This document shows positions 1-64,000 of a stretch of 64,000 nucleotides of DNA, one piece after another (position 1 is the stretch's first letter; every line of letters starts with the position of its first letter). The DNA is taken from positions 586,629 through 650,628 of the forward strand of contig CP066687.1 in NCBI GenBank assembly GCA_016432405.1, read 5' to 3'. Under the pieces are notes generated by a model, which made no database searches, had not been told where the DNA came from, and was given only the letters and a program-made list of their open reading frames with translations. The position numbers and the translations under genes are program-made. The stretch comes from Candidatus Giovannonibacteria bacterium (GTDB taxonomy: Bacteria; Patescibacteriota; Minisyncoccia; UBA11713; 2-01-FULL-45-33).

Positions 1-20
1 CGTAAATCCTTTTTTATCAA

Positions 21-509
21 TCATTGCCAGTTGAGCATGTACTCTTCTAATTCAAATGATTGCTGGCCGAACCTTTCTTCCCAGGAAACTTTTGATTTTA
101 TTTTAACTTCGTCCGTGCCTATGGTTTCTAAAGTAATTTTTCTTATAAAAATCGTTGGCGTGCCGGCGCCGTAACTATAAAGGCCGGAAGCTGAAGCCAG
201 ATTAAGCGCCGGGCAGGAAGCGCCGCAGGAATCTATCTCCGAAGTTACGGCGTCTATTTTGCAGCTATTCGGAGTAAGGCAGGCGTTCATGCCAAAAAGC
301 CAATTCCGGCCTCCCAAAACATTGCTTGAGCGGTAATTGCGGATAAGCTCAATCCCCTCCTGCGCCAAGCTGGCCGCCAAAAGGCCGTTCTTCGCCTGCG
401 AAAAAGATTTTATGCTTGTTGAGGCAAGCGTCAGCGGGCCGACCACGGCGATTATTAAAATCGCTACTGCGACGGTGGTTTCTAAGAGCGAAAAACCCGG
501 CTTTTTCAT
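21..509 (-). CDS. prepilin-type N-terminal cleavage/methylation domain protein (minor pilin/pseudopilin)
   Basis: N-terminus MKKPGFSLLETTVAVAILIIAV matches the type IV pilin leader (G|F-x-x-x-E) and hydrophobic helix; lies in the pilus cluster. Confidence 0.6.
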   Translation of the reverse strand: MKKPGFSLLETTVAVAILIIAVVGPLTLASTSIKSFSQAKNGLLAASLAQEGIELIRNYRSSNVLGGRNWLFGMNACLTPNSCKIDAVTSEIDSCGASCPALNLASASGLYSYGAGTPTIFIRKITLETIGTDEVKIKSKVSWEERFGQQSFELEEYMLNWQ

Positions 510-1100
510 TTATTCAATTGATATCTGCCCGGTAGACCTTACCACGACCTTTTTTGAAACAGTCCCGTCGGCGGAATCCAAGCGCACCTCGGCGTAATTA
601 TAATCCGCGCCGATGCCTGTTATGAAAATTGCCGGCCCCGGGCGGACGTATAAGATTGAAAGCTCCGTCAAATCGCACCCGGAAGAGCATATGCCCGCGT
701 CAAACCCGCGGAGCCATCCTATGCTTGCCTTGCTTTCAATAAGTATGCTCCCAACCGTTTCCTCCACCGGAGCGGAGTCGTAATATTTCGTGCAATTCGC
801 GTCGCCGTAAATAAAATAATGGGTTTTATCGGCCATAGAAAAAAAGAGACCGTATCCCGGGAATTTGACGGGCGGATTTTGACAATAGGGGTCATCGTTG
901 AAAGACGAGTTAAATTCCCGCACCGCGAGCGCGTAGGACTGGGCTTTGCGCAAAGAAAGCGCGAGCTTGCTTGCCTCATGATCAACCGCGATTTGCCTCT
1001 GAAATCTCGGGAAATTCGCCAACATCAAAGAAGAAATAAGCCCCATAACTCCCAAAACGACGACTACTTCAATAAGAGTAAAGCCGGAAAATCGCTTCAT
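510..1100 (-). CDS. prepilin-type N-terminal cleavage/methylation domain protein
   Basis: N-terminus MKRFSGFTLIEVVVVLGV is a class III signal peptide motif; adjacent to pilD. Confidence 0.6.
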   Translation of the reverse strand: MKRFSGFTLIEVVVVLGVMGLISSLMLANFPRFQRQIAVDHEASKLALSLRKAQSYALAVREFNSSFNDDPYCQNPPVKFPGYGLFFSMADKTHYFIYGDANCTKYYDSAPVEETVGSILIESKASIGWLRGFDAGICSSGCDLTELSILYVRPGPAIFITGIGADYNYAEVRLDSADGTVSKKVVVRSTGQISIE

Positions 1101-1107
1101 TAGAAAA

Positions 1108-1908
1108 TTATATCATAATATCGTAAAAAGCGCGGAAAAAATCCGGGAAAAGCCAAACGGCGAATACGGCGCCCGCCAAAAAGGGCGCGAAAGGAATCTC
1201 GCTTTTAAGCCCAAACTGTTTAACGCCGAAAGGCAATCCGATTGCCAAGCCACTTGGCAATCGGATTGCCAAGAGAAGAACGGCCCCGAAAAGCCCCCCA
1301 AGCCAAAAAGACAAAAAGAGCATGCCAAGATTTAACGGCCAACCCAAAAAGAGAGAGACCCAAAAAGCGGCGTCGGCGTCTCCCCTGCCCATCCAGCGCC
1401 CGCCGGAAGCGCGCCACAAAAGATAAAAAAGGAGCGCTATCAAAAAAGAGGAAGCGGCATCTTTTGTGAAATCGCCCCGGCTTACAAATTCAACCGCCGA
1501 GAACGCCGCGAAGGCGTAAAGAAAATGCGAATCTATTATTTTATTTTTAAAATCGTAGGCGGCCAGTAAAAATAGCAAAGAGAAAGCGGCAAAGTAAAAC
1601 AACCATGAAGTTAGAAGTTGGAAGTTAGAAGTTGGAAGCTTAGAATAAATCAAGACCCCAATTATTCCACTGCTAATCTCCACTATCGGGTACTGCCATG
1701 ATATTTTGCTCCCGCAGTAAGAACATCTTCCGCGCAAAGAAACAAAACTCAAAACAGGGACATTCTGCCACCATGCCAATTTTTTCCCGCAAGAAAAACA
1801 CCGGGAGCCGTTTTTCACGATTGACTCGCCGGTGTTTTTTCTCAATAAAACTACATTAAAGAAGCTCCCCAGAATCAGGCCGAAAATAAAAACGAAGAGT
1901 TTCTCCAC
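1108..1908 (-). CDS. pilD: prepilin peptidase (A24 family)
   Basis: Polytopic membrane protein with N-terminal CxxC...CxxC zinc motif (CFSCGKKL...CSYCGSKI) typical of PilD/A24 peptidases; pilin genes on both sides. Confidence 0.75.
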   Translation of the reverse strand: MEKLFVFIFGLILGSFFNVVLLRKNTGESIVKNGSRCFSCGKKLAWWQNVPVLSFVSLRGRCSYCGSKISWQYPIVEISSGIIGVLIYSKLPTSNFQLLTSWLFYFAAFSLLFLLAAYDFKNKIIDSHFLYAFAAFSAVEFVSRGDFTKDAASSFLIALLFYLLWRASGGRWMGRGDADAAFWVSLFLGWPLNLGMLFLSFWLGGLFGAVLLLAIRLPSGLAIGLPFGVKQFGLKSEIPFAPFLAGAVFAVWLFPDFFRAFYDIMI

Positions 1909-1917
1909 GCTTTCATT

Positions 1918-2433
1918 TTACGGCTTTACGTCGTAGCAAAGCGCCCCCGTGTCAGCCGCGTTGCACTTACCGCTGTCCGCTCCGGAGAAATCAGCTGCGC
2001 TCCCGGTGCAGGCGGTGCCCGCCGAGGCATCAGCGTCTGAATTTTTAGCAGGGTTGGTGCTTTCCTCCAAAGAAGTTCCCAAGTGATACGAAGTGCAGGA
2101 GCTGCCGCTGCCCAAAGCAGAATAGCTGTAAGCAGTGCTGCCAACCGGGTCAGTCGGAATCTGGGCAATGCATGCCCCTCCGCCGCAGCCGGTCGTGAGC
2201 CCGGACAAAGCAGTCGGGTAGTTGCCGGTGTTGCCGTCAAAATAAAGTTCAAGCGCGACTTGAAGCTGTTTGACGTCCGCTAGGCGCCTGGCGTCGCGCG
2301 ACTTTTTGCGCGCCGAGTTTAAGGAAGCCAAAACAACCGAGGCCAATATACCGATAATGGCGATGACCACTAAAAGTTCAATGAGCGTAAACCCAAACCC
2401 GCCGGCCATGCCCTTTACCCCGTCCTTTTTCAT
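1918..2433 (-). CDS. type IV pilin (PilA-like)
   Basis: GFTLIELLVVIAIIGILASV prepilin motif and Cys-containing C-terminal region; probable start at MKKDG inside the longer ORF. Confidence 0.65.
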   Translation of the reverse strand: MKKDGVKGMAGGFGFTLIELLVVIAIIGILASVVLASLNSARKKSRDARRLADVKQLQVALELYFDGNTGNYPTALSGLTTGCGGGACIAQIPTDPVGSTAYSYSALGSGSSCTSYHLGTSLEESTNPAKNSDADASAGTACTGSAADFSGADSGKCNAADTGALCYDVKP

Positions 2434-2520
2434 AGATCTAAACATAAACAAGTAAATAATACTGCTAAATTAAGAGAATCGACCTCTCAAGGTTAATTAT
2501 AGCAAAAATAAAGCCGGACG

Positions 2521-3741
2521 CTAGAAAGCTGTGGATATGTTATAAATGGGCACCAGGACCGCCGCGACCAATATTCCCACTCCCAAGCCCAAGGCCACAA
2601 TCAAAACCGGCTCAATCAAGCTCACCAAGTTGTCTATAAAGTTATCCACATCTCTTCTGTAAAATCCGGCGACACTTTTTAAAATATAATCCAGCTTGCC
2701 CGTCTCCTCGCCTATCCTTATCATCTGCGAAAGGAGCGGCGGGATGTCCTCGTATTTTGAAAATGACTCGGAGATCATATTGCCGCTTTTCACAGATTCC
2801 ATTGAATCCAGAAGTATTTTCCTGTAGATTTCGTTGCCGACTACTTCGGAGGTAATCTCAAGCGCCCGGACGACCGTGATGCCTCCGGAAAGCAGAGTGT
2901 GGAGATTGTCCGATATGCGGGAGAGGTAGATTTTTTTATAAAGCCCGCCGATGAGCGGCGCGGCTATGACCAGGCGCGAAAAATAAATTTTGCCATTTTC
3001 GGTCTTGGCGTATCTGGCGAGAAAAACGCCGAGCGCCGCCAAAAGCAAAATCAAAATGATTCCGAAATTGCGCAGGAGGTCGGAAAACCCGATGATGATG
3101 CGCGTGTATATCGGTATCTTCTGGCCCGATTCCACAAGAATGTTCGCCAAATTGGGGACGACGAAAATAAGCATCATCGCCATAACGGCGATGAAAGCCG
3201 AGAGCACGAATGCCGGATAAATCAGGGCGTTTCTGGCTTTTCTGGCAAGCTCATAAGAGCGCTCAAGGTAGTCCGCCAGAAAACGGAAGATTTCTTCCAA
3301 TTTTCCCGACTCTTCGCCTGACCGGACCATCGCCACGTAAAATTTTGAAAACACCTCCGGCCGGCGCGACATCGCCTGCGACATCGGCATGCCTCCCTGA
3401 ATGTCGTCCAAAAGGTCGGAGATGTTTTTCCGGAGCGCGCGGCTTTCGGTTTCTCCGATAATGATTTTTAAGGACTCAACCACCGGCACTTTCGCTTCAA
3501 AAAGCGTGGAGAGCTGGCGGGTTAAAATCACCACGTCTTCCATCGGGATTCTTTCAAAAACGCCGAGCCACTCGGCGATTTTGCCGACTCCCATGCCCGC
3601 GGCGCCTTCAATCGGCTCAATTGAAAGCACTAAAAAATTTCTCTGCTGAAGGGAAGACACGGCCAAGTCCACGCTCGCCGCCTCAATCACGCCCTCCGTC
3701 GCCCCGCCTTCCCCCGTCCTTGCTTTATACCGGAATTGCAT
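2521..3741 (-). CDS. pilC: type IV pilus assembly platform protein PilC / GspF family
   Basis: ~400 aa polytopic protein with duplicated T2SS-F-like segments; sits between pilin and pilT. Confidence 0.8.
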   Translation of the reverse strand: MQFRYKARTGEGGATEGVIEAASVDLAVSSLQQRNFLVLSIEPIEGAAGMGVGKIAEWLGVFERIPMEDVVILTRQLSTLFEAKVPVVESLKIIIGETESRALRKNISDLLDDIQGGMPMSQAMSRRPEVFSKFYVAMVRSGEESGKLEEIFRFLADYLERSYELARKARNALIYPAFVLSAFIAVMAMMLIFVVPNLANILVESGQKIPIYTRIIIGFSDLLRNFGIILILLLAALGVFLARYAKTENGKIYFSRLVIAAPLIGGLYKKIYLSRISDNLHTLLSGGITVVRALEITSEVVGNEIYRKILLDSMESVKSGNMISESFSKYEDIPPLLSQMIRIGEETGKLDYILKSVAGFYRRDVDNFIDNLVSLIEPVLIVALGLGVGILVAAVLVPIYNISTAF

Positions 3742-3797
3742 ATTGACTTTATTTTAACATATATGCTAGGATGCATCTAGAAAAGGAGGGTCTTATA

Positions 3798-4259
3798 ATG
3801 GAAACAATTACTATTGTTCTTTTGAGCGCCTTCGCTTACTTGGTAATCGGCTGCCGATTCGCCAAGTTTAACCAAGCACTGTGGAACGCGAAGATTTCCG
3901 GCTCTGGTTTTAATCCGAATGTGAACTTCTTTGGAGAAAAAACACACAAAATCTGTGAGAACCTGATGTTTATCTCGCTCTTCCCGGTGACAACATTCTT
4001 TGCCGCGATAAATCAGCTTGGCGCGAGCCCGCTCTCATTTTGGCGCCGCCATATGTGCGATAAGAAATACGATCGCGACCTCACTTTTGTAACGATTTTT
4101 TGGCCGGCAAAGCTTGTGTTGAACACGGCAACGATTACTATCTTGCTCGCCGTTATCGTACCAGCTATGTTTGTTGTCAGCATCATCTATTCCTCGCTTA
4201 CAATTTTCTCGGAAAAACCGATCGCCGAAGAAAAACCGAGAGAGGCCACTGCCAAGTAG
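3798..4259 (+). CDS. hypothetical membrane protein
   Basis: Strong RBS gaaaaggaggg before METITIV; multiple hydrophobic segments; no recognised family. Confidence 0.4.
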   Translation: METITIVLLSAFAYLVIGCRFAKFNQALWNAKISGSGFNPNVNFFGEKTHKICENLMFISLFPVTTFFAAINQLGASPLSFWRRHMCDKKYDRDLTFVTIFWPAKLVLNTATITILLAVIVPAMFVVSIIYSSLTIFSEKPIAEEKPREATAK

Positions 4260-4281
4260 GCCTTTTTTATTTTTACAAAAA

Positions 4282-5355
4282 TTACTTCCCCGCCAAGATT
4301 CTTAATTCCTGCGGATTGAGAGAAAACAGCAAAGCGTTTTCCATTGTTATCTCGCCCCTGCGCACAAGCTCAATCAAAGAGCGGTTGAAACTGACCATTC
4401 CGGCCTCGGCGTTGGTCTCTATCACCAAATCAATCTCATGCACTTTATTTTCGCGGATGAGGTTGCGGACGGCGGCGTTGGAAATCAAAAGCTCGTAAGC
4501 AGGTATCAGCCCGCCCGAGACGCGCAGAATCAGCCGCTGGGAAAAGATGCCAATGAGAGTGCTCGCAAGCTGCGTCCGAATCTGCCCCTGCTGGTCTCCG
4601 GGGAAAGTGTCTATGATGCGGTCAATTGTCTGGGCGGCGTTGTTTGTATGAAGCGACGAGAGCACCAAGTGCCCCGTCTCGGCCGCCGTCACGGCGGCCG
4701 ACATCGTCTCCGGATCGCGCATCTCGCCTATCATGGCGACGTTTACGTCCTCGCGGAACATTGAGCGCAGCGCCGTGTGGAAATCCTTCGTGTCCAGCCC
4801 GACCTCCCTTTGGTCAATGATTGACCTGTCCGGGGTAAAAATATATTCAATCGGGTCTTCAATAGTGATGATGTGCTCGGTGCGGGTGTGGTTAATCATA
4901 TCAACCAAAGCCGCCAAGGTCGTGGATTTGCCGTGCCCGGTCGGCCCCACCACCAGGAAAAACCCCTGTTCTTTTTTGGAAAACTCCGCCAAAACCGGCG
5001 GGATATTCAGCTCTTCCAGAGTTTTTATTTTATACGGGACTATTCTCAAGGCGGCGCCTATAAAACCCTTTTGGAAATAAGAATTCACCCGGAAGCGGAT
5101 TTTGTCTTTGTAAGAATAAGAAAAATCCTTTTCCTTGCTCCGCAAAAATTCCTGGAAGTTTTCTTTGTCCATCATCGCCGCAACCAGCCCTTCCGTGTCG
5201 GCAGACGTAAGAATCGGCCTCTTGGCAAGCGGGACGAGTTGTCCTGAAATCCGGAGCACCGGGTGCCTGCCCACGGCAAGATGCAGGTCGGATGCACCCT
5301 CTTCCGCCACCTGCGTTATCAATTCCTCCAAAAGTTTATTGTATTCGGTCGCCAT
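4282..5355 (-). CDS. pilT: type IV pilus retraction ATPase PilT
   Basis: ~357 aa secretion ATPase with a GPTGHGKSTT Walker A motif and PilT-like N-terminus MATEYNKLLEELI. Confidence 0.8.
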   Translation of the reverse strand: MATEYNKLLEELITQVAEEGASDLHLAVGRHPVLRISGQLVPLAKRPILTSADTEGLVAAMMDKENFQEFLRSKEKDFSYSYKDKIRFRVNSYFQKGFIGAALRIVPYKIKTLEELNIPPVLAEFSKKEQGFFLVVGPTGHGKSTTLAALVDMINHTRTEHIITIEDPIEYIFTPDRSIIDQREVGLDTKDFHTALRSMFREDVNVAMIGEMRDPETMSAAVTAAETGHLVLSSLHTNNAAQTIDRIIDTFPGDQQGQIRTQLASTLIGIFSQRLILRVSGGLIPAYELLISNAAVRNLIRENKVHEIDLVIETNAEAGMVSFNRSLIELVRRGEITMENALLFSLNPQELRILAGK

Positions 5356-5367
5356 TTTAAAGCTTAT

Positions 5368-5814
5368 TTAAATATGGAAATCACCGGACGCGCCGGATGC
5401 CGGCCCGCCGGATGCCTGCGTCTTACTGCCCAAAAGCCCCCTCACTTTCGCCACAACCTCCGACGGCGTGAAATGCGCTTTTACTATGTAATCGGTCGCG
5501 CCAAGCTTAAGCCCCCGTTCAACGTCCTCCTTTTGCCCAAGATTCGTCAAAATCACAATGACGGCGTTCGGCGCGAGATTGTCTTTTTTGAGCGCGCGCA
5601 GCACGTCAAACCCGTCCATTTTTGGCATAACGATATCCAAAAGTATCACGTCCGGTTCTGCGCTTTTGGATTTAGCGAGCGCCTCCTCGCCGTTTTTCGC
5701 AATATCAACCGCGAAGCCGGACTCCTTGAACTTGATGGCGTACATGTCCAAAAGGAAAGCGTCGTCGTCAACTATCAAAACCTTTGTCGGGTTCATGGGT
5801 TTACCGTCTGCCAT
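5368..5814 (-). CDS. response regulator receiver (CheY-like, PilH-like)
   Basis: KVLIVDDDAFLL...DVILLDIVMPKMDGFDVLRALK is a REC domain with phospho-acceptor Asp; no output domain. Confidence 0.7.
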   Translation of the reverse strand: MADGKPMNPTKVLIVDDDAFLLDMYAIKFKESGFAVDIAKNGEEALAKSKSAEPDVILLDIVMPKMDGFDVLRALKKDNLAPNAVIVILTNLGQKEDVERGLKLGATDYIVKAHFTPSEVVAKVRGLLGSKTQASGGPASGASGDFHI

Positions 5815-6239
5815 CCGGGATTCTTGCCCCTGATGGAATTAGTTTCTAAAAAATACCGGATGGTGTAAGAAATGCCGTCCGCGGATTGGTAGCAGTATAA
5901 AAACGAGTTTGCCCCGCCGCAGCTCCCAGAGCCGGTGTATTTTGGGTCCAATGGCATAGTTTTTATCGCCCCTTCCGAAAGAAGCAAAGACGAAAGGCAA
6001 TCATTGCTGCCGTCTATCGCGGTTTCCTGCTGGCAGACGGGATAAACGTTTTTTTGGTTTATGTAAAGATTAAGCGCGCTTTGTACGGATTTAATATCCT
6101 CCTCGCGCCGGGCATCTCTCCCCTTGGCGGCGGAGGGAGAAAACAAAACCATGGCGATAGCCGCCATCAGCCCGATAATCCCCAGAACCACCAAAAGCTC
6201 TATTATGGTAAACCCCCGTTTTTTAAGCGCTATCCCCAT
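5793..6239 (-). CDS. type IV pilin / pseudopilin
   Basis: MGIALKKRGFTIIELLVVLGIIGLMAAIA prepilin motif. Confidence 0.6.
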   Translation of the reverse strand: MGIALKKRGFTIIELLVVLGIIGLMAAIAMVLFSPSAAKGRDARREEDIKSVQSALNLYINQKNVYPVCQQETAIDGSNDCLSSLLLSEGAIKTMPLDPKYTGSGSCGGANSFLYCYQSADGISYTIRYFLETNSIRGKNPGWQTVNP

Positions 6240-6244
6240 ATCTT

Positions 6245-7957
6245 CTATATTACTTCCAACAGCTCTTCCAGTCCAATCTTGCCTTCCAGCACCCTCAAAA
6301 TGCCGTCTTGACGCAAAGTTGTCATCCCTTGCTTCCGGGCCTCTTCTTCTATTTTCGGCTCCGGAGCTTTTTCAAGGATAAGCGCCTCCAGTTCCTTGGT
6401 TGCTCCTAAGACCTCAAAAATGGCGATGCGCCCTTTTGAGCCCTTGGGGCAGGTTCCGGAAATCTTCGGCCGGTAAATCGCTTTCGGCAGTTTGATTTTT
6501 TTCTTTACGCCGTCGGGCATCGCTTCAATCTCTTTTAAAATGACTTCTTTCGTCTTGCCTTCCAGCGGCACCTCTTCTTTGGAATCTTCGCAAAGCGTCC
6601 GCACCAGCCGCTGGCCTATGGCCATAATCAAAGTCGGGGCGATGAGATACGGGTCCACCCCCATGTCTATGAGCCGGGGAATAACCCCGACCGCGGTGTT
6701 GGTATGCAAGGTCGCTAAAACCAGATGCCCGGTAAGGGCGGCGTGTATGGCAAGCTGGGCGGTTTCTTTGTCGCGTATCTCGCCTACCATTATAACATCC
6801 GGGTCCTGGCGGAGAATATGCCGAAGGCCCTCCGCAAAATCGTAGCCGATTTCCGGCCGGACCTGCGATTGGTTTATGCCCTGGATGGCGTATTCAACAG
6901 GGTCTTCCAAACTGACCGTGTTCCAGCGGTCTTCGTTTAAGGATTTAAGCATCGCGTAAAGCGTGGTTGATTTTCCGGAACCGGTGGGGCCGGTGAGCAA
7001 AATCAGGCCGTAGGGCTCGGAGAGGGCGTTTTTGACTTTTTTGTAATCGTCTTCGGAAAAGCCGAGGTCGTCCAGGGTCTTAATCCCGGTCTCGGGGTCC
7101 AAGATGCGGATGGCGACTTTCTCGCCGAAATAAGTCGGGAAAGTGGAAACCCTGAAATCAATTTCGCGGTTTTCAATTCTCGCGCTGAAGCGGCCGTCCT
7201 GGGGCTTTCGCTTTTCGTCCAGCTGCATATTGGTGAGGATTTTTACGCGCGAGACAATAGAGTCATGCACTTTCATCGGCAAAAAAAGACTGGTATATAG
7301 AATGCCGTCCACGCGGAAGCGAACGCGGAGCTTATCCCTGCCCGGCTCAATGTGGACGTCGGAGGCCCGGCCCTCGGTCGCGTGCCGCAAAATCACCGCC
7401 ACCATTTTTGTGATGGGGGCTTCTTCAACGAACGAGGTTTCCGCGCGCTCAAGCGCTTTCGGCAAAGTCGGCTCCTCGGAAAGCGCCACCTCAAGCTCGC
7501 CCAAAACTTTCGTCACCTCGCCGGAGATGCCTTTGTACTCTTCAAGCACGCCAGCCAGGTCGCGGCGCGAGATGAGGAAAATTTTAAACGGCTGGTTGAG
7601 CCGGGCCGCGATAAATTTAAGCGCTTCTCTGGCCTCAATGTTGTCTGGGTCAATCATGCCGATGGAAATCATCCCGTTTTCCTGCCCCACCGGCGCGAAC
7701 TGGTAATGCCGGGCGGATTCCTCCGGAATATTTTTTAAAAGGTCAAAAGGAATTTTTTTGCCTGCCAAGGACAGCACCGGGATGCCCAGCGCCTCGCCTT
7801 TGGCGTTTAAAATTTTCTGCTCGTCCAATCCGCGCTCCAAGAGCTCCTCTTCAATGGAGATGTTTTTGCTCCGCGCCATTTTTTTTACTTCGGTCGCCTC
7901 CTGGAGCGTAACGTCTCCGGAAGCCGCCAAAACGTCTAAAATTCCCTTCGCCGCCAT
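6245..7957 (-). CDS. pilB: type IV pilus assembly ATPase PilB / GspE
   Basis: 570 aa; N-terminal T2SE_Nter-like region, LLTGPTGSGKSTTLYAML Walker A motif, and tetracysteine-like region. Confidence 0.85.
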   Translation of the reverse strand: MAAKGILDVLAASGDVTLQEATEVKKMARSKNISIEEELLERGLDEQKILNAKGEALGIPVLSLAGKKIPFDLLKNIPEESARHYQFAPVGQENGMISIGMIDPDNIEAREALKFIAARLNQPFKIFLISRRDLAGVLEEYKGISGEVTKVLGELEVALSEEPTLPKALERAETSFVEEAPITKMVAVILRHATEGRASDVHIEPGRDKLRVRFRVDGILYTSLFLPMKVHDSIVSRVKILTNMQLDEKRKPQDGRFSARIENREIDFRVSTFPTYFGEKVAIRILDPETGIKTLDDLGFSEDDYKKVKNALSEPYGLILLTGPTGSGKSTTLYAMLKSLNEDRWNTVSLEDPVEYAIQGINQSQVRPEIGYDFAEGLRHILRQDPDVIMVGEIRDKETAQLAIHAALTGHLVLATLHTNTAVGVIPRLIDMGVDPYLIAPTLIMAIGQRLVRTLCEDSKEEVPLEGKTKEVILKEIEAMPDGVKKKIKLPKAIYRPKISGTCPKGSKGRIAIFEVLGATKELEALILEKAPEPKIEEEARKQGMTTLRQDGILRVLEGKIGLEELLEVI

Positions 7958-8041
7958 GGAACTATTTTAGCATATTGACAAAATCAAGCCATTTGCTAAG
8001 AATAAGGCAGACAAAATAAACGAAAGAAAAGGAGAGCGGAT

Positions 8042-8296
8042 ATGGGACTTACTGAACTTGCGGCAAAACATTGGGAAGGTATGCAAACCGCGGATAGAAA
8101 AAAGCTTCTGCGAGAACTGGAGTTGACCGCTCACGATCTTGACGGCTACACCGTCGCCGAGGCTTCCGAGACCGCTGACTTCAATTCGTTGCCACTTATT
8201 GTCCGCGGTTGCCTTATCACGGCAGTAACTCTTGACGGGTTTTCCGTAGAGGAGCGCTTATCCCGAGTTGAAAAAATGCGAAAATCGCGAGATTAA
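8042..8296 (+). CDS. hypothetical protein
   Basis: Upstream TTGACA-16-TAAGAAT promoter-like sequence and aaaaggagag RBS; no recognised domain. Confidence 0.45.
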   Translation: MGLTELAAKHWEGMQTADRKKLLRELELTAHDLDGYTVAEASETADFNSLPLIVRGCLITAVTLDGFSVEERLSRVEKMRKSRD

Positions 8297-8403
8297 TCCG
8301 TACGGGTTCGCCCGGCGGTTTTTATTTACTAAAATTATGGAGCGATCGTTTTATAATTTTAGTGAACCGCACTATTTACCAACTTAGACGTCAGACGTCT
8401 AAA

Positions 8404-8432
8404 TGAGGGCGAGTCCACCCTCATTTTTTTAT
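8404..8432 (+). terminator. rho-independent terminator (atgagggcg-agtcca-ccctcat + T7)
   Basis: 7-bp perfect stem followed by a run of 7 T. Confidence 0.5.
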
Positions 8433-8442
8433 TTTTAGTTTT

Positions 8443-8727
8443 TTATCTCCTCCCCGGAGCAAAGGGGTTGGTCTTGCCTTTTGAAACGCCTTCCAAAGAT
8501 GTCTTTGGGGCGGCTTCCAATTCCAGAAATTGCGCGTCGTTGAAAAATGCCGTGTCTATTTTTATGTTTTTGAGCCGCCGCACCAGCTCCAACGCCGGCC
8601 CTTCCGTCTCGCCCCCCTGGCTTATGGCGACTTCCCCGCCGCCGGATGACAGCAGCCACCAAACCGCTCCCGCGATTAAAATTAAAACCGCTGCTCCGGT
8701 TATTATATTTTTATTCAGCATTGTCAT
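8443..8727 (-). CDS. hypothetical membrane-anchored pilus assembly protein (PilP-like?)
   Basis: N-terminal TM helix; start codon overlaps stop of upstream pilO-like gene (ATGA). Confidence 0.35.
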   Translation of the reverse strand: MTMLNKNIITGAAVLILIAGAVWWLLSSGGGEVAISQGGETEGPALELVRRLKNIKIDTAFFNDAQFLELEAAPKTSLEGVSKGKTNPFAPGRR

Positions 8728-9281
8728 CTTTGGTAATACGATTTGGCTTTTAAGGTGAATTCAAAAAGGTTTGAACTGCCGCCGGCGAAAGATATGTCGG
8801 TTATGTCCGCCACGCGCAGATTTTTCTCCAGCGCCGCCAAAAAGGACCTGAAGGATTCGTAGGACGCGGAAAGGGTGAAGCTGTAAGAAATAACGTTGGC
8901 GGCGGCTTCTTCCTTGACCGCTATCCTCGCCGGCCCCGCTGTCTGCGGGGCGGTTGCCTGGGAATCTTTTATGAAATCAATTCTCCTTAAGCGCACTCCC
9001 CTGTCTCTGGCTATTCTTTCCAGCGCCACCAAAATATTTCCGCTGTCGGGCTTAGGCGGAAGCAAGTCGTAAAGCCGTTCTACTTTGCTCCGCGGAATGG
9101 AATTGTAGGCATCTAAAAGCTCGTCCCTCAACCCTTCCAATTCGTGAAGGCGCGCGAGGGTGTCTTCAATCGCGCCGATTTCGGCGCGCAGCCCCGAAAC
9201 GTCGCTCCAGATCGGGCGCGCCGCCCAAAAAATCAAACCCACGGCGGCCGCCAGAAAAATTATTGTAAGAGCGGCTTTCAT
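8724..9281 (-). CDS. pilO: type IV pilus assembly protein PilO-like
   Basis: N-terminal TM helix plus coiled coil; position between pilN-like and pilP-like genes. Confidence 0.55.
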   Translation of the reverse strand: MKAALTIIFLAAAVGLIFWAARPIWSDVSGLRAEIGAIEDTLARLHELEGLRDELLDAYNSIPRSKVERLYDLLPPKPDSGNILVALERIARDRGVRLRRIDFIKDSQATAPQTAGPARIAVKEEAAANVISYSFTLSASYESFRSFLAALEKNLRVADITDISFAGGSSNLFEFTLKAKSYYQR

Positions 9282-9808
9282 TTTTTTAAAGCAATATTTA
9301 AAGTAAAGCCGACCGCTCCGGTTTCTCTAAGCGAAAGATTCCCAAAAGTGGCGCTGGCAACGTTCGGCAGCGCCTCAAAAGCGCTGGACTGGGCGGAAAC
9401 GTCGGCGTAGCTCGCCGCTTCCCCGGTCAAAGTAACAGTGTTTTTTTCGGCCGAGTAGCCGAAAGTGGCGAAACTTGCCGAGGGAATCGTATTGGCTTCT
9501 ATCATGTCAAAGGTCGCCGAGGTTTTTTGGTGGCCACGCAAAATCACCCGCGCTGCGGAGATAGAGTTGGAAACCCTTTCCAGCTCCGCTATCAAAGATG
9601 GTTCAAAAGCGACCTCCAGTTTTTGCAAAACCGATTTCTGGCGCGCAATATTGTTTACCAGATAGTTTCTGTAAAGATAAAGCCCGCCGGTCAGAAAAGC
9701 CGAGGCCATAAAAAGTATGAAAGCAATCCGCAAAAAAACTCCCAAACCGCCCGGGGCATAAATCTGGCTTTGCGGCAATTTTTTTGGTATTAAAGATTCT
9801 TCCGCCAT
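9278..9808 (-). CDS. pilN: type IV pilus assembly protein PilN-like
   Basis: Single N-terminal TM helix; start overlaps pilM stop; conserved pilMNO order. Confidence 0.55.
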   Translation of the reverse strand: MAEESLIPKKLPQSQIYAPGGLGVFLRIAFILFMASAFLTGGLYLYRNYLVNNIARQKSVLQKLEVAFEPSLIAELERVSNSISAARVILRGHQKTSATFDMIEANTIPSASFATFGYSAEKNTVTLTGEAASYADVSAQSSAFEALPNVASATFGNLSLRETGAVGFTLNIALKK

Positions 9809-9811
9809 TTT

Positions 9812-10930
9812 TTAAAACTCCCTTAAGGCGAGGCCCACGGCGCTCGCGAAGGCCGCGCCAACTTCTTTTAACGCCGGCTCCAAAAATGCCGGATAAACAA
9901 CTTTTGAAAAGGGGTTCGCGACTAAAACTTCCACCCCGAATTTTTTTACAAACACATCCCCCACCCCCTTAAGCATTGCTCCTCCGCCCCCCAAAACCAC
10001 TTTGGACACCGCCCGGCCGCCGCGCCTTTTCCAATCCAGCAAAAACCTTTCGCCCTCGGAAGCCCAAAGCTCAACTAAGGGCTCAATCACCGAGGCCACG
10101 CCTTCCGTCTCCGGCCGGCGGATTACTCCGCTTTCCCTTTTTAAAATCTCCGCTCTCTCCCAATCCACCCCCAAGGACTGCGAAAGCGCCAAGGTAAGCT
10201 CCTGCGAGCCGCGGTCAAAGCTGTGCGAAGCCCTTACCACTCCGCCGTCGGCGATTGTCATCTTCACCGAAGAAGCGCCTATATCCATCAAAAGCACCGC
10301 CCCGAAATCGCGCTTTAAAGCCGCGCGGGCGAAAGAAAACACTTCTATCTCAAAGGCGACCGCGGCGAATCCTGCGCCGTCAAAAATGCCTTTGTATTTC
10401 AAAATCGTTTCTTTGGGCACGGCAGCCAAAAGCACTTTGTGGAATTTTCTTTTTCCGGAGCCGATTGAAGTTTCGGAGGCCTCTCTGCTCTCCGGCGGCA
10501 AAATCCACCAATCCATTATCACTTCGCTTACAGGTATGGGAATATATTTCCGCGCTTCGTACGGCACGGCTTCTTTCATATTTTCCTCGCTCATCTCCGG
10601 CAAATCCATTGAGGTGAGAAAGCTGTCTTTTAAAGGAATGGAAACAATGGCCGCCTTGGCGCTCACTTGTGACTCCCGCGCGATGTCTTTGAGCGCCTCG
10701 GTAAGCTTGGTGTCAATAAGCCGAACCGACCGGCTGACGTTGCCGTCGCCGTATTTAGCAAGCGACAGCTCTCCATAGGTCTCCAGAATCGCGCGTTCAC
10801 GCTCCTTCCGAAGCTGAACGAGCTTAATGGAAGACGTTCCGATATCTACGCCCAAGAACCGGCTTTCACGCTTAAAAAGCTGGGATGGGTTTTTTAGGCC
10901 AAACTTTTCCAATAGCGACGCGAAATCCAT
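9812..10930 (-). CDS. pilM: type IV pilus assembly ATPase-like protein PilM
   Basis: Actin/FtsA-like fold signature FLGVDIGTSSIKLVQL near N-terminus; ~370 aa. Confidence 0.75.
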   Translation of the reverse strand: MDFASLLEKFGLKNPSQLFKRESRFLGVDIGTSSIKLVQLRKERERAILETYGELSLAKYGDGNVSRSVRLIDTKLTEALKDIARESQVSAKAAIVSIPLKDSFLTSMDLPEMSEENMKEAVPYEARKYIPIPVSEVIMDWWILPPESREASETSIGSGKRKFHKVLLAAVPKETILKYKGIFDGAGFAAVAFEIEVFSFARAALKRDFGAVLLMDIGASSVKMTIADGGVVRASHSFDRGSQELTLALSQSLGVDWERAEILKRESGVIRRPETEGVASVIEPLVELWASEGERFLLDWKRRGGRAVSKVVLGGGGAMLKGVGDVFVKKFGVEVLVANPFSKVVYPAFLEPALKEVGAAFASAVGLALREF

Positions 10931-10967
10931 TGCTCATAATTCTAGCATCTGATTTAATAATACCACA

Positions 10968-11729
10968 ATGAACGGCTTCCGTGAAAGGATTATCCACACA
11001 TCCCGCCTCATCGGCGGGCGGGTTTTAGACCTCTTTTTCCCCCAAAAATGCGTTTCCTGCTCCAAGCCCGGCGAGACATTGTGCGCCGCCTGCCGCAGCG
11101 CGCTCTTCAGGCCCGGCGGGCAGTGCTTAGTATGCGGGTTCAGGAATAACGACGGAAAAATTTGCCGCGAGCACCGCCTGGGGAAGTTAAAGATTCTTTG
11201 GGCCGGGAGATACGACGGCGCGCTCAAAGACGCGGTCTGGAATTTAAAATATAAAAACAGAAAAGCGCTGGCGGAGCCGCTTGCCAAGATGCTTTTTCAA
11301 AAATTCTCCGAGATGTTTCCGACTGCCTTGCCAAGTCAAGGCGGGGATTTCAAAAACGAAAATTTTATAATCGTCCCTGTCCCGCTCCACAAAAACAAAT
11401 TGCGCCGGCGGGGATTCAACCAAGCCGAGCTTTTGGCCCGCGGGTTTTCAAAACTTTCCAATATCCAACTCCTAACCGGCTCACTTCTAAAAATAAAAGA
11501 AACCCCCGCGCAGGTGGATGTCCAAAACAGAGAAACGAGATTAAAAAATCTGGATGGGGCGTTTTCGGCAGATTCTGAAAAACTTACGGCTTACGGCGTA
11601 GGGCATAAAGCAATTATTTTAATTGACGACGTTTCAACCACCGGCGCGACTCTAATCCATGCTTCAGCCGCGCTTCAGCGCGCAGGCGCCCAAAAAATAA
11701 TCGGGCTTGTTGCTGCGCACGGGGGGTAG
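10968..11729 (+). CDS. comF: ComF family protein (double zinc ribbon + phosphoribosyltransferase domain)
   Basis: CVSCSKPGETLCAACRS...CLVCGF zinc ribbon, then a PRTase motif IILIDDVSTTGATL. Confidence 0.75.
   Translation: MNGFRERIIHTSRLIGGRVLDLFFPQKCVSCSKPGETLCAACRSALFRPGGQCLVCGFRNNDGKICREHRLGKLKILWAGRYDGALKDAVWNLKYKNRKALAEPLAKMLFQKFSEMFPTALPSQGGDFKNENFIIVPVPLHKNKLRRRGFNQAELLARGFSKLSNIQLLTGSLLKIKETPAQVDVQNRETRLKNLDGAFSADSEKLTAYGVGHKAIILIDDVSTTGATLIHASAALQRAGAQKIIGLVAAHGG
11700..11729. repeat. direct repeat copy 1 (comF 3' end atcgggcttgttgctgcgcacggggggtag)
   Basis: 23/23 identical plus 5/7 following nt to copy at 12572-12601. Confidence 0.8.
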
Positions 11730-11759
11730 TGATCCCGCACAGCGGGACTACTACCCCCC
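11721..11759. terminator. nested perfect hairpin (ggggggtagt...cccgcacagcggg...actacccccc) after comF stop
   Basis: 9-bp outer stem enclosing a 5-bp inner stem. Confidence 0.4.
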
Positions 11760-11818
11760 ACGGATAAAAAAGAGGCGGCCGTTCTTAACGGACGCCCCAA
11801 AAACAACTTGCTTTAGAG

Positions 11819-12112
11819 TTAGAGGACTTCAGAAATCTGGTCTCGTTCGACCCAAACATGTTTGCCGTCGTGTAAATAATCCACATCCGTTACTTCGACG
11901 TCGGTCTCGAGGTCAACCGTGGCTTTTGCTCCAAAATGCAGCGGTGGCTTAAGGCCAGTAATACGCCCCTCGCATGAGATCAGCCCGAAAATAAATTTGA
12001 CTCTCTGGCCAATCTTTAGAGGAATGCAATACTTCTCATGTTTCTTTATCAACTTGCTGTCTTTGGAGCTTTCCCCACATATCTCACAATAGAAAACATA
12101 AAACTTTTTCAT
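11819..12112 (-). CDS. hypothetical small Cys-containing protein
   Basis: RBS aaaggagaata before ATG; CEICG...C...C pattern; 1-nt spacer to upstream ORF; no recognised family. Confidence 0.4.
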   Translation of the reverse strand: MKKFYVFYCEICGESSKDSKLIKKHEKYCIPLKIGQRVKFIFGLISCEGRITGLKPPLHFGAKATVDLETDVEVTDVDYLHDGKHVWVERDQISEVL

Positions 12113-12113
12113 T

Positions 12114-12482
12114 CTATTCTCCTTTCCAGCGCTTCCACAATTCTCGTGCTTGTTTTCTTGACTCGCGGTCGATGGCTTCCGGGTCGCCGCCCGCCGCCCG
12201 AATCAAGCGGTTGATATCTTCGTCGGTGTACAGCTTAAATATAATTTCATCCGCCACGGCTTCCGGAAGTTCTGCCGGCTTGACGTCCTTGCCATACTTG
12301 CAGTTTAGGCCAGTCCTGCATGGACCTACGGAGCGGACCTCTGTCTTTCCGGACACCTCGCCTCTTTCTGGTGTCGCCACATAATAATGTTTGACACCGT
12401 CGCATAGTTCATAGTGTTCCATTCTTGGACCAATCGTACCCGATGTATGAGACATGCCGTATTTCTTCCAAGTTACGTCCAT
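12114..12482 (-). CDS. hypothetical protein (122 aa from MDVTWKKYG)
   Basis: Strong RBS aacaggaggttgat before internal ATG of the 144-aa ORF; translationally coupled to downstream ORF. Confidence 0.4.
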   Translation of the reverse strand: MDVTWKKYGMSHTSGTIGPRMEHYELCDGVKHYYVATPERGEVSGKTEVRSVGPCRTGLNCKYGKDVKPAELPEAVADEIIFKLYTDEDINRLIRAAGGDPEAIDRESRKQARELWKRWKGE

Positions 12483-12571
12483 ATCAACCTCCTGTTTGAG
12501 AAAAATATAACCCAAAGCCATGCTAGCACATAGCTCCGGGTTTAACAAGATGCAGGTTTTGCGTAACCATC

Positions 12572-12601
12572 ATCGGGCTTGTTGCTGCGCACGGAGGATA
12601 G
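12572..12601. repeat. direct repeat copy 2 (duplicated comF 3' end, encodes IIGLVAAHGG*)
   Basis: See copy 1 at 11700-11729. Confidence 0.8.
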
Positions 12602-12618
12602 CGGTAAAATGAAGGCAT

Positions 12619-13608
12619 ATGTGGAAAAAACTGTTAGTCCCGGCTTTAATCGTAATCGTGGCGGCGGGCTTAATAATATGGCTGGCGGGGCCAAGCCAAA
12701 AACAGCCCAAAAACTACAGGATAGGAATTATAAAACCCTCCCCCTCTCTTGAGCCGGCCGTAAAAGGATTTAAATCCGAGATGGCAAAATTGGGGTATAA
12801 AGAAGGTGTGAATTTGGAATACGTCGCGGCAGAGGCGGCGCAGGACAAAGCGGCCACCGAAGAGCGCCTCAAAGCATTAATTGAGTCCCCGGTGGATTTA
12901 ATAGTCGTAACCGGCGTGCGCGAAACGCGCTCAATCAGGGAAGCCACGGAAAAATTTTCTCCGTCGCTCCCCGTCGTGTTCGGAGTGGTTTCCGATCCGG
13001 TTGGCAGCGGCGTCGTTAAAGCCATCCAAAGCTCCGGCAACAATCTAACGGGGGTCACCCCGGCCAATGAGATATTGGTCGCCAAGCGGGCAAAGCTGGT
13101 TTTAGGCCTTGTGCCGTCAGCCAAGCGCCTGGTTATGGCCTGGAATAATCCGAACACCAGCGGAATAGAAAATCTTCGCGCGCAAATAAAAGAGCTCGGG
13201 GTGGAACTTTTTGACAAAAAAGTCAACGACGCGAAAGAATTAGATAATTTTTTGGCGACGTTCAGGCCGCGGCCGGGCGATATTTATATAAGAGCGACGG
13301 ACACCGTAAGCGCGGACAGGGTCAAAGAAATTGTTGAATGGGGGCTGAAAAATAAAGTGCCGGTTTCCGGCACCAACATCGGAGACGCGGAGCGCGGCGC
13401 CTTTATGAGCTACGGGGCGGATTATGAATCAATCGGCTTTCAGGTGGCGCGGCTGGCTGACAGAATTTTCAAAGGCGCCAAGCCGTCCGAATTGCCCATT
13501 GAGCCGCCGGGCAAAGTTGAATTGATAGTAAACTCCCAAACCGCCGAAAAGCTGGGCATCACAATCCCCCAATCCGCCGCAATCGGAGTGAATAAGTTCA
13601 TTAAGTAA
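12619..13608 (+). CDS. ABC transporter substrate-binding protein (ABC_sub_bind-type)
   Basis: N-terminal TM/signal anchor; periplasmic binding fold signatures (KNYRIGIIKPSP, VTGVRET, GTNIGDAERGAFMSYGADYESIGFQ). Confidence 0.55.
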   Translation: MWKKLLVPALIVIVAAGLIIWLAGPSQKQPKNYRIGIIKPSPSLEPAVKGFKSEMAKLGYKEGVNLEYVAAEAAQDKAATEERLKALIESPVDLIVVTGVRETRSIREATEKFSPSLPVVFGVVSDPVGSGVVKAIQSSGNNLTGVTPANEILVAKRAKLVLGLVPSAKRLVMAWNNPNTSGIENLRAQIKELGVELFDKKVNDAKELDNFLATFRPRPGDIYIRATDTVSADRVKEIVEWGLKNKVPVSGTNIGDAERGAFMSYGADYESIGFQVARLADRIFKGAKPSELPIEPPGKVELIVNSQTAEKLGITIPQSAAIGVNKFIK

Positions 13609-13725
13609 AATCCTCCGCTGTTACCTCAAAATAACCTTCAGTAATTCAGGAAATTCCTCTTCTTTTTTGAATTTTTCATAATCCGGTTCCCATTTATTTT
13701 TTTAGTACCCATAATTTTTGAATTT

Positions 13726-13813
13726 CGGAAGCGGGAGGATTCGAACCTCCGAGGGGCTTTTGGCCCCTAACGCATTAGCAGTGCGCTGCTTTAGACCGCT
13801 CAGCCACGCTTCC
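13726..13813 (-). tRNA. tRNA-Ser (anticodon GCT)
   Basis: Manual fold: acceptor ggaagcg/cgcttcc, anticodon loop cuGCUaa, long variable arm, T-arm ggagg-ttcgaat-cctcc. Confidence 0.85.
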
Positions 13814-13863
13814 ATAACTTCTGTAATTTAGCACAAAAATATATATTTTGCTATAATAACTCT

Positions 13864-14349
13864 ATGGATCCGAAAGAAGACCAAATCGGCAAGATATTCA
13901 TAAGCTGGGAGGCGCACGAATATTTCCACCACGAAAAAGGCAACGACTGGTATTGGTGGACAGGGCTTGCGGCGCTGGTTTTGCTGGGGCTCGCGATTTA
14001 CCAGAGCTCTTTCCTTTTCGGCGTTTTGGTTTTGGTGGGCTGGTTTACAATCGTGCTCTACGCCGTCCGCCCGCCGCGCACGCTGAAGTTCTCGCTCGCC
14101 GAGCGTGGGGTCTTGGTGGAGAAAACCCTCTACCCATGGCAGACGCTGAAGTCCTTTTGGATTTTTTACAACCCGCCGCTGCACAAGGATTTGTCTTTGG
14201 AATCAAAAAAAATGTTCGTTCCGTTCATCAAAATCCCTTTGGGCAAAATGGAGCCCCAAAAAGTCCGCGAGATTGTAATAAAATTCCTCCCCGAGGTTGA
14301 GCAGGAAGAATCGCTGATTGACAATCTCTCCCATTTGGCTAGGTTTTAA
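13864..14349 (+). CDS. hypothetical membrane protein
   Basis: Two hydrophobic helices after N-terminal region; no recognised family. Confidence 0.45.
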   Translation: MDPKEDQIGKIFISWEAHEYFHHEKGNDWYWWTGLAALVLLGLAIYQSSFLFGVLVLVGWFTIVLYAVRPPRTLKFSLAERGVLVEKTLYPWQTLKSFWIFYNPPLHKDLSLESKKMFVPFIKIPLGKMEPQKVREIVIKFLPEVEQEESLIDNLSHLARF

Positions 14350-14357
14350 TCGTGTTT

Positions 14358-14429
14358 GTCCCCATAGCTCAACGGATAGAGTGTGGGTTTGCGGAACCCA
14401 AGATCGAGGTTCGATTCCTCGTGGGGACG
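14358..14429 (+). tRNA. tRNA-Arg (anticodon GCG)
   Basis: Manual fold: 72 nt, acceptor gtcccca/tggggac, anticodon loop uuGCGga with G37, T-arm cgagg-ttcgatt-cctcg. Confidence 0.7.
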
Positions 14430-14439
14430 TAAAAACATA

Positions 14440-14466
14440 AAAAAGCCACGTATGTGGCCTTGATAT
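14440..14466 (-). terminator. rho-independent terminator on minus strand (ggccacatacgtggc + T6)
   Basis: Hairpin followed by ttttttatg when read on the minus strand; downstream of small ORF 14553-14681. Confidence 0.4.
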
Positions 14467-14552
14467 CGGGCTGGTTTTTCATTTTGCAAGAGTAATTTTA
14501 AACCCGATGGAGTCGAGTGAGTATGGCGAACTGAACGGATCCACAACTTTTC

Positions 14553-14681
14553 TCACGCCCGGGGAAATAATTTTTCTGATGCCACGGAGATTCGCTTTCT
14601 CCAGCTTTCTCCGTCCGGCACCAGGACGATACCGATAACTCTACCTTTTTCGTCTTTCAAAATCTCGTGCTTTATCTGCAT
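14553..14681 (-). CDS. small ORF, 42 aa (MQIKHEILKDEKGRVIGIVLVPDGESWRKRISVASEKLFPRA)
   Basis: Strong RBS gggaggag 5 nt before ATG; not in ORF track (<60 aa); palindromic operator-like site upstream. Confidence 0.3.
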   Translation of the reverse strand: MQIKHEILKDEKGRVIGIVLVPDGESWRKRISVASEKLFPRA

Positions 14682-14754
14682 AAGCTCTCCTCCCTTGGAT
14701 TTAAACAATCTAGAAATAAACTAGCAAATCCATTAAACTTGTCAACCCATAAGG

Positions 14755-14793
14755 TTACTAAGGTATTTTGACGATCGTTTAGTTACCTTAGTA
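14755..14793. promoter_or_regulatory. 11-bp perfect inverted repeat ttactaaggta-N17-taccttagtaa between divergent small ORF and recG
   Basis: Read directly from sequence; overlaps TTGACG -35-like hexamer. Confidence 0.35.
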
Positions 14794-14831
14794 ACTAGTA
14801 ATAAAGCGTGAAATAATTTAAACTTTGCAAT

Positions 14832-16949
14832 ATGGATTTGGCCACTCCTCTTGAGCAAATTTTTAAGCAACTGACGCCGAGGCAGAAAGCGGCGCTGAAA
14901 AACTTGGGGTTAAAAACGGTTCGCGATCTTTTGTACCATTTCCCCTACCGCTATGAAAATCCGGCGGATTTAAAAAAAATCGGCGAAGTTTTTGAGGGCG
15001 AAAAAGTGCGCATTTGGGGGCGCGTTAAAAAAATTGACTACGAAAAAACCTGGAAGAAAAAACTGAACATCGCCTACGCCACGGTTGAAGACCCGACCGG
15101 GCGGATTAGGATTGTCTGGTTCCGCCAGCCCTACATCGCTAAAATGCTCCCGGAGGGGGCTTGCGCCATTTTTTCCGGAAAAGTAGCGATGCGCGGGCAG
15201 GAAAAATATATCGCCAACCCGCTTTATGATATCGTCCCCTGTAGCGTGATACCGGCTTTTTCACGCGAGGATGCCGCAAAACTCCAGCCACTTTACCCCG
15301 CCACGGCGGGACTTTCCTCCCTTTGGATATCCAAGGCGATTTCAAGAATACTGCCCAAAATTGATGTCACCGAATTTTTGCCCAGAGAAATTGTCGGGAA
15401 ATACCATCTGCCGGAATTAAATACCGCGCTCCGCTGGGCGCATTTCCCAAAAACTGAAGACCACGCCTCGGCCGCGAAAAAACGCTTCGCGTTTGAAGAA
15501 GTTTTTTTGATGCAGCTCCTCCGAATGTCGCAAAAAGAGGAAATCAAAAAGGCCTCGGGCATAAAACTCACGGATATTGACTCTCTAAAAGACGAATTTA
15601 TTAAACTATTGCCTTTCGGGCTGACCGGCGCGCAAAAAAAAGCGGTTGAAGAAGTTTTAAAGGACTTAAAATCCGGCCATCCCATGAACCGGCTTTTGGA
15701 AGGCGATGTGGGAAGCGGCAAAACAGCCGTCGCCGGCTGCGCCGCCTACATCATCGCTAAAAATGGCATGCAGGCGACTTATATGGCGCCGACGGAAATT
15801 TTGGCGAGGCAGCATTTTGAAACCTTTTATAAATTGCTCACGGGCATGGGAACAAAAATCGGGCTTTTGACTTCATCCATCTCCGAAAAATTCCCTTCAA
15901 AAATAAATCTGAAGCTCTCCACGCACGTCTCCAAAAGCCAGCTTTTAAAATGGGTTCGCGAGGGCGAGATCCAAATTTTAATCGGCACGCATTCGCTCAT
16001 TGAAAAAAGCGTCGTGTTTAAAAAGCTGGGGCTCGCGATGGTTGACGAACAGCACCGGTTCGGCGTCATGCAGCGCTCGCGGCTTTTTAAAAAGTCTTCT
16101 TTAGCCCCTCATTTTTTGACTATGACCGCGACCCCGATCCCCAGAACGCTGGCTCTTACAATCTACGCTGATTTGGATGTTTCTTTAATTGATGAAATGC
16201 CCGCAGACAGAAAGCCGATTGAGACAAAAATTGTCCCGCCAAAAGAAAGAAATTTGGCGTATGAGTTTATAAGAAGCAAACTTGCCGAAGGCGGCCAGGC
16301 GTTTGTGATTTGCCCAAGAATTGAACCAAAAGACCCAAGCAAAGAAGGATGGATTAAAGCAGAGATGAAATCCGTTAAAGAAGAATATAAAAAACTGAAA
16401 GAAAAAATCTTTCCGGAGCTTGAAATCGGAATCATGCACGGTAAGCTCACTCCCAAAGAAAAAGAGGGAACCATGCGAAAGTTCCGTGAAGGAAAAATTA
16501 AAATCTTGGTTTCCACTTCCGTGGTTGAGGTCGGAGTAGACGTTCCCAACGCGACAATAATGCTCATTGAGGGCGCGGAGAGGTTCGGCCTTGCCCAGCT
16601 TCACCAATTTCGCGGAAGAGTGGGGAGAGGCGAAAAAAAATCTTACTGCTTTATTTTGGCCGGGAGTTATTCGGCCAATATTTTCAGGCGCTTAAAAGCG
16701 CTCACAACCGCCAAAACCGGGTTTGAACTCGCCGAATACGATCTGGAATTCCGCGGTGCCGGCGAGCTTGCGGGACATCGCCAATGGGGCATCTCCGACA
16801 TTGGGATGGAGGCCTTGCGGAATTTAAAAATGGTGGAAGCCGCCCGCACAGAAGCCCGCGCGATTATTGAAGAAAGGGCTTTAGAAAAATATCCGCTTTT
16901 ACAGGAAAAAATAAGGCGGCTCCAGACAGAACCGCTGCATTTTGAATAA
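14832..16949 (+). CDS. recG: ATP-dependent DNA helicase RecG
   Basis: 705 aa; wedge-domain N-terminus, helicase motifs GDVGSGKT and DEQHRFGV, C-terminal RecG-type helicase domain. Confidence 0.85.
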   Translation: MDLATPLEQIFKQLTPRQKAALKNLGLKTVRDLLYHFPYRYENPADLKKIGEVFEGEKVRIWGRVKKIDYEKTWKKKLNIAYATVEDPTGRIRIVWFRQPYIAKMLPEGACAIFSGKVAMRGQEKYIANPLYDIVPCSVIPAFSREDAAKLQPLYPATAGLSSLWISKAISRILPKIDVTEFLPREIVGKYHLPELNTALRWAHFPKTEDHASAAKKRFAFEEVFLMQLLRMSQKEEIKKASGIKLTDIDSLKDEFIKLLPFGLTGAQKKAVEEVLKDLKSGHPMNRLLEGDVGSGKTAVAGCAAYIIAKNGMQATYMAPTEILARQHFETFYKLLTGMGTKIGLLTSSISEKFPSKINLKLSTHVSKSQLLKWVREGEIQILIGTHSLIEKSVVFKKLGLAMVDEQHRFGVMQRSRLFKKSSLAPHFLTMTATPIPRTLALTIYADLDVSLIDEMPADRKPIETKIVPPKERNLAYEFIRSKLAEGGQAFVICPRIEPKDPSKEGWIKAEMKSVKEEYKKLKEKIFPELEIGIMHGKLTPKEKEGTMRKFREGKIKILVSTSVVEVGVDVPNATIMLIEGAERFGLAQLHQFRGRVGRGEKKSYCFILAGSYSANIFRRLKALTTAKTGFELAEYDLEFRGAGELAGHRQWGISDIGMEALRNLKMVEAARTEARAIIEERALEKYPLLQEKIRRLQTEPLHFE

Positions 16950-16951
16950 AA

Positions 16952-18511
16952 TTATTTCCTGTGTTTCGGGGTTATCCAAAAACCCATATATTTGCCGAGC
17001 ATGAGGCGGGTCTGGGCGTCTAATGCGGGAATCGCGCCGAAGGCGATGATGGTAAACGGCACCAAAATCCATTGTAAAACCATGCTCATCGTCCGCAATT
17101 TTCCATAATGCGGCGGGCGCGGAGGCAGAAGCTGCATTGAAATTATCGCTGAAGTAACCAGCCCCACCATCGCGAAAGTCATAATCGTGCGGGTGATTGT
17201 CGGCAGATTGTACGCCAAAACCAAAGTGTTAAATTCCCTTCCCCCCAAAAACACCGGGAGCCATCCTAAAGCAAAAAGCAAAAGCGCGTTCGTGGACCAG
17301 GACCAGTATCCCTCAACCATATTAAAAATATAATATGCCTTGGTACGGAAAGGGATTTTTTTATTCTTCAAAAATCCGAAGGCGACGTAAGGGAAATTCT
17401 CCACACCCCACGCCCAGCGCCTTTGCTGGCGGTAAACGTTTTTTACGGTGCGCCAAAAAGTCGGCGCCAAATTCGCGTCCATAGAAACCGGGTAAGAAAG
17501 CGGGATGGATTCGTATCGGCCGTCATAGAAAAGAAGTGAATTCCAGAAAATCCGCGAATCCTCGGATACGATATTTGTCTGCCAAAAATCCAAATCGACA
17601 AGCGTTTTAAAGCTCATGGAGTGCGATGAAAAGGTGACCATGCGCTCCGGCCGTTCCTGCTGCATCATCTGCCAGAAAGTGCCAGATGTCGCGACAACCC
17701 GAGAGAGCGCCGGCGCGGCCCAGATGTTATTGTTGAAAACCGGCACTGGCTGATAGGAGGCCTGTACCGGATTTTTTGCGGCAAGAAAATGCCAGGCGAG
17801 ACACTCAAAATACTGCGGATAAATCTGCGTGTCTATGTCAAAGGAAGATACAATTATGTTTTCGTAAGGGATTTTTCGCGGGTCTATAAAAATCCTTTTT
17901 GCTTCCCTGGCCGCCCAGGTTTCATTCCCCCCTTTGCCCGGTATCTCGCCCTCCAGGCCCGCGGAATGCATTGTTGAGAAAATATTGGGCAGCGAGCTGC
18001 CGAATTCAGCCAAAATTTTCTCCGCCACTTCCCTGCCGTGCCCGCCGTACCGCTCCTCGTAAGAGAGCGCGATTATCATCCTCTCCTTTGGCCAGGCACT
18101 TTTCAAAATCGCCTCAACGGAGCTTTTTACCACTTCGCGGGATTCGTTGGCCATCGGGAAAACAACCAAGTGCCAGACATGTTCCGCGCGTAAGCGGCGC
18201 AATCTTTCCGCCCAGTCAGTCCCGAGGTGCATTTTCATCCTCCCGGCGTTTGCCCGCAGATGCAGCGACAAAAAAACGGTTTTCACAAGCCAGTAAAGGT
18301 CAAAAATAATTATAAAAAAGGCGGCATAGACCGGAATAAAATAAGAAGCCAAAAACATTCCCGAAAGCGTCCCCCACGCTAAAGCCCCCGGAAAGATTTC
18401 CAGCGCGCGGTAAATCAGCCGGTCCCTTCCCGCGAGTTCCGGCGAGAACGCTATTTTCAGATAAGATTTTTTATTTTCCATTATGAAATTAAGAATATCA
18501 AAAAACAACAA
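16952..18511 (-). CDS. membrane glycosyltransferase, family 2 processive type (QxxRW)
   Basis: QQRRWAWG motif characteristic of processive GT2 synthases; multiple TM helices at both ends. Confidence 0.6.
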   Translation of the reverse strand: MLFFDILNFIMENKKSYLKIAFSPELAGRDRLIYRALEIFPGALAWGTLSGMFLASYFIPVYAAFFIIIFDLYWLVKTVFLSLHLRANAGRMKMHLGTDWAERLRRLRAEHVWHLVVFPMANESREVVKSSVEAILKSAWPKERMIIALSYEERYGGHGREVAEKILAEFGSSLPNIFSTMHSAGLEGEIPGKGGNETWAAREAKRIFIDPRKIPYENIIVSSFDIDTQIYPQYFECLAWHFLAAKNPVQASYQPVPVFNNNIWAAPALSRVVATSGTFWQMMQQERPERMVTFSSHSMSFKTLVDLDFWQTNIVSEDSRIFWNSLLFYDGRYESIPLSYPVSMDANLAPTFWRTVKNVYRQQRRWAWGVENFPYVAFGFLKNKKIPFRTKAYYIFNMVEGYWSWSTNALLLFALGWLPVFLGGREFNTLVLAYNLPTITRTIMTFAMVGLVTSAIISMQLLPPRPPHYGKLRTMSMVLQWILVPFTIIAFGAIPALDAQTRLMLGKYMGFWITPKHRK

Positions 18512-18537
18512 AATAAAAAGCCCGACTTGCGCCGGGG

Positions 18538-19065
18538 CTACTGCAAAAAAGCTATGCGCGGCAGCTCAACTTTTCCGTTCGCCACCTCTTCGGGAAGAGC
18601 GACTGAAGCAGTCAAAACCTGTTCGTTTTTGTAGATTACTTCAATCTTGGAAGATTCCCTCAACTTTAGATCGGCGCGGAGCATGGCGTCTCTCCGAAAC
18701 ATATCTTCTATTAAAAGAATCCGCTCCCAGGGATATTTTCCGTAATCGTAAAACATTTCTATTTTTTCCGCGCCTGTTTGCTGGATGCCGCTCCATGACC
18801 CTTTTCTGCCGGAAACTTTTCTTCGCACTAATTTTAGAAGACTGTCGTGCAAAAAATTAATCTGGAACTCCGGACCTTCCAAAACTATGGCCGGCCAAGA
18901 ATCAAACACATCTACCGGCGACAAAACGACGACGGGGCTTCCGGGAAAAACATCTTTGAGCACAACGCGCTGGTCATCGGCAAAACCTAAAAATGGCCTT
19001 GAAGCAAATATTCCGCGTTTTCTGTTTTTAAAAAGCTCGTCCAAATACGTTTTGTCAAAAGCCAT
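18538..19065 (-). CDS. hypothetical protein
   Basis: ORF with typical coding composition; no recognised domain. Confidence 0.4.
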   Translation of the reverse strand: MAFDKTYLDELFKNRKRGIFASRPFLGFADDQRVVLKDVFPGSPVVVLSPVDVFDSWPAIVLEGPEFQINFLHDSLLKLVRRKVSGRKGSWSGIQQTGAEKIEMFYDYGKYPWERILLIEDMFRRDAMLRADLKLRESSKIEVIYKNEQVLTASVALPEEVANGKVELPRIAFLQ

Positions 19066-19161
19066 ATTATGCCCCCTTCAATCTCCAAAATCTAATTATG
19101 AAACTATCACATGTAATAAAAAATAAAAAGGGTTGGTGATAACGCCAACCCATTACACAGC

Positions 19162-19653
19162 TCAAGAAAAAGCAAAAGAGAAATGGAGCTGCCTGTTTTC
19201 CTCAAGGCACCAAGATTCAGGTATATCCTGTTGGGATTCCCCCAAATCATAAAAATGAGGCAGCCACCTTTCTATAAGTTCTCGCAATGGATCGTCCTCT
19301 GCTAAATCATCGGCCTCTATCCCACCTCCATTAAGCGCCTCCTCCAGTTGATCTTGAAATTTGCCATAGTGTATGCACATATCAAACTCTTCTTCGTCAA
19401 TTGCATCGGTTAGAAGACGCCAATCTCCATCGCAGCGGAGGCATAATTTAAAATCTAAAAATCCGTTCCAAAATCTGCCTTTCCAATATATATACTTCTG
19501 GCCCGGCGCTATCGCCTCGTGGCACTCGCCGCATTCATGTTCTTTTCTGGCTGTCCTTGTTTTAATATCGTAAAATTCCGGCGGATCGCACCCATTACAC
19601 ATATACATATAAAGGTTCCTCCTATACAAAGTATACAATTCCCATATTTGCAA
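19162..19653 (-). CDS. hypothetical Cys-rich (zinc-ribbon-like) protein
   Basis: CNGC...CGEC...CLRC pattern; hairpin terminator gggttgg-N8-ccaaccc downstream on minus strand at ~19105-19140. Confidence 0.4.
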   Translation of the reverse strand: MQIWELYTLYRRNLYMYMCNGCDPPEFYDIKTRTARKEHECGECHEAIAPGQKYIYWKGRFWNGFLDFKLCLRCDGDWRLLTDAIDEEEFDMCIHYGKFQDQLEEALNGGGIEADDLAEDDPLRELIERWLPHFYDLGESQQDIPESWCLEENRQLHFSFAFS

Positions 19654-19697
19654 GTAAACATCAATGGCAAAAAAGGAGTATTATAAGTATAAGCGCT

Positions 19698-20240
19698 ATG
19701 GAGAAAATAAGGGAAAATGAGGACGAAATTTTGGTAAAAAAGGCCCAGGAGAGCCCCGAGGCCTATGAAGCGCTTTACAAAAAATACGGCAAGCGCGTTT
19801 ACGATTATTTCTGGTACCGCGCGGGACGGATAAAAGAAGTAGCCGAGGACTTGGCGCAGGAAACTTTTATAAAAGCGTTCCAAAAACTCCCAAAATTCCG
19901 CCTGCGCGCCTATTCCTATTTTTCCTATCTTAAAACCGTCGCCCACAATACGCTCGTAAAATATTATAAAAAACCGAAAGACGTATCGCTTGAGAGTCTG
20001 GACGGGGAAATTGCGGGCGAGTCGCCAATTACCAAGCTTGAGGAAGCCGGGGAAGCGAGGATTCTTTTGGAAAACATGGCCCGCCTCCCCAAATCGGAGA
20101 AAAAGATAATGCTTTTAAGATACGGGTGGGAGCTTTCAATAAAAGAAATAGCCCAAAAGACCGGCAAGAGCGAAAACGCGGTAAAGCTGGTCATTTCGCG
20201 GGCTAGGAAGAAAATTGCCGGAAAAATCGGGAATAAATGA
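19698..20240 (+). CDS. RNA polymerase sigma factor, ECF (sigma-24) subfamily
   Basis: Region 2-like AQETFIKAFQKL and region 4 HTH LLRYGWELSIKEIAQKTGKSENAVKLVISRARKKI. Confidence 0.75.
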   Translation: MEKIRENEDEILVKKAQESPEAYEALYKKYGKRVYDYFWYRAGRIKEVAEDLAQETFIKAFQKLPKFRLRAYSYFSYLKTVAHNTLVKYYKKPKDVSLESLDGEIAGESPITKLEEAGEARILLENMARLPKSEKKIMLLRYGWELSIKEIAQKTGKSENAVKLVISRARKKIAGKIGNK

Positions 20241-20446
20241 CACCTTTTCGCCCCCCGGGGGTTATATATAGTGAAGACCTGCAAATTAACAATTTAATAC
20301 GAACCGTAAATAAAAAGCGCCCAACCGGACACTTTATCATGTGAGATTCGCATCCCGCTCGCCTAAGGGGAAAACTGGCCTGTCGGCTTAAGCATCCTTC
20401 AAGGCAAAAAACAAACGCACAAACCCTCCAATTTTCATACACCCAT

Positions 20447-20494
20447 CGGAGGGTTTTTGAGTTTTAGAGAATTACTCTATGCGAGCGGTGTTTT
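20447..20494. repeat. island direct repeat A (cggagggtttttgagttttagagaattactctatgcgagcggtgtttt)
   Basis: Aligns with 24279-24331; includes the last codons (PLA*) of the 931-aa gene and a ccctcc/ggaggg hairpin. Confidence 0.7.
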
Positions 20495-23272
20495 AATCAT
20501 TGATATTATTGAATCAATTTGCTCTCTCAATGTTTTATCTCTAGTTATTCCATCACTGATTTTCTCAAAAGCATAAAGCACAGTCGTATGATCCAGCCCA
20601 AATATCCTTCCAATGGAAGGGAAAGATAAACCTATCATCGTTCGAATAAGATACATGGCGATTTGTCTTGCATGGGCAATTGTGCCTTTTCGTGTCCTTT
20701 TCTTTATTTCTACCAAGCTAAGATTGTAGAATTGAGCAACCGACGCAACAATTTTTTTAGCAGTGAAATTTATTTCTTTCTCTCTTTCTTTAATATAATC
20801 TCTTGGATCTTCATCAGAGTAATAGTACTCACCATATTTTTTAGCAAGAGCTTTGTTAACTATTTGGCGAACGCGCTCCCGAGTAATCTCAAATCTTTGC
20901 GCAATCTCTTCCAAAGTGTGCGGTCTTTGATCATTAAGACCAAATCGCATTTCAACCATTTGTTTTTCTCGGTCCTCCATTCCCTCAACAAGGTCTTTAT
21001 CGCCAAGAGTTTGTCCCTGTTTTGCTTCTTCAAGTTGTTTTTCTCGTCTTGTTTCCCATGCCAACGGCTCTTCCACAAAATGGTCATAAATTCCTGGCCC
21101 AACCTCAAACTTCTTTTGAGCAATGTATACAGGGATATCGATAGCAGGTCCGTAATTTTGTGGAATAGCACCTTTTTGATAAGCTTCCGGGATCATTGCT
21201 CCTAGCGATTCGCTTAAAATAAGCTCCGCCAAATATAGTTGCGCTTCACGAGATTTCTCTACATCGCGCTTTTGTGGATTATCCCCAAAATAATATCTGT
21301 TGATGGGGTGATTCGAGTTGATAAGTATAAAGCCCTGAGTGGGACTTCCTAGCATTGGGTCGTAAGTGGTCTGTAGATGTTTTGGCACCCCATCATCAAA
21401 GTCCCAATCCTTAAATTTACCAGTCGGGCCGGTTGGCGAAGGTTTGATGCGATCCTTAATATCTATCCGGCATTGCGCCGAATAATCCTCAAAATTTGCC
21501 TTAACAATACCAGATTCATCATTCTTTTTGCCCACAAAAGGCACTTCAATTTTTGCCACTTGACTTGTGCTACGCATTCGGCGCGGCACCACGACCCATC
21601 TGTATTTTAGGGCTATTGAGTTGTTGGAACTTGAAAGAGAGATTTTTTTGCCGATCTTTATAACATTCAAATCAACATAAAGATTCAATGTGCTTTCTCT
21701 ATTCGCTGTAGTTCTTATGTAATCTGGACTAAAAACAATACCGTTTTCTGGATACACTATCTCCTCGGACACAATAGAAACCACCACCGAAGCGCTACGT
21801 TTTCCACTTTTTGCTTCTAATGTATCGGCAGTCCTCGCATTCGCACCAGTAACAATGATGGTCTTCACGAGGATGTCATTGCTATCCTCCGGTGCGTCGT
21901 GGACCTCAATTGTAGTCGGCGAAAAACCTATTTTACCTCTTGAAGATTTAAGAGATATTTTAGAACTGGGCTTGATAATTCGGGTATCAATGAATAGTTG
22001 TAGGCCATAGCGCCTTCCTGCAGTGATAGTTATGTTACTCCTAGCAAACTCAATACCTCCAACAGGGCGCGCCTTTTTCTTTATACGGATAACGCCGTTT
22101 GTATCTTCCCCAGTAAGTTGAGCATACAACTTGTTAAGTTCTTCAAGGGCCTTACGGTGATTCTCTTTTGTTATTTCGGAAACACCCTCGTCGGACCTTC
22201 TACGTCTTTCTTCATTGAGAATTGGGTATAACCAATCTTTCACTTCTAAGGCAAGTTTTTTGTAGAAGTCATGTTGGGTATTAAATCCATCCCGAGAATC
22301 GGAAAGTATCGCTTCGGGATGTTTCGGATCATTGATTTTATTGAGAATGATTTCTCTTGCTCCAGTCAGTTTCATGAAGCCGAAAAATTTGTCTGCACCC
22401 GGTAAGCTATCCCAACCGAAAAATGTTTGGGCGTATACGGCTTCTTTATTATCATGAACCAACAAGCCGTTTTCTCTTTCGTCTCCGACGATTTGAAGCG
22501 GCGTAGAAGATTTGTACAGTTCAACATCAATTTTCACGGGGTTATATTTCTCGAATTGCAAAGTAAATTCCTTATGCTCAACCAAATCACCCTTCGGAAA
22601 TTGATATCTAATAACACTTTTTTTAGTGCCTTTCTGGTCCTTGTAAATTAACTGGACCGAGCGTCTATCACTTGAGTTGATAAGGCGAAGCATGAAGAAA
22701 ACACCCACCTTTTTTATTAAGTTGTCATAGTCGTGTATGGTGGTATTATCAAGTACAAATTCGGCAACCGTTCCATGTTTGCTGTTTATACCCCATTCCT
22801 TAGCTAGTTTTTCTGCTAGCTCTTTTTGTTTTTCAACACTAATAAATGGTCTTTCTTTTTTCCAGTAGAAGTTGCAAATGGAGGCTTCGCCGTCCTTGAC
22901 AGATTTTATTTTCCCCTCGCGGTGGTAGAAAAGGACATCCGAAATACCTTGGCCAAAAATTCCTCTCGAACTAAAGCCTTCATAGGCCCCGCTCTTTGCT
23001 GCTCCATATTCTTTAAATTTCTCCTCTAGTTCAGCGGTAGTCATTCCTTGGGCATGGTCTGTTATACGGACTAATCTTTTCGTCTTATCAATAAAAATAG
23101 TAATCGGGAACACCTCTCCGCCATCGTCTTGGCTCGATTCAATTATTTTCCTGTAGCTATCATCGGAATTGGTAATTGGTTCTGTTAGGGTTTTCAGCAA
23201 GCTTTTCCCGACAGCATCCGAAAATTGCCGTTTTATATACCGTGAAGCATATTGTACTGCGATTTCGGTCAT
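20477..23272 (-). CDS. multidomain protein: N-terminal GHKL-type ATPase, central unknown, sigma-70 region-4-like HTH, C-terminal DnaA domain-IV-like DNA-binding domain
   Basis: Motifs read in translation: EPITNSDDS (N-box-like), DHAQGM (G1-like), GIFGQGISD (G2-like); EDREKQMVEMRFGLNDQRPHTLEEIAQRFEITRERVRQIVNKALAKK; SLVEIKKRTRKGTIAHARQIAMYLIRTMIGLSFPSIGRIFGLDHTTVLYAFEKI. Confidence 0.6.
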   Translation of the reverse strand: MTEIAVQYASRYIKRQFSDAVGKSLLKTLTEPITNSDDSYRKIIESSQDDGGEVFPITIFIDKTKRLVRITDHAQGMTTAELEEKFKEYGAAKSGAYEGFSSRGIFGQGISDVLFYHREGKIKSVKDGEASICNFYWKKERPFISVEKQKELAEKLAKEWGINSKHGTVAEFVLDNTTIHDYDNLIKKVGVFFMLRLINSSDRRSVQLIYKDQKGTKKSVIRYQFPKGDLVEHKEFTLQFEKYNPVKIDVELYKSSTPLQIVGDERENGLLVHDNKEAVYAQTFFGWDSLPGADKFFGFMKLTGAREIILNKINDPKHPEAILSDSRDGFNTQHDFYKKLALEVKDWLYPILNEERRRRSDEGVSEITKENHRKALEELNKLYAQLTGEDTNGVIRIKKKARPVGGIEFARSNITITAGRRYGLQLFIDTRIIKPSSKISLKSSRGKIGFSPTTIEVHDAPEDSNDILVKTIIVTGANARTADTLEAKSGKRSASVVVSIVSEEIVYPENGIVFSPDYIRTTANRESTLNLYVDLNVIKIGKKISLSSSNNSIALKYRWVVVPRRMRSTSQVAKIEVPFVGKKNDESGIVKANFEDYSAQCRIDIKDRIKPSPTGPTGKFKDWDFDDGVPKHLQTTYDPMLGSPTQGFILINSNHPINRYYFGDNPQKRDVEKSREAQLYLAELILSESLGAMIPEAYQKGAIPQNYGPAIDIPVYIAQKKFEVGPGIYDHFVEEPLAWETRREKQLEEAKQGQTLGDKDLVEGMEDREKQMVEMRFGLNDQRPHTLEEIAQRFEITRERVRQIVNKALAKKYGEYYYSDEDPRDYIKEREKEINFTAKKIVASVAQFYNLSLVEIKKRTRKGTIAHARQIAMYLIRTMIGLSFPSIGRIFGLDHTTVLYAFEKISDGITRDKTLREQIDSIISMIKTPLA

Positions 23273-23278
23273 ATCAGT

Positions 23279-23935
23279 TTAAAAAAGTAGGTTGCTAAAC
23301 TTTTTCTCAAGCCAAGACAAAAATTCCAACACCTCTTTATCTTTTGTCGTTGTGGCAGAAACTTTAAGTCGTTTCAAGTGTTCAGCCAAAAGCTGCTTTG
23401 GCGTATATGGTGCAGCTTTCAAGAAAGCAAAAAATTCATAATTATTGACTTCCTCATTTGCGAACCACTTCTTAAAAGCTTCTGATACTCGTATTTCTCG
23501 TATATCATCACCGGGGGACTTTCCTCTTGATTTGCTAACTATAATGGGCTTGCGGTCCTTTCTCGGTAAAGGATTCTTCAGTGAACCGGAAACTTGTTTT
23601 GCCATTTCGCGTCCCAAGTCAGTCAGATGAAAGCCGTTTTCAATATTACCTGTTGCCCAATGTTTTCTCTTTTGGTCAGTCAAGCGCCGTAGTGCTTTAC
23701 TGATTCGGTTAGTATCTGGATATTGAATAAAGTTAGCCATTGAAAACTTTCTAGGAAACAATCTGAATAAACCGACAGCAATAAAATCAAAATAGAGGGG
23801 TATCTTCTTTCCTTCAAGCGCGTAAAGCGTATAAACCACTAGACGGTCTAAATCAAAACTATCGTAGTTCACGAAAGGAAAATGTTTTACCCCAAGCAAC
23901 ACCCTTTTTATATTTATACCGTTTTGATTTTTCAT
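23279..23935 (-). CDS. hypothetical protein (operon partner)
   Basis: 6-nt gap to downstream 931-aa gene; no recognised domain. Confidence 0.4.
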   Translation of the reverse strand: MKNQNGINIKRVLLGVKHFPFVNYDSFDLDRLVVYTLYALEGKKIPLYFDFIAVGLFRLFPRKFSMANFIQYPDTNRISKALRRLTDQKRKHWATGNIENGFHLTDLGREMAKQVSGSLKNPLPRKDRKPIIVSKSRGKSPGDDIREIRVSEAFKKWFANEEVNNYEFFAFLKAAPYTPKQLLAEHLKRLKVSATTTKDKEVLEFLSWLEKKFSNLLF

Positions 23936-24156
23936 AATTTAAATTCTTTATTTTTAGGAAAGTGAAATTTTGCTTTGGTCTCGCGGACTCGGCGCTCAAT
24001 TTCGGAAAATATTTTGTTCACCTCTTCTTCGGTGTATTCATACGCACTTCTGTTAGAACAATTACCTAAAACTTTAAGTCTTTGAAGGACTGAATTTGTT
24101 CTTTGCGTCCCTAAGCGCTTAAACCTTTCCCGTTTTTGCTCACGATTATTGTCCAT
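23932..24156 (-). CDS. hypothetical small basic protein (operon first gene)
   Basis: Start overlaps next gene by 4 nt; Lys/Arg-rich; DnaA-box-like tgtggataa in its upstream region. Confidence 0.35.
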   Translation of the reverse strand: MDNNREQKRERFKRLGTQRTNSVLQRLKVLGNCSNRSAYEYTEEEVNKIFSEIERRVRETKAKFHFPKNKEFKL

Positions 24157-24278
24157 AGCTATTATTATAGCTTATTGTATAAATACTCACAATAGTTATA
24201 AGGATAGTCCACCCTTATTAAAAAGTCAATACCCCCTACTGTGGATAAGATTCTTAACCAAAAACCCCTCCCGCAATG

Positions 24279-24331
24279 CGGGAGGGGTTTTGAGTTTTAA
24301 AAAATCCTTTTATGCGAGCGGCTGTGGTTTT
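24279..24331. repeat. island direct repeat B (remnant gene 3' end ...KPQPLA* + perfect hairpin cccctcccgc-aat-gcgggagggg)
   Basis: Aligns with repeat A; lies immediately 3' of tRNA-Ile. Confidence 0.7.
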
Positions 24332-24338
24332 CACTTTT

Positions 24339-24412
24339 TGGGCCAGGATGGATTCGAACCATCGCTCCCCGTCTTATAAGGACGGTGCTTTAAACCGCTA
24401 AGCTACTGGCCC
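24339..24412 (-). tRNA. tRNA-Ile (anticodon TAT)
   Basis: Manual fold: acceptor gggccag/ctggccc, D-stem gctt/aagc, anticodon loop cuUAUaa, T-arm gatgg-ttcgaat-ccatc. Confidence 0.65.
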
Positions 24413-25076
24413 TTTTTGAAAAATAATCGCGAATAACTTCTAGACCCATAAAAATCCTTTTTGCCAACTTAGCATCTCCAATTATAACATTACAAGTGCC
24501 ATGGCCGAATCCCCCTTTATAAGTTAAAGAACTGCGTTTAGTTTTCTTGATATAAGGTTTTGTAAACTGCGAGAAAGGAATTTTAAGTTCTTCGGACCAA
24601 AATTTAATCTCTCCCCGAACATTCATATCTTCATAAAGATGCAATTTAATTCGCAGCTTGTTTTTTGGGACATTTAAGATTTTCGTAAGCCAATGTATAA
24701 ATATTTTTAAAATTGCAGGATCAGTATTTGATAATGAAAGTTCATACTCCTTTGTTTTACCTCCCTCTCCAAGATATAGAAATAGTCCGCCTATAAATAT
24801 TTCTTGTTGAGATAGAGGTAAAATTATATTTTTTTCCTTAATATATATTTCCCTTAAAATGTTCTCTCGTTTTCTCCGGCGAGTTTCAATGTAATGTTCT
24901 ATCCTCGCTTGATTCCAATCCCTTAATTCCCGAATCCTTTTCACAGACAAAGGATGGTTTCTAAGCCAGTAGCTAAGGGTGGATTTGCTCACTCCCAACA
25001 CTTTCTTAATTTGGGCGTAGCTTTGTCCTAATTTGCGTAAACGCAGGGCTTTTTGCCTTTCTTTTATTTTCGCCAT
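24390..25076 (-). CDS. HTH-containing protein, possibly degenerate LAGLIDADG-type endonuclease
   Basis: N-terminal HTH QSYAQIKKVLGVSKSTLSYWLRN; GLFLYLGEGGK resembles a LAGLIDADG motif; 3' end overlaps tRNA-Ile 5' region; AT-rich. Confidence 0.35.
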   Translation of the reverse strand: MAKIKERQKALRLRKLGQSYAQIKKVLGVSKSTLSYWLRNHPLSVKRIRELRDWNQARIEHYIETRRRKRENILREIYIKEKNIILPLSQQEIFIGGLFLYLGEGGKTKEYELSLSNTDPAILKIFIHWLTKILNVPKNKLRIKLHLYEDMNVRGEIKFWSEELKIPFSQFTKPYIKKTKRSSLTYKGGFGHGTCNVIIGDAKLAKRIFMGLEVIRDYFSKRASSLAV

Positions 25077-25145
25077 AAATAAAACGAACCTGTAAATATT
25101 GTTTACATTATATCATAATAAAGGTTCGTAAAAAAACAGCTTATC

Positions 25146-26975
25146 TTACGCGACTCCGTGGGCGCGGGTGAATTTGGCAAACTCGTCTCTCTCCACGGTT
25201 TCCTCTTTTATGAGTTTATGGGCCAGGGCGTCCAAGGCGTTTTTGTGCCTGGCCAAAACATCCTTGGCGCGCTTTTTCGCGTTTTGCATAAGCCGCGAGA
25301 CCTCTTTGTCTATCAAAGTCGCCAAGGTTTCGGAGTAATCACGCTCCGCGCTAAAATCTTTTCCTAAAAACACGTACTCTTCGCGGCCGCCGAAAGCCAA
25401 TGGGCCAACTTTCTCCGACATTCCGTATTTGGTAACCAAGGCCCGCGCGAGGTCGGTAGCTTTTTTAAGGTCGTCGTGCGGTCCGGTGGTAATCTCCCCA
25501 AACACAAGCTCCTCGGCGACAAACCCGCCCAGAGAAATTGCGAGCTCCGAAAGAAAATGTTTTTTTGAATAAAGATGGCGGTCCTCAATCGGAAGCTTCA
25601 GTGTAAAGCCGGCCGCGCGGCCGCGGGAAATTATGGAAATCTTATGCACCGGGTCGGCCTCAGGCGAAGCCGCCGCAACCAAAGCGTGGCCGGCCTCGTG
25701 GTAGGCGGATATCTCCTTTTCCTTTTCGGAAAGCACATGGCTCTTTCGCTCCGGCCCCAAAAGCACTTTCTCTATTGAGTTTATGAGGTCCATCTGGGTA
25801 ATTTGCTTTCTGGATTCGCGCGCCGCCAAAATCGCCGCCTCGTTCACCAGATTCGCCAAATCCGCGCCGGAAAAACCCGGCGTTCGCTCGGCGATTCTCC
25901 GCATGTTCACCTCTTCGGCGAGCGGCTTTTTGCGGGAATGAATTTTTAAAATCTCCTCGCGGTCGTTAATGTCCGGCAAATCCAAAATCACCCGGCGGTC
26001 AAACCTTCCCGGGCGAAGCAGCGCCGGGTCCAAAACATCCGGCCGGTTGGTGGCCGCCATGACTATCACCGACTCGTTTGTTTCAAAGCCGTCCAATTCC
26101 ACCAAAATCTGGTTTAATGTCTGCTCCCTTTCGTCATGCCCGCCTCCCAAGCCCGCTCCGCGGTGGCGCCCTACAGCGTCAATCTCGTCCACAAATATGA
26201 TAGAAGGCGCTGATTTTTTCGCCATCTTAAAAAGATCTCTGACTCTGGAAGCCCCCACGCCCACGAACATCTCAACGAATTCCGAGGCGGACATATGGAA
26301 AAATGGCACACTCGCCTCCCCGGCCACGGCCTTGGCCAGCATGGTTTTCCCGGTTCCCGGCGCGCCCATCAAAAGCACCCCCTTGGGAATCCGTGCGCCG
26401 ATGTCTATGAATTTTTTGGGAGAGCGCAGAAAATCAACTATCTCCACAAGTTCCTCTTTTGCCTCTTTGGCGCCCGCGACGTCTTTGAATAAAACCCTCT
26501 CTTTTAAATTATTGGGTTGGATTATCCGCGCGCGGGACTGCCCGAAAGTGAACGCCTGGATGTTCGCCCGCTGGACCTGGCGCGCCGTCATCCAAAAAAA
26601 AGCCACAATCAAAAGAAACGGCAAAATGAAAGGCAAAAGGACTCCCAGCCAGTAAAGAAGCCCGCTGGGATTTTGGACATCAATTGAAACCTGGCGCAGT
26701 TTTTCCTCCGAGACGCCGTAGTTTTTGAATGTCTCCGAAAGAGCGGCCTCGTTTTCTTTTTTTGAGCGGAGCTCGGAGTCGTCTTTTAAGGTTACATCCA
26801 AATCCGAATCCCGGACGACGATTTTCGCGACCTCGCCCGCGTTGATTTTTGCCACCAGCTCGGAGAGGGAAATTTCCCTGACCTCTCGGAACATTCCGGC
26901 AAAAGAAGTATATAAAAACGCCAGCATCATAAGTATCAAAAGCGCGCCTACGATATTTTTTGACAAGAGTTGCAT
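25146..26975 (-). CDS. ftsH: ATP-dependent zinc metalloprotease FtsH
   Basis: N-terminal TMs, AAA+ GPPGTGKT and SRF motifs, zinc site HEAGHALV. Confidence 0.9.
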
Positions 26976-27074
26976 AGATTTACATTTTAGTATGAAAATT
27001 ATTAAAAGTCAAAGGCCCCCGTCTCGTTTGAGCGGGGGCCGAAAGCCATCACAGCTTTCCAGCCGCAAAAGCGG

Positions 27075-27902
27075 CTAAGACTCGGAATTGGCCAGGCGAG
27101 AGGCGGCGGGACCCTGCTTCTTTTTTTTCAGAAACTCGCGGATGCGCGTGTTCACGTCATCCAGTACTCTCAAGCTCTTGCAAAGCGCCACCCCCTGCTC
27201 GTTTGCTCCCCAGTACCAATGGTCGCAGAGTTGGCGATGGTGATCCGGGCAGTTCTTAACAGTCCAGGACACGGCGGCATTGCTGAAAGATTGATGCTTA
27301 TCCGACCATTCCTTAAGCTGCTGCGCCGGGACACACTCCATCCACCCGTCCTTCTCAACGAACCGGTAGAGATGCCTCGCATAGCCGTCTTTGAGCTCGT
27401 TTATGGTCTTATCGCTGATCTCTCCGCCGGCCTTGAGTTGCTGAAGCGCATCATTGCCTTTCTGAACCAGCGCTTTAACTTCCTCGTGGACCCTGCGGAA
27501 TTTCAGAAGCTTCGCCGCGAAGGGGTTTTTTTTGTCCTCCTCGCTAGCTTTTTGCATCATCTCTTTCAATTGCGCTGCCTTGGCGCGCAGTGTCATGATT
27601 GGAGGCGTGTCCTCAAAGATGTCCAGAAATGTGTTATTTTCCGTCATCTTTTTGATACGCGCTTCCACCTGCGCGAGCTTCTCGGCGGCCGCACGGTAAA
27701 CATTTTCCCCTTTTTCAATGGCCTCCATTTGCTTGGCGACGCCCTCAACGAACGCGGCATTGGAGCGCTCGATGGCGTCATTGTCCAAGTCCTTCATCAG
27801 GGCCTCCACATCGTTCACATCCATACCGCCATTGCTCGCCGCCTTCAATTCTCCAATCTCTCGCAGACTGCCCACAGTTTGGGGCTTTTTATTATTTTTC
27901 AT
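27075..27902 (-). CDS. hypothetical coiled-coil protein with C-terminal Cys/His cluster
   Basis: Probable start MKNNKK; CPDHHRQLCDHWYW near C-terminus; no recognised family. Confidence 0.4.
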   Translation of the reverse strand: MKNNKKPQTVGSLREIGELKAASNGGMDVNDVEALMKDLDNDAIERSNAAFVEGVAKQMEAIEKGENVYRAAAEKLAQVEARIKKMTENNTFLDIFEDTPPIMTLRAKAAQLKEMMQKASEEDKKNPFAAKLLKFRRVHEEVKALVQKGNDALQQLKAGGEISDKTINELKDGYARHLYRFVEKDGWMECVPAQQLKEWSDKHQSFSNAAVSWTVKNCPDHHRQLCDHWYWGANEQGVALCKSLRVLDDVNTRIREFLKKKKQGPAASRLANSES

Positions 27903-28100
27903 AGCCGCTCCTTCTTGGCCTATCGGCCGGTTTTTGGGCGCAAAGCGCCCGCCACTGAAATAAAGCATTTTTGACCGCTACGCTGCAGACATTCAACCCA
28001 ACTCTTAACGCGCCTAAAAACGCCTCCTTTCCGAGTATATATTAGGTTGTAAATCCTAGCCCATTATAGTCCAAAACAAATATTTTGTCAATAGGGGGTA

Positions 28101-28129
28101 TTGACTTATAATGTGTTTGGGTGTATAAT
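28101..28129 (+). promoter_or_regulatory. consensus sigma-70 promoter TTGACT-17-TATAAT
   Basis: Perfect -10 and near-perfect -35 with 17-nt spacer, 45 nt upstream of 28175 start; leader shared with locus at 52754. Confidence 0.5.
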
Positions 28130-28174
28130 GGGGGCAGAGTCGGATAGGCTCAAAATTTACAAAGGAGGTGGCCA

Positions 28175-29056
28175 ATGGCCATTGCGGAAAGAATAAAGGT
28201 GATAGTAAGATGGTTCAACAGTAAGAGGGGTTATGGTTTGGGTGATGGGGCTAACGAAAAGGTGTATATTCTACACTTTTCCCAGATCGCTTCTCACGGA
28301 ACTGGGTTCAGAAGTTTGGACCCAGGCGAAGAAGTTGAAATCACGCCAGTGCTTTCAGGCGACCCGACCAAGGGGCCGAGAGCGGAAGACGTCAGAAGAA
28401 TCACGAAAAAGCTCAAACCTCTTTCCAGCAAGGCGCCCGAGTATCGTTTTGAAAAAACGCGGCGCTTTCTGGAATTGACCGTGGGTTGGGATAACAACAT
28501 TGTTTTCCCAAATCCACTGGGCGGCTGCGACAGGGATTACGTCTCCGGCAATGTTGAGGCATTTTACCTCGGCGCGCCGGGATACTACAGAGAGCTTCCG
28601 CCGCTTTCTGTTGAGCTCCAAAAAACTATGGTTCGTGGGAACACAGCCATAGTTGGAGTGAACGAAGACGGCGGGGTTTTGCCGAGACGGTTTCTCTACG
28701 ACTTCCGCCCGGGGCACTTTGTTCTTGCGGTTACGGTAGATGGTGGAAAAGTATATGCGGAGGCAAAGCAAATAAGCTTCCGCATGCAAAACAGCACCAA
28801 TTCCATCGCTCCGCAAGACCATGGCGTCTGGGTCGTCGCGGATACCGTGTTCAAAAAGGTCTTTGAGGGCCTGCCGGACACGGAGAATGAGTACGAGCTC
28901 AAAATGGCAATTCGGGACCAGATACCCGACCCCGAAAACTTTGAAACCAAAAAAAGGAATACGAGTATGAAAGTTTTCGGGAAAGCCATAGCCCAATGCA
29001 TTTTAGAGCTCAAGCCAGACCCGGTCGTAGCCCAAGCCGCCCAAGCCACCGCCTAA
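28175..29056 (+). CDS. cold-shock domain (CSD) protein with ~220-aa C-terminal extension of unknown function
   Basis: N-terminus IKVIVRWFNSKRGYGLGDG...VYILHFSQI matches CspA-like RNP1/RNP2 motifs; RBS aaaggagg. Confidence 0.6.
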   Translation: MAIAERIKVIVRWFNSKRGYGLGDGANEKVYILHFSQIASHGTGFRSLDPGEEVEITPVLSGDPTKGPRAEDVRRITKKLKPLSSKAPEYRFEKTRRFLELTVGWDNNIVFPNPLGGCDRDYVSGNVEAFYLGAPGYYRELPPLSVELQKTMVRGNTAIVGVNEDGGVLPRRFLYDFRPGHFVLAVTVDGGKVYAEAKQISFRMQNSTNSIAPQDHGVWVVADTVFKKVFEGLPDTENEYELKMAIRDQIPDPENFETKKRNTSMKVFGKAIAQCILELKPDPVVAQAAQATA

Positions 29057-29100
29057 TCCAACCACTTCCGCAATCCGCCAACTGGCGGAGCGGGAAAGAA

Positions 29101-29130
29101 AAAAGGGGAACGCATCGTCGTTCCCCTTTG
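29101..29130. terminator. bidirectional terminator hairpin ggggaacg-catcgt-cgttcccc
   Basis: 8-bp stem flanked by A-run and T-rich tract between convergent genes. Confidence 0.5.
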
Positions 29131-29136
29131 CCATTT

Positions 29137-29412
29137 CTAGATGCCCCAAGTTGGATTCAAGGTTTTGATGCGCGGCTGCTCTTCCCCTTTTGGATAGGCA
29201 GTATAAGCCAGGATTGCGCCGGTTTCAACCGTTTTTTTATCAATCACCTGTCTCCAAGTAAACGGGATTGTATGTTCTGGCTTGGCGCAGTCTTTCGGGC
29301 ATTTTAGCTCCACATCGTGGAGCGTTCCTGTTCCGGTTTTCCAATCAAAATAGCGAACTTCACCTTTTCCTCTTAGCATATATTTCTCCTTCTTCCGAAA
29401 ATCTGTTTTCAT
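29137..29412 (-). CDS. hypothetical protein
   Basis: ORF only; no recognised domain. Confidence 0.35.
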   Translation of the reverse strand: MKTDFRKKEKYMLRGKGEVRYFDWKTGTGTLHDVELKCPKDCAKPEHTIPFTWRQVIDKKTVETGAILAYTAYPKGEEQPRIKTLNPTWGI

Positions 29413-29431
29413 TATACTCCTTTCATTTTAT

Positions 29432-30355
29432 TTGTCAAACAATATTTTTTGTGCTTATATAAATCTTATGGCGGAAAATATTAATGAAATTAAAATCGGG
29501 GGCGCCGGATATCCGGAGGCGCTAAAGGAGATTCCCTTTCCGCCCAAAAAAATTTCCATTTGGTCTTCTAACGGCCGACTCCCTGCTTCTAACTTCTATA
29601 TTTCTATAGTAGGCACGCGGCGCTCATCCGCTTACGGGGAAGAAATTTTAAGAAAAATCCTCGCTGGCCTCGCGCCCTACGGCTTCGCAACCGTTTCGGG
29701 GATGGCTACCGGGATTGACACAATAGTCGCCAAAGCAAGTTTGGAAAATAAAATGCCGACGATTGCCGTCTTGGGCTCCGGCATGGCACGTGAAGTATTT
29801 TATCCGTCAAAAAACTGGGCGCTCGCCGAGCGTATTGTGGAGGAAGGCGGCGCGATTCTTTCCGAATACGAGCACGATATGAAAGCGACGCTTTGGAGCT
29901 TCCCGCAGAGAAACCGGATTATCTCCGGCCTCTCCTCGGCAACGCTGGTCGTGGAGGCGCCGGAAAAAAGCGGGGCGCTGATTACGGCGAAGTTCGCCTT
30001 GGACCAAAACCGCGATGTTCTTGCCATCCCCGGCTCGGCTTTTTCTACAAACTCCTCCGGCACGAACAAGCTTATAAAACAAGGCGCGGCGCTTGTTGAA
30101 TCGGCGGAGGATGTTTTGCGGGCTTACGGGATTGAGGAAGTAGAACGTCCGACGTCCGATCGGACGTCGGACGTCCAAAGATTGGATTTATCTCCGGAGG
30201 AAAATAAAATTTTAGAAATTTTGCTGGAGCCGCTGGATATTGACTCTTTAATCAGAAAGAGTAAAATGCCCTCTCATACCGCGCAGTCCGTAATCGGACT
30301 TCTGGAAATCCGCGGTATCATTAAAAAACTCGGCAACGAATACGTAAGAACATAA
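29432..30355 (+). CDS. dprA: DNA processing protein DprA (Smf)
   Basis: Rossmann-like DprA core ...GSGMAREVFYP...RNRIISGLS...LAIPG; precedes topA (common synteny). Confidence 0.8.
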   Translation: MSNNIFCAYINLMAENINEIKIGGAGYPEALKEIPFPPKKISIWSSNGRLPASNFYISIVGTRRSSAYGEEILRKILAGLAPYGFATVSGMATGIDTIVAKASLENKMPTIAVLGSGMAREVFYPSKNWALAERIVEEGGAILSEYEHDMKATLWSFPQRNRIISGLSSATLVVEAPEKSGALITAKFALDQNRDVLAIPGSAFSTNSSGTNKLIKQGAALVESAEDVLRAYGIEEVERPTSDRTSDVQRLDLSPEENKILEILLEPLDIDSLIRKSKMPSHTAQSVIGLLEIRGIIKKLGNEYVRT

Positions 30356-30357
30356 AG

Positions 30358-32367
30358 ATGAAGCTTGTAATTGTTGAATCGCCAACTAAAGCAAAGACGA
30401 TTTCCCAATTTCTTGGGAAAGATTCCGCCACGGCGGGCGAGTTTGTTATTGAATCAAGCTACGGGCATGTGCGCGATCTGCCGAAGTCGCAGCTCGGAGT
30501 GGACGTGGAAAATAATTTCCAGCCGAAATACATTGTCCCCTTAAAAGCCAGAAAAAACGTAAGCGCTTTAAAGAAAAAAGCGGCTAAAGCCGAAAAAATA
30601 ATTCTGGCGACGGATGAAGATCGCGAAGGCGAAGCCATCGCCTGGCATCTGCTCTCCGCCTTGGGGCTGGAAGACCGCCCCGAGGATAACATTCTGCGGA
30701 TAGTTTTTCATGAAATAACTAAAAAGGCGATAGAAAAAGCGCTGAAAAATCCGCGCGATATAGACATGCACATGGTCAACGCCCAGCAGGCGCGGAGGAT
30801 CTTGGACCGGCTGGTGGGCTACAAGCTTTCTCCGTTTTTGTGGCAAAAAGTGGCCCGGGGGCTTTCAGCGGGGAGAGTGCAGTCCGTTGCCGTGCGGCTG
30901 ATAGTTGAGCGCGAAGCAGAGATTGATGCGTTTAAAAAAGAAGAATATTGGACGATTGAAGGAATTTTTTCCGCCAAAGGCGGATCCGCCTCCAGCGGAA
31001 AAAAAGACGACAATTCTTTTAAGGGTGAACTTTATAAGATTGGCGAGAAAGTGCTGGAAAAATTTGACATAAAAAACGAAACTGAAGCCAAAAAAATCTT
31101 GGATAAGTTGGAGGGAAAAAATGCCGAAGTTATTTCCGTGGAAAAAAGCGCGGAAGAGCGCCACGTCCCGCCGCCCTTTACCACCTCAACTCTGCAGCAG
31201 GCGGCTTTTCAACGGCTCCGAATGTCCGCCAAAGAAACCATGCGCAACGCCCAGCGCCTCTACGAGGAGGGCTACATAACTTACATGCGCACGGATTCGC
31301 TGAATCTTTCGCAGGAATCGCTCTCTGAAGCCGCCGGCTGGATTAAAGAAAACCTCGGCGGCAAATATTTATTACCGAAGCCGAGGATTTTTAAAACCAA
31401 ATCAAAATCCGCCCAGGAAGCGCACGAAGCCATCCGCCCCACGGACCCTTCCCGCAGGCCGGAAGATTTAAAAAAATCCACCGACCCGAGAGAAGCAAGG
31501 TTATACGAGCTTATCTGGCGGAGATTCATTTCCTCACAGCTCCCCAGCGCAGTTTTGGAAAACACGAAAGCAGATATTGATATTGACGGCCATACTTTCC
31601 GCGCAAACGGCACGCGGCTTGTCTTTGACGGATTTTTAAAAATTTATCAGATGAAGTTTTCGGAAAATATCCTTCCGGAGCTTAGAGAAAAAGAAGGATT
31701 GAAAACTGAATCAATCGCGCCGATTCAGCACTTTACCGAGCCGCCGCCCAGATTCAACGAAGCGAGCTTGGTAAAAGCATTGGAGAAAAACGGCATAGGC
31801 CGACCATCAACCTACGCGCCGACCATAGCCACAATCCAAGACCGCGGATACGTGGAAAAGGACGAGCAAAGGCGGCTCCGCCCGACCGAAACCGGGAAAA
31901 TTGTAAACGCGATGCTGGTGGAAAACTTTCCGGAAATAGTGGACATCAGCTTTACGGCAAAAATGGAAGAGGGGCTGGACGAGATTGCGGAAGGGCGCAG
32001 AGAATGGCCACCGGTCATCCGCGAATTTTACGAGCCGTTTTCAAAACACCTTGAAACAAAATATGAAAGCGTGGATTCCCAAAAAATTGAGGAAAAAACT
32101 GACGAGAGCTGCCCGAATTGCGGCAAACCAATAGTCATAAAACGCGGAAGGTTTGGAAGATTCATGGCCTGCTCCGGCTTCCCGGAATGCAAAACGACAA
32201 AAAAACTACCGGAGCCGGCCCTCAATATAAAATGTCCGAAGTGTCTTGAGGGCGACGTCGTCCGCCGCCGCGGCAAAAAAAACGGGCGCTATTTCTTCGG
32301 CTGCTCTAGGTGGCCCGCCTGCGACTTCGTTTCCTGGACACTACCCGGCAGGGAAAAGAAAGAGTAA
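30358..32367 (+). CDS. topA: DNA topoisomerase I
   Basis: TOPRIM N-terminus MKLVIVESPTKAKTI, catalytic region, C-terminal Cys4 zinc ribbons. Confidence 0.9.
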   Translation: MKLVIVESPTKAKTISQFLGKDSATAGEFVIESSYGHVRDLPKSQLGVDVENNFQPKYIVPLKARKNVSALKKKAAKAEKIILATDEDREGEAIAWHLLSALGLEDRPEDNILRIVFHEITKKAIEKALKNPRDIDMHMVNAQQARRILDRLVGYKLSPFLWQKVARGLSAGRVQSVAVRLIVEREAEIDAFKKEEYWTIEGIFSAKGGSASSGKKDDNSFKGELYKIGEKVLEKFDIKNETEAKKILDKLEGKNAEVISVEKSAEERHVPPPFTTSTLQQAAFQRLRMSAKETMRNAQRLYEEGYITYMRTDSLNLSQESLSEAAGWIKENLGGKYLLPKPRIFKTKSKSAQEAHEAIRPTDPSRRPEDLKKSTDPREARLYELIWRRFISSQLPSAVLENTKADIDIDGHTFRANGTRLVFDGFLKIYQMKFSENILPELREKEGLKTESIAPIQHFTEPPPRFNEASLVKALEKNGIGRPSTYAPTIATIQDRGYVEKDEQRRLRPTETGKIVNAMLVENFPEIVDISFTAKMEEGLDEIAEGRREWPPVIREFYEPFSKHLETKYESVDSQKIEEKTDESCPNCGKPIVIKRGRFGRFMACSGFPECKTTKKLPEPALNIKCPKCLEGDVVRRRGKKNGRYFFGCSRWPACDFVSWTLPGREKKE

Positions 32368-32445
32368 ACCCCCACACCAAAATTTTTAACATGCCGCAAT
32401 AGTATGGTTGTAGATTCTTTGGTGTGGGGGTAAAGTAAGAACACA

Positions 32446-34158
32446 ATGGAGTGGGAGGAATACGAAAAAAAACTGCGCGAATTGGGGTATAAAGATGAAG
32501 CTATAAGCATTATCAAATCCGCTTTCGCTTACGCCGCGAAAATACACGCCGATGAGAAGCGCGCCTCCGGCGACCCTTATATCACCCACCCCATGGCGGT
32601 GTCCTTAAACGTCGCCAAAATTAAAATGGACGCCCCGACCGTCGCCGCCGCGCTTCTTCACGACATCGTTGAAAATAAAGGGATAAAGCCGGAAGAACTA
32701 AAAAAGCAATTTGGAGAAGAAATTGCTTTTTTAGTTGACGCCCTGACAAAAGCCGAGCGCGTGCAATACAGGGGGGTTGAGCGCGCGGTGGAATCTTTGC
32801 GCAAAATGTTTTTGGCGCTAGCCCAAGACATACGCGTGGTCATAATCAAGCTCATGGACCGGCTCCACAACATGGAAACGCTTAGATTTCTTCCTTTGGA
32901 AAAACAGCGCCGCATAGCGATGGAAACCTTGGAGCTCTACGCCCCGCTTGCGGACCGCTTGGGCATCTGGGAAGTGAAAGCAAGATTGGAGGATTTGGCT
33001 TTCTCTTACGTTTATCCGGAAGAATACAAATGGCTGATGTTTCAAATTAAAAATAGACGGGAAGAAGACGAAAAGTATCTGGAAAAATTGAAGCCCACCG
33101 TGGAGTCGGAGCTCAAAAAAGAGAACGTAAACGCCGTGCGCGTCACCTGCCGGGCGAAGCATTTCTACAGCATCTGGAAAAAACTCATAAAACACGAAAT
33201 GAATTTTGACAGAATTTTGGATTTGGTTTCAATGAGGATAATTTTGCGAAATAGCGAAGATTGCTACCGGGCGCTTGGAATAATACATAAACTCTGGAAA
33301 CCGATGCCCGGAAGAATTAAAGATTACATCGCGCTCCCCAAATCCAACGGCTACCGAAGCATCCACACTACGGTTTTCGGGCCGGAAGAAAAAAAGGTTG
33401 ACATTCAGATAAGAACCGCGGAGATGGACGATGAAGCGGAGCACGGCATCGCCGCGCACTGGTTTTACGAAGAGCAAGGCAAAAAATCGGTCACGAAAAA
33501 ATTGGGAGATAAAAGATTTTCCTGGGTCAGCCAGTTGCAGGAATGGCAAAAAGCGCATGCCAACGCGCCGTCAGCCGAAGCGCTCGCGGCGCTTAAAATT
33601 GATTTTTTCAAAGACAGGATATTCGTTTTCACTCCGAAAGGCGACGTCGCAGACCTGCCGGAAGGAGCTACGCCGATAGATTTTGCCTACCATATCCACT
33701 CGGAAATCGGCGACCATATGTCGGGGGCAAAAGTGAACGGCAAGCTGGTCCATTTTTCGCACCAGCTTAAATCCGGCGACCGGGTAGAGATTCTCACCCA
33801 AAAAAATAAAAGGCCGACTTCCGACTGGCTAGAATTTGCCAAAACGTCGATGGCTAAAAACCATATAAGATCCGCCCTAAGAAAACTCGGCGTAATGGAG
33901 CCGGTGAAGAAAAAATTACCGCTTCTGGAAGCGGTTGTCACAGCCAAGGACCGGCTGGGTCTGTTGAAAGATTTGTCCGCGGCATTCGCGCGGCTCGGCA
34001 TAAATATAGTCGGAGTGAAAATTGACCCAAAAAATAAAGCGTATCCTAAAACGTTGTTTCATTTTCACCCCAAAGCCGGCGTGCCGAATTCCAGATTACT
34101 CACCGCGCTCCGGCAAATCAAAAGTGTTGAAGACGCGGCAATCAAAGAAGTTAAATAA
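32446..34158 (+). CDS. bifunctional (p)ppGpp synthetase/hydrolase (RelA/SpoT family)
   Basis: HD domain (HDIVEN), RelA_SpoT synthetase motif region, TGS and ACT-like C-terminus. Confidence 0.85.
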   Translation: MEWEEYEKKLRELGYKDEAISIIKSAFAYAAKIHADEKRASGDPYITHPMAVSLNVAKIKMDAPTVAAALLHDIVENKGIKPEELKKQFGEEIAFLVDALTKAERVQYRGVERAVESLRKMFLALAQDIRVVIIKLMDRLHNMETLRFLPLEKQRRIAMETLELYAPLADRLGIWEVKARLEDLAFSYVYPEEYKWLMFQIKNRREEDEKYLEKLKPTVESELKKENVNAVRVTCRAKHFYSIWKKLIKHEMNFDRILDLVSMRIILRNSEDCYRALGIIHKLWKPMPGRIKDYIALPKSNGYRSIHTTVFGPEEKKVDIQIRTAEMDDEAEHGIAAHWFYEEQGKKSVTKKLGDKRFSWVSQLQEWQKAHANAPSAEALAALKIDFFKDRIFVFTPKGDVADLPEGATPIDFAYHIHSEIGDHMSGAKVNGKLVHFSHQLKSGDRVEILTQKNKRPTSDWLEFAKTSMAKNHIRSALRKLGVMEPVKKKLPLLEAVVTAKDRLGLLKDLSAAFARLGINIVGVKIDPKNKAYPKTLFHFHPKAGVPNSRLLTALRQIKSVEDAAIKEVK

Positions 34159-35005
34159 AAGAAGCAGGCGCCGGAACTATTTTATCCGATATTGATTTAA
34201 GCTCCTCATCCGAGAAAAATTCTATATAAATCTTACCTTTAGGCCCGCGCTTTTCTATGTGCACTCTCGTGCCCAAAACACTTTCCATTCTCTCCTGAAG
34301 CGCTCTTGTTTCAGGGTCCAAAAAAGCGCGGGCCTTCTCGCGCGCAATATTTCTGGCGGCGCGCTCGGCTTCGCGCACGGACAAACTGCTCGTCAAAATG
34401 TTCTGGTAAAGCTGGTTTTGGTCGTCCGGATGGCCGGAGAGCATAAGAAGTGGCCTGGTGTGCCCCTCGCTGATTTTACCCGCGGCAACCGCTTCCTGCA
34501 TCGCCTCCGGCAACTGGAGAAGCCGCAAGGTGTTTGCGACAACCTCCCTGCTTTTGCCGATTCTCTCCGCCACGTCTGCTTGGCGCAGTCCGAATTGTTC
34601 AATAAGCCGCTTGAAGGCGCGCGCTTTTTCTATCGGGTTTAAATCCGCGCGCTGGAGATTTTCCACCAAAGCAAGCTCAAGTTTAACTTTGTCCGAAGTG
34701 TCGTCCCGTATAATCGCGGGGATTTGCGGAAGGGCGATAATCCTCGCGGCGCGCAGCCGCCGCTCGCCGGCCAAAAGCTCGTATTCAACGGACAGGACTT
34801 GCCCCGTTCCCTCTCCGCTTAATTCCTTTCTGGTAACTACGATTGGCTGCAAAACGCCGTACTCGCGGATTGATTCGGCAAGTTCTTTTAAGGAACTTTC
34901 GTCAAACTCCCGCCTCGGCTGCAGTGGATTGGGCTTGATTTTATCCAGCTCTATCCAAAAAACTGATTCTTTAACTTTTGCCGGCTGATTGATTTTTTCG
35001 TCCAT
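34151..35005 (-). CDS. parB: chromosome partitioning protein ParB/Spo0J
   Basis: ParB box LLAGERRLRAARI and HTH; ~284 aa. Confidence 0.8.
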   Translation of the reverse strand: MDEKINQPAKVKESVFWIELDKIKPNPLQPRREFDESSLKELAESIREYGVLQPIVVTRKELSGEGTGQVLSVEYELLAGERRLRAARIIALPQIPAIIRDDTSDKVKLELALVENLQRADLNPIEKARAFKRLIEQFGLRQADVAERIGKSREVVANTLRLLQLPEAMQEAVAAGKISEGHTRPLLMLSGHPDDQNQLYQNILTSSLSVREAERAARNIAREKARAFLDPETRALQERMESVLGTRVHIEKRGPKGKIYIEFFSDEELKSISDKIVPAPASFI

Positions 35006-35047
35006 TATGTTTAAAATAACAAAACGAAGAAATTTGTAAATACGCGC

Positions 35048-35131
35048 GCCTAGGTGGCGGAATCGGTATACGCGAAGGTCTCAAAAACCTTTGGGCGCAA
35101 GCCCTTGGGAGTTCGAGTCTCCCCCTAGGCA
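35048..35131 (+). tRNA. tRNA-Leu (anticodon CAA)
   Basis: Manual fold: acceptor gcctagg/cctaggc, anticodon loop cuCAAaa, long variable arm tgggcgcaagccc, T-arm gggag-ttcgagt-ctccc. Confidence 0.8.
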
Positions 35132-35132
35132 T

Positions 35133-35714
35133 TTGGAAAAGAGATTAAGCAAAAATAAAAAATTAAAAGCATACGTTGTAGGCCTAGCTCTTGGCGACGG
35201 CAATCTTTCCAATCCCAATGGACGGGCTGTAAGATTGCGTATAACTTGCGACAAGAAATACCCAAACCTTATACAGAATATTTATAGTTCTGTTCAAAAA
35301 CTTTTTCCAGACAATAAAGTCGCGGTCGTTAATCATAAAAGATACATAGATATAAGTTGTTATTCCAATAAATTAGAATCTATTTTGGGATGGAAAGCTA
35401 AGGGCGGATCAAAATATAAACAAAACGTTTCTATTCCCCATTGGATAAAGCTTAATAAAATATTTGCGAGAGAATGCCTTAGAGGATTGCTTCAAACAGA
35501 CGGATCTATTTATCGCGACCGCGGATATCTTATGGTAAATTTTGTAAATCACACACCGGCCTTATCAAGAGATGTTTTTTTATTGATGCAAAAATTGGGA
35601 TTTAAGCCCAATATCCAGAAATTGAGAAATAAAAACGGCTCAACAAAACATACTATCAGAATATCAAAAGATACAGAAAGATTTATAAACATAATAAAGC
35701 TTTCGAAAAGCTAG
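35133..35714 (+). CDS. LAGLIDADG-family homing endonuclease
   Basis: Two motifs YVVGLALGDGNL and LRGLLQTDGSIY; track ORF begins inside the tRNA, so real start lies after 35131 (possibly TTG at 35133). Confidence 0.55.
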   Translation: MEKRLSKNKKLKAYVVGLALGDGNLSNPNGRAVRLRITCDKKYPNLIQNIYSSVQKLFPDNKVAVVNHKRYIDISCYSNKLESILGWKAKGGSKYKQNVSIPHWIKLNKIFARECLRGLLQTDGSIYRDRGYLMVNFVNHTPALSRDVFLLMQKLGFKPNIQKLRNKNGSTKHTIRISKDTERFINIIKLSKS

Positions 35715-35770
35715 AAATAAAAATAAGCATATGCTATACCAAAAACATCGGCTCGAACCATATTTTAATT

Positions 35771-36592
35771 TTGGGGGAAGAAAAATTTTTAATTCTTATG
35801 ACTAAATCTAAAAAGCAATGGTGGAAAACTTTGTTCGATGAGAAGTATCTAAAAACATACATTGATACTGTTACTCCCGAACTCACTAAACGACAAATTC
35901 CCTTTTTACTAAAACGACTCCAACTCAAAAAGGGCGCGGAAATTTTGGATTTGGCATGTGGACACGGCAGACATGCTATCGAGTTGGCAAAGCGTGGATA
36001 TAAAGTTACTGGCTTAGATTTTTCTAAGCACTTTATTGACATCGCCAAGAAAGACGCAAATGAAAAGGGTGTGAAAGTTAATTTTATCCAAGGCGATATG
36101 CGTAATCTCTCTTTCGTCAATAAATTCGACGCTATTATAAACATATTTACATCTTTCGGATATTTCGATGATGAGAGCGACAATGAACTTGTGCTTCGAA
36201 AAATTTCTCGTGCCCTTAAACCAAACGGAAAATTTTTGATTGAAATTAATAATGCTATGGGCAAATTAGCTCGCATGTCACAGGAAGGAAAAACCGATAA
36301 AAAAACCGGATTTTTGACTAATGTAAAAAAAGATAAATTATCGAATAGTCTCATAGTTACAACGAAAGATGAATTTAATCCTGCGACAATGCGATGGTCC
36401 ATGACACGAACATGGAAAGAAAAAGGTAGGTTGAAAATTTACAAAACAAATGTACGTATGTTTTCTCCACCCGAATTAAATAATATGATGAAGCGAAATG
36501 ACTTGCGTATTGAAAAAACGTGGGGAGATTTGCAAGGTTCTCCGTTTGGTTTTGCCGCTCGTCGTTTGGTTGTATTAGCGCGAAAATCATAG
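35771..36592 (+). CDS. class I SAM-dependent methyltransferase
   Basis: Motif I ILDLACGHGRHAIELA and motif post-I VTGLDFS. Confidence 0.7.
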   Translation: MGEEKFLILMTKSKKQWWKTLFDEKYLKTYIDTVTPELTKRQIPFLLKRLQLKKGAEILDLACGHGRHAIELAKRGYKVTGLDFSKHFIDIAKKDANEKGVKVNFIQGDMRNLSFVNKFDAIINIFTSFGYFDDESDNELVLRKISRALKPNGKFLIEINNAMGKLARMSQEGKTDKKTGFLTNVKKDKLSNSLIVTTKDEFNPATMRWSMTRTWKEKGRLKIYKTNVRMFSPPELNNMMKRNDLRIEKTWGDLQGSPFGFAARRLVVLARKS

Positions 36593-36681
36593 TTGTTTTT
36601 GAATTTGAATTTGCCGCCAAAGAAAAACTTGCTTGTCCGCCACAGCCCGAAGGGCGACGGCGGAAAATTGTCGGGTTTTAA

Positions 36682-37167
36682 TTAATTCAAGTATCCTGCA
36701 AAATTCTTTAGTAAAATTTTAACCAGCCAAGCGCTTAAAATGCCGATAACCGCGCCGCCCAAAATATCCGATGTCCAATGGATGCCGGCGGCGACGCGGC
36801 TGAAGCTTATCGTAAGCGCCGCGGCGTAAAATAAAACTCCCCACCATTTTTTGTAAAAAAACACTCCGGTCGCGAGCGCGAAGAAAAACGCGGCGTGTCC
36901 CGAGGGAAAAGCTCCGCCCGGGGAATGCTGCATTAGCTGGTAAACATTGCCCAAAACTTCAAATGGCCGCGGGCGATCGTAAAAATAGCGGATGATGTCT
37001 GTAAAAATAAACCGCGCAACCAACGCCGCGGCGAAAGAATGAATTATCATCAATAACTCCCGTTTTTTATCGCGCCCTAAAACGTAAAACGCCAAAATTC
37101 CAACGCCCACCCACCAAGGCAGATATTCCGCCATAAAAATAATTGTTGTTTCGTAAGACAAATACAT
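36682..37167 (-). CDS. PAP2-family phosphatase (membrane)
   Basis: PSGHAAFFFALA and SRVAAGIHWTSD motifs of the acid phosphatase/PAP2 family. Confidence 0.65.
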   Translation of the reverse strand: MYLSYETTIIFMAEYLPWWVGVGILAFYVLGRDKKRELLMIIHSFAAALVARFIFTDIIRYFYDRPRPFEVLGNVYQLMQHSPGGAFPSGHAAFFFALATGVFFYKKWWGVLFYAAALTISFSRVAAGIHWTSDILGGAVIGILSAWLVKILLKNFAGYLN

Positions 37168-37176
37168 AAATATATT

Positions 37177-37998
37177 TTAGCTTTTTTTAATCAACTCCAC
37201 CAAATTCTTAAAAAGCATAGCCACTGTCAAGGGACCGACTCCGCCCGGGACCGGAGTGAAAATTGATGCCTTATCAGCGACTTTTTGGTTAAAATCTCCG
37301 AGCAGTTTTCCAGCAGCTTCCGATGTTCCACAGTCAATCGCTATAACTCCATCTTTTACCATTTGCGGGCCTACGAGATTCGGCTCCCCAACTCCGGAGA
37401 TTATTATATCCGCGTCCGTCGTATGCAACGTCGGGTCGGCTATATTTTCGTCAATCACAGTCACTGCCGCGCCCTGATTGATTAGCCAATTCGCAGCCGG
37501 CTTGCCCACCAATCGCCCGGCGCCGATTACAACCGCTTTTTTGCTTCTCACATCAACATTATGTTTATCAAAAATATATTTAATCGCCCCGACAACCGGC
37601 GGCAAAATTTTGCTTCTGCCTGAAGAAAATAAACCAACGCTTTTTGAAGAAAGCATGTCCGGGTCTTTTCCCGGCATTATCGCGTCTAGAATATATTGGG
37701 GGTTTATTTGCTTGGGCAATGGCAGCTGCACAATCACGCCAGTATTTTCTTTAATATGCACGATTTCCGCTAATTTTTTACGCAGCTGATTTGTTGAAAT
37801 AGTTTCCGGCAAATCGTAAATCCTAACGTCAATTCCAACCGCCTCGCCGAATTTCTTTTTCTGCTCCAAAAATTTTTCAGTAACTTTATCATCTCCGACT
37901 TTCACTACAGCAAGCCGTATTTTTTTATTTAACCCAAAAACTTCCGCTTTCAATTCGGCCTTAATCTCCTCCGCCAATTTTTTCCCGTCAATAATCAT
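37177..37998 (-). CDS. folD: bifunctional methylenetetrahydrofolate dehydrogenase/cyclohydrolase FolD
   Basis: MIIDGKKLAEEIK N-terminus and NAD(P)-binding GRSKILP...PGGVGP region. Confidence 0.85.
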   Translation of the reverse strand: MIIDGKKLAEEIKAELKAEVFGLNKKIRLAVVKVGDDKVTEKFLEQKKKFGEAVGIDVRIYDLPETISTNQLRKKLAEIVHIKENTGVIVQLPLPKQINPQYILDAIMPGKDPDMLSSKSVGLFSSGRSKILPPVVGAIKYIFDKHNVDVRSKKAVVIGAGRLVGKPAANWLINQGAAVTVIDENIADPTLHTTDADIIISGVGEPNLVGPQMVKDGVIAIDCGTSEAAGKLLGDFNQKVADKASIFTPVPGGVGPLTVAMLFKNLVELIKKS

Positions 37999-38105
37999 GG
38001 CGTCCTCAAAATATCATGCGCGCCTACCCTTCTGCTAATTTTTTTATATTATCTGGGAGCGCCGCGTAATCCTCATCAAACGACTTAGTTGTGAGGATAT
38101 GCATA

Positions 38106-38360
38106 TTATTTTTTTGATCGTATTTTGGTTTTCTTTAAATGCCCAATTAAATCTCGCGCGGAAAAAAATGGGCCAGAAACCTTTCCTTTAACTATATCTT
38201 GGTCCGCCTCCAGTTCTTTTTTTTGCCACTCCGGCGTCCAAAACCACTCTTCGCCTTTGCGTATTTGCACGGCTTTTTTAAGCATATTAAACTCTTCGTA
38301 CTCCTTTTTGGGTATTAAGACAAACTCTCCCTTTTTTGGAACTGTGATTATATTGTTCAC
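38106..38360 (-). CDS. hypothetical small protein
   Basis: ORF only; no recognised domain. Confidence 0.3.
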   Translation of the reverse strand: MNNIITVPKKGEFVLIPKKEYEEFNMLKKAVQIRKGEEWFWTPEWQKKELEADQDIVKGKVSGPFFSARDLIGHLKKTKIRSKK

Positions 38361-38450
38361 ATAAATACTATATCATACCCAACAAAAAATTCAAAATATC
38401 GCGATTTATACCCCGTTTCGGCTTTTATTTCTTCAGTCAACTTTTCTCCA

Positions 38451-39683
38451 TCAATAATCATAATTTTTCAAAATCTTATCTATTTTTTGAGCGATTTTTT
38501 TCATGTCTTCTTCTTTCATCCCTTGAGTAGTTACGGTGGCAGCGCCAATGCGGATGCCGGATGGGTCAAAGGGAGAACGGGTGTCGTAGGGAATCGTGTT
38601 TTTGTTCACGATGATTTTTTTTGCCTCCAAAAGCTCTTGCGCGGTTTTGCCGGAAAGCCCACTTGCCCAAGTGTCCACCAAAAATAAATGCGAATCCGTG
38701 CCGCCGGAAATTATCCGCCAGCCGCGCCTTTGAAGCTCGCGCGCCAAAGCTCGCGCGTTTCTCACAACTTGCCTAGCATATTTTTTAAAATTCGGGTTCA
38801 TTGCTTCTTTCAGGCAAACAGCCACTGCCGCAATCTGATTTTCGTGCGGCCCGCCTTGTAAACCCGGGAAAACTGCTTTATCTATTAAATCGCTTATTGA
38901 AAACCTCCCCTTTATCCCCTCCTTGGTAATGAGGGGAGGGGGGAGGTATACATCTCTTCTTGAAAAAATTATCGCGCTTCTCGGCCCGCGCAAGGTCTTG
39001 TGCGTTGTTGTTGTAACAACATCCGCGTATTTGAATGGCGAGGGATATACTCCGCCGGCAACGAGCCCAGCGAAATGCGACATATCCACCATTAAAAGCG
39101 CTTTCACCTCGTCGCAAATTTTTCTCAATTTTTTAAAATCAATAACTTGCGAATAAGCCGTAAATCCGGCGACTATCATTTTTGGTTTCGCGCGGCGTGC
39201 CGTTCTGCGGATTTCATCGTAATCCAAAAGTTCCGTTTTTTTTGAAACGCCAAAATGAATCCAATTCCAAAGTTTTCCGGTCGCCGAAACTTTATGCCCA
39301 TGCGTCAAATGCCCGCCCATTGAAAGCGACATTCCCATAATCTTCCCACCCAAAGGAACAAGTGCCAGGTATACAGCAAGATTTGCCGGCGAGCCAGAAT
39401 ACGGTTGGACATTAACGGACCATCCGCCGGCTGGCGGATTTAGAGATAATTTGAAAAGTTTTAGCGCCCGTTCCTTCGCCAAATTTTCAACTTTGTCTAC
39501 AATTTCATTTCCGCCGTAATACCTTTTACCCGGATATCCCTCGGCATATTTGTTTGTAAAAACAGAGCCCAGCGCCCGCAAAACATCTTTTGAAACATAA
39601 TTTTCAGACGCGATTAAATTAATCACGCCGCGCTGTCGTTTCTCCTCCAGTTTTATTAAGCGTTCTATCTCTTTATCTTTCAT
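38451..39683 (-). CDS. glyA: serine hydroxymethyltransferase
   Basis: PLP-binding region TTTTHKTLRGPR and conserved VFPGLQGGPHE. Confidence 0.9.
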   Translation of the reverse strand: MKDKEIERLIKLEEKRQRGVINLIASENYVSKDVLRALGSVFTNKYAEGYPGKRYYGGNEIVDKVENLAKERALKLFKLSLNPPAGGWSVNVQPYSGSPANLAVYLALVPLGGKIMGMSLSMGGHLTHGHKVSATGKLWNWIHFGVSKKTELLDYDEIRRTARRAKPKMIVAGFTAYSQVIDFKKLRKICDEVKALLMVDMSHFAGLVAGGVYPSPFKYADVVTTTTHKTLRGPRSAIIFSRRDVYLPPPLITKEGIKGRFSISDLIDKAVFPGLQGGPHENQIAAVAVCLKEAMNPNFKKYARQVVRNARALARELQRRGWRIISGGTDSHLFLVDTWASGLSGKTAQELLEAKKIIVNKNTIPYDTRSPFDPSGIRIGAATVTTQGMKEEDMKKIAQKIDKILKNYDY

Positions 39684-42628
39684 ATCACAAAATTTATAAG
39701 CCGTTTTGGGACAAAAATAATTTTACTCGGCTTCTTATCGCCCAAAATAAATTTAACTTTTGCGCGAGATAAAGACAAGCGCTCTGCCTCGGCTTCCGTG
39801 ATATTCACAGGCGCATCAAACTTGTCGCGTACCTTGCCGTTGATTTGGACGATCAGTTGGAAAGTGTTTTCTTGAATTAATTTCGCGTCATATTTTGGCC
39901 ATTCTTCAAGATGAATAGATTTTTTATTGCCGAGCTTTGACCAAATTTCTTCAGTAAGATGCGGAGCGAAAGGAGCGAGAAGTTTGAGAAAATAATAAAA
40001 TTCATTTTCAAAAACATCTCCTGTATGCTCATAACTCTCAAGCTCATACGACAAAACCATTAAATGAGAAATTGCCGTATTAAAATGGAATCCATCTATA
40101 TCCTCGCTTACCTTTTTTATGGCCTTATGAATGCTTCGTTGTATTGATTTAGTAGTTTGTTCATGATCGAATGGAAGATGTTCTTTAAGCATTTCTTCTC
40201 GGCTTTTGAATTTCTTTTTACTTATCTTATCGGCTAAGGAAAGAACTTTATTATCCAAAAATCTTTTAATTCCTAGAATCCCTTGCGGATTCCAAGGATA
40301 CGAGCCGGCTTCGTTATACGGGCCGATAAACGCCAAATACATCCGTACCGTGTCCGCGCCAAATTTGGCGACATATTCGTCCGGGTCAACCACGTTGCCT
40401 TTTGATTTGGACATTTTCTGTCCGTCCGGCCCTAAAATAATCCCGCGGTTTCTTCTTTCTTTGTACGGCTCATCCCCAAGCTCTTTGGGGATTAGCCCTA
40501 AATCGTACATCGCCTTATAAAAAAATCTGGAATACAAAAGATGCATAGTCGTATGCTCCGCGCCTCCGGAATATAAATCCACCGGCATCCAGTCTGCTGC
40601 CCTGAGCTTATCGAAGGGCTTCCTGCTGTTGTTTGGATCCGTATATCTCAAAAAATACCATGATGAATCAACAAAAGTATCCAGCGTATCGGTTTCGCGC
40701 TCGGCCTCGCCACCGCATTTCGGGCATTTCATTCTTAACCATTTTTCGGCTTTAGCTAAAGGAGATTTTCCTTCTCCGGTCGGCAGATAATCTTTGATTT
40801 CCGGCAATAAAACCGGCAAGTCCTTTTCCGGCGCGGCAACCGCGCCGCATTTTTCGCAATGAATTATCGGGATCGGCACTCCCCAATAACGCTGGCGCGA
40901 CACAACCCAATCCCGAAGTTTGTATTGCGTTTTGATTTGTCCACCAACAAACTTTGTAATTTCCAATTTTGCTTCTTCAGAATCTAGATTAGAAAATTTA
41001 CCAGAATCAATTAATTTTCCTCCGCCCAGCCAGATATAACTATCGCTTTTTAATCTCTCCCAAAACATTTCTGAATATCGAGAATCGCCAGCAACAGAAC
41101 CTTTTTTCAGAAACGGCAACACATCTTTTTCATTGACCCACAAGATATCATGCTTCTTGTATTCTTCATCTGACACAACTCCTTGCGTGCCGTCAATAAG
41201 CTCCAAATACATACCATATCCAAAAACATGCTGGTTTAAGTGCTTATGTGGAGCGTAAAAATCAGAAATATTTGGCCCACCAAGATATTTTACAAAACGA
41301 ACTTTTGTATATCCAGTTTCTTCTTTTATTTCCCGAATCATCGCATTTACATAATCTTCATTGGGTTCAACACCCCCAGTAATGAATCCGGTCCAACCAT
41401 TTTTCCAATCAAGCATCAAATATTTATTTTCAGACCAGTGCTTAACAATTCCAACCCCAATAATTCTATTTTTAGTTTCAACTTCAGATCGCGGTTTGCT
41501 ATTTTTAGTTGTGTCCAGAAAATATGGGGCGATAACATATTTCACCGGGATTTTAAACTTATTGGCAAACTCAAAATCGCGCTGGTCGTGCGCGGGGACG
41601 GCCATAATCGCGCCGGTTCCGTAACCCATAAGCACATAATCTGCGATCCAAATGGGAATTTCTTCTTGGTTTACGGGGTTAATTGCTTTGACACCCTTTA
41701 ATTCAACTCCCGTCTTTTCTTTTTCTTCTTTTTGCCTTTGCAGCTGTGTCTTTTGCTTGGCTTTCTTAATATACATTTGGACTTCGTCCCAATTTTCAAT
41801 TTTCAATTTCAAATTTTCAATTAAGGAATGTTCCGGCGCCAATACCATATAAGTCGCCCCGAAAAGCGTATCGGGACGAGTGGTAAAAACTTTAATTGAA
41901 AATTGAGAATTAGAAATTGAAAATTTTATCTCTGTGCCCTCCGACTTTCCTATCCAATTTTTTTGGGCTTCTTTGATTTCTTCTTTCCAGTTTAATTTTT
42001 CAAGACCAGCCAAAAGTTTTTCGGCGTAATCGGTAATTTTAAGCATCCATTGCTTCATATTTTTTTGCACAACCTCCGAGCCGCACCTTTCGCACTTTCC
42101 GCCAACTACCTGCTCGTTTGCGAGCACGGTTTTATCTTTTGGGCACCAGTTTACCGGCGTCTCCGCCTGGTACGCCAGCCCTTTTTCAAAAAGTTTTAAA
42201 AAAATCCACTGGGTCCATTTGTAATATTCAGGGTCGGAAGTAATAACTTCGCGGGCCCAATCAAAAGACGCGCCCATGGACTTAATTTGCTTCCGCATAT
42301 AATCAATATTTTCATAAGTCCATTTTTTGGGGTTAATTTTCCGCTGGATGGCGGCGTTTTCCGCCGGAAGACCGAAGGCGTCAAAACCGATCGGGAATAA
42401 AACATTTTTCCCCTCCATCCTTTTTTTCCGCGCGAAAATATCCGGCACGGAAAAAGCGTACCAATGGCCGGTATGGAGATTCCCCGAAGGATATGGAAAC
42501 TCTACTAAAGCATAAAAATTATCAGCTCCGTTTTTTTTGTCGGGCGTTTTATAAATCCCCGATTTTTCCCACTCCTTTTGCCATTTCTTCTCTATTTTTT
42601 TATGGTCATAGGAAGCCATATTGGCCAT
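39680..42628 (-). CDS. leuS: leucyl-tRNA synthetase (with inserted Nudix domain)
   Basis: HIGH-type motif NLHTGH, editing-domain markers TTRPDTLFGATY and AVPAHDQRDFEFA, KMSKS; Nudix box GGVEPNEDYVNAMIREIKEETGY inserted. Confidence 0.9.
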   Translation of the reverse strand: MANMASYDHKKIEKKWQKEWEKSGIYKTPDKKNGADNFYALVEFPYPSGNLHTGHWYAFSVPDIFARKKRMEGKNVLFPIGFDAFGLPAENAAIQRKINPKKWTYENIDYMRKQIKSMGASFDWAREVITSDPEYYKWTQWIFLKLFEKGLAYQAETPVNWCPKDKTVLANEQVVGGKCERCGSEVVQKNMKQWMLKITDYAEKLLAGLEKLNWKEEIKEAQKNWIGKSEGTEIKFSISNSQFSIKVFTTRPDTLFGATYMVLAPEHSLIENLKLKIENWDEVQMYIKKAKQKTQLQRQKEEKEKTGVELKGVKAINPVNQEEIPIWIADYVLMGYGTGAIMAVPAHDQRDFEFANKFKIPVKYVIAPYFLDTTKNSKPRSEVETKNRIIGVGIVKHWSENKYLMLDWKNGWTGFITGGVEPNEDYVNAMIREIKEETGYTKVRFVKYLGGPNISDFYAPHKHLNQHVFGYGMYLELIDGTQGVVSDEEYKKHDILWVNEKDVLPFLKKGSVAGDSRYSEMFWERLKSDSYIWLGGGKLIDSGKFSNLDSEEAKLEITKFVGGQIKTQYKLRDWVVSRQRYWGVPIPIIHCEKCGAVAAPEKDLPVLLPEIKDYLPTGEGKSPLAKAEKWLRMKCPKCGGEAERETDTLDTFVDSSWYFLRYTDPNNSRKPFDKLRAADWMPVDLYSGGAEHTTMHLLYSRFFYKAMYDLGLIPKELGDEPYKERRNRGIILGPDGQKMSKSKGNVVDPDEYVAKFGADTVRMYLAFIGPYNEAGSYPWNPQGILGIKRFLDNKVLSLADKISKKKFKSREEMLKEHLPFDHEQTTKSIQRSIHKAIKKVSEDIDGFHFNTAISHLMVLSYELESYEHTGDVFENEFYYFLKLLAPFAPHLTEEIWSKLGNKKSIHLEEWPKYDAKLIQENTFQLIVQINGKVRDKFDAPVNITEAEAERLSLSRAKVKFILGDKKPSKIIFVPKRLINFVI

Positions 42629-42640
42629 TATACCTATTTT

Positions 42641-43411
42641 TTATCTTAATCCAAAAATCTTTATAGCGTTTTTTGTTGTAACTCCGGCAACTTTTTCAAA
42701 ATCTTTGCCCAAAATCTTAGCGATTTTTTGAGCGACTTCCTCCACATACAACGGCTCATTTCTCTGCCCCCGATGAGCCGTTGGGGCGACGTACGGCGAG
42801 TCGGTTTCCAAAAGAATGCGGTCTAACGGAATAAATTTGATCAATTTTTCGTACTCGCGGGCAAATGTAATCACTCCGCCGAAAGAAAAAGAAAATCCCA
42901 AGTCCATAAGCTTTTCGGCGTCTTCTATTGTGCCGGAAAAAAAATGGCAAACACCGGGGGAGATTAGCCTCCCCACATTATCTTTAAGTATTGCGATCAA
43001 ATCAGAAAATGCTTCTCTACAATGGATCATCAGCGGCTTTTTAATTTCGCGCGCAAGCCGGATATGCTTTATAAAAACTTCTTTTTGCTTTTCTTTTGTT
43101 TCCTCGGTCAAGCGGTAATAATCCAGCCCACACTCTCCTATCGCCACGATTTTGGAATCCGCAGCCAACTTTTTATAAAAATCATAATTAAATTCCTCGC
43201 GGATTTCAGTCGGATGGAGCCCGGCTGTCGCGAAAACCCCCGGCTCATATTTATGAGCTAAACCGACCGCTGCTTCGGACATGCGCCAGTCCGTGCCAAT
43301 ATTCACCATCCAAATACCCGCATCCAGCGCGCGGCGGATAACGGCGTCGCGGTCGCCGTCAAACGCCGAAAATTGCGCGTGGGTATGGACATCGATTAAG
43401 CGCGGGGTCAT
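42641..43411 (-). CDS. tatD: TatD family hydrolase
   Basis: MTPRLIDVHTHAQF metal-binding N-terminus typical of TatD. Confidence 0.8.
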   Translation of the reverse strand: MTPRLIDVHTHAQFSAFDGDRDAVIRRALDAGIWMVNIGTDWRMSEAAVGLAHKYEPGVFATAGLHPTEIREEFNYDFYKKLAADSKIVAIGECGLDYYRLTEETKEKQKEVFIKHIRLAREIKKPLMIHCREAFSDLIAILKDNVGRLISPGVCHFFSGTIEDAEKLMDLGFSFSFGGVITFAREYEKLIKFIPLDRILLETDSPYVAPTAHRGQRNEPLYVEEVAQKIAKILGKDFEKVAGVTTKNAIKIFGLR

Positions 43412-45009
43412 TTTTTTAGCCGCGGGAAGAGATGAGCAGCTTCTCCCACTCTAAATTCGCTCCAGCCCTTGTCTAATTTTCCATCCGCGCCCAAAGTTTT
43501 TAAAATTTTCTCCGCGGTATCGGGCAAAAAGGGCCTCATCATCCAAGCACAGGACGCCAAAGAATACGCCAGATGCCACAAGACGGCTTTAGCTCCTTCC
43601 GGGTCAGATTTTAATTTTTTGTACGGCTTATATTCTTCCACATATTCATCCATCCTCCCCAAAAATATCCAAACGGTTTTTATCGCCTGCGAAATATCGT
43701 AGGACTCCATCGCTTTTTTGTACGCCGGCCAAAGCATGCCGTCCACGACGGATGCCGGAGTGGTTTCCTCAAAAGCAAATTTCGCGGCGTCGCTTGCCAG
43801 AAAATTCAAATTTTTCTTCAAGGGATAATTGGCCAACTTAGATTCTTCCGGTTTGATAACCGCCGGGAAAGTGCTCAACATTTTTGCTACTCTGGAGAGC
43901 AGGTTACCAAGCCCGTTCACTAAAAAGCCGTCGTAAACGCTTTCAAAATGCTCCGGCGAGTAATCACTGTCGCTGAAAGTTGAAATTTCATGCGCCAGAT
44001 AAAATCTCACCGCCTCCGCCCCGTACTCCTCAATCAAAGGAAACGGGTCAATCACATTGCCGACACTTTTGGACATTTTTTCGCCTTTTACGTTAATAAA
44101 TCCGTGCACGAAAATGGTTTTAGGGAGCAAAAGCCCCGCCGACATCAGCATCGCCGGCCAAAAAATCGTGTGGAACTTAACAATATCTTTGCCGATGACG
44201 TGGACATCGGCAGGCCAATATTTCTCAAACCTCCCATCTTCTCCGCCGTACCCCAACGCCGTAATATAATTCGGCAAGGCGTCGCACCAAACATACATCG
44301 TCTGCGAAGTGTCCCCCGGCACCGGCACGCCCCACAAAATATCTTTGGATGGGCGTGAGAAACTTATGTCGCCGATTTCCTCCAGCATATTAAGCGTTTC
44401 TGTTTTGCGCCAATCCGGCAAAATTTGAAGCTCGCCGGATTCAATTTTTTTCTTGAGCGTTTCTTTATATTTCGTGAGTTTAAAAAAATAATTTTCTTCC
44501 TCCACCGCTTCCGGCGGTTTTTTGTGCAACTCGCAAACCCCGTCTTTTAAATCCTTTTCCGTAACAAACGCCTCATGGCCCACGCAGTAAAGCCCCTTAT
44601 AAAAACTTTTATAGATATCGCCGGAGCCGGCAAGTTTTTTCCAAAGAAGCTGCGCGCCCGGCCAGTGCCGTTTTTGGTCGGAAGTGTGGATAAAATCATC
44701 GTTGGAAATGTTAAGCTTGCCCAGCAAATCCTGAAAAATTTCGGCCAGGCCATCAACAAATTCTTTAGGCGTTTTCCCGGCCGCCTCCGCCGCTCTCATA
44801 ACTTTAGCGCCATGTTCGTCAGCTCCGGAAAGAAAAAACACGTCTTTTCCCGAAAGCCGGTTGTATCTTGCCAAAGTGTCCGCCTGCAGCGCTTCCAGCG
44901 CGAACCCCAGATGCGGCGGGGCGTTGAGATAAGGGATAGAAGTTGTAATATAAAATTTTTCTTTCTCCGGCATCAGTTTATCTTGGCCTGGCTTTTTTCG
45001 CCGCGACAT
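43408..45009 (-). CDS. metG: methionyl-tRNA synthetase
   Basis: YITTSIPYLNAPPHLGF (HIGH-type region) and KMSKSVGN. Confidence 0.85.
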   Translation of the reverse strand: MSRRKKPGQDKLMPEKEKFYITTSIPYLNAPPHLGFALEALQADTLARYNRLSGKDVFFLSGADEHGAKVMRAAEAAGKTPKEFVDGLAEIFQDLLGKLNISNDDFIHTSDQKRHWPGAQLLWKKLAGSGDIYKSFYKGLYCVGHEAFVTEKDLKDGVCELHKKPPEAVEEENYFFKLTKYKETLKKKIESGELQILPDWRKTETLNMLEEIGDISFSRPSKDILWGVPVPGDTSQTMYVWCDALPNYITALGYGGEDGRFEKYWPADVHVIGKDIVKFHTIFWPAMLMSAGLLLPKTIFVHGFINVKGEKMSKSVGNVIDPFPLIEEYGAEAVRFYLAHEISTFSDSDYSPEHFESVYDGFLVNGLGNLLSRVAKMLSTFPAVIKPEESKLANYPLKKNLNFLASDAAKFAFEETTPASVVDGMLWPAYKKAMESYDISQAIKTVWIFLGRMDEYVEEYKPYKKLKSDPEGAKAVLWHLAYSLASCAWMMRPFLPDTAEKILKTLGADGKLDKGWSEFRVGEAAHLFPRLKK

Positions 45010-46018
45010 CGTTTAAAAACTCAACCAGCACCGAAGCTATCGGCACGGAGAGAATTATGCCGTAAAATCCGCCCAAGGTGCCGCCGACCACCAGAGAAAT
45101 CACGACCAAAAGCGGCGGGACGCCGATGGTTTTTCGGACGACCAGAGGATAAATAAGATGGTTTTCAAACTGCTGGACGATTATAAAAAGCCCCAAAACC
45201 ATGAGCCCGGAAAGGGGCGCTTGTATAAATGCTATGGCAACCGCAGGGATGGCCGCCATCACCGGCCCGAAAACCGGGATTATTTCAAAAATCGCCGCAA
45301 GTATGGCCAGAGAAATTGCGTATTTGACGTTTAAAATCGTAAGCCCCAAAAATACCATAACCCCCACCAAAACGCCGAGTAAAATCTGCCCCTGGAGCCA
45401 CCTGCCTATTTTTCTTTGGGACCTCCGCCAAAGGTCCAAAATGTATTCTTCGTCTTCCAAGGGAGTTACGACGCGTAAAAAATTTTCTATGCCGTGCTCC
45501 TGCACGGACAAATAAAAAGAGATTACTATAAGCAAAACCAGCGACAAAATCCCGCCGAACAAAGCCGTGCCCGCGGAAAAAACCCCCGGCGCCAGCTCAA
45601 TAATATATTCTTCAATAGAAACCGCCGCGCCCGCCACAAATTTGCTGAACTCCTGCGGGATTTCCGGGAAAAGCAGGAAAAATGTTCCGCGCGGACCGAC
45701 GGCTCCTTCTATGTAAGCAGGAAGCGCGGAGAGAAATTCCAAAATGTCGCCGAAGAGCGGCGGAACGATTAAATAAAACACCAGCGCGAATGTCAAAAAC
45801 GCCGCCAAGTATATGAAAACTACGGAAAGCACGCGGGGGGCGCGGTATCTCGCGAAGAAATGATTCGCCGGCTCAATGGCGGAAGCAATAACTATGGAAA
45901 GCAAAAGCACCGCGATAAAATCGCGCAATAACCAAAGCGCCCACAAAAGCAAAACCAAAAGCGCGGCCTTAAGCATCGTCCAAAAGGAAATTTCTATGAT
46001 TTGGTTTTTCTGCGGCAT
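44978..46018 (-). CDS. AI-2E family transporter (PerM-like)
   Basis: ~8 TM helices with AI-2E/UPF0118-like organisation. Confidence 0.65.
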   Translation of the reverse strand: MPQKNQIIEISFWTMLKAALLVLLLWALWLLRDFIAVLLLSIVIASAIEPANHFFARYRAPRVLSVVFIYLAAFLTFALVFYLIVPPLFGDILEFLSALPAYIEGAVGPRGTFFLLFPEIPQEFSKFVAGAAVSIEEYIIELAPGVFSAGTALFGGILSLVLLIVISFYLSVQEHGIENFLRVVTPLEDEEYILDLWRRSQRKIGRWLQGQILLGVLVGVMVFLGLTILNVKYAISLAILAAIFEIIPVFGPVMAAIPAVAIAFIQAPLSGLMVLGLFIIVQQFENHLIYPLVVRKTIGVPPLLVVISLVVGGTLGGFYGIILSVPIASVLVEFLNDVAAKKARPR

Positions 46019-46020
46019 GG

Positions 46021-47292
46021 CTAAAGCGTGTTTAAAACTTTCTCAAAATCAGCCGTATTTTCTTCGGGGGTAATGGCGGCAAGATTGACTTTCTCGCGCC
46101 TGAAAACGTCCCTTACTACTCCCATGATATCACTTCTCCTTACTTTCTCAATTTTCGCCAAAATCTCCTGCGGCGTCATTATCTTATTATAAAAAAGTTC
46201 CTGCGAGGCCAAAAAGGTGGCAACCTCGTCAGTGGACTCAAATGCAAGTGACATGGAGCCGCGGGCGTATTCCTTGGCAAAGTTTATTTCCCGTTCCGTC
46301 ACTCCTCTTGCTTTCAGGTGCTTCAAAATACCAACTATTTTCTTAACCGTCTTTAAAAAATTCGCGTGGGCCACCCCGGCCGTAGCCAGCAAATACCCCG
46401 TGTCCGTGGCTTCGTCGGGAGAAGCGCCTACGTAATAAGCTAATCCTGCTTTTTCACGAATTTCCCTAAACAAGTAACTGGACATGTTACCGCCAAAAAT
46501 CGTTGTCAGAACCTGAAGAGCGTATCTCTTCTCGTCGTACATATCATAAGCCCGCAAAGCAAGGCGGAGGTGCGTTTGGTCAACATCTTTTTTCTTGAAT
46601 TCCACGGCGGGTTTTTTTTGGCGCTCAAAAACTTTTTCTTTGCGCAATTTTCTTGCTTGGGGCATTTTTAAAAACGCTTTTTCAACTTTTTTGAAAACCG
46701 CGTCCGGCTCCACATTGCCAGCAACGGCGATCACGGCGTTGGAAGTAATATAGTGGCTTTTTTTGTAATTAATAATATCCTCGCGCGAAATTCCTTTCAC
46801 CGTATTTGGCGTGCCAGCGATATCCCATCCCGCCGGCTGGTCGCCATAAAGCAGTTCCTCAATAAGCTCATAGGCCTGGCGCTGGGGGTTGTCTTCATAC
46901 ATTGCGATTTCCTGCAATACGACTCCCCTTTCTTTTTCAATCTCCGTTTTTTTAAAAATCGGCTCAATTAAAATATCCGAAACAATATCCAGTCCGATAT
47001 CAAAGTGTTTGGCGGACGCTTTTACGTAGTATCCAGTATATTCCTTAGAGGTAAATGCGTTTTTTTGAGCGCCGATGCGGTCAAATTCGCGGGAAATTTG
47101 ATCTGGAGTCGGCCTGCTTTTTGTGCCTTTAAAAAACAGGTGCTCCAAAAAATGCGAGATGCCGTTGATTTTTTTTGTCTCGTATTTGGAGCCCGTCCCG
47201 AAAAGCGCCCACAATGTCACCGCCTCGGTGTCCTTCATCGGCGCCACCACGCACCGCAGCCCGTTTTTGAAAGTTCTCTTCTCAAACTTCAT
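46021..47292 (-). CDS. M16 family zinc peptidase (insulinase-like)
   Basis: Inverted zinc motif HFLEHLFFKGT. Confidence 0.75.
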   Translation of the reverse strand: MKFEKRTFKNGLRCVVAPMKDTEAVTLWALFGTGSKYETKKINGISHFLEHLFFKGTKSRPTPDQISREFDRIGAQKNAFTSKEYTGYYVKASAKHFDIGLDIVSDILIEPIFKKTEIEKERGVVLQEIAMYEDNPQRQAYELIEELLYGDQPAGWDIAGTPNTVKGISREDIINYKKSHYITSNAVIAVAGNVEPDAVFKKVEKAFLKMPQARKLRKEKVFERQKKPAVEFKKKDVDQTHLRLALRAYDMYDEKRYALQVLTTIFGGNMSSYLFREIREKAGLAYYVGASPDEATDTGYLLATAGVAHANFLKTVKKIVGILKHLKARGVTEREINFAKEYARGSMSLAFESTDEVATFLASQELFYNKIMTPQEILAKIEKVRRSDIMGVVRDVFRREKVNLAAITPEENTADFEKVLNTL

Positions 47293-47321
47293 TCTTTAAA
47301 TTCTAACACAAAATTATAAAA

Positions 47322-47345
47322 ACAATAAGGGCGAGTCTCGCCCTT
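47322..47345 (-). terminator. terminator hairpin aagggcgag-tct-cgccctt (copy 1)
   Basis: Perfect 9-bp stem; T-run when read on minus strand; identical copy at 47679. Confidence 0.55.
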
Positions 47346-47427
47346 ATTTATTTCTTTCAATTATCCTTTTATCTTTTTGGGGCGCCCTCGGGAATCAGTA
47401 AAAACAAATAGGTTATTAAACCCACAA

Positions 47428-47529
47428 TCAATCCACACCGATCGCTACCCAAATCCCTTCGCTATGAAAATATGCCAATACCGCAACAAAAACGGCGGTG
47501 CCGAGCGCCCAACCCAATTTATTAAACAT
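47428..47529 (-). CDS. small hydrophobic peptide, 33 aa (MFNKLGWALGTAVFVAVLAYFHSEGIWVAIGVD)
   Basis: Perfect RBS aaggagga 4 nt before ATG; followed by terminator copy 1; not in ORF track. Confidence 0.35.
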   Translation of the reverse strand: MFNKLGWALGTAVFVAVLAYFHSEGIWVAIGVD

Positions 47530-47678
47530 TTGTCCTCCTTATCTGCACTAGCTCCACTTAAATTCTTATCTCTGTTTAAATTATAATCCCATCAAAATAC
47601 TTATCAAGCTCGGCAATTTTATGGCGTTCTTAACAAAATGTGCCGATCGGTCAAGTTTGTTAAGTTATGAAAAAACAA

Positions 47679-47702
47679 TAAGGGCGAGTCTCGCCCTTAG
47701 AA
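47679..47702 (-). terminator. terminator hairpin aagggcgag-tct-cgccctt (copy 2)
   Basis: Identical to copy at 47322, including flanking aacaataa. Confidence 0.55.
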
Positions 47703-47706
47703 TGCC

Positions 47707-47901
47707 TTAATTATCCTCTGGCGGGCTGTTTTTCGAAAGCTGAAGTTGCCTAGCCACCAATATACTAACAGCGCACAAAGCAAGAAAAATCATTGCGATT
47801 GCCCCAGGAGGACTCGCCAACGGAGCCTCTGGAGAATAAAGACATATATTAACCACGCTAACAAAAAAGACGATCGCAAGGATATAGAAAAATTTTATCA
47901 T
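47707..47901 (-). CDS. small hydrophobic membrane protein, 64 aa
   Basis: RBS ggaggg before ATG; two hydrophobic helices; followed by terminator copy 2. Confidence 0.4.
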   Translation of the reverse strand: MIKFFYILAIVFFVSVVNICLYSPEAPLASPPGAIAMIFLALCAVSILVARQLQLSKNSPPEDN

Positions 47902-47923
47902 AAACTAGCCCTCCAATCTGAAT

Positions 47924-49141
47924 CTACCTTAGCATTTCTTCAAAGTATCTGTCAAGTCCTGTGGCTGAACAGCGGATTTGTTTGCCGGCATCGCGGGCGC
48001 GGACGGTGACAGTATCATCTTCCAAGGTCTGGTAGTCAATCGTCACGCACCAGGGCGTGCCGATTTCGTCTTGGCTGTAATAACGTTTGCCGATGTTACC
48101 GCGGTCGTCCCACACAATGGGAAATGAGAAGTGAGAAGTTAGAAGTTTGAGATTTTCGTAAACTTCGCGCGCTTTTTTGACCAAGTTTTCTTTGTTGGAA
48201 ACAAGAGGAAACACAGCAACTTTTATAGGGGCGAGTTTCGGCGGGAGTGAAAGCAGAACCCGCTCTCCGTCTTCGCGGTATACCGACAAAAGCACGGCAA
48301 ACAAAGTCCTGCCCAATCCGAAAGTCGGCTCAATCACGTGCGGGATAAATTTCTCTCCCGAAACGGGGTCGGTATAGCGCAAATCAACCCCGGAGTATTC
48401 CATATGTCTCTTTAGGTCGTAATCACAGCGATACGCAAGGCCGTAAAGCTCTTTTTTGCCGAAAGGCCAGTCAAATTCAAAGTCAACTGTGCGCTTGGAA
48501 TAATGCGCCCGTTCCCCCTCCGGCACATCAAGCTCGTGGACTTTTTCTTTATCAATTCCGACCTCTTCTATCCAAGCCCGCATTTCTTTCCGCCATTCCT
48601 CAAAATATTTTTCCCATTCCGGCTCTTTCACAAAATATTCAAACTCCATCAAATCAAACTCTCGGACTCTAAAAAGAAAATCGCGCGGCGCGATTTCGTT
48701 CCTGAAGGCCTTGCCGATCTGGGCAATACCAAAGGGCAATTCGGGGCGCATGGTATCCAAAACGTTTTTAAAATTAACGAACATCCCCTGCGCGATTTCA
48801 GGCCGCAGATATGCGGCCTTCTTTTCGGGTTGAACCGCTCCAATCTCGGTTTTAAACATCAAGTTAAAACGCTGGCCTTCGCCGAGCGGGTCAGAAAATC
48901 CTTCCAAATGCCCAGAGGCCTCCCAGACACGCTCCGGCATTAAGACGCTGGAGGCAAGTCCGAACATGTCTTTGCGCGAGCTGACAAAACGTTTCCACCA
49001 GAGCTCCTTGATGTTGTGCGCTAGTTCCGCGCCCAAAGGACCCAAATCCCAAGTGCCGGCAAAGCCCCCGTAAATCTCCGACCCCGGGAAAATAAATCCC
49101 CTTCTTTTTGCAAGCGAAACTATTTTTTCCAAATCGGCCAT
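47924..49141 (-). CDS. glyQS: glycyl-tRNA synthetase (class II, GlyQS type)
   Basis: N-terminus MADLEKIVSLAKRRGFIFPGSEIYGG characteristic of dimeric GlyRS; class II motifs. Confidence 0.8.
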   Translation of the reverse strand: MADLEKIVSLAKRRGFIFPGSEIYGGFAGTWDLGPLGAELAHNIKELWWKRFVSSRKDMFGLASSVLMPERVWEASGHLEGFSDPLGEGQRFNLMFKTEIGAVQPEKKAAYLRPEIAQGMFVNFKNVLDTMRPELPFGIAQIGKAFRNEIAPRDFLFRVREFDLMEFEYFVKEPEWEKYFEEWRKEMRAWIEEVGIDKEKVHELDVPEGERAHYSKRTVDFEFDWPFGKKELYGLAYRCDYDLKRHMEYSGVDLRYTDPVSGEKFIPHVIEPTFGLGRTLFAVLLSVYREDGERVLLSLPPKLAPIKVAVFPLVSNKENLVKKAREVYENLKLLTSHFSFPIVWDDRGNIGKRYYSQDEIGTPWCVTIDYQTLEDDTVTVRARDAGKQIRCSATGLDRYFEEMLR

Positions 49142-49150
49142 ACTCTGCGA

Positions 49151-51025
49151 TTATGGCACAACCCTTTTTTGATTTAAAGTGACATTCGGGTCGTCCGGCA
49201 AATCGGTGGTTATTTGCTCGTCCGAAGAAAACAAAATTTGGTTGGTGAACGTGTCCCTTCCGGAAGCCGAAACCTCGTTTATGATAACCGGAACCGTGTC
49301 CGCTTGGTTCGGCGAAGGCGTAAGGCCGACCTGAAAAGCAATCTGCGTCGCCGGGCGCAAAAATCCCGTGCCGGCCAACACTCTCCCCGCCTTCCAAATT
49401 ATTTCCCCGCTGGCTTTATCAAAAGACACATCCGCATCCCCCGGCAAAAGCGCGTTTTTGAAACTCATGTAAGGCGGCAGGGAGGACTTGACTACGACGT
49501 TGTCCAGGTCGTTCACCATGTTCGCCAAAGACCAAACTACGGTATAAGTGGTTTCCTCGCCGACTTTCGGCGGAAGAGGGCCGGTATTGGGCATCGGAGA
49601 GCTTGAGTAAAGCGCGCGCGAGATAATCTGCAGTTTTGAGGAAATTTTAACGTCGTAGGACGACTGGCCGGAAACGTCAACGCCCTCAAATCCGGGGACT
49701 TCCCCCGCGCCCGGCTTGAAAATCACGGTGATTTTTACGCTCGGCCGCGCCGAATCGCCGGAGAGCGGAAGCTGGCTTTTTATTTTGAAAGAAAAACTGA
49801 CGCTGTCTTCCTCTTCCGGAGCCAATACTTTAAATTTTTCATGCGTGGAAGCCGTCCACAAAACGCTCTTTGACGAATCGCGGTATGACCCGCCCTCAAC
49901 CCTTATTGACCCGATGTCAATCGGATTTCCAGCGCCTTCCATTTTCGCCTCCAAACTTGCGTTCTTCACCTCCGCGGGCAGATTGTTTTTTAATTTTAAA
50001 TCAATGGAAATCGTGTCGCCCGGGTAACTCACATAAGTATTCTGCCCATTCGCCAAAATGGCCGCTTCCATAAAAGGCGCGCGCAGAGTAACGGACTCCG
50101 AGGTCTCATCGTAAGGAAGAATCTGCTCGCCGTCGCCTTGTTGGAAACCCAAAACCGCCCTGAAAATTTTTGATTCCAAATTACTGCCCCTGATTATGCC
50201 TTTTATTTTAATAATTCCGGTCTGGGAGGGCTTCAGATCACCGACAACCCAAATATTTTTGTTTTTTGTCGGCGCAGGAGAAGCGGAAAGATACTCAAAG
50301 CCCTCCGGCAAAAAAACGCTCAAGAGAAGGTTCGGCACGGTCTCTTCCGATTGCGAGCCATAATTCACTTCCAGCTCAACTTGCTGGCCTATGCGCAAAT
50401 CCGGGGGAATTTTAAACGAAACCGCAACCGCAGAGCGCGCTATGGAAAACCTAAAGGCCGTGTCGGACGCAAAAACCGCGCTGCTCTCTTTGGGCCGATA
50501 TTCCAAGACGGCGGAAACTTCTTTGCTCTGGCCTCTGCCGCCGAAAACGTAGGCGTCAAAGCTCTCAAAAACGCTTTCCCCCGGGCGGAGCGGCCCCAGC
50601 GAACGGCGCTCCCGAAAAACGCCTTTGGGCGGCTGGCCGCTTATTGGCACTGCGCCCTCCGGGAAATTAAAAATCAAAGCCGCGTCTTCCAAAGCGGAAC
50701 TATTTTTATTGGTAATCCTCACTTGCCAGGTGATTTTGTCTCCACTTTTTATATCTTTGGCGCCCTCTATTTTTATCTCAACCCTTTCGGAATTAAAAAT
50801 CGCCGGCGAGCCGAATATAAAAAATAAAATTCCCAATAAGACCAAAATTGCAACAGCGGCCAGCGACCACAAAAACCACTTGCTCCTTTTGGCCTCCATG
50901 GCAGTTTCCCGCCAGAAAATTGTTTTTAATCTCTGCGGGCGCGCAAGCTCCGGAGGAACTATTCTCTCCCCGAAACTTTCTTTTTCTTTGTAAAGCCGTT
51001 TTTTTAATTCTTCAAGTGAGGCCAC
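49151..51025 (-). CDS. large membrane-anchored extracellular protein (repeated beta-sandwich-like segments)
   Basis: N-terminal TM anchor after ~45 aa; ~560 aa of repetitive beta-rich sequence; no recognised catalytic motif. Confidence 0.45.
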   Translation of the reverse strand: MASLEELKKRLYKEKESFGERIVPPELARPQRLKTIFWRETAMEAKRSKWFLWSLAAVAILVLLGILFFIFGSPAIFNSERVEIKIEGAKDIKSGDKITWQVRITNKNSSALEDAALIFNFPEGAVPISGQPPKGVFRERRSLGPLRPGESVFESFDAYVFGGRGQSKEVSAVLEYRPKESSAVFASDTAFRFSIARSAVAVSFKIPPDLRIGQQVELEVNYGSQSEETVPNLLLSVFLPEGFEYLSASPAPTKNKNIWVVGDLKPSQTGIIKIKGIIRGSNLESKIFRAVLGFQQGDGEQILPYDETSESVTLRAPFMEAAILANGQNTYVSYPGDTISIDLKLKNNLPAEVKNASLEAKMEGAGNPIDIGSIRVEGGSYRDSSKSVLWTASTHEKFKVLAPEEEDSVSFSFKIKSQLPLSGDSARPSVKITVIFKPGAGEVPGFEGVDVSGQSSYDVKISSKLQIISRALYSSSPMPNTGPLPPKVGEETTYTVVWSLANMVNDLDNVVVKSSLPPYMSFKNALLPGDADVSFDKASGEIIWKAGRVLAGTGFLRPATQIAFQVGLTPSPNQADTVPVIINEVSASGRDTFTNQILFSSDEQITTDLPDDPNVTLNQKRVVP

Positions 51026-51504
51026 AACTTTATTATACGCTCTTCAAATTCCGGTGGCAAAGTGCCGCCGTAGCCCTCATGTTTAAAAAAGTCGCGGAGA
51101 AAATTGAGCGCCTCAACCTCACTTTTTGATGTTTTAAAAAAATCCAGCAGAATAAAAAATAATTTCTCGTCCGAAGCCCCCGGAAAAATAACCACGTCAA
51201 TCACCTGTAAAATTCTGCCCATAACGGAAAGCTTGTCCGCGTCCGAAAACCAATCATTATATTTAGCGATAATCTCGGCGTCCATCAATGTCGGAATTCT
51301 TTCTCCATTTTTAACGAATTGCATGCGGATATGGTTTAAAGTATCCAAATGCGGATTCAGCTTTGAAGCGGTTTTCCGAGCTCCTTTCGCGAGCGCGTCC
51401 ATCTTGCCGAAATCGCGCGTTAAAACCCTCACCAAAAAATCCGCCTCTCCAAACGGCATTTTTTTAATAATCAATCCTTCAGTTTTAAAGTATTCGCTCG
51501 CCAT
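51004..51504 (-). CDS. recO: DNA repair protein RecO (short form)
   Basis: N-terminal OB-fold pattern EGLIIKKMPFGEADFLVRVLTRDFGKMDALAKGARK typical of RecO. Confidence 0.55.
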   Translation of the reverse strand: MASEYFKTEGLIIKKMPFGEADFLVRVLTRDFGKMDALAKGARKTASKLNPHLDTLNHIRMQFVKNGERIPTLMDAEIIAKYNDWFSDADKLSVMGRILQVIDVVIFPGASDEKLFFILLDFFKTSKSEVEALNFLRDFFKHEGYGGTLPPEFEERIIKLWPHLKN

Positions 51505-51517
51505 GCTACATTATTAA

Positions 51518-52168
51518 GTGTATATGAATAACGACTATCTCGTAAAACCAAAAAGGGCAAATGGGGCGGGAGTTGTGCTCATCCAGGAATGGTGGGGCGT
51601 GAACCAGCAGATAAAAGGCGTGGCCGACCGCCTGGCCGGCGAGGGCTACTTCGTATTGGCAGTTGACTTGTACGAAGGCAAAATCACGGAGAGGCCCGAG
51701 GAAGCCGAGGAAATGAAAAACGCCGTAAAAGACGAGTTCGCGCTCCGAAGAGTCGGCGAAGCCATAGAAAAGTTAAAATCGGAGGGCATCGCGCCGGCAA
51801 AAACCGCGGTGTGGGGATTTTGTTTTGGAGGGTCAGTTGCTTTCAAATCCGCGGCGGCGGACTTGGGCGCCGGGGCTTACGTAATTTACTACGGCAGCAT
51901 GGTTACCGACGACAAAGCGGTTTTGGCCAAAATCCAAAAACCAATCTTGGGAATCTTCGGCGGGCAGGACAAGGCCATCCCGCAGCTATTAGTGGAGAGC
52001 TTTCAAAAAAATCTAAACGAGCTCGGAAAAACAAATGAAATCTACGTTTATCCCGAAGCCGACCATGCGTTTTTCAACGAAGAGCGTCCAAAATACAATG
52101 CCGCCGCCTCTGCCGATTGCTGGGGCAAAACCCTTGCTTTCTTCAAAAAACACCTAAAGATATCTTAA
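51518..52168 (+). CDS. dienelactone hydrolase family protein
   Basis: alpha/beta hydrolase with nucleophile elbow GFCFGG and DLH-like layout. Confidence 0.7.
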   Translation: MYMNNDYLVKPKRANGAGVVLIQEWWGVNQQIKGVADRLAGEGYFVLAVDLYEGKITERPEEAEEMKNAVKDEFALRRVGEAIEKLKSEGIAPAKTAVWGFCFGGSVAFKSAAADLGAGAYVIYYGSMVTDDKAVLAKIQKPILGIFGGQDKAIPQLLVESFQKNLNELGKTNEIYVYPEADHAFFNEERPKYNAAASADCWGKTLAFFKKHLKIS

Positions 52169-52257
52169 GCTCCTGCGATTCATGCAGGGTGATTGATTTC
52201 AGATTCGTCTCTTTGGCTAAAGTTTTTTCGTTCTTTTTGGCGGCTTCTAAAATTTCT

Positions 52258-52506
52258 TTATTTTCTATAATGTTTAGTGATCTGGAAAATCTCTAATTCC
52301 TCATCTTCAATGAAATACAGCGCTCGATATTTTTTATCAATCCGAAAAGAATAAATGCCGCGATGCTTCGGCTCCATAAGTTCCGAATTAAGCGACGGAT
52401 GTTGAGGATTTATTAAAAACAAAGCAACGGCTTTTTGCCATTTCTTTTCAAGACGCCATTTTTTGATTCGCCGCAAGACGTGCTTTCCAAGTGGCCTAAG
52501 TCTCAT
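52258..52506 (-). CDS. type II toxin, RelE/ParE family
   Basis: Characteristic ...GIYSFRIDKKYRALYFIEDEELEIFQITKH C-terminal pattern. Confidence 0.65.
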   Translation of the reverse strand: MRLRPLGKHVLRRIKKWRLEKKWQKAVALFLINPQHPSLNSELMEPKHRGIYSFRIDKKYRALYFIEDEELEIFQITKHYRK

Positions 52507-52715
52507 TTTTTGGCTTTACTGGATTTTTCTAGTCCGCTTTTTAAGTCGCGCAGAAAAAGCTGGGAATATAGCCCGGTTTTCTTAAAATCTTCCACGATTT
52601 CGCTTATCGGTTCTGATTTAATTTTTTGAAAAAAAACGCCAGCAAGCTCTTCGTATGCTTGAGCTCTCTTTCGTAAAACATCGTATTCTAGTTTTGGGAT
52701 GGTAACAGTACTCAT
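52503..52715 (-). CDS. putative antitoxin (partner of RelE/ParE toxin)
   Basis: Start MSTVTIPKLEYDVL... overlaps toxin start by 4 nt; small acidic protein. Confidence 0.45.
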   Translation of the reverse strand: MSTVTIPKLEYDVLRKRAQAYEELAGVFFQKIKSEPISEIVEDFKKTGLYSQLFLRDLKSGLEKSSKAKK

Positions 52716-52753
52716 TGCCAAAAGGATAGCATAATATGACAGCGTTTCAAGTC

Positions 52754-52782
52754 TTGACAGATAAACTAATTGGGTGTATAAT
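52754..52782 (+). promoter_or_regulatory. consensus sigma-70 promoter TTGACA-17-TATAAT
   Basis: Perfect hexamers; leader shares ttgggtgtataatgg, ataggctcaaa and aaaggagg with the promoter/leader at 28101-28175. Confidence 0.5.
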
Positions 52783-52844
52783 GGAGCCAGGCACATTGGA
52801 ATAGGCGTAAATATAGGCTCAAATCAAAAAGGAGGGGGTTATTT

Positions 52845-53174
52845 ATGAAGAAGATTTTTGGCGTAATTCTTGGAGTTGTGATCAGTGCGGCAATCTACTT
52901 TAATATAGGCTACGCTGCCGCAAAACTCTGGGATAATGTTTGCGTAAATGGCGGCAAGGCCACAACCACAATGGAAAAAGTGATCACGATAGACGGCGAC
53001 TTGCTGTTGCAAAATTGTGATAACAACAGAGGGAATGCTGGGCATATGGACAACGTAAACTTTATCGCGCACACAATATTCTGGCCATTCTTTTCCGTTG
53101 TACTCCCATTGCTTGATTATGCAATCTATTACATTTTCTTCGGTGGCATGGTTAAGCTTATTGGATTGGGGTAA
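52845..53174 (+). CDS. hypothetical small membrane/secreted protein
   Basis: Strong RBS aaaaaggaggggg; N-terminal hydrophobic helix, Cys residues, C-terminal hydrophobic helix; hairpin terminator downstream. Confidence 0.45.
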   Translation: MKKIFGVILGVVISAAIYFNIGYAAAKLWDNVCVNGGKATTTMEKVITIDGDLLLQNCDNNRGNAGHMDNVNFIAHTIFWPFFSVVLPLLDYAIYYIFFGGMVKLIGLG

Positions 53175-53223
53175 TGACAGCATTTTTCTCAAGGGGCAGC
53201 GGAAATCAAACGCTCCCCTTTTT

Positions 53224-56200
53224 CTATTGCAGCGAAATTTTTGTTTCTTGAGATTCGGAAAATTGGAGAGACTTTAAGTTTGTTTCTTTAATTAAATCTT
53301 TTTCGTGTTTTTTGGCAATCTCTAAAGTTTCTCTGGGCAAGGAAATTTGGGCGGCAACTTTATCTTTTGGTTTAAGCCCCGCGGCCTTCCTTGCGGCTTG
53401 AATTTCGCGGATGAGGTCGCGGAGGATTCCTTCTTCGCGAAGTTCGGGGGTGATTTTGAGATCAAGCTCGAATGGAGGGGCATCTTGACCTCTGCCTTTT
53501 TCTAAAACAACTTCTTTAACATTGATTTCGTCTTTCAAAATTTTCACAAGTTCATCCCAATACTTCGGCGCTTTGCCGTCGTATTTAATTGAAAACCTTT
53601 GTAGTGGCTGGCGCACTCTTATATTTTCTTCCGCGCGTTTCGTTAATGCCGTAGACGCAAATGATCTTACAAAACTCATGCCGCTCAACAAATCCGTGTC
53701 TATTTTTTTATTTGAGGAAGGCCAATCCTCCAAATGCACGCTATTTTTATTCCCGAGCTCCATCCATATCTTTTCGGAAATAAACGGCGCGAAGGGCGCG
53801 AGGAGTTTTGAAACTTCACCCAAAAGATATGCCAAAACGGAGCTGGTTTCTCCGACGCTCGGCTTTGCCGAGGTCGGAGCCCCGACTCCTTCAGACGTCG
53901 GGGCTTTCATCACATCGCGAATTCTGCGGACATACCAGCGCGAGACATCTTCAACGATAAAATTTTCCAAATCACGCGCCGCGCCGACGATGTCGTAGGC
54001 GTCCAGTTTTTTTGTGACGATATTAATTGTTTCTTGGAGTTTGAGAGTGGCCCAGCGGTTAATCAATAACCCCACCCTCTCCCCCCCTCCCCTTCGTAAG
54101 GGGAGGGGGTTGGGGGAGAGGTTGCCTCCACCGCTCCTGCTGCCGCCAATTTTCTCGTAAAGTTTCCAAAATTGCAGCACGTTCCACAAAATCATGAAAA
54201 ATCTCCGCGAAGCGTCCTTGACGTCTTCATCTTTGAAAAATTTGGAATCCCACGGCTGGTTGATTGTAAAAAAATACCAGCGCGTCGCGTCCGCCCCGTA
54301 TTTTTCTATCAGCGCCATCGGGTCAACGACGTTCCCCAGCGACTTGGACATTTTCTTGCCATTTTTATCCAAAACATGCCCGAGCGAAATCGCGTTTTTA
54401 TACGGCGCACTTTTGCCCAAAAGAGCGCTTACGGCCAAAAGACCATAAAACCACCCCCGCGTCTGGTCTACCGCTTCAACTATATAATCAGCAGGGTAAT
54501 TTAATTTTTTAGTTTCAAACGGATAATGATTTTGCGCAAAAGGCATACTTCCGGAATCAAACCACGCGTCAATCACCTCCGGAATTCTCCGCATCTCGCC
54601 TCCGCATCCACATTTCAGTTTAACGTCGTCAATAAAGGGCTTATGTAAATCCAGAACTAAATTTTCGTCCCGCGGGAGCGCTGAAAAGTTAGGGCTTAAT
54701 TCAATAAACTCCGCGGTTTTTACAAACTGGGGGCGCTTTTCGCTTTCCAGAAGCGACTCCGTATTATTTTTGCCTTCCGCAGCCGCCCAAAGCATCCAAA
54801 TAGAATCCTCGTGGCTTATTATTAAAATAGTTTTATTTTTATACCTTGATTCAATCTCGGAAAACGCATCCCAAACCCTTTTTTTAACGTCCATAAACGA
54901 TTCCCCGCCCGGCGGAGCTTTTGTGAATTTATCCAACGGATTTTTATAATAAACGTGATATTTGGCAGGGTCAGTATCATCAAAAATCCCCCAATATGCT
55001 TCCCCGAACCGTGGGTCAATTTTGACATTTTCCTGACTCACCCCCAACTTTTCTCCAAGAATCCGCGCGGTTTCCTGCGCGCGCAAAAACGGCGAGGCGA
55101 AAATAATGTCTATCTTGATTTTTTTCTTGAGCATCTCATCTGCCGCCGCCCCAACTTGTTTTCTACCCCGCTCGGTGAGGCGGTAATGGTTTTTATTGAT
55201 GTCGCCATTGACAATGTTTTTTACATTGCTTTCTGCCTCGCCGTGTCTCATTACAAAATATCTGTTTCCGGAAGTCACTGCGCGTTTTTTTAATTCCTCA
55301 ATTGAGCCGACGGCTTCCCATTTTCCGCATCCGCCAGCTGGCGGACCGCACTTCCAAACCGGCAAGGGCGTTCCCCAAAACCGCTCGCGGGAAAAAGCCC
55401 AGTTCTTTTTTTCTTTCAGCCACTCGCCCATTCGCCCGTCTTTAATATGCGAAGGAAGCCAATTTATTTTTTGATTATTTCGCAAAAGCTTCGGCCTGAC
55501 GGCGTTTACATCCACCCACCAGGTTTTGCGCGCAAGGTACATCAGCGGATTTTTACATCGCCAGCAAAATGGATAATCATGTTCGTATGACTCGGTTTTA
55601 AAAAGAAGCCCGCGCGATTTTAAATCGTCAATTATCATCTTGTCCGCTTTTTTGAACCACAAATTATTCCACGGCTTTCCTGGAGTTTGCATAATGCCCT
55701 GTTCGCTTGTCGTAGCAAGAACAGGCAAATCATATTTTTTGGAGAGCGAAAAATCGTCGTCTCCGAAAGCCGGCGCTATATGCACTATTCCCGTTCCTTC
55801 CTCGGTTGAAACAAAATCTCCGGCAACAACACGGCATGGCGCCTTATTTGGATAAAGCGGTTCGTATTTTAGACCAACCAAGTCGGCTCCTTTGATTTTT
55901 TTAATAATTTTGTAATCTGCGCCGATGATTTTAATTCGCTCTTCGGCTAACACCAACTTCTCGCCTCTAATCTCTAACATCACATATTCAACTTTCGGAT
56001 TTACCGCCAAAGCAACGTTCCCCGGCAGAGTCCAGGGAGTTGTGGTCCAGACAAGAAAGTAAGAGTTTGGAAATTGGAAACCTGCCCGTCCGGCAGGCGG
56101 GTTGGAAATTGGAAATTTAACGTATACCGATTCTTCTTTTACTTCTTCATACCCCTGCGCAAGCTCATGTGAAGAAAGCGCTGTCCCGCAGCGCGCGCAC

Positions 56201-56709
56201 CAAGGAACAACTTTGTAGTCCTCGTACAAATACTTTTTTTGGGCAAATTCTTTGATAACCCACCAGAGAGATTCTACATAATTATTTTCATAAGTGATAT
56301 AAGGATGCGCCATGTCTATCCAAAAGCCCATCCGGGCAGTCAGCTTTTCCCAAAGTTCTTTGTATTTCCAAACCGACTCTCGGCATTTTTTATTGAAAGC
56401 GGCAACGCCGAATTTTTCTATGTCTTTTTTATTTTTCAGCCCCAAGGTTTTTTCCACTTCAACTTCAACAGGTAACCCGTGGGTGTCCCACCCCGCGCGG
56501 CGCGGCGCGAAAAAACCCTTCATGGTTTTGTATCTTAAAACTACATCCTTAAACGCGCGCGATTCAACGTGGTGCACGCCGGGAACGCCGTTGGCCGTCG
56601 GCGGCCCTTCAAAAAAAACGAAGTTTTTTTTACCCTTTCTTTTAGAAACGGACTTCTCAAAAATCTTATTTTTCTCCCAAAATTCCAAAATTTCCTTTTC
56701 ATCAAACAT
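53224..56709 (-). CDS. ileS: isoleucyl-tRNA synthetase (with inserted histidine-phosphatase domain)
   Basis: HIGH-type PTANGVPGVHH, WTTTPWTLP, KMSKSLGN; inserted domain carries FVMRHGEAESN and IISHEDS (RHG phosphatase signatures). Confidence 0.9.
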   Translation of the reverse strand: MFDEKEILEFWEKNKIFEKSVSKRKGKKNFVFFEGPPTANGVPGVHHVESRAFKDVVLRYKTMKGFFAPRRAGWDTHGLPVEVEVEKTLGLKNKKDIEKFGVAAFNKKCRESVWKYKELWEKLTARMGFWIDMAHPYITYENNYVESLWWVIKEFAQKKYLYEDYKVVPWCARCGTALSSHELAQGYEEVKEESVYVKFPISNPPAGRAGFQFPNSYFLVWTTTPWTLPGNVALAVNPKVEYVMLEIRGEKLVLAEERIKIIGADYKIIKKIKGADLVGLKYEPLYPNKAPCRVVAGDFVSTEEGTGIVHIAPAFGDDDFSLSKKYDLPVLATTSEQGIMQTPGKPWNNLWFKKADKMIIDDLKSRGLLFKTESYEHDYPFCWRCKNPLMYLARKTWWVDVNAVRPKLLRNNQKINWLPSHIKDGRMGEWLKEKKNWAFSRERFWGTPLPVWKCGPPAGGCGKWEAVGSIEELKKRAVTSGNRYFVMRHGEAESNVKNIVNGDINKNHYRLTERGRKQVGAAADEMLKKKIKIDIIFASPFLRAQETARILGEKLGVSQENVKIDPRFGEAYWGIFDDTDPAKYHVYYKNPLDKFTKAPPGGESFMDVKKRVWDAFSEIESRYKNKTILIISHEDSIWMLWAAAEGKNNTESLLESEKRPQFVKTAEFIELSPNFSALPRDENLVLDLHKPFIDDVKLKCGCGGEMRRIPEVIDAWFDSGSMPFAQNHYPFETKKLNYPADYIVEAVDQTRGWFYGLLAVSALLGKSAPYKNAISLGHVLDKNGKKMSKSLGNVVDPMALIEKYGADATRWYFFTINQPWDSKFFKDEDVKDASRRFFMILWNVLQFWKLYEKIGGSRSGGGNLSPNPLPLRRGGGERVGLLINRWATLKLQETINIVTKKLDAYDIVGAARDLENFIVEDVSRWYVRRIRDVMKAPTSEGVGAPTSAKPSVGETSSVLAYLLGEVSKLLAPFAPFISEKIWMELGNKNSVHLEDWPSSNKKIDTDLLSGMSFVRSFASTALTKRAEENIRVRQPLQRFSIKYDGKAPKYWDELVKILKDEINVKEVVLEKGRGQDAPPFELDLKITPELREEGILRDLIREIQAARKAAGLKPKDKVAAQISLPRETLEIAKKHEKDLIKETNLKSLQFSESQETKISLQ

Positions 56710-56730
56710 ACCAGGTAGTAGAACTTCGCG

Positions 56731-56994
56731 TTATGCTTTATAAAAATATTCTTTTAATCGACGCTTTAACATTCTAGCGCCAATATTGGTTTTTAGATAT
56801 TTTTCTCGACGCCCAGCATCAACCTTATTAAGACACGCCTCGTAATAAATAAGCCGCCACGGCCGAAATGGCTTGGTCGAAAAATTAAGTCCTCGATTAT
56901 GTTCATCCAACCTTTTCCTAAGGTCGTTCGTGTAACCTATGTACAACTTGCTATTTTTTATGCTTTCCAACACGTAAACATAGAACATAATCGG
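56731..56994 (-). CDS. GIY-YIG nuclease family protein (YhbQ-like)
   Basis: FYVYVLES...LYIGYTNDL...RLDEHN motifs; start likely MFYVYV inside the longer ORF. Confidence 0.7.
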   Translation of the reverse strand, partial: PIMFYVYVLESIKNSKLYIGYTNDLRKRLDEHNRGLNFSTKPFRPWRLIYYEACLNKVDAGRREKYLKTNIGARMLKRRLKEYFYKA

Positions 56995-57057
56995 ACGCGA
57001 AGTTTCACTACCTGGCATAAAAAAAGTATAACAAAAAAATAGCCGTTTCGGAAACGG

Positions 57058-57744
57058 CTAATGGACCCCGAGGCGGTTTTGTATCTCTTGCCGAAGAGTT
57101 GGGCGGATTTTGTACTCCGCCAAGATTATTTCCAAAAACTCCCTCTGCATTGCAGGCGCCACCCCTTGAGCCAAAATATACATAGCGATCCCTCCAACTT
57201 CTTCATCGTCAAAGCGAAACCCGCCAGCGCCCGGCTTGACCATGATGTAGCGCCTAGCGTGAGGGTAGTGCGCCACCAACCCCATGAGAATTTGCCGCCC
57301 CAGCGCTTGATAAACAGGGTCTGGTGCGCCACCGGTGCTTGCTACATTCATCATAAACCGCCGCCGGCAAAGGTCTTCTTTTTCCTGATTACGCTCCATC
57401 AACGCAGCGGCTTGGCAGAAAAATAGCTCCCGTCTGAACATGTGAATCTCCTGCTTCTCAACGTCGAGATACAGAATCGCCATCCTTAAAATGGCCTCCG
57501 CTTTCAGCGGCGAGTCGGGATATTTCTCCAAAAATGCGCTGAACCGACCCACCTGCGCCACGAGCATGGCGCGGTAATCCGGAACAAGGGTTCCATCCTT
57601 GATCCAAGGTATCGGCCCCGACGCCAACCCTTCAAACTCCGCAAAATCCGGCGGGCGCTCTTGGGCTTGCGCCAAAATCGAAGAACTGCCAGCCAACACT
57701 AAAAACACAAACAATCCAGCTATAAAACCGCTTAATTTGTTCAT
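57058..57744 (-). CDS. hypothetical secreted protein
   Basis: Signal peptide MNKLSGFIAGLFVFLVLAGSSSILAQA; visibly GC-richer than neighbours. Confidence 0.45.
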   Translation of the reverse strand: MNKLSGFIAGLFVFLVLAGSSSILAQAQERPPDFAEFEGLASGPIPWIKDGTLVPDYRAMLVAQVGRFSAFLEKYPDSPLKAEAILRMAILYLDVEKQEIHMFRRELFFCQAAALMERNQEKEDLCRRRFMMNVASTGGAPDPVYQALGRQILMGLVAHYPHARRYIMVKPGAGGFRFDDEEVGGIAMYILAQGVAPAMQREFLEIILAEYKIRPTLRQEIQNRLGVH

Positions 57745-57771
57745 AGAGCTATCCTCCCTAAAGCCATGATA

Positions 57772-59349
57772 TCACATCTTCTCCGGCGCGGCAATCCCCA
57801 TCAAAGAGAGAGTGGTTTTGATAGTTTTTTGCGCCGCAGAAACCAAAAATAGCCGGGCTTGCGTTAATTCGGGGTTTTTAGAATCAACCACATGATGCTT
57901 TTCATAAAAATTTGTGAAAGTTTTCGCAAGCTCATAAGCGTAGCGCGGCAAGCGGTGGGCTTGGTAATCTTCCGCGGTGTCTTCAATGATTTCCGTAAGT
58001 TGCAGAATTTTCTTGATGAGAGTAAGTTCTTCGGGTTGGGTTAGCAGATTGAGATCCACTTTTTTTGATTGCCCCCCTTTTTTTAAAATACTGCAAGCCC
58101 TCGCATGCGCGTACTGCACGTAATAAACCGGATTTTTCTTGTTTCTTTCTTTAGCCAAATCCAAATCAAAATCCATATGCGTATCCGGGCTTCTCTCCAA
58201 AAAAAACCACCGCGCCGCGTCCACACCGACTTCTTTCAACAAATCGTCCAAAGTTACAAATTCTCCTGTTCTTTTAGACATCCGCACCTCCTTGCCGCCG
58301 CTCGTAAGCCGCACCAGCTGTAGCACCCTAATGTTAAGTCTTTCTGGATTAACACTTAACGCTTCAATTCCTTTTTTCATTCTTTCAACGTAACCATAAT
58401 GATCCGCCCCCCAAACGTTAATCGCCAGATCAAACTTTCTTTTTATGAATTTATCGTAGTGGTACGCCAAGTCCGCCAAAAAATAAGCATATTCCTGATT
58501 TGATTTAACGACTACGGCGTCCCCCAGCCATAACGCTCCTTCTCTTTCTTTTAATGCATTTTTTTTATTTAAAAATTCCAATGTTTTTTTAAGTTCTCCC
58601 TTTTTGCGCATATCCGCTTCCGAAAACCAGACATCAAATTCAATGCCGGCTTTTTTGAGAGATTTTTTGATTTCTCCTAGCAAAATTTTTGCCGCGGCTT
58701 CCGCCGTTTTGCCTTTTAGTTTCTTTATGTAATCGCCCTTGTAATATTCTTCTTTCGCCGGTCCGCCAGCCAGCACTTTGCCCGCCGCCGCTAAAATAGA
58801 CTCGCCCAAAATTCTTATCTGGTTCCCGGCATCGTTAATATAGTACTCTCGCGTAACTTTATGCCCCACTGCCTCCAAAACATTCGCCAGCGCGTCTCCG
58901 TAAAACCCGCCTCGCCCGTTGGCCATTGTTAATGGCCCGGTGGGATTTGCCGAAACGAATTCGATATTTATCTTTTTTATCTTGGTCGAAAAACTCTCGG
59001 ATAAAAATTTTAGGTGTGGGCGCGCGCCTGCCCGTCTTCGGGCAGGTAGGGATAAGAAATTTTTAGATGAGAGTTTTTTGACCAACGCCCCGCGCGAAAT
59101 AAAAAAATTCAAAAATCCCGGACCGGCGATATCTATTTTTTCAACCCACTTAGCAATCCGATTGCTAAGTAACTTATTTTTCAAATCCTCCGCGACATCG
59201 CGCGGGTTTTTCCCAAGCTCCTTTGCCAATACCAGCGCGATGTTGGACGAGTAATCTCCGTGCTCCGGGTTATCCGGCTTTTCAGCGCTAAAAACCGCTC
59301 CCGGCGGCGTAACGCTTTCTATCCCCTTCCGTATCTGCGAGCGCAACAT
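57772..59349 (-). CDS. argS: arginyl-tRNA synthetase
   Basis: N-terminal Arg_tRNA_synt_N-like region, class I core, C-terminal DALR-type anticodon-binding region. Confidence 0.85.
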   Translation of the reverse strand: MLRSQIRKGIESVTPPGAVFSAEKPDNPEHGDYSSNIALVLAKELGKNPRDVAEDLKNKLLSNRIAKWVEKIDIAGPGFLNFFISRGALVKKLSSKNFLSLPARRRAGARPHLKFLSESFSTKIKKINIEFVSANPTGPLTMANGRGGFYGDALANVLEAVGHKVTREYYINDAGNQIRILGESILAAAGKVLAGGPAKEEYYKGDYIKKLKGKTAEAAAKILLGEIKKSLKKAGIEFDVWFSEADMRKKGELKKTLEFLNKKNALKEREGALWLGDAVVVKSNQEYAYFLADLAYHYDKFIKRKFDLAINVWGADHYGYVERMKKGIEALSVNPERLNIRVLQLVRLTSGGKEVRMSKRTGEFVTLDDLLKEVGVDAARWFFLERSPDTHMDFDLDLAKERNKKNPVYYVQYAHARACSILKKGGQSKKVDLNLLTQPEELTLIKKILQLTEIIEDTAEDYQAHRLPRYAYELAKTFTNFYEKHHVVDSKNPELTQARLFLVSAAQKTIKTTLSLMGIAAPEKM

Positions 59350-59448
59350 CGTCTTAACTCTACTCCAAAAAATAAGACAAAAAAAGGCCGCCGGGCGGTG
59401 TTTACAAATTCTAGATTTCTGCTATTGTAGATATAGGAGGATAAAATA

Positions 59449-59751
59449 ATGCGAATAACCAGATGGTTTGTGGAGCCGCTTGATTGCGGTTTCACCAACG
59501 AAGTAATCGCGCGCTATATTCCCAGCGAAAATCACAAACAAGTGGATGAAAAGCATTTATGGGAATGCCCGTACGCGTTTATAGAGCAGCTCAAAGCCAG
59601 CCGTTCCAGATGGGGAGTAAAATTCAAAATATTCAAGCAAGAGGGCGGCGGGAAGATGCGCAAGTTTGACGAGACGATCTTTTCAAAAAAAAGAAGACTC
59701 GCCCAAAAAATAAAGGTGGGGCTGGCCCGAAGCTGCCTAGACCGTTCATAA
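59449..59751 (+). CDS. hypothetical protein
   Basis: RBS ataggagga; no recognised domain. Confidence 0.4.
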   Translation: MRITRWFVEPLDCGFTNEVIARYIPSENHKQVDEKHLWECPYAFIEQLKASRSRWGVKFKIFKQEGGGKMRKFDETIFSKKRRLAQKIKVGLARSCLDRS

Positions 59752-59772
59752 GAACGGTTTTATTTTTTCTGC

Positions 59773-60240
59773 GTGTTCTGTCAAAATGGATTTATGACAA
59801 CCTTGGCGGAAAACCGAAAAGCAAAGTTTGAGTTTGAAGTTCTGGAAACCTTTGAGGCGGGGCTGGAGCTTTTTGGGTATGAAGTAAAATCAGTCAAAGG
59901 GCGGAGGATTAGTTTGGAGGGTTCTTACGTTTTTCCGCGGCGGGGCGAGTTTTATCTGGTAGGCGCGACCATCGCGCCATATCAGCCCAAAAACACGCCC
60001 AAGGATTACGACCAGGCACGTGAACGGAAGCTCCTCCTGCACAAAAAAGAAATAAATTATTTGATAGGAAAGGCCGCCACCAAAGGTTTGACAATCCTCC
60101 CTCTTCGGGTATATACTAAGGGCGCGAGGATAAAGCTGGAAATGGCCATTGCGCGGCGGCTGAAGAAACATGACCGAAGGGAGCGCATTAAAGAAAGGGA
60201 AGCCAAAAGAAAAATAGACCGCGAGATAAAAGAAATTTAA
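59773..60240 (+). CDS. smpB: SsrA-binding protein SmpB
   Basis: Conserved SmpB core ...KKEINYLIGK...LKKHDRRERIKEREAK; immediately upstream of tmRNA. Confidence 0.85.
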   Translation: MFCQNGFMTTLAENRKAKFEFEVLETFEAGLELFGYEVKSVKGRRISLEGSYVFPRRGEFYLVGATIAPYQPKNTPKDYDQARERKLLLHKKEINYLIGKAATKGLTILPLRVYTKGARIKLEMAIARRLKKHDRRERIKEREAKRKIDREIKEI

Positions 60241-60251
60241 CATTTAAATAC

Positions 60252-60578
60252 GGGGATGACAGGCCTCGAGGAAGAGCGAAGCGCCAAGCGCTCAGGCAGA
60301 GTTTGCGAAAGCATCTCTTAAAACTGCTTTCGCGATCAATAAGTGCAAACTTATTTAACAAAGTCGTAAATGCGTTGAGACCAATGCAGCTTGCGACTTC
60401 CTACGCTTAACAAAGCATAGGCATCCGTCTCTGATTCTCGCTAGGAGGTCGCGGGTGTTATAAGCGGGACTCCCCCGCCGAGCGGGCGGGAAAAACAATC
60501 TTCGGCTGAAAAGCTGATAAGCCTGTAAACCGCCGGTTCCGACCTTTTCCGACCCGGGTTCAACTCCCGGCATCTCCA
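60252..60578 (+). ncRNA. ssrA: tmRNA (ssrA)
   Basis: 5' GGGGAUGACAGGCCUCGAGG pairs with 3' CAUCUCCA acceptor; T-arm ccggg-ttcaact-cccgg; directly follows smpB. Confidence 0.8.
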
Positions 60579-60636
60579 TTAAAAATAAAAAACATAGTAA
60601 TATAATCTTATCCAAAGACTACGGCTCAACAAACAA

Positions 60637-61116
60637 ATAACCGCGCGCGAGGTGCGGGTGATAGACCAAGAAGGGCAAAACCTGGGCGTTTTGCCGACGG
60701 AGGAGGCCATTCGGCGCGCGCACGAAGCAGGACTAGACCTTATTGAGATTTCCCCCACCGCACAACCTCCGGTAGCCAAAATAATGGACCGGGGGAAATA
60801 TTTTTACGAGCAGGAGAAAAAAAGGAGGCAGGCAGCGAAAAAACAGCGCGACGTTGAGATAAAAAACGTGAGAATCGGCATCGGCACCTCGCTTCACGAC
60901 CTTGAAATCCGCGCCAAACAGGCCGACGAATTTTTAAGAGGAGGCGATAAAATAAAAGTTGACCTCTTTTTGCGGGGGCGGGAAAAATATCTGGACAAAA
61001 AGTTTCTGGAAGGACGCATTGAGCGCTTTTTGGCCATAATCCCCAGCCGGTTTGACAAAGAGCCGGTAAAAAAGGGGCCGAGGGGGCTCTCCTTGACCAT
61101 CTCACCTAAGAAGTAG
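60637..61116 (+). CDS. infC: translation initiation factor IF-3
   Basis: IF-3 N- and C-domain pattern (VRVIDQEGQNLGV...IKNVRIG...); non-canonical start likely (ATA at 60637, or GTG at 60652 as in ORF track). Confidence 0.8.
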   Translation: MTAREVRVIDQEGQNLGVLPTEEAIRRAHEAGLDLIEISPTAQPPVAKIMDRGKYFYEQEKKRRQAAKKQRDVEIKNVRIGIGTSLHDLEIRAKQADEFLRGGDKIKVDLFLRGREKYLDKKFLEGRIERFLAIIPSRFDKEPVKKGPRGLSLTISPKK

Positions 61117-61211
61117 TAATATAATGCAAATCCACGAATGGTATCCGAATGCAACAAATAATTATTCGTAGTTTGTATTATTCGCATAAGATTTATAGAT
61201 TAGTATTATTT

Positions 61212-61400
61212 ATGGCGAAAACCAGAAAATCAATATTAAAAAGGATGCGCATGACCTCTTCCGGAAAAATTTTGCACGGCGGTTCCGGCATTAATCATTT
61301 TCAGGCAAAAAAAAGCCGCAGGAAACAACTTACCAAAAAGCGCTCCGCGCAACTTGATGTTATCCAAAAAAAGATGGTAAAGTCGTATTTATACCATTAA
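61212..61400 (+). CDS. rpmI: 50S ribosomal protein L35
   Basis: MAKTRKSILKRMRMTSSGKILH... basic ~62-aa protein; infC-rpmI-rplT order. Confidence 0.85.
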   Translation: MAKTRKSILKRMRMTSSGKILHGGSGINHFQAKKSRRKQLTKKRSAQLDVIQKKMVKSYLYH

Positions 61401-61490
61401 CGAATTTCCAATTCTCAATTTTCAATGAAAATTAAATAATTGATAATTGATTGAAAATTGCAAAATTGAAAATTAGAAATTAAACAAAAT

Positions 61491-61850
61491 ATGAGTAGAG
61501 TCAAGCGAGGAAAAATAGCCCTAAAACGCCGCAGAAAAATATTGCGGCAGACCAAGGGTTTTCGCTGGCAGAGAAAATCCAAAGAGCGCGCCGCCAAGGA
61601 AGCCCTCTTGCACGCGGGCGTTCACGCTTTTGGCGACCGCAGAAAAAAGAAAAGAAATTTCCGCGCGCTTTGGAATATCAAAATAAACGCCGCCGTCCGC
61701 CAGTTGGCGGATAAACCCAGTCTTTCTTACAGTAAATTTATATATCAACTCAAAAAATCCGGCATCGGGCTGAACAGAAAAATCCTCGCCGAACTCGCCG
61801 AAAAACATCCGGAGGTTTTTAAGAAAATTCTTACGGAAATCACCTTCTGA
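61491..61850 (+). CDS. rplT: 50S ribosomal protein L20
   Basis: MSRVKRGKIALKRRRKILRQTKGF... canonical L20 N-terminus. Confidence 0.9.
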   Translation: MSRVKRGKIALKRRRKILRQTKGFRWQRKSKERAAKEALLHAGVHAFGDRRKKKRNFRALWNIKINAAVRQLADKPSLSYSKFIYQLKKSGIGLNRKILAELAEKHPEVFKKILTEITF

Positions 61851-62643
61851 AAAAGATTGAGATAAAAAAGAGGGCGCCGGAGACAAGGATGAACGCCGGG
61901 CCGGGAGGCAGGCCGTAAAAACGCGAGATTAAAATACCCAAAACCGCGCCTAAAACTCCTAAAATCGCGGAGAGCGTTATGTATTGGTTCATGCTGTGGG
62001 CGATATTGCGCGAAGTCGCGGCGGGAATAATGATAAGCGAGCCCATAAGCAAGGCGCCGACAAATTTAATTCCGACCGCGACAGTCAAAGCAAAAATCAA
62101 AAGAAACGAAAGCTCCAGAAGATGAGGCCGGAACCCGGCCGAGAGCGCGAGATCCGGGGAAATCAAAGAAAGCGTGAAGCGGCGGGCGAAAAACAAAAGC
62201 AGTGACATTATAATCACAGCGCCGGCCGCGGCCAGCCAAAAGTCCAATTGGCTTATTCGGGTAATGTCTCCGAATAAAGCGTCCAAAATCTCCTCCTCCG
62301 GAGTAATCAGCGCGCCGATAGCCAAAGCCAGAGTGAAAAACACGCCCACCAAAGTATCCACCGGCAGTTTGGTTTTGTGCTCAACCGCCCAAATGCCCAA
62401 AGTGCCTAAAACCAAAAACGTCCCCGCTCCTAAAAATAAATTAAAATTAAGTAAAATTCCAAGAGCTATCCCGGGAAGCGCCACGTGCGAGAGGGCGTCC
62501 CCCACCAATGCCATCCGGCGAAGGAGCGCGAAAGAACCAAGCATGCCCCCGGCGGCCGCGATCAAAGAACCTGCTACAAAAATTTGTAATTCAGGAGTGA
62601 GCATGGTGGTAAAACTTTCTGTCTCCGCCGTATAATTTGGCAA
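61840..62643 (-). CDS. metal ABC transporter permease (ABC-3 / ZnuB-like)
   Basis: 8-TM ABC-3 type permease; adjacent to ATPase gene. Confidence 0.7.
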   Translation of the reverse strand: MPNYTAETESFTTMLTPELQIFVAGSLIAAAGGMLGSFALLRRMALVGDALSHVALPGIALGILLNFNLFLGAGTFLVLGTLGIWAVEHKTKLPVDTLVGVFFTLALAIGALITPEEEILDALFGDITRISQLDFWLAAAGAVIIMSLLLFFARRFTLSLISPDLALSAGFRPHLLELSFLLIFALTVAVGIKFVGALLMGSLIIIPAATSRNIAHSMNQYITLSAILGVLGAVLGILISRFYGLPPGPAFILVSGALFFISIFFRR

Positions 62644-63268
62644 GCTCCGCGGGCGTCAAAACTTCGCCAGGAACACCGAAGCATACTTGCTGGCGGTTTA
62701 AACAAAGCACTTTGTTGGCATAACGATACACCACGGTAAGATCGTGAGAAATCAAAATCAAAGCAAGATTATGCTCTTCTTGAAGCTTATGCAAAAGTTC
62801 ATACACCGTCCTTTGGCCAGCGACGTCAACGCTCGCAGTTGGCTCGTCAAATAAAAGCAAATCCGGGCGGCCAATAATCGCCCAGGCGATAAGGACTCTT
62901 TGAAGCTCTCCAGAGGACAGCTCCCCGATTCTTTTATTTAAAAAAGTTGGCGCCAAATCAACTGCTTTAAGCGCTTTTTCCGGCGCCGAGCGGCTTCTTA
63001 AAGCCAAAAATTCTTTGACGGTAATCGGTAAATCTCTTTCCAAATCAATTTTTTGCGGGACATATCCTATCCGCGTTTCCGGGCTTAAAATTACCTCGCC
63101 AGTGTAGCGCGAAGCACCAAGGATAGCGCGGAGTAAGGTCGTCTTGCCTGAGCCGTTTGGGCCGATGATCGCCAACGCGTCCCCGCGTTCCAAATCAAAA
63201 GAAATATCGTCCAAAACGGCTTGCTCTCCGTAGCGCACGCTTAAGTTTTTGATTTCCAAAATTGGCAT
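62591..63268 (-). CDS. metal ABC transporter ATP-binding protein (ZnuC-like)
   Basis: Walker A GPNGSGKTTL, signature LSSGELQRV, Walker B LLLFDEP. Confidence 0.75.
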   Translation of the reverse strand: MPILEIKNLSVRYGEQAVLDDISFDLERGDALAIIGPNGSGKTTLLRAILGASRYTGEVILSPETRIGYVPQKIDLERDLPITVKEFLALRSRSAPEKALKAVDLAPTFLNKRIGELSSGELQRVLIAWAIIGRPDLLLFDEPTASVDVAGQRTVYELLHKLQEEHNLALILISHDLTVVYRYANKVLCLNRQQVCFGVPGEVLTPAELAKLYGGDRKFYHHAHS

Positions 63269-63273
63269 TTACT

Positions 63274-63966
63274 TTACTTTAACATTTTCAGCATCTTCTC
63301 CAAAGGCCAAGCGTTGATGATGTCCTTTTTTTCAGCCCAGCCGCGGCGGGCTTGGGAGATTCCGATTTCAAGAAATTTGAAATGCGAGGCGGAGTGCGCG
63401 TCTGAATCAATGGACATTTTCACTCCGGCCTCAACGCATTTTCTTATGTACTCGTCTTTGATATCCAAGCGGTCAGGATAAGCGTCAATCTCCAAAACAG
63501 TCCCGGTGCGTTTGGCGGCTTTTATGATTTCATCAACATCAATATCTATCGGCTCGCGCCGGTTGATTACCCGGCCGGTTAAATGAAAAATAATATCAAC
63601 GTTGGGATTTTCCATCGCCTTAATCACGCGGCGCGTCTCTTCGCCGCGCGAAAGCTTAAAATGGCTGTGCACAGCCGCCCCCACAACGTCCAGCTTGGCC
63701 AAAACTTTATCTTCAATATCCAGAGAGCCGTTCTTACCGATATTTACTTCAGCGCCTTTTAAAATTTTAAAATTCTTAAATTGTTTATTTAGCTTATCAA
63801 TTTCCGCCATCTGCTTCAGCAATTTTTTTTCATCCGCGCCGCCGGTCATGACCAAAGATTTTGTGTGGTCGGTAATTACGATATATTCCAAACCCGCGTC
63901 GGACGCGGCTTTTGCCATTGTTTCAATAGAGTCCTTGCCGTCGGTCCAGTTCGTCTGCGTCTGCAA
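63274..63966 (-). CDS. PHP-domain phosphoesterase
   Basis: PHP-like His/Asp motifs (IVITDHT, AVHSH, IDSDAHS); N-terminal limit uncertain near window end. Confidence 0.5.
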   Translation of the reverse strand: MQTQTNWTDGKDSIETMAKAASDAGLEYIVITDHTKSLVMTGGADEKKLLKQMAEIDKLNKQFKNFKILKGAEVNIGKNGSLDIEDKVLAKLDVVGAAVHSHFKLSRGEETRRVIKAMENPNVDIIFHLTGRVINRREPIDIDVDEIIKAAKRTGTVLEIDAYPDRLDIKDEYIRKCVEAGVKMSIDSDAHSASHFKFLEIGISQARRGWAEKKDIINAWPLEKMLKMLK

Positions 63967-64000
63967 ATCTCCTTTTAGTTCACCGTAGCCGATTAGCTTA

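What the first reader, a model, noticed from the sequence alone, without database searches (positions are those of the whole stretch)
54775..55266. Histidine-phosphatase (PGAM/SixA-like) domain inserted into isoleucyl-tRNA synthetase
About 190 aa separate the IleRS zinc-knuckle region (…VWKCGPPAGGCGKWE…) from …[37 protein letters not shown]. The insert carries the hallmark motifs of the histidine phosphatase superfamily: FVMRHGEAESN (RHG), DIIFASPFLRAQETARIL, GGESF and ILIISHEDS. Together with the Nudix insert in LeuRS, two class I synthetases in this window carry nucleotide/phosphoester-hydrolysing passenger domains. That looks like a lineage-specific theme rather than an accident.
Basis: partly seen in the sequence, partly recalled or inferred. 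Interest (0 to 1): 0.7.

Follow-up and report, generated by a model that had tools for sequence, protein, structure and literature searches.

The report
Phosphatase domain nested inside isoleucyl-tRNA synthetase
The isoleucyl-tRNA synthetase of this Patescibacteria (CPR) genome carries a complete, catalytically intact histidine phosphatase inside a zinc loop; in relatives the same phosphatase is a separate gene next to ileS and/or argS (usually between them) or is fused to ArgRS, so it appears to be an undescribed enzymatic partner of class I synthetases.

Summary

It is not an assembly artefact. All 120 best IleRS homologues and 59 of 63 GTDB species loci carry the domain at the same site. 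R488, H489, R543, E/D570 and H633 are invariant in 117 sequences, although the insert averages only 43% identity.

New evidence:
- The closest stand-alone phosphatases (~190 aa, Patescibacteria) lay beside argS and/or ileS in all nine gene neighbourhoods examined. The usual order is argS-HP-ileS with gaps of 1-10 nt, and the adjacent IleRS lacks the insert.
- One relative has an ArgRS::HP fusion. Others are IleRS proteins with the domain at other sites, and one ValRS-like protein carries four copies.
- LeuRS in the window carries an intact Nudix domain, as do most of its relatives.

The domain is not a dPGM, SixA, CobC or PspA member by curated cut-offs. The substrate is unknown, and I found no literature on the fusion. 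Best reading: an active phosphomonoesterase functionally tied to class Ia synthetases.

The parts
53224..56709 (-). ileS::HP gene. It encodes a 1161-aa type-2 isoleucyl-tRNA synthetase with a nested histidine phosphatase.
   Evidence: The protein is identical to NCBI protein P0001, 'class I tRNA ligase family protein [Candidatus Giovannonibacteria bacterium]', on a 651,549-bp contig.
55279..56709 (-). IleRS N-terminal part (aa 1-477). It holds the first half of the Rossmann fold with a non-canonical GVHH signature (aa 44-47), the CP1 editing domain, CP2 and the start of CP3.
   Evidence: aligned to Tth IleRS residues 14-481. PF00133 first stretch.
55327..55350 (-). First half of the CP3 zinc knuckle (C454...C461). 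It contains a lineage-unique GPPAGG mini-insertion.
   Evidence: C454 and C461 are invariant in 117 homologues. They align to Tth C461 and C464. The PPAGG columns are gaps in 92-96% of homologues. The coding DNA is the palindrome CCGCCAGCTGGCGG.
54652..55278 (-). Inserted histidine phosphatase domain with its C-terminal linker (aa 478-686).
55240..55248 (-). RHG motif (R488-H489-G490). H489 is the predicted phospho-accepting nucleophile.
   Evidence: R and H are invariant in 117 of 117 sequences and G is present in 113 of 117.
55081..55083 (-). R543, the second phosphate-binding arginine.
   Evidence: Invariant in 117 of 117 sequences.
55000..55002 (-). E570, the predicted general acid. It aligns with the Glu of the LNERYYG motif of S. 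pombe dPGM.
   Evidence: E in 88 and D in 29 of 117 sequences, so always acidic. Alignment.
54811..54813 (-). H633, the second catalytic histidine (SHE motif).
   Evidence: Invariant in 117 of 117 sequences.
54604..54612 (-). Second half of the CP3 zinc knuckle (C700-G-C702).
   Evidence: Both cysteines are invariant. They align to Tth C502 and C504.
53227..54651 (-). IleRS C-terminal part (aa 687-1161). It holds the WFDSG motif, KMSKS (aa 786-790), the anticodon-binding domain and DUF5915.
57772..59349 (-). argS (ArgRS), upstream of ileS on the same strand. In relatives the stand-alone phosphatase gene usually lies between argS and ileS.
   Evidence: for the domains. for synteny.
56731..57744 (-). 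The argS-ileS interval. It holds a 228-aa ORF with no family match and a 95-aa GIY-YIG ORF, and no stand-alone phosphatase gene.
   Evidence: tblastn of the insert and of three stand-alone phosphatases finds only the ileS copy in the window.
41114..41458 (-). Nudix domain nested in LeuRS (aa 391-505 of the 39680-42628 ORF). This is the companion passenger domain.
   Evidence: PF00293 E=9.1e-12. The Nudix box is intact. The domain is present in most of the 120 best LeuRS homologues.

Best explanation
ileS encodes a bifunctional protein. The host is a type-2 IleRS with a GXHH signature. A complete ~190-aa branch-1 histidine phosphatase, with the PhoE/PspA-type cap, is nested at the tip of its Zn-binding CP3 subdomain.

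Shown: the phosphatase fold, the full catalytic set (R488, H489, R543, E/D570, H633) and the insertion site are conserved across the IleRS homologues and Patescibacteria species loci examined. The same phosphatase clade is genetically tied to class Ia synthetases. It occurs as a separate gene next to argS and/or ileS (usually between them), as a C-terminal fusion to ArgRS, and as one or more inserts in IleRS and a ValRS-like protein.

Inferred: the domain is an active phosphomonoesterase that uses a phospho-His489 intermediate, with E570 protonating the leaving group. Its substrate is linked to aminoacylation. The most plausible candidates are a small adenine-nucleotide-type phosphoester or by-product near the synthetase, or a phosphorylated tRNA 3' end that blocks charging. 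Tethering keeps the activity stoichiometric with the synthetase and local to it.

A plausible origin is capture of the gene immediately upstream, by tandem duplication of HP plus the 5' part of ileS followed by an internal deletion. The substrate is not identified.
For: - Purifying selection on catalysis: the five catalytic positions are invariant or conservatively acidic in 117 sequences. The insert as a whole is only 43% identical, against 60% for the rest of IleRS.
- Not an artefact: all 120 best homologues, from NCBI, JGI, ENA and Logan assemblies, carry PF00300. 59 of 63 GTDB species loci have it at the same site as a single copy.
- Genetic linkage: nine stand-alone phosphatases were looked up, and each lies beside argS and/or ileS. 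The loci are L064, L065/66, L067-69, L070, L071, L073/74, L075-77, L078 and L079. Gaps are mostly 0-10 nt (one is 295 nt), and the adjacent complete IleRS genes (931-972 aa) lack the insert.
- Fusions to other synthetases: ArgRS::HP in P0237/L072. IleRS with the domain at other sites in P0188, P0209 and L060, and a ValRS-like protein with four copies in P0155.
- The window has no second copy of the domain.
- The full-length AF2 model keeps both enzymes folded: pLDDT 87.6, pTM 0.80, linkers 88-95.
- Parallel case: an intact Nudix domain in LeuRS, present in most of its relatives.
Against: - No substrate can be assigned. Every specific NCBIfam family is far below its cut-off.
- The distance and orientation of the phosphatase site relative to the IleRS synthetic or editing sites and the tRNA could not be measured, because the tools return no coordinates.
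- The fusion positions vary (CP3 loop, after WFDSG, after KMSKS, ArgRS C-terminus). That argues against precise substrate channelling. It fits equally well with mere co-expression or neutral capture of a neighbouring gene.
- Two IleRS loci (L062, L063) have neither an insert nor an adjacent phosphatase gene.
- The NJ tree of the phosphatase domains is star-like. It does not resolve how many insertion events occurred.
Confidence: 0.6

Rival explanations
1. Neutral capture of a co-transcribed neighbour. The phosphatase is an ordinary housekeeping or metabolic small-molecule phosphatase that happened to sit in the argS-ileS operon of the Patescibacteria ancestor. It was fused or inserted without any functional connection to aminoacylation. 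The insert works independently, as a moonlighting domain.
For: - The stand-alone form lies directly upstream of ileS or downstream of argS. That gives a simple mutational route to the ArgRS fusion (loss of a stop codon) and to the IleRS insertion (duplication plus deletion).
- The fold and cap resemble those of broad-specificity metabolite phosphatases.
- The variable fusion positions argue against a geometric coupling.
- LeuRS relatives host unrelated hydrolases, and close relatives have none. This suggests that these synthetases simply tolerate inserts.
Against: - Fusion recurs with three different class Ia synthetases, including a ValRS-like protein with four copies and IleRS proteins with inserts at other sites.
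- Among the 150 best representatives of the insert, the blastp check against class I synthetase segments found no other kind of fusion partner. Four longer proteins were not classified.
- The tight argS-HP-ileS arrangement persists across divergent lineages.
Confidence: 0.3
2. Assembly or scaffold role. Histidine phosphatases often dimerise. Copies of the domain on IleRS, ArgRS and ValRS could pair and build a multi-synthetase complex, with catalysis secondary.
For: The same domain is appended to several class Ia synthetases, much as GST-like domains assemble the eukaryotic multi-synthetase complex (own knowledge). Tandem HP-HP proteins exist (P0257).
Against: A pure scaffold would not need every catalytic residue to stay invariant. 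The stand-alone form exists. Oligomerisation was not tested.
Confidence: 0.06
3. The insert is the cell's cofactor-dependent phosphoglycerate mutase (a glycolytic enzyme) riding on IleRS.
For: The best sequence match in the PDB is S. pombe PGM 1fzt (E=1.6e-10). The best phosphatase-type NCBIfam hit is dPGM_arch.
Against: - dPGM_arch scores 84 bits against a cut-off of 225, and PRK01295 scores 50 against 316.
- In the 1fzt alignment, the positions that bind the second phosphate and the carboxylate in dPGMs are not conserved. LNERYYG corresponds to FGEAYWG, WRRSY to LDKFT, and AHGNS to SHEDS. The residue roles are from own knowledge of dPGM.
- The top structural matches are phosphatases, not mutases.
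Confidence: 0.03
4. The insertion is an assembly chimera or a frameshift artefact.
For: None beyond the prior. One species locus (L053) has ileS split into two ORFs near the start of the domain.
Against: The reading frame is continuous. The same architecture appears in more than 120 protein clusters and 59 species genomes from independent projects. GC content shows no break at the junctions. AF2 folds both parts with confidence.
Confidence: 0.01

Closest known systems
Broad-specificity branch-1 histidine phosphatases (B. stearothermophilus PhoE 1H2E, Hydrogenobacter PspA 4IJ5, mycobacterial GpgP 6S2Q)
   Different: Sequence identity is only 23-28%. No curated family cut-off is reached. Here the domain is nested inside a synthetase or encoded beside argS/ileS. 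The motif after the second His is SHE(Y/D)P rather than HG.
Type-2 (eukaryote-like, mupirocin-resistant) IleRS: T. thermophilus 1ILE and P. megaterium IleRS2 8C8U-W
   Same: The host protein aligns end to end, apart from the insert (802 bits to 1ILE). It has the four-Cys Zn site in CP3 and a type-2 C-terminal region. It carries the GXHH signature that Brkic et al. 2023 (PMC10485003) link to mupirocin hyper-resistance.
   Different: About 200 extra residues replace the 6 residues between Tth T481 and F488. Neither the structural papers read nor a 2026 survey of 96,219 IleRS sequences (bioRxiv 10.64898/2026.02.03.703510) mentions a phosphatase insert or Patescibacteria.
NCBIfam NF040702, 'isoleucine--tRNA ligase, N-acetyltransferase domain-containing'
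   Same: Precedent for an IleRS that carries an extra enzymatic domain.
   Different: The passenger is a different domain (GNAT). The window protein scores 320.7 bits against a cut-off of 1999. No equivalent curated model appeared for the phosphatase-containing form.
Mycobacterial MutT1 (Rv2985): Nudix domain fused to a histidine-phosphatase domain
   Different: The MutT1 phosphatase domain is the short SixA-like type. The two domains sit on one polypeptide that is unrelated to synthetases. There is no evidence that the substrates are the same.
Appended or inserted domains of eukaryotic and archaeal synthetases (GST-like, UNE-I, WHEP, EMAPII)
   Same: A lineage-specific extra module on a class I synthetase.
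   Different: Those modules are mostly non-catalytic and terminal. This one is internal, and all of its catalytic residues are retained.

Membership tests
Histidine phosphatase superfamily, branch 1 (PF00300) | Profile match above the curated gathering score | tested here: met
   110.4 bits against 21.7, E=1.1e-31, aa 485-649.
Histidine phosphatase superfamily, branch 1 (PF00300) | RHG motif carrying the nucleophilic His, plus a second Arg and a second His | tested here: met
   R488, H489, R543 and H633 are invariant in 117 of 117 homologues. G490 is present in 113 of 117.
Histidine phosphatase superfamily, branch 1 (PF00300) | Acidic general acid in the L-x-E motif | tested here: met
   E570 aligns with the Glu of LNERYYG in S. 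pombe PGM. The position is E in 88 and D in 29 of 117 sequences.
Histidine phosphatase superfamily, branch 1 (PF00300) | alpha/beta phosphoglycerate-mutase-like fold | tested here: met
Histidine phosphatase superfamily, branch 1 (PF00300) | Phosphatase or mutase activity through a phospho-histidine intermediate | not testable with these tools
   Needs enzymology.
Cofactor-dependent phosphoglycerate mutase (dPGM) | Equivalog model cut-offs and dPGM-specific substrate-binding residues (the Tyr and Arg after the catalytic Glu, the RR pair, HGN) | tested here: not met
   NF038349 scores 84 against 225, and NF002339 scores 50 against 316. In the 1fzt alignment, RR corresponds to DK and HGN to HED. 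Residue roles are from own knowledge.
SixA phosphohistidine phosphatase | TIGR00249 cut-off, and a minimal ~155-aa fold without the cap | tested here: not met
   43.7 bits against 74.5, matching the N-terminal half only. The cap is present: 182-184 residues align to PhoE and PspA, against 139 to SixA.
CobC alpha-ribazole phosphatase / PspA phosphoserine phosphatase | Equivalog cut-offs | tested here: not met
   TIGR03162 scores 64.6 against 162.9. NF045917 scores 49.5 against 350. NF011580 scores 48.8 against 250.
Isoleucyl-tRNA synthetase (TIGR00392), type 2 | Equivalog cut-off, KMSKS, editing domain, type-2 C-terminus | tested here: met
   852.6 bits against 621.4. KMSKS is at aa 786-790. 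PF08264 and DUF5915 are present. The best PDB match is Tth IleRS 1ILE at 802.6 bits.
IleRS with GNAT domain (NF040702) | Exception-model cut-off | tested here: not met
   320.7 bits against 1999.
Nudix hydrolase (the LeuRS insert, companion claim) | PF00293 match and the Nudix box GX5EX7REUXEEXGU | tested here: met
   45.6 bits against 21.1. The box reads GGVEPNEDYVNAMIREIKEETGY.

The most novel reading that the evidence does not exclude
The phosphatase is a dedicated partner of class Ia synthetases. It acts on the tRNA itself, removing a 2'/3'-terminal phosphate from A76 so that damaged or toxin-modified tRNA can be charged again. One possible route: the 3'-pyrophosphate that toxSAS-type toxins add to the CCA end (own knowledge, not checked here) is first trimmed by the Nudix domain on LeuRS or by a free Nudix enzyme, and the remaining phosphate is then removed. 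An alternative target is a synthetase-generated nucleotide by-product. Either way, Patescibacteria synthetases would be bifunctional 'charge and repair' enzymes.
Probability: 0.15. Interest if true: 0.85.

Novelty: new variant of a known kind. Interest (0 to 1): 0.66.

Why it matters
Aminoacyl-tRNA synthetases are among the most conserved enzymes. Catalytically intact foreign enzymes nested inside their catalytic core are rare. Here a whole bacterial radiation keeps a phosphatase physically or genetically attached to IleRS and ArgRS, with related fusions to a ValRS-like protein. That implies a phosphoester substrate that matters for aminoacylation, tRNA integrity or nucleotide housekeeping in these minimal, symbiotic cells.

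The three states (separate gene, terminal fusion, internal insertion) form a natural experiment in how domain insertions arise from neighbouring genes. They also supply ready-made constructs for biochemistry. In addition, the site marks a permissive insertion point in CP3 of IleRS2 that could be used for engineering.

Tried and rejected
- Literature: searches for 'isoleucyl-tRNA synthetase' with 'histidine phosphatase', for tRNA synthetase with phosphoglycerate mutase and Parcubacteria, for aaRS with histidine phosphatase and fusion, and for LeuRS with Nudix and Patescibacteria found nothing relevant. The fusion therefore appears undescribed in the searchable library. This is not proof of absence.
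- Substrate assignment from sequence: all specific NCBIfam phosphatase and mutase families are far below their cut-offs. PDB sequence and fold neighbours span PGM, PspA, PhoE, GpgP, CobC and F26BPase without a clear nearest family.
- Phylogeny of the phosphatase domains: an NJ tree of 141 domains is star-like. It cannot count insertion events or root the inserts among the stand-alone forms.
- Geometry: the full-length AF2 model was obtained, but the tools return no coordinates. The distance from H489 to the synthetic or editing sites and to the tRNA could not be measured. The papers read give only the CP3 topology, not a role for CP3 in tRNA contact.
- Strict complementarity of insert and neighbouring gene: this holds for the loci with stand-alone genes. 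However, two insert-less IleRS loci (L062, L063) have no phosphatase gene nearby.
- Second copy in the window: none was found.
Full report
**1. What is in the sequence**

The finding lies inside one long ORF on the minus strand, 53224-56709, encoding 1161 aa. The protein is an isoleucyl-tRNA synthetase. TIGR00392 ileS scores 852.6 bits against a cut-off of 621.4. Pfam finds tRNA-synt_1 in two stretches, Anticodon_1 and DUF5915. The best solved relative is the type-2 enzyme of Thermus thermophilus (1ILE, 802.6 bits).

Between the two halves of the synthetase match, Pfam places His_Phos_1 (PF00300) at aa 485-649, with E=1.1e-31 and 110.4 bits against a gathering score of 21.7. In the alignment to 1ILE, query residues 4-478 pair with Tth 14-481 and query 686-1027 with Tth 488-818. 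About 200 residues (aa 478-686; nt 54652-55278) therefore replace the 6 residues between Tth T481 and F488.

Counting along that alignment, the flanking cysteines C454, C461, C700 and C702 correspond to Tth C461, C464, C502 and C504. Chung et al. (PMC7191050) call this region the CP3 subdomain. [quoted passage not shown] Its coordinates cover the Pfam core but miss the C-terminal ~40 residues of the domain and linker. GC content shows no break at the junctions.

**2. It is a real, conserved feature**

The identical protein is in NCBI as 'class I tRNA ligase family protein [Candidatus Giovannonibacteria bacterium]', on a 651,549-bp contig. All 120 best homologues, down to 46% identity, carry PF00300. 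They come from NCBI, JGI, ENA and Logan assemblies and include Giovannoni-, Taga-, Nealson-, Wildermuth- and Paceibacteria.

In 59 of them the domain sits between the same IleRS segments, and it is the only copy in the locus. They include Wolfe-, Taylor-, Nomura-, Yanofsky-, Zambryski- and Spechtbacteria, and also records labelled Peregrinibacteria and Falkowbacteria. An assembly chimera or frameshift is excluded.

**3. The phosphatase is intact and under selection**

In a MAFFT alignment of 117 full-length homologues, R488, H489, S539, R543, E603, R611 and H633 are invariant, and G490 is present in 113 of 117. E570 aligns with the catalytic Glu of the LNERYYG motif of S. pombe PGM. That position is always acidic: E in 88 sequences and D in 29. 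The insert as a whole averages only 43% identity to the query, against 60% for the rest of IleRS. The four zinc cysteines are also invariant.

These matches cover 182-184 aligned residues, against 139 for SixA. The domain therefore has the cap subdomain typical of small-molecule phosphatases.

The full-length model has pLDDT 87.6 and pTM 0.80. The phosphatase blocks score 93-97 and the linkers 88-95. Both enzymes are predicted to fold together.

**4. What it is not**

Every specific family falls short of its curated cut-off:

| Family | Score (bits) | Cut-off (bits) |
|---|---|---|
| dPGM_arch | 84 | 225 |
| CobC (TIGR03162) | 64.6 | 162.9 |
| PspA (NF045917) | 49.5 | 350 |
| SixA (TIGR00249) | 43.7 | 74.5 |

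Positions that bind substrate in dPGMs (roles from my own knowledge of the family) are not conserved in the alignment to 1fzt. WRRSY corresponds to LDKFT, and AHGNS to SHEDS. A mutase role is unlikely.

**5. The decisive context: a partner of class Ia synthetases**

An exhaustive HMMER search with the insert alone against 1.84 billion representatives gave 9803 hits at E<1e-3 and 861 at E<1e-10. I classified the best 150 by blastp against the window's synthetase segments:
- About 95 are IleRS proteins, or fragments of them, with the domain at the CP3 site.
- About 50 are stand-alone proteins of 185-205 aa. They align end to end with insert positions 4-194, so a whole gene's worth of protein is nested in IleRS.
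- P0237 is an ArgRS with a C-terminal phosphatase domain. TIGR00456 argS scores 405 against a cut-off of 262.
- P0188 and P0209 are IleRS proteins with two domains each at other positions, after the WFDSG motif and after KMSKS.
- P0155 is a ValRS-like protein with four domains.
- Locus L060 is another IleRS with two copies.

I then looked up where the stand-alone genes are encoded:

| Protein | Locus | Arrangement |
|---|---|---|
| P0196 | L065/66 | argS 4303-5997, HP 6001-6570, ileS 6572-9367 |
| P0212 | L067-69 | argS-HP-ileS, same pattern |
| P0494 (Staskawiczbacteria) | L075-77 | argS-HP-ileS, same pattern |
| P0181 | L070 | HP directly upstream of ileS; argS further upstream |
| P0226 | L073/74 | HP directly upstream of ileS |
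| P0160 | L064 | HP directly upstream of ileS |
| P0178 | L078 | HP directly downstream of argS; ileS convergent next door |
| P0197 | L079 | HP directly downstream of argS |
| P0157 | L071 | HP downstream of argS (295-nt gap); the contig ends after HP |

All nine stand-alone genes examined lie next to argS and/or ileS. Gaps are 0-10 nt, except the 295-nt gap in L071. The complete neighbouring IleRS genes (931-972 aa) lack the insert. The ArgRS::HP fusion sits in the same smpB-infC-rplT...recO neighbourhood.

The window shows the same synteny: argS at 57772-59349, then ileS at 53224-56709, then a DUF11/CLIPPER protein. The interval between argS and ileS holds only an unassigned 228-aa ORF and a GIY-YIG ORF, and the window has no second copy of the domain. 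A search seeded with P0196 found 318 stand-alone relatives. Those that carry a taxon name are labelled Patescibacteria or Candidatus Staskawiczbacteria.

One association thus exists in three states: a neighbouring gene, a terminal fusion and an internal insertion. This combines Rosetta-stone and gene-neighbourhood evidence for a functional link. It also suggests how the insertion arose. A tandem duplication of HP plus the 5' part of ileS, followed by an internal deletion, would nest the upstream gene in CP3. This last step is inference.

**6. The companion claim**

LeuRS (39680-42628, -) carries PF00293 at aa 391-505, with a complete Nudix box. Most of its 120 best homologues also carry Nudix. 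Many add an alpha/beta-hydrolase domain, and a few have Ham1/ITPase or ASCH domains instead. Some close Giovannonibacteria LeuRS proteins (87-88% identity, 786-789 aa) have no insert.

**7. How it probably works**

Shown: the fold, the catalytic residues, the conservation, the insertion site and the genetic linkage.

Inferred from the established chemistry of the superfamily: His489 attacks a phosphomonoester held by R488, R543 and H633, E570 protonates the leaving group, and the phospho-enzyme is then hydrolysed.

The capped architecture favours a small substrate. The repeated coupling to IleRS, ArgRS and a ValRS-like protein favours a substrate connected with aminoacylation. Candidates are an adenine-nucleotide-type phosphoester or by-product, or a phosphorylated tRNA 3' end. 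I put 0.6 on 'active phosphatase functionally coupled to class Ia synthetases'. I put 0.3 on neutral capture of an unrelated co-transcribed phosphatase, and small probabilities on a scaffold role, a dPGM and an artefact. The variable fusion positions argue against strict substrate channelling.

**8. Novelty**

The proteins are in public databases under generic names. I found no paper describing the architecture or the argS-HP-ileS arrangement. A 2026 survey of 96,219 IleRS sequences mentions neither a phosphatase nor Patescibacteria. NCBIfam has an exception model for a GNAT-containing IleRS, and none appeared for this form. I rate the finding a new variant of known kinds: a known synthetase and a known phosphatase superfamily, in a new and conserved combination whose substrate is unknown.

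Noticed in passing
window 56075-56100, 55331-55344, 54085-54107, 53880-53903 (ileS); 59027-59046 (argS); 40829-40847 (leuS); 18 sites in all: Short GC-rich perfect hairpins (stem of at least 7, loop of at most 10) occur 18 times, against 1.8 expected from block shuffles. Those checked in ileS and argS sit in frame and encode short peptide insertions: NPPAGRAG, GPPAGG inside the zinc knuckle, GGNLSPNPLPLRRGGGE, APTSEGVGAPTS, and PARRRAGAR in ArgRS. The GPPAGG columns are gaps in 92-96% of homologues. The two larger insertions are the only pLDDT<50 segments of the AF2 model. They resemble Rickettsia-palindromic-element-like selfish insertions in coding DNA.
   Followed up: partly
window 56569-56580 (IleRS aa 44-47, GVHH): The IleRS has the non-canonical GXHH class I signature instead of HXGH, and the consensus of its 53 aligned relatives is GIHH. 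Brkic et al. 2023 (PMC10485003) link GXHH in IleRS2 to mupirocin hyper-resistance.
   Followed up: partly
window 39680-42628 (leuS) and its homologues P0276-P0395: LeuRS relatives in Parcubacteria host a changing set of passenger domains after the editing domain. Nudix is the most common. Others are Nudix plus alpha/beta-hydrolase (PF12697, PF00561, PF06821), Ham1/ITPase (PF01725) and ASCH (PF04266). Giovannonibacteria LeuRS proteins at 87-88% identity have no insert. This implies recent gain or loss.
   Followed up: partly
P0155, P0188, P0209, P0257; locus L060 4061-4540 and 5153-5719: Several metagenomic proteins carry multiple histidine-phosphatase domains. One is a ValRS-like protein with four copies. 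Others are IleRS proteins with two copies at non-CP3 sites. One is a tandem HP-HP protein. The P0188 cluster has six members on contigs of up to 1.06 Mb.
   Followed up: partly
L053 2588-4135 and 4107-6065: In one Yanofskybacteria species genome, ileS::HP is split into two overlapping ORFs close to the start of the phosphatase domain. It could be a frameshift, a sequencing error or a genuine split gene.
   Followed up: no
window 24339-24412 (-): A tRNA-Ile gene with anticodon TAT. This is an unusual way to read AUA in bacteria, which normally use a lysidine-modified CAT tRNA. It may be relevant to anticodon recognition by this IleRS.
   Followed up: no
window 20477-23272 (-): A 931-aa protein whose only Pfam matches are Sigma70 region 4 (aa 764-811) and the DnaA C-terminal helix-turn-helix (aa 839-905). 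This is an odd architecture with a long unassigned N-terminus.
   Followed up: no
window 56731-57018 (-) and 57058-57744 (-): The argS-ileS interval, where relatives keep the stand-alone phosphatase gene, here holds a GIY-YIG nuclease-like ORF (PF01541, E=6e-18) and a 228-aa ORF with no family match and higher GC (0.50-0.55). A GIY-YIG ORF also lies near argS in L071.
   Followed up: partly
L067/L068 1-324 and L075/L076 1-5: In genomes with the stand-alone phosphatase, a free Nudix gene (L067/L068) and a HIT-family gene (L075/L076) lie a few genes upstream of argS-HP-ileS, in the same translation-gene neighbourhood.
   Followed up: no
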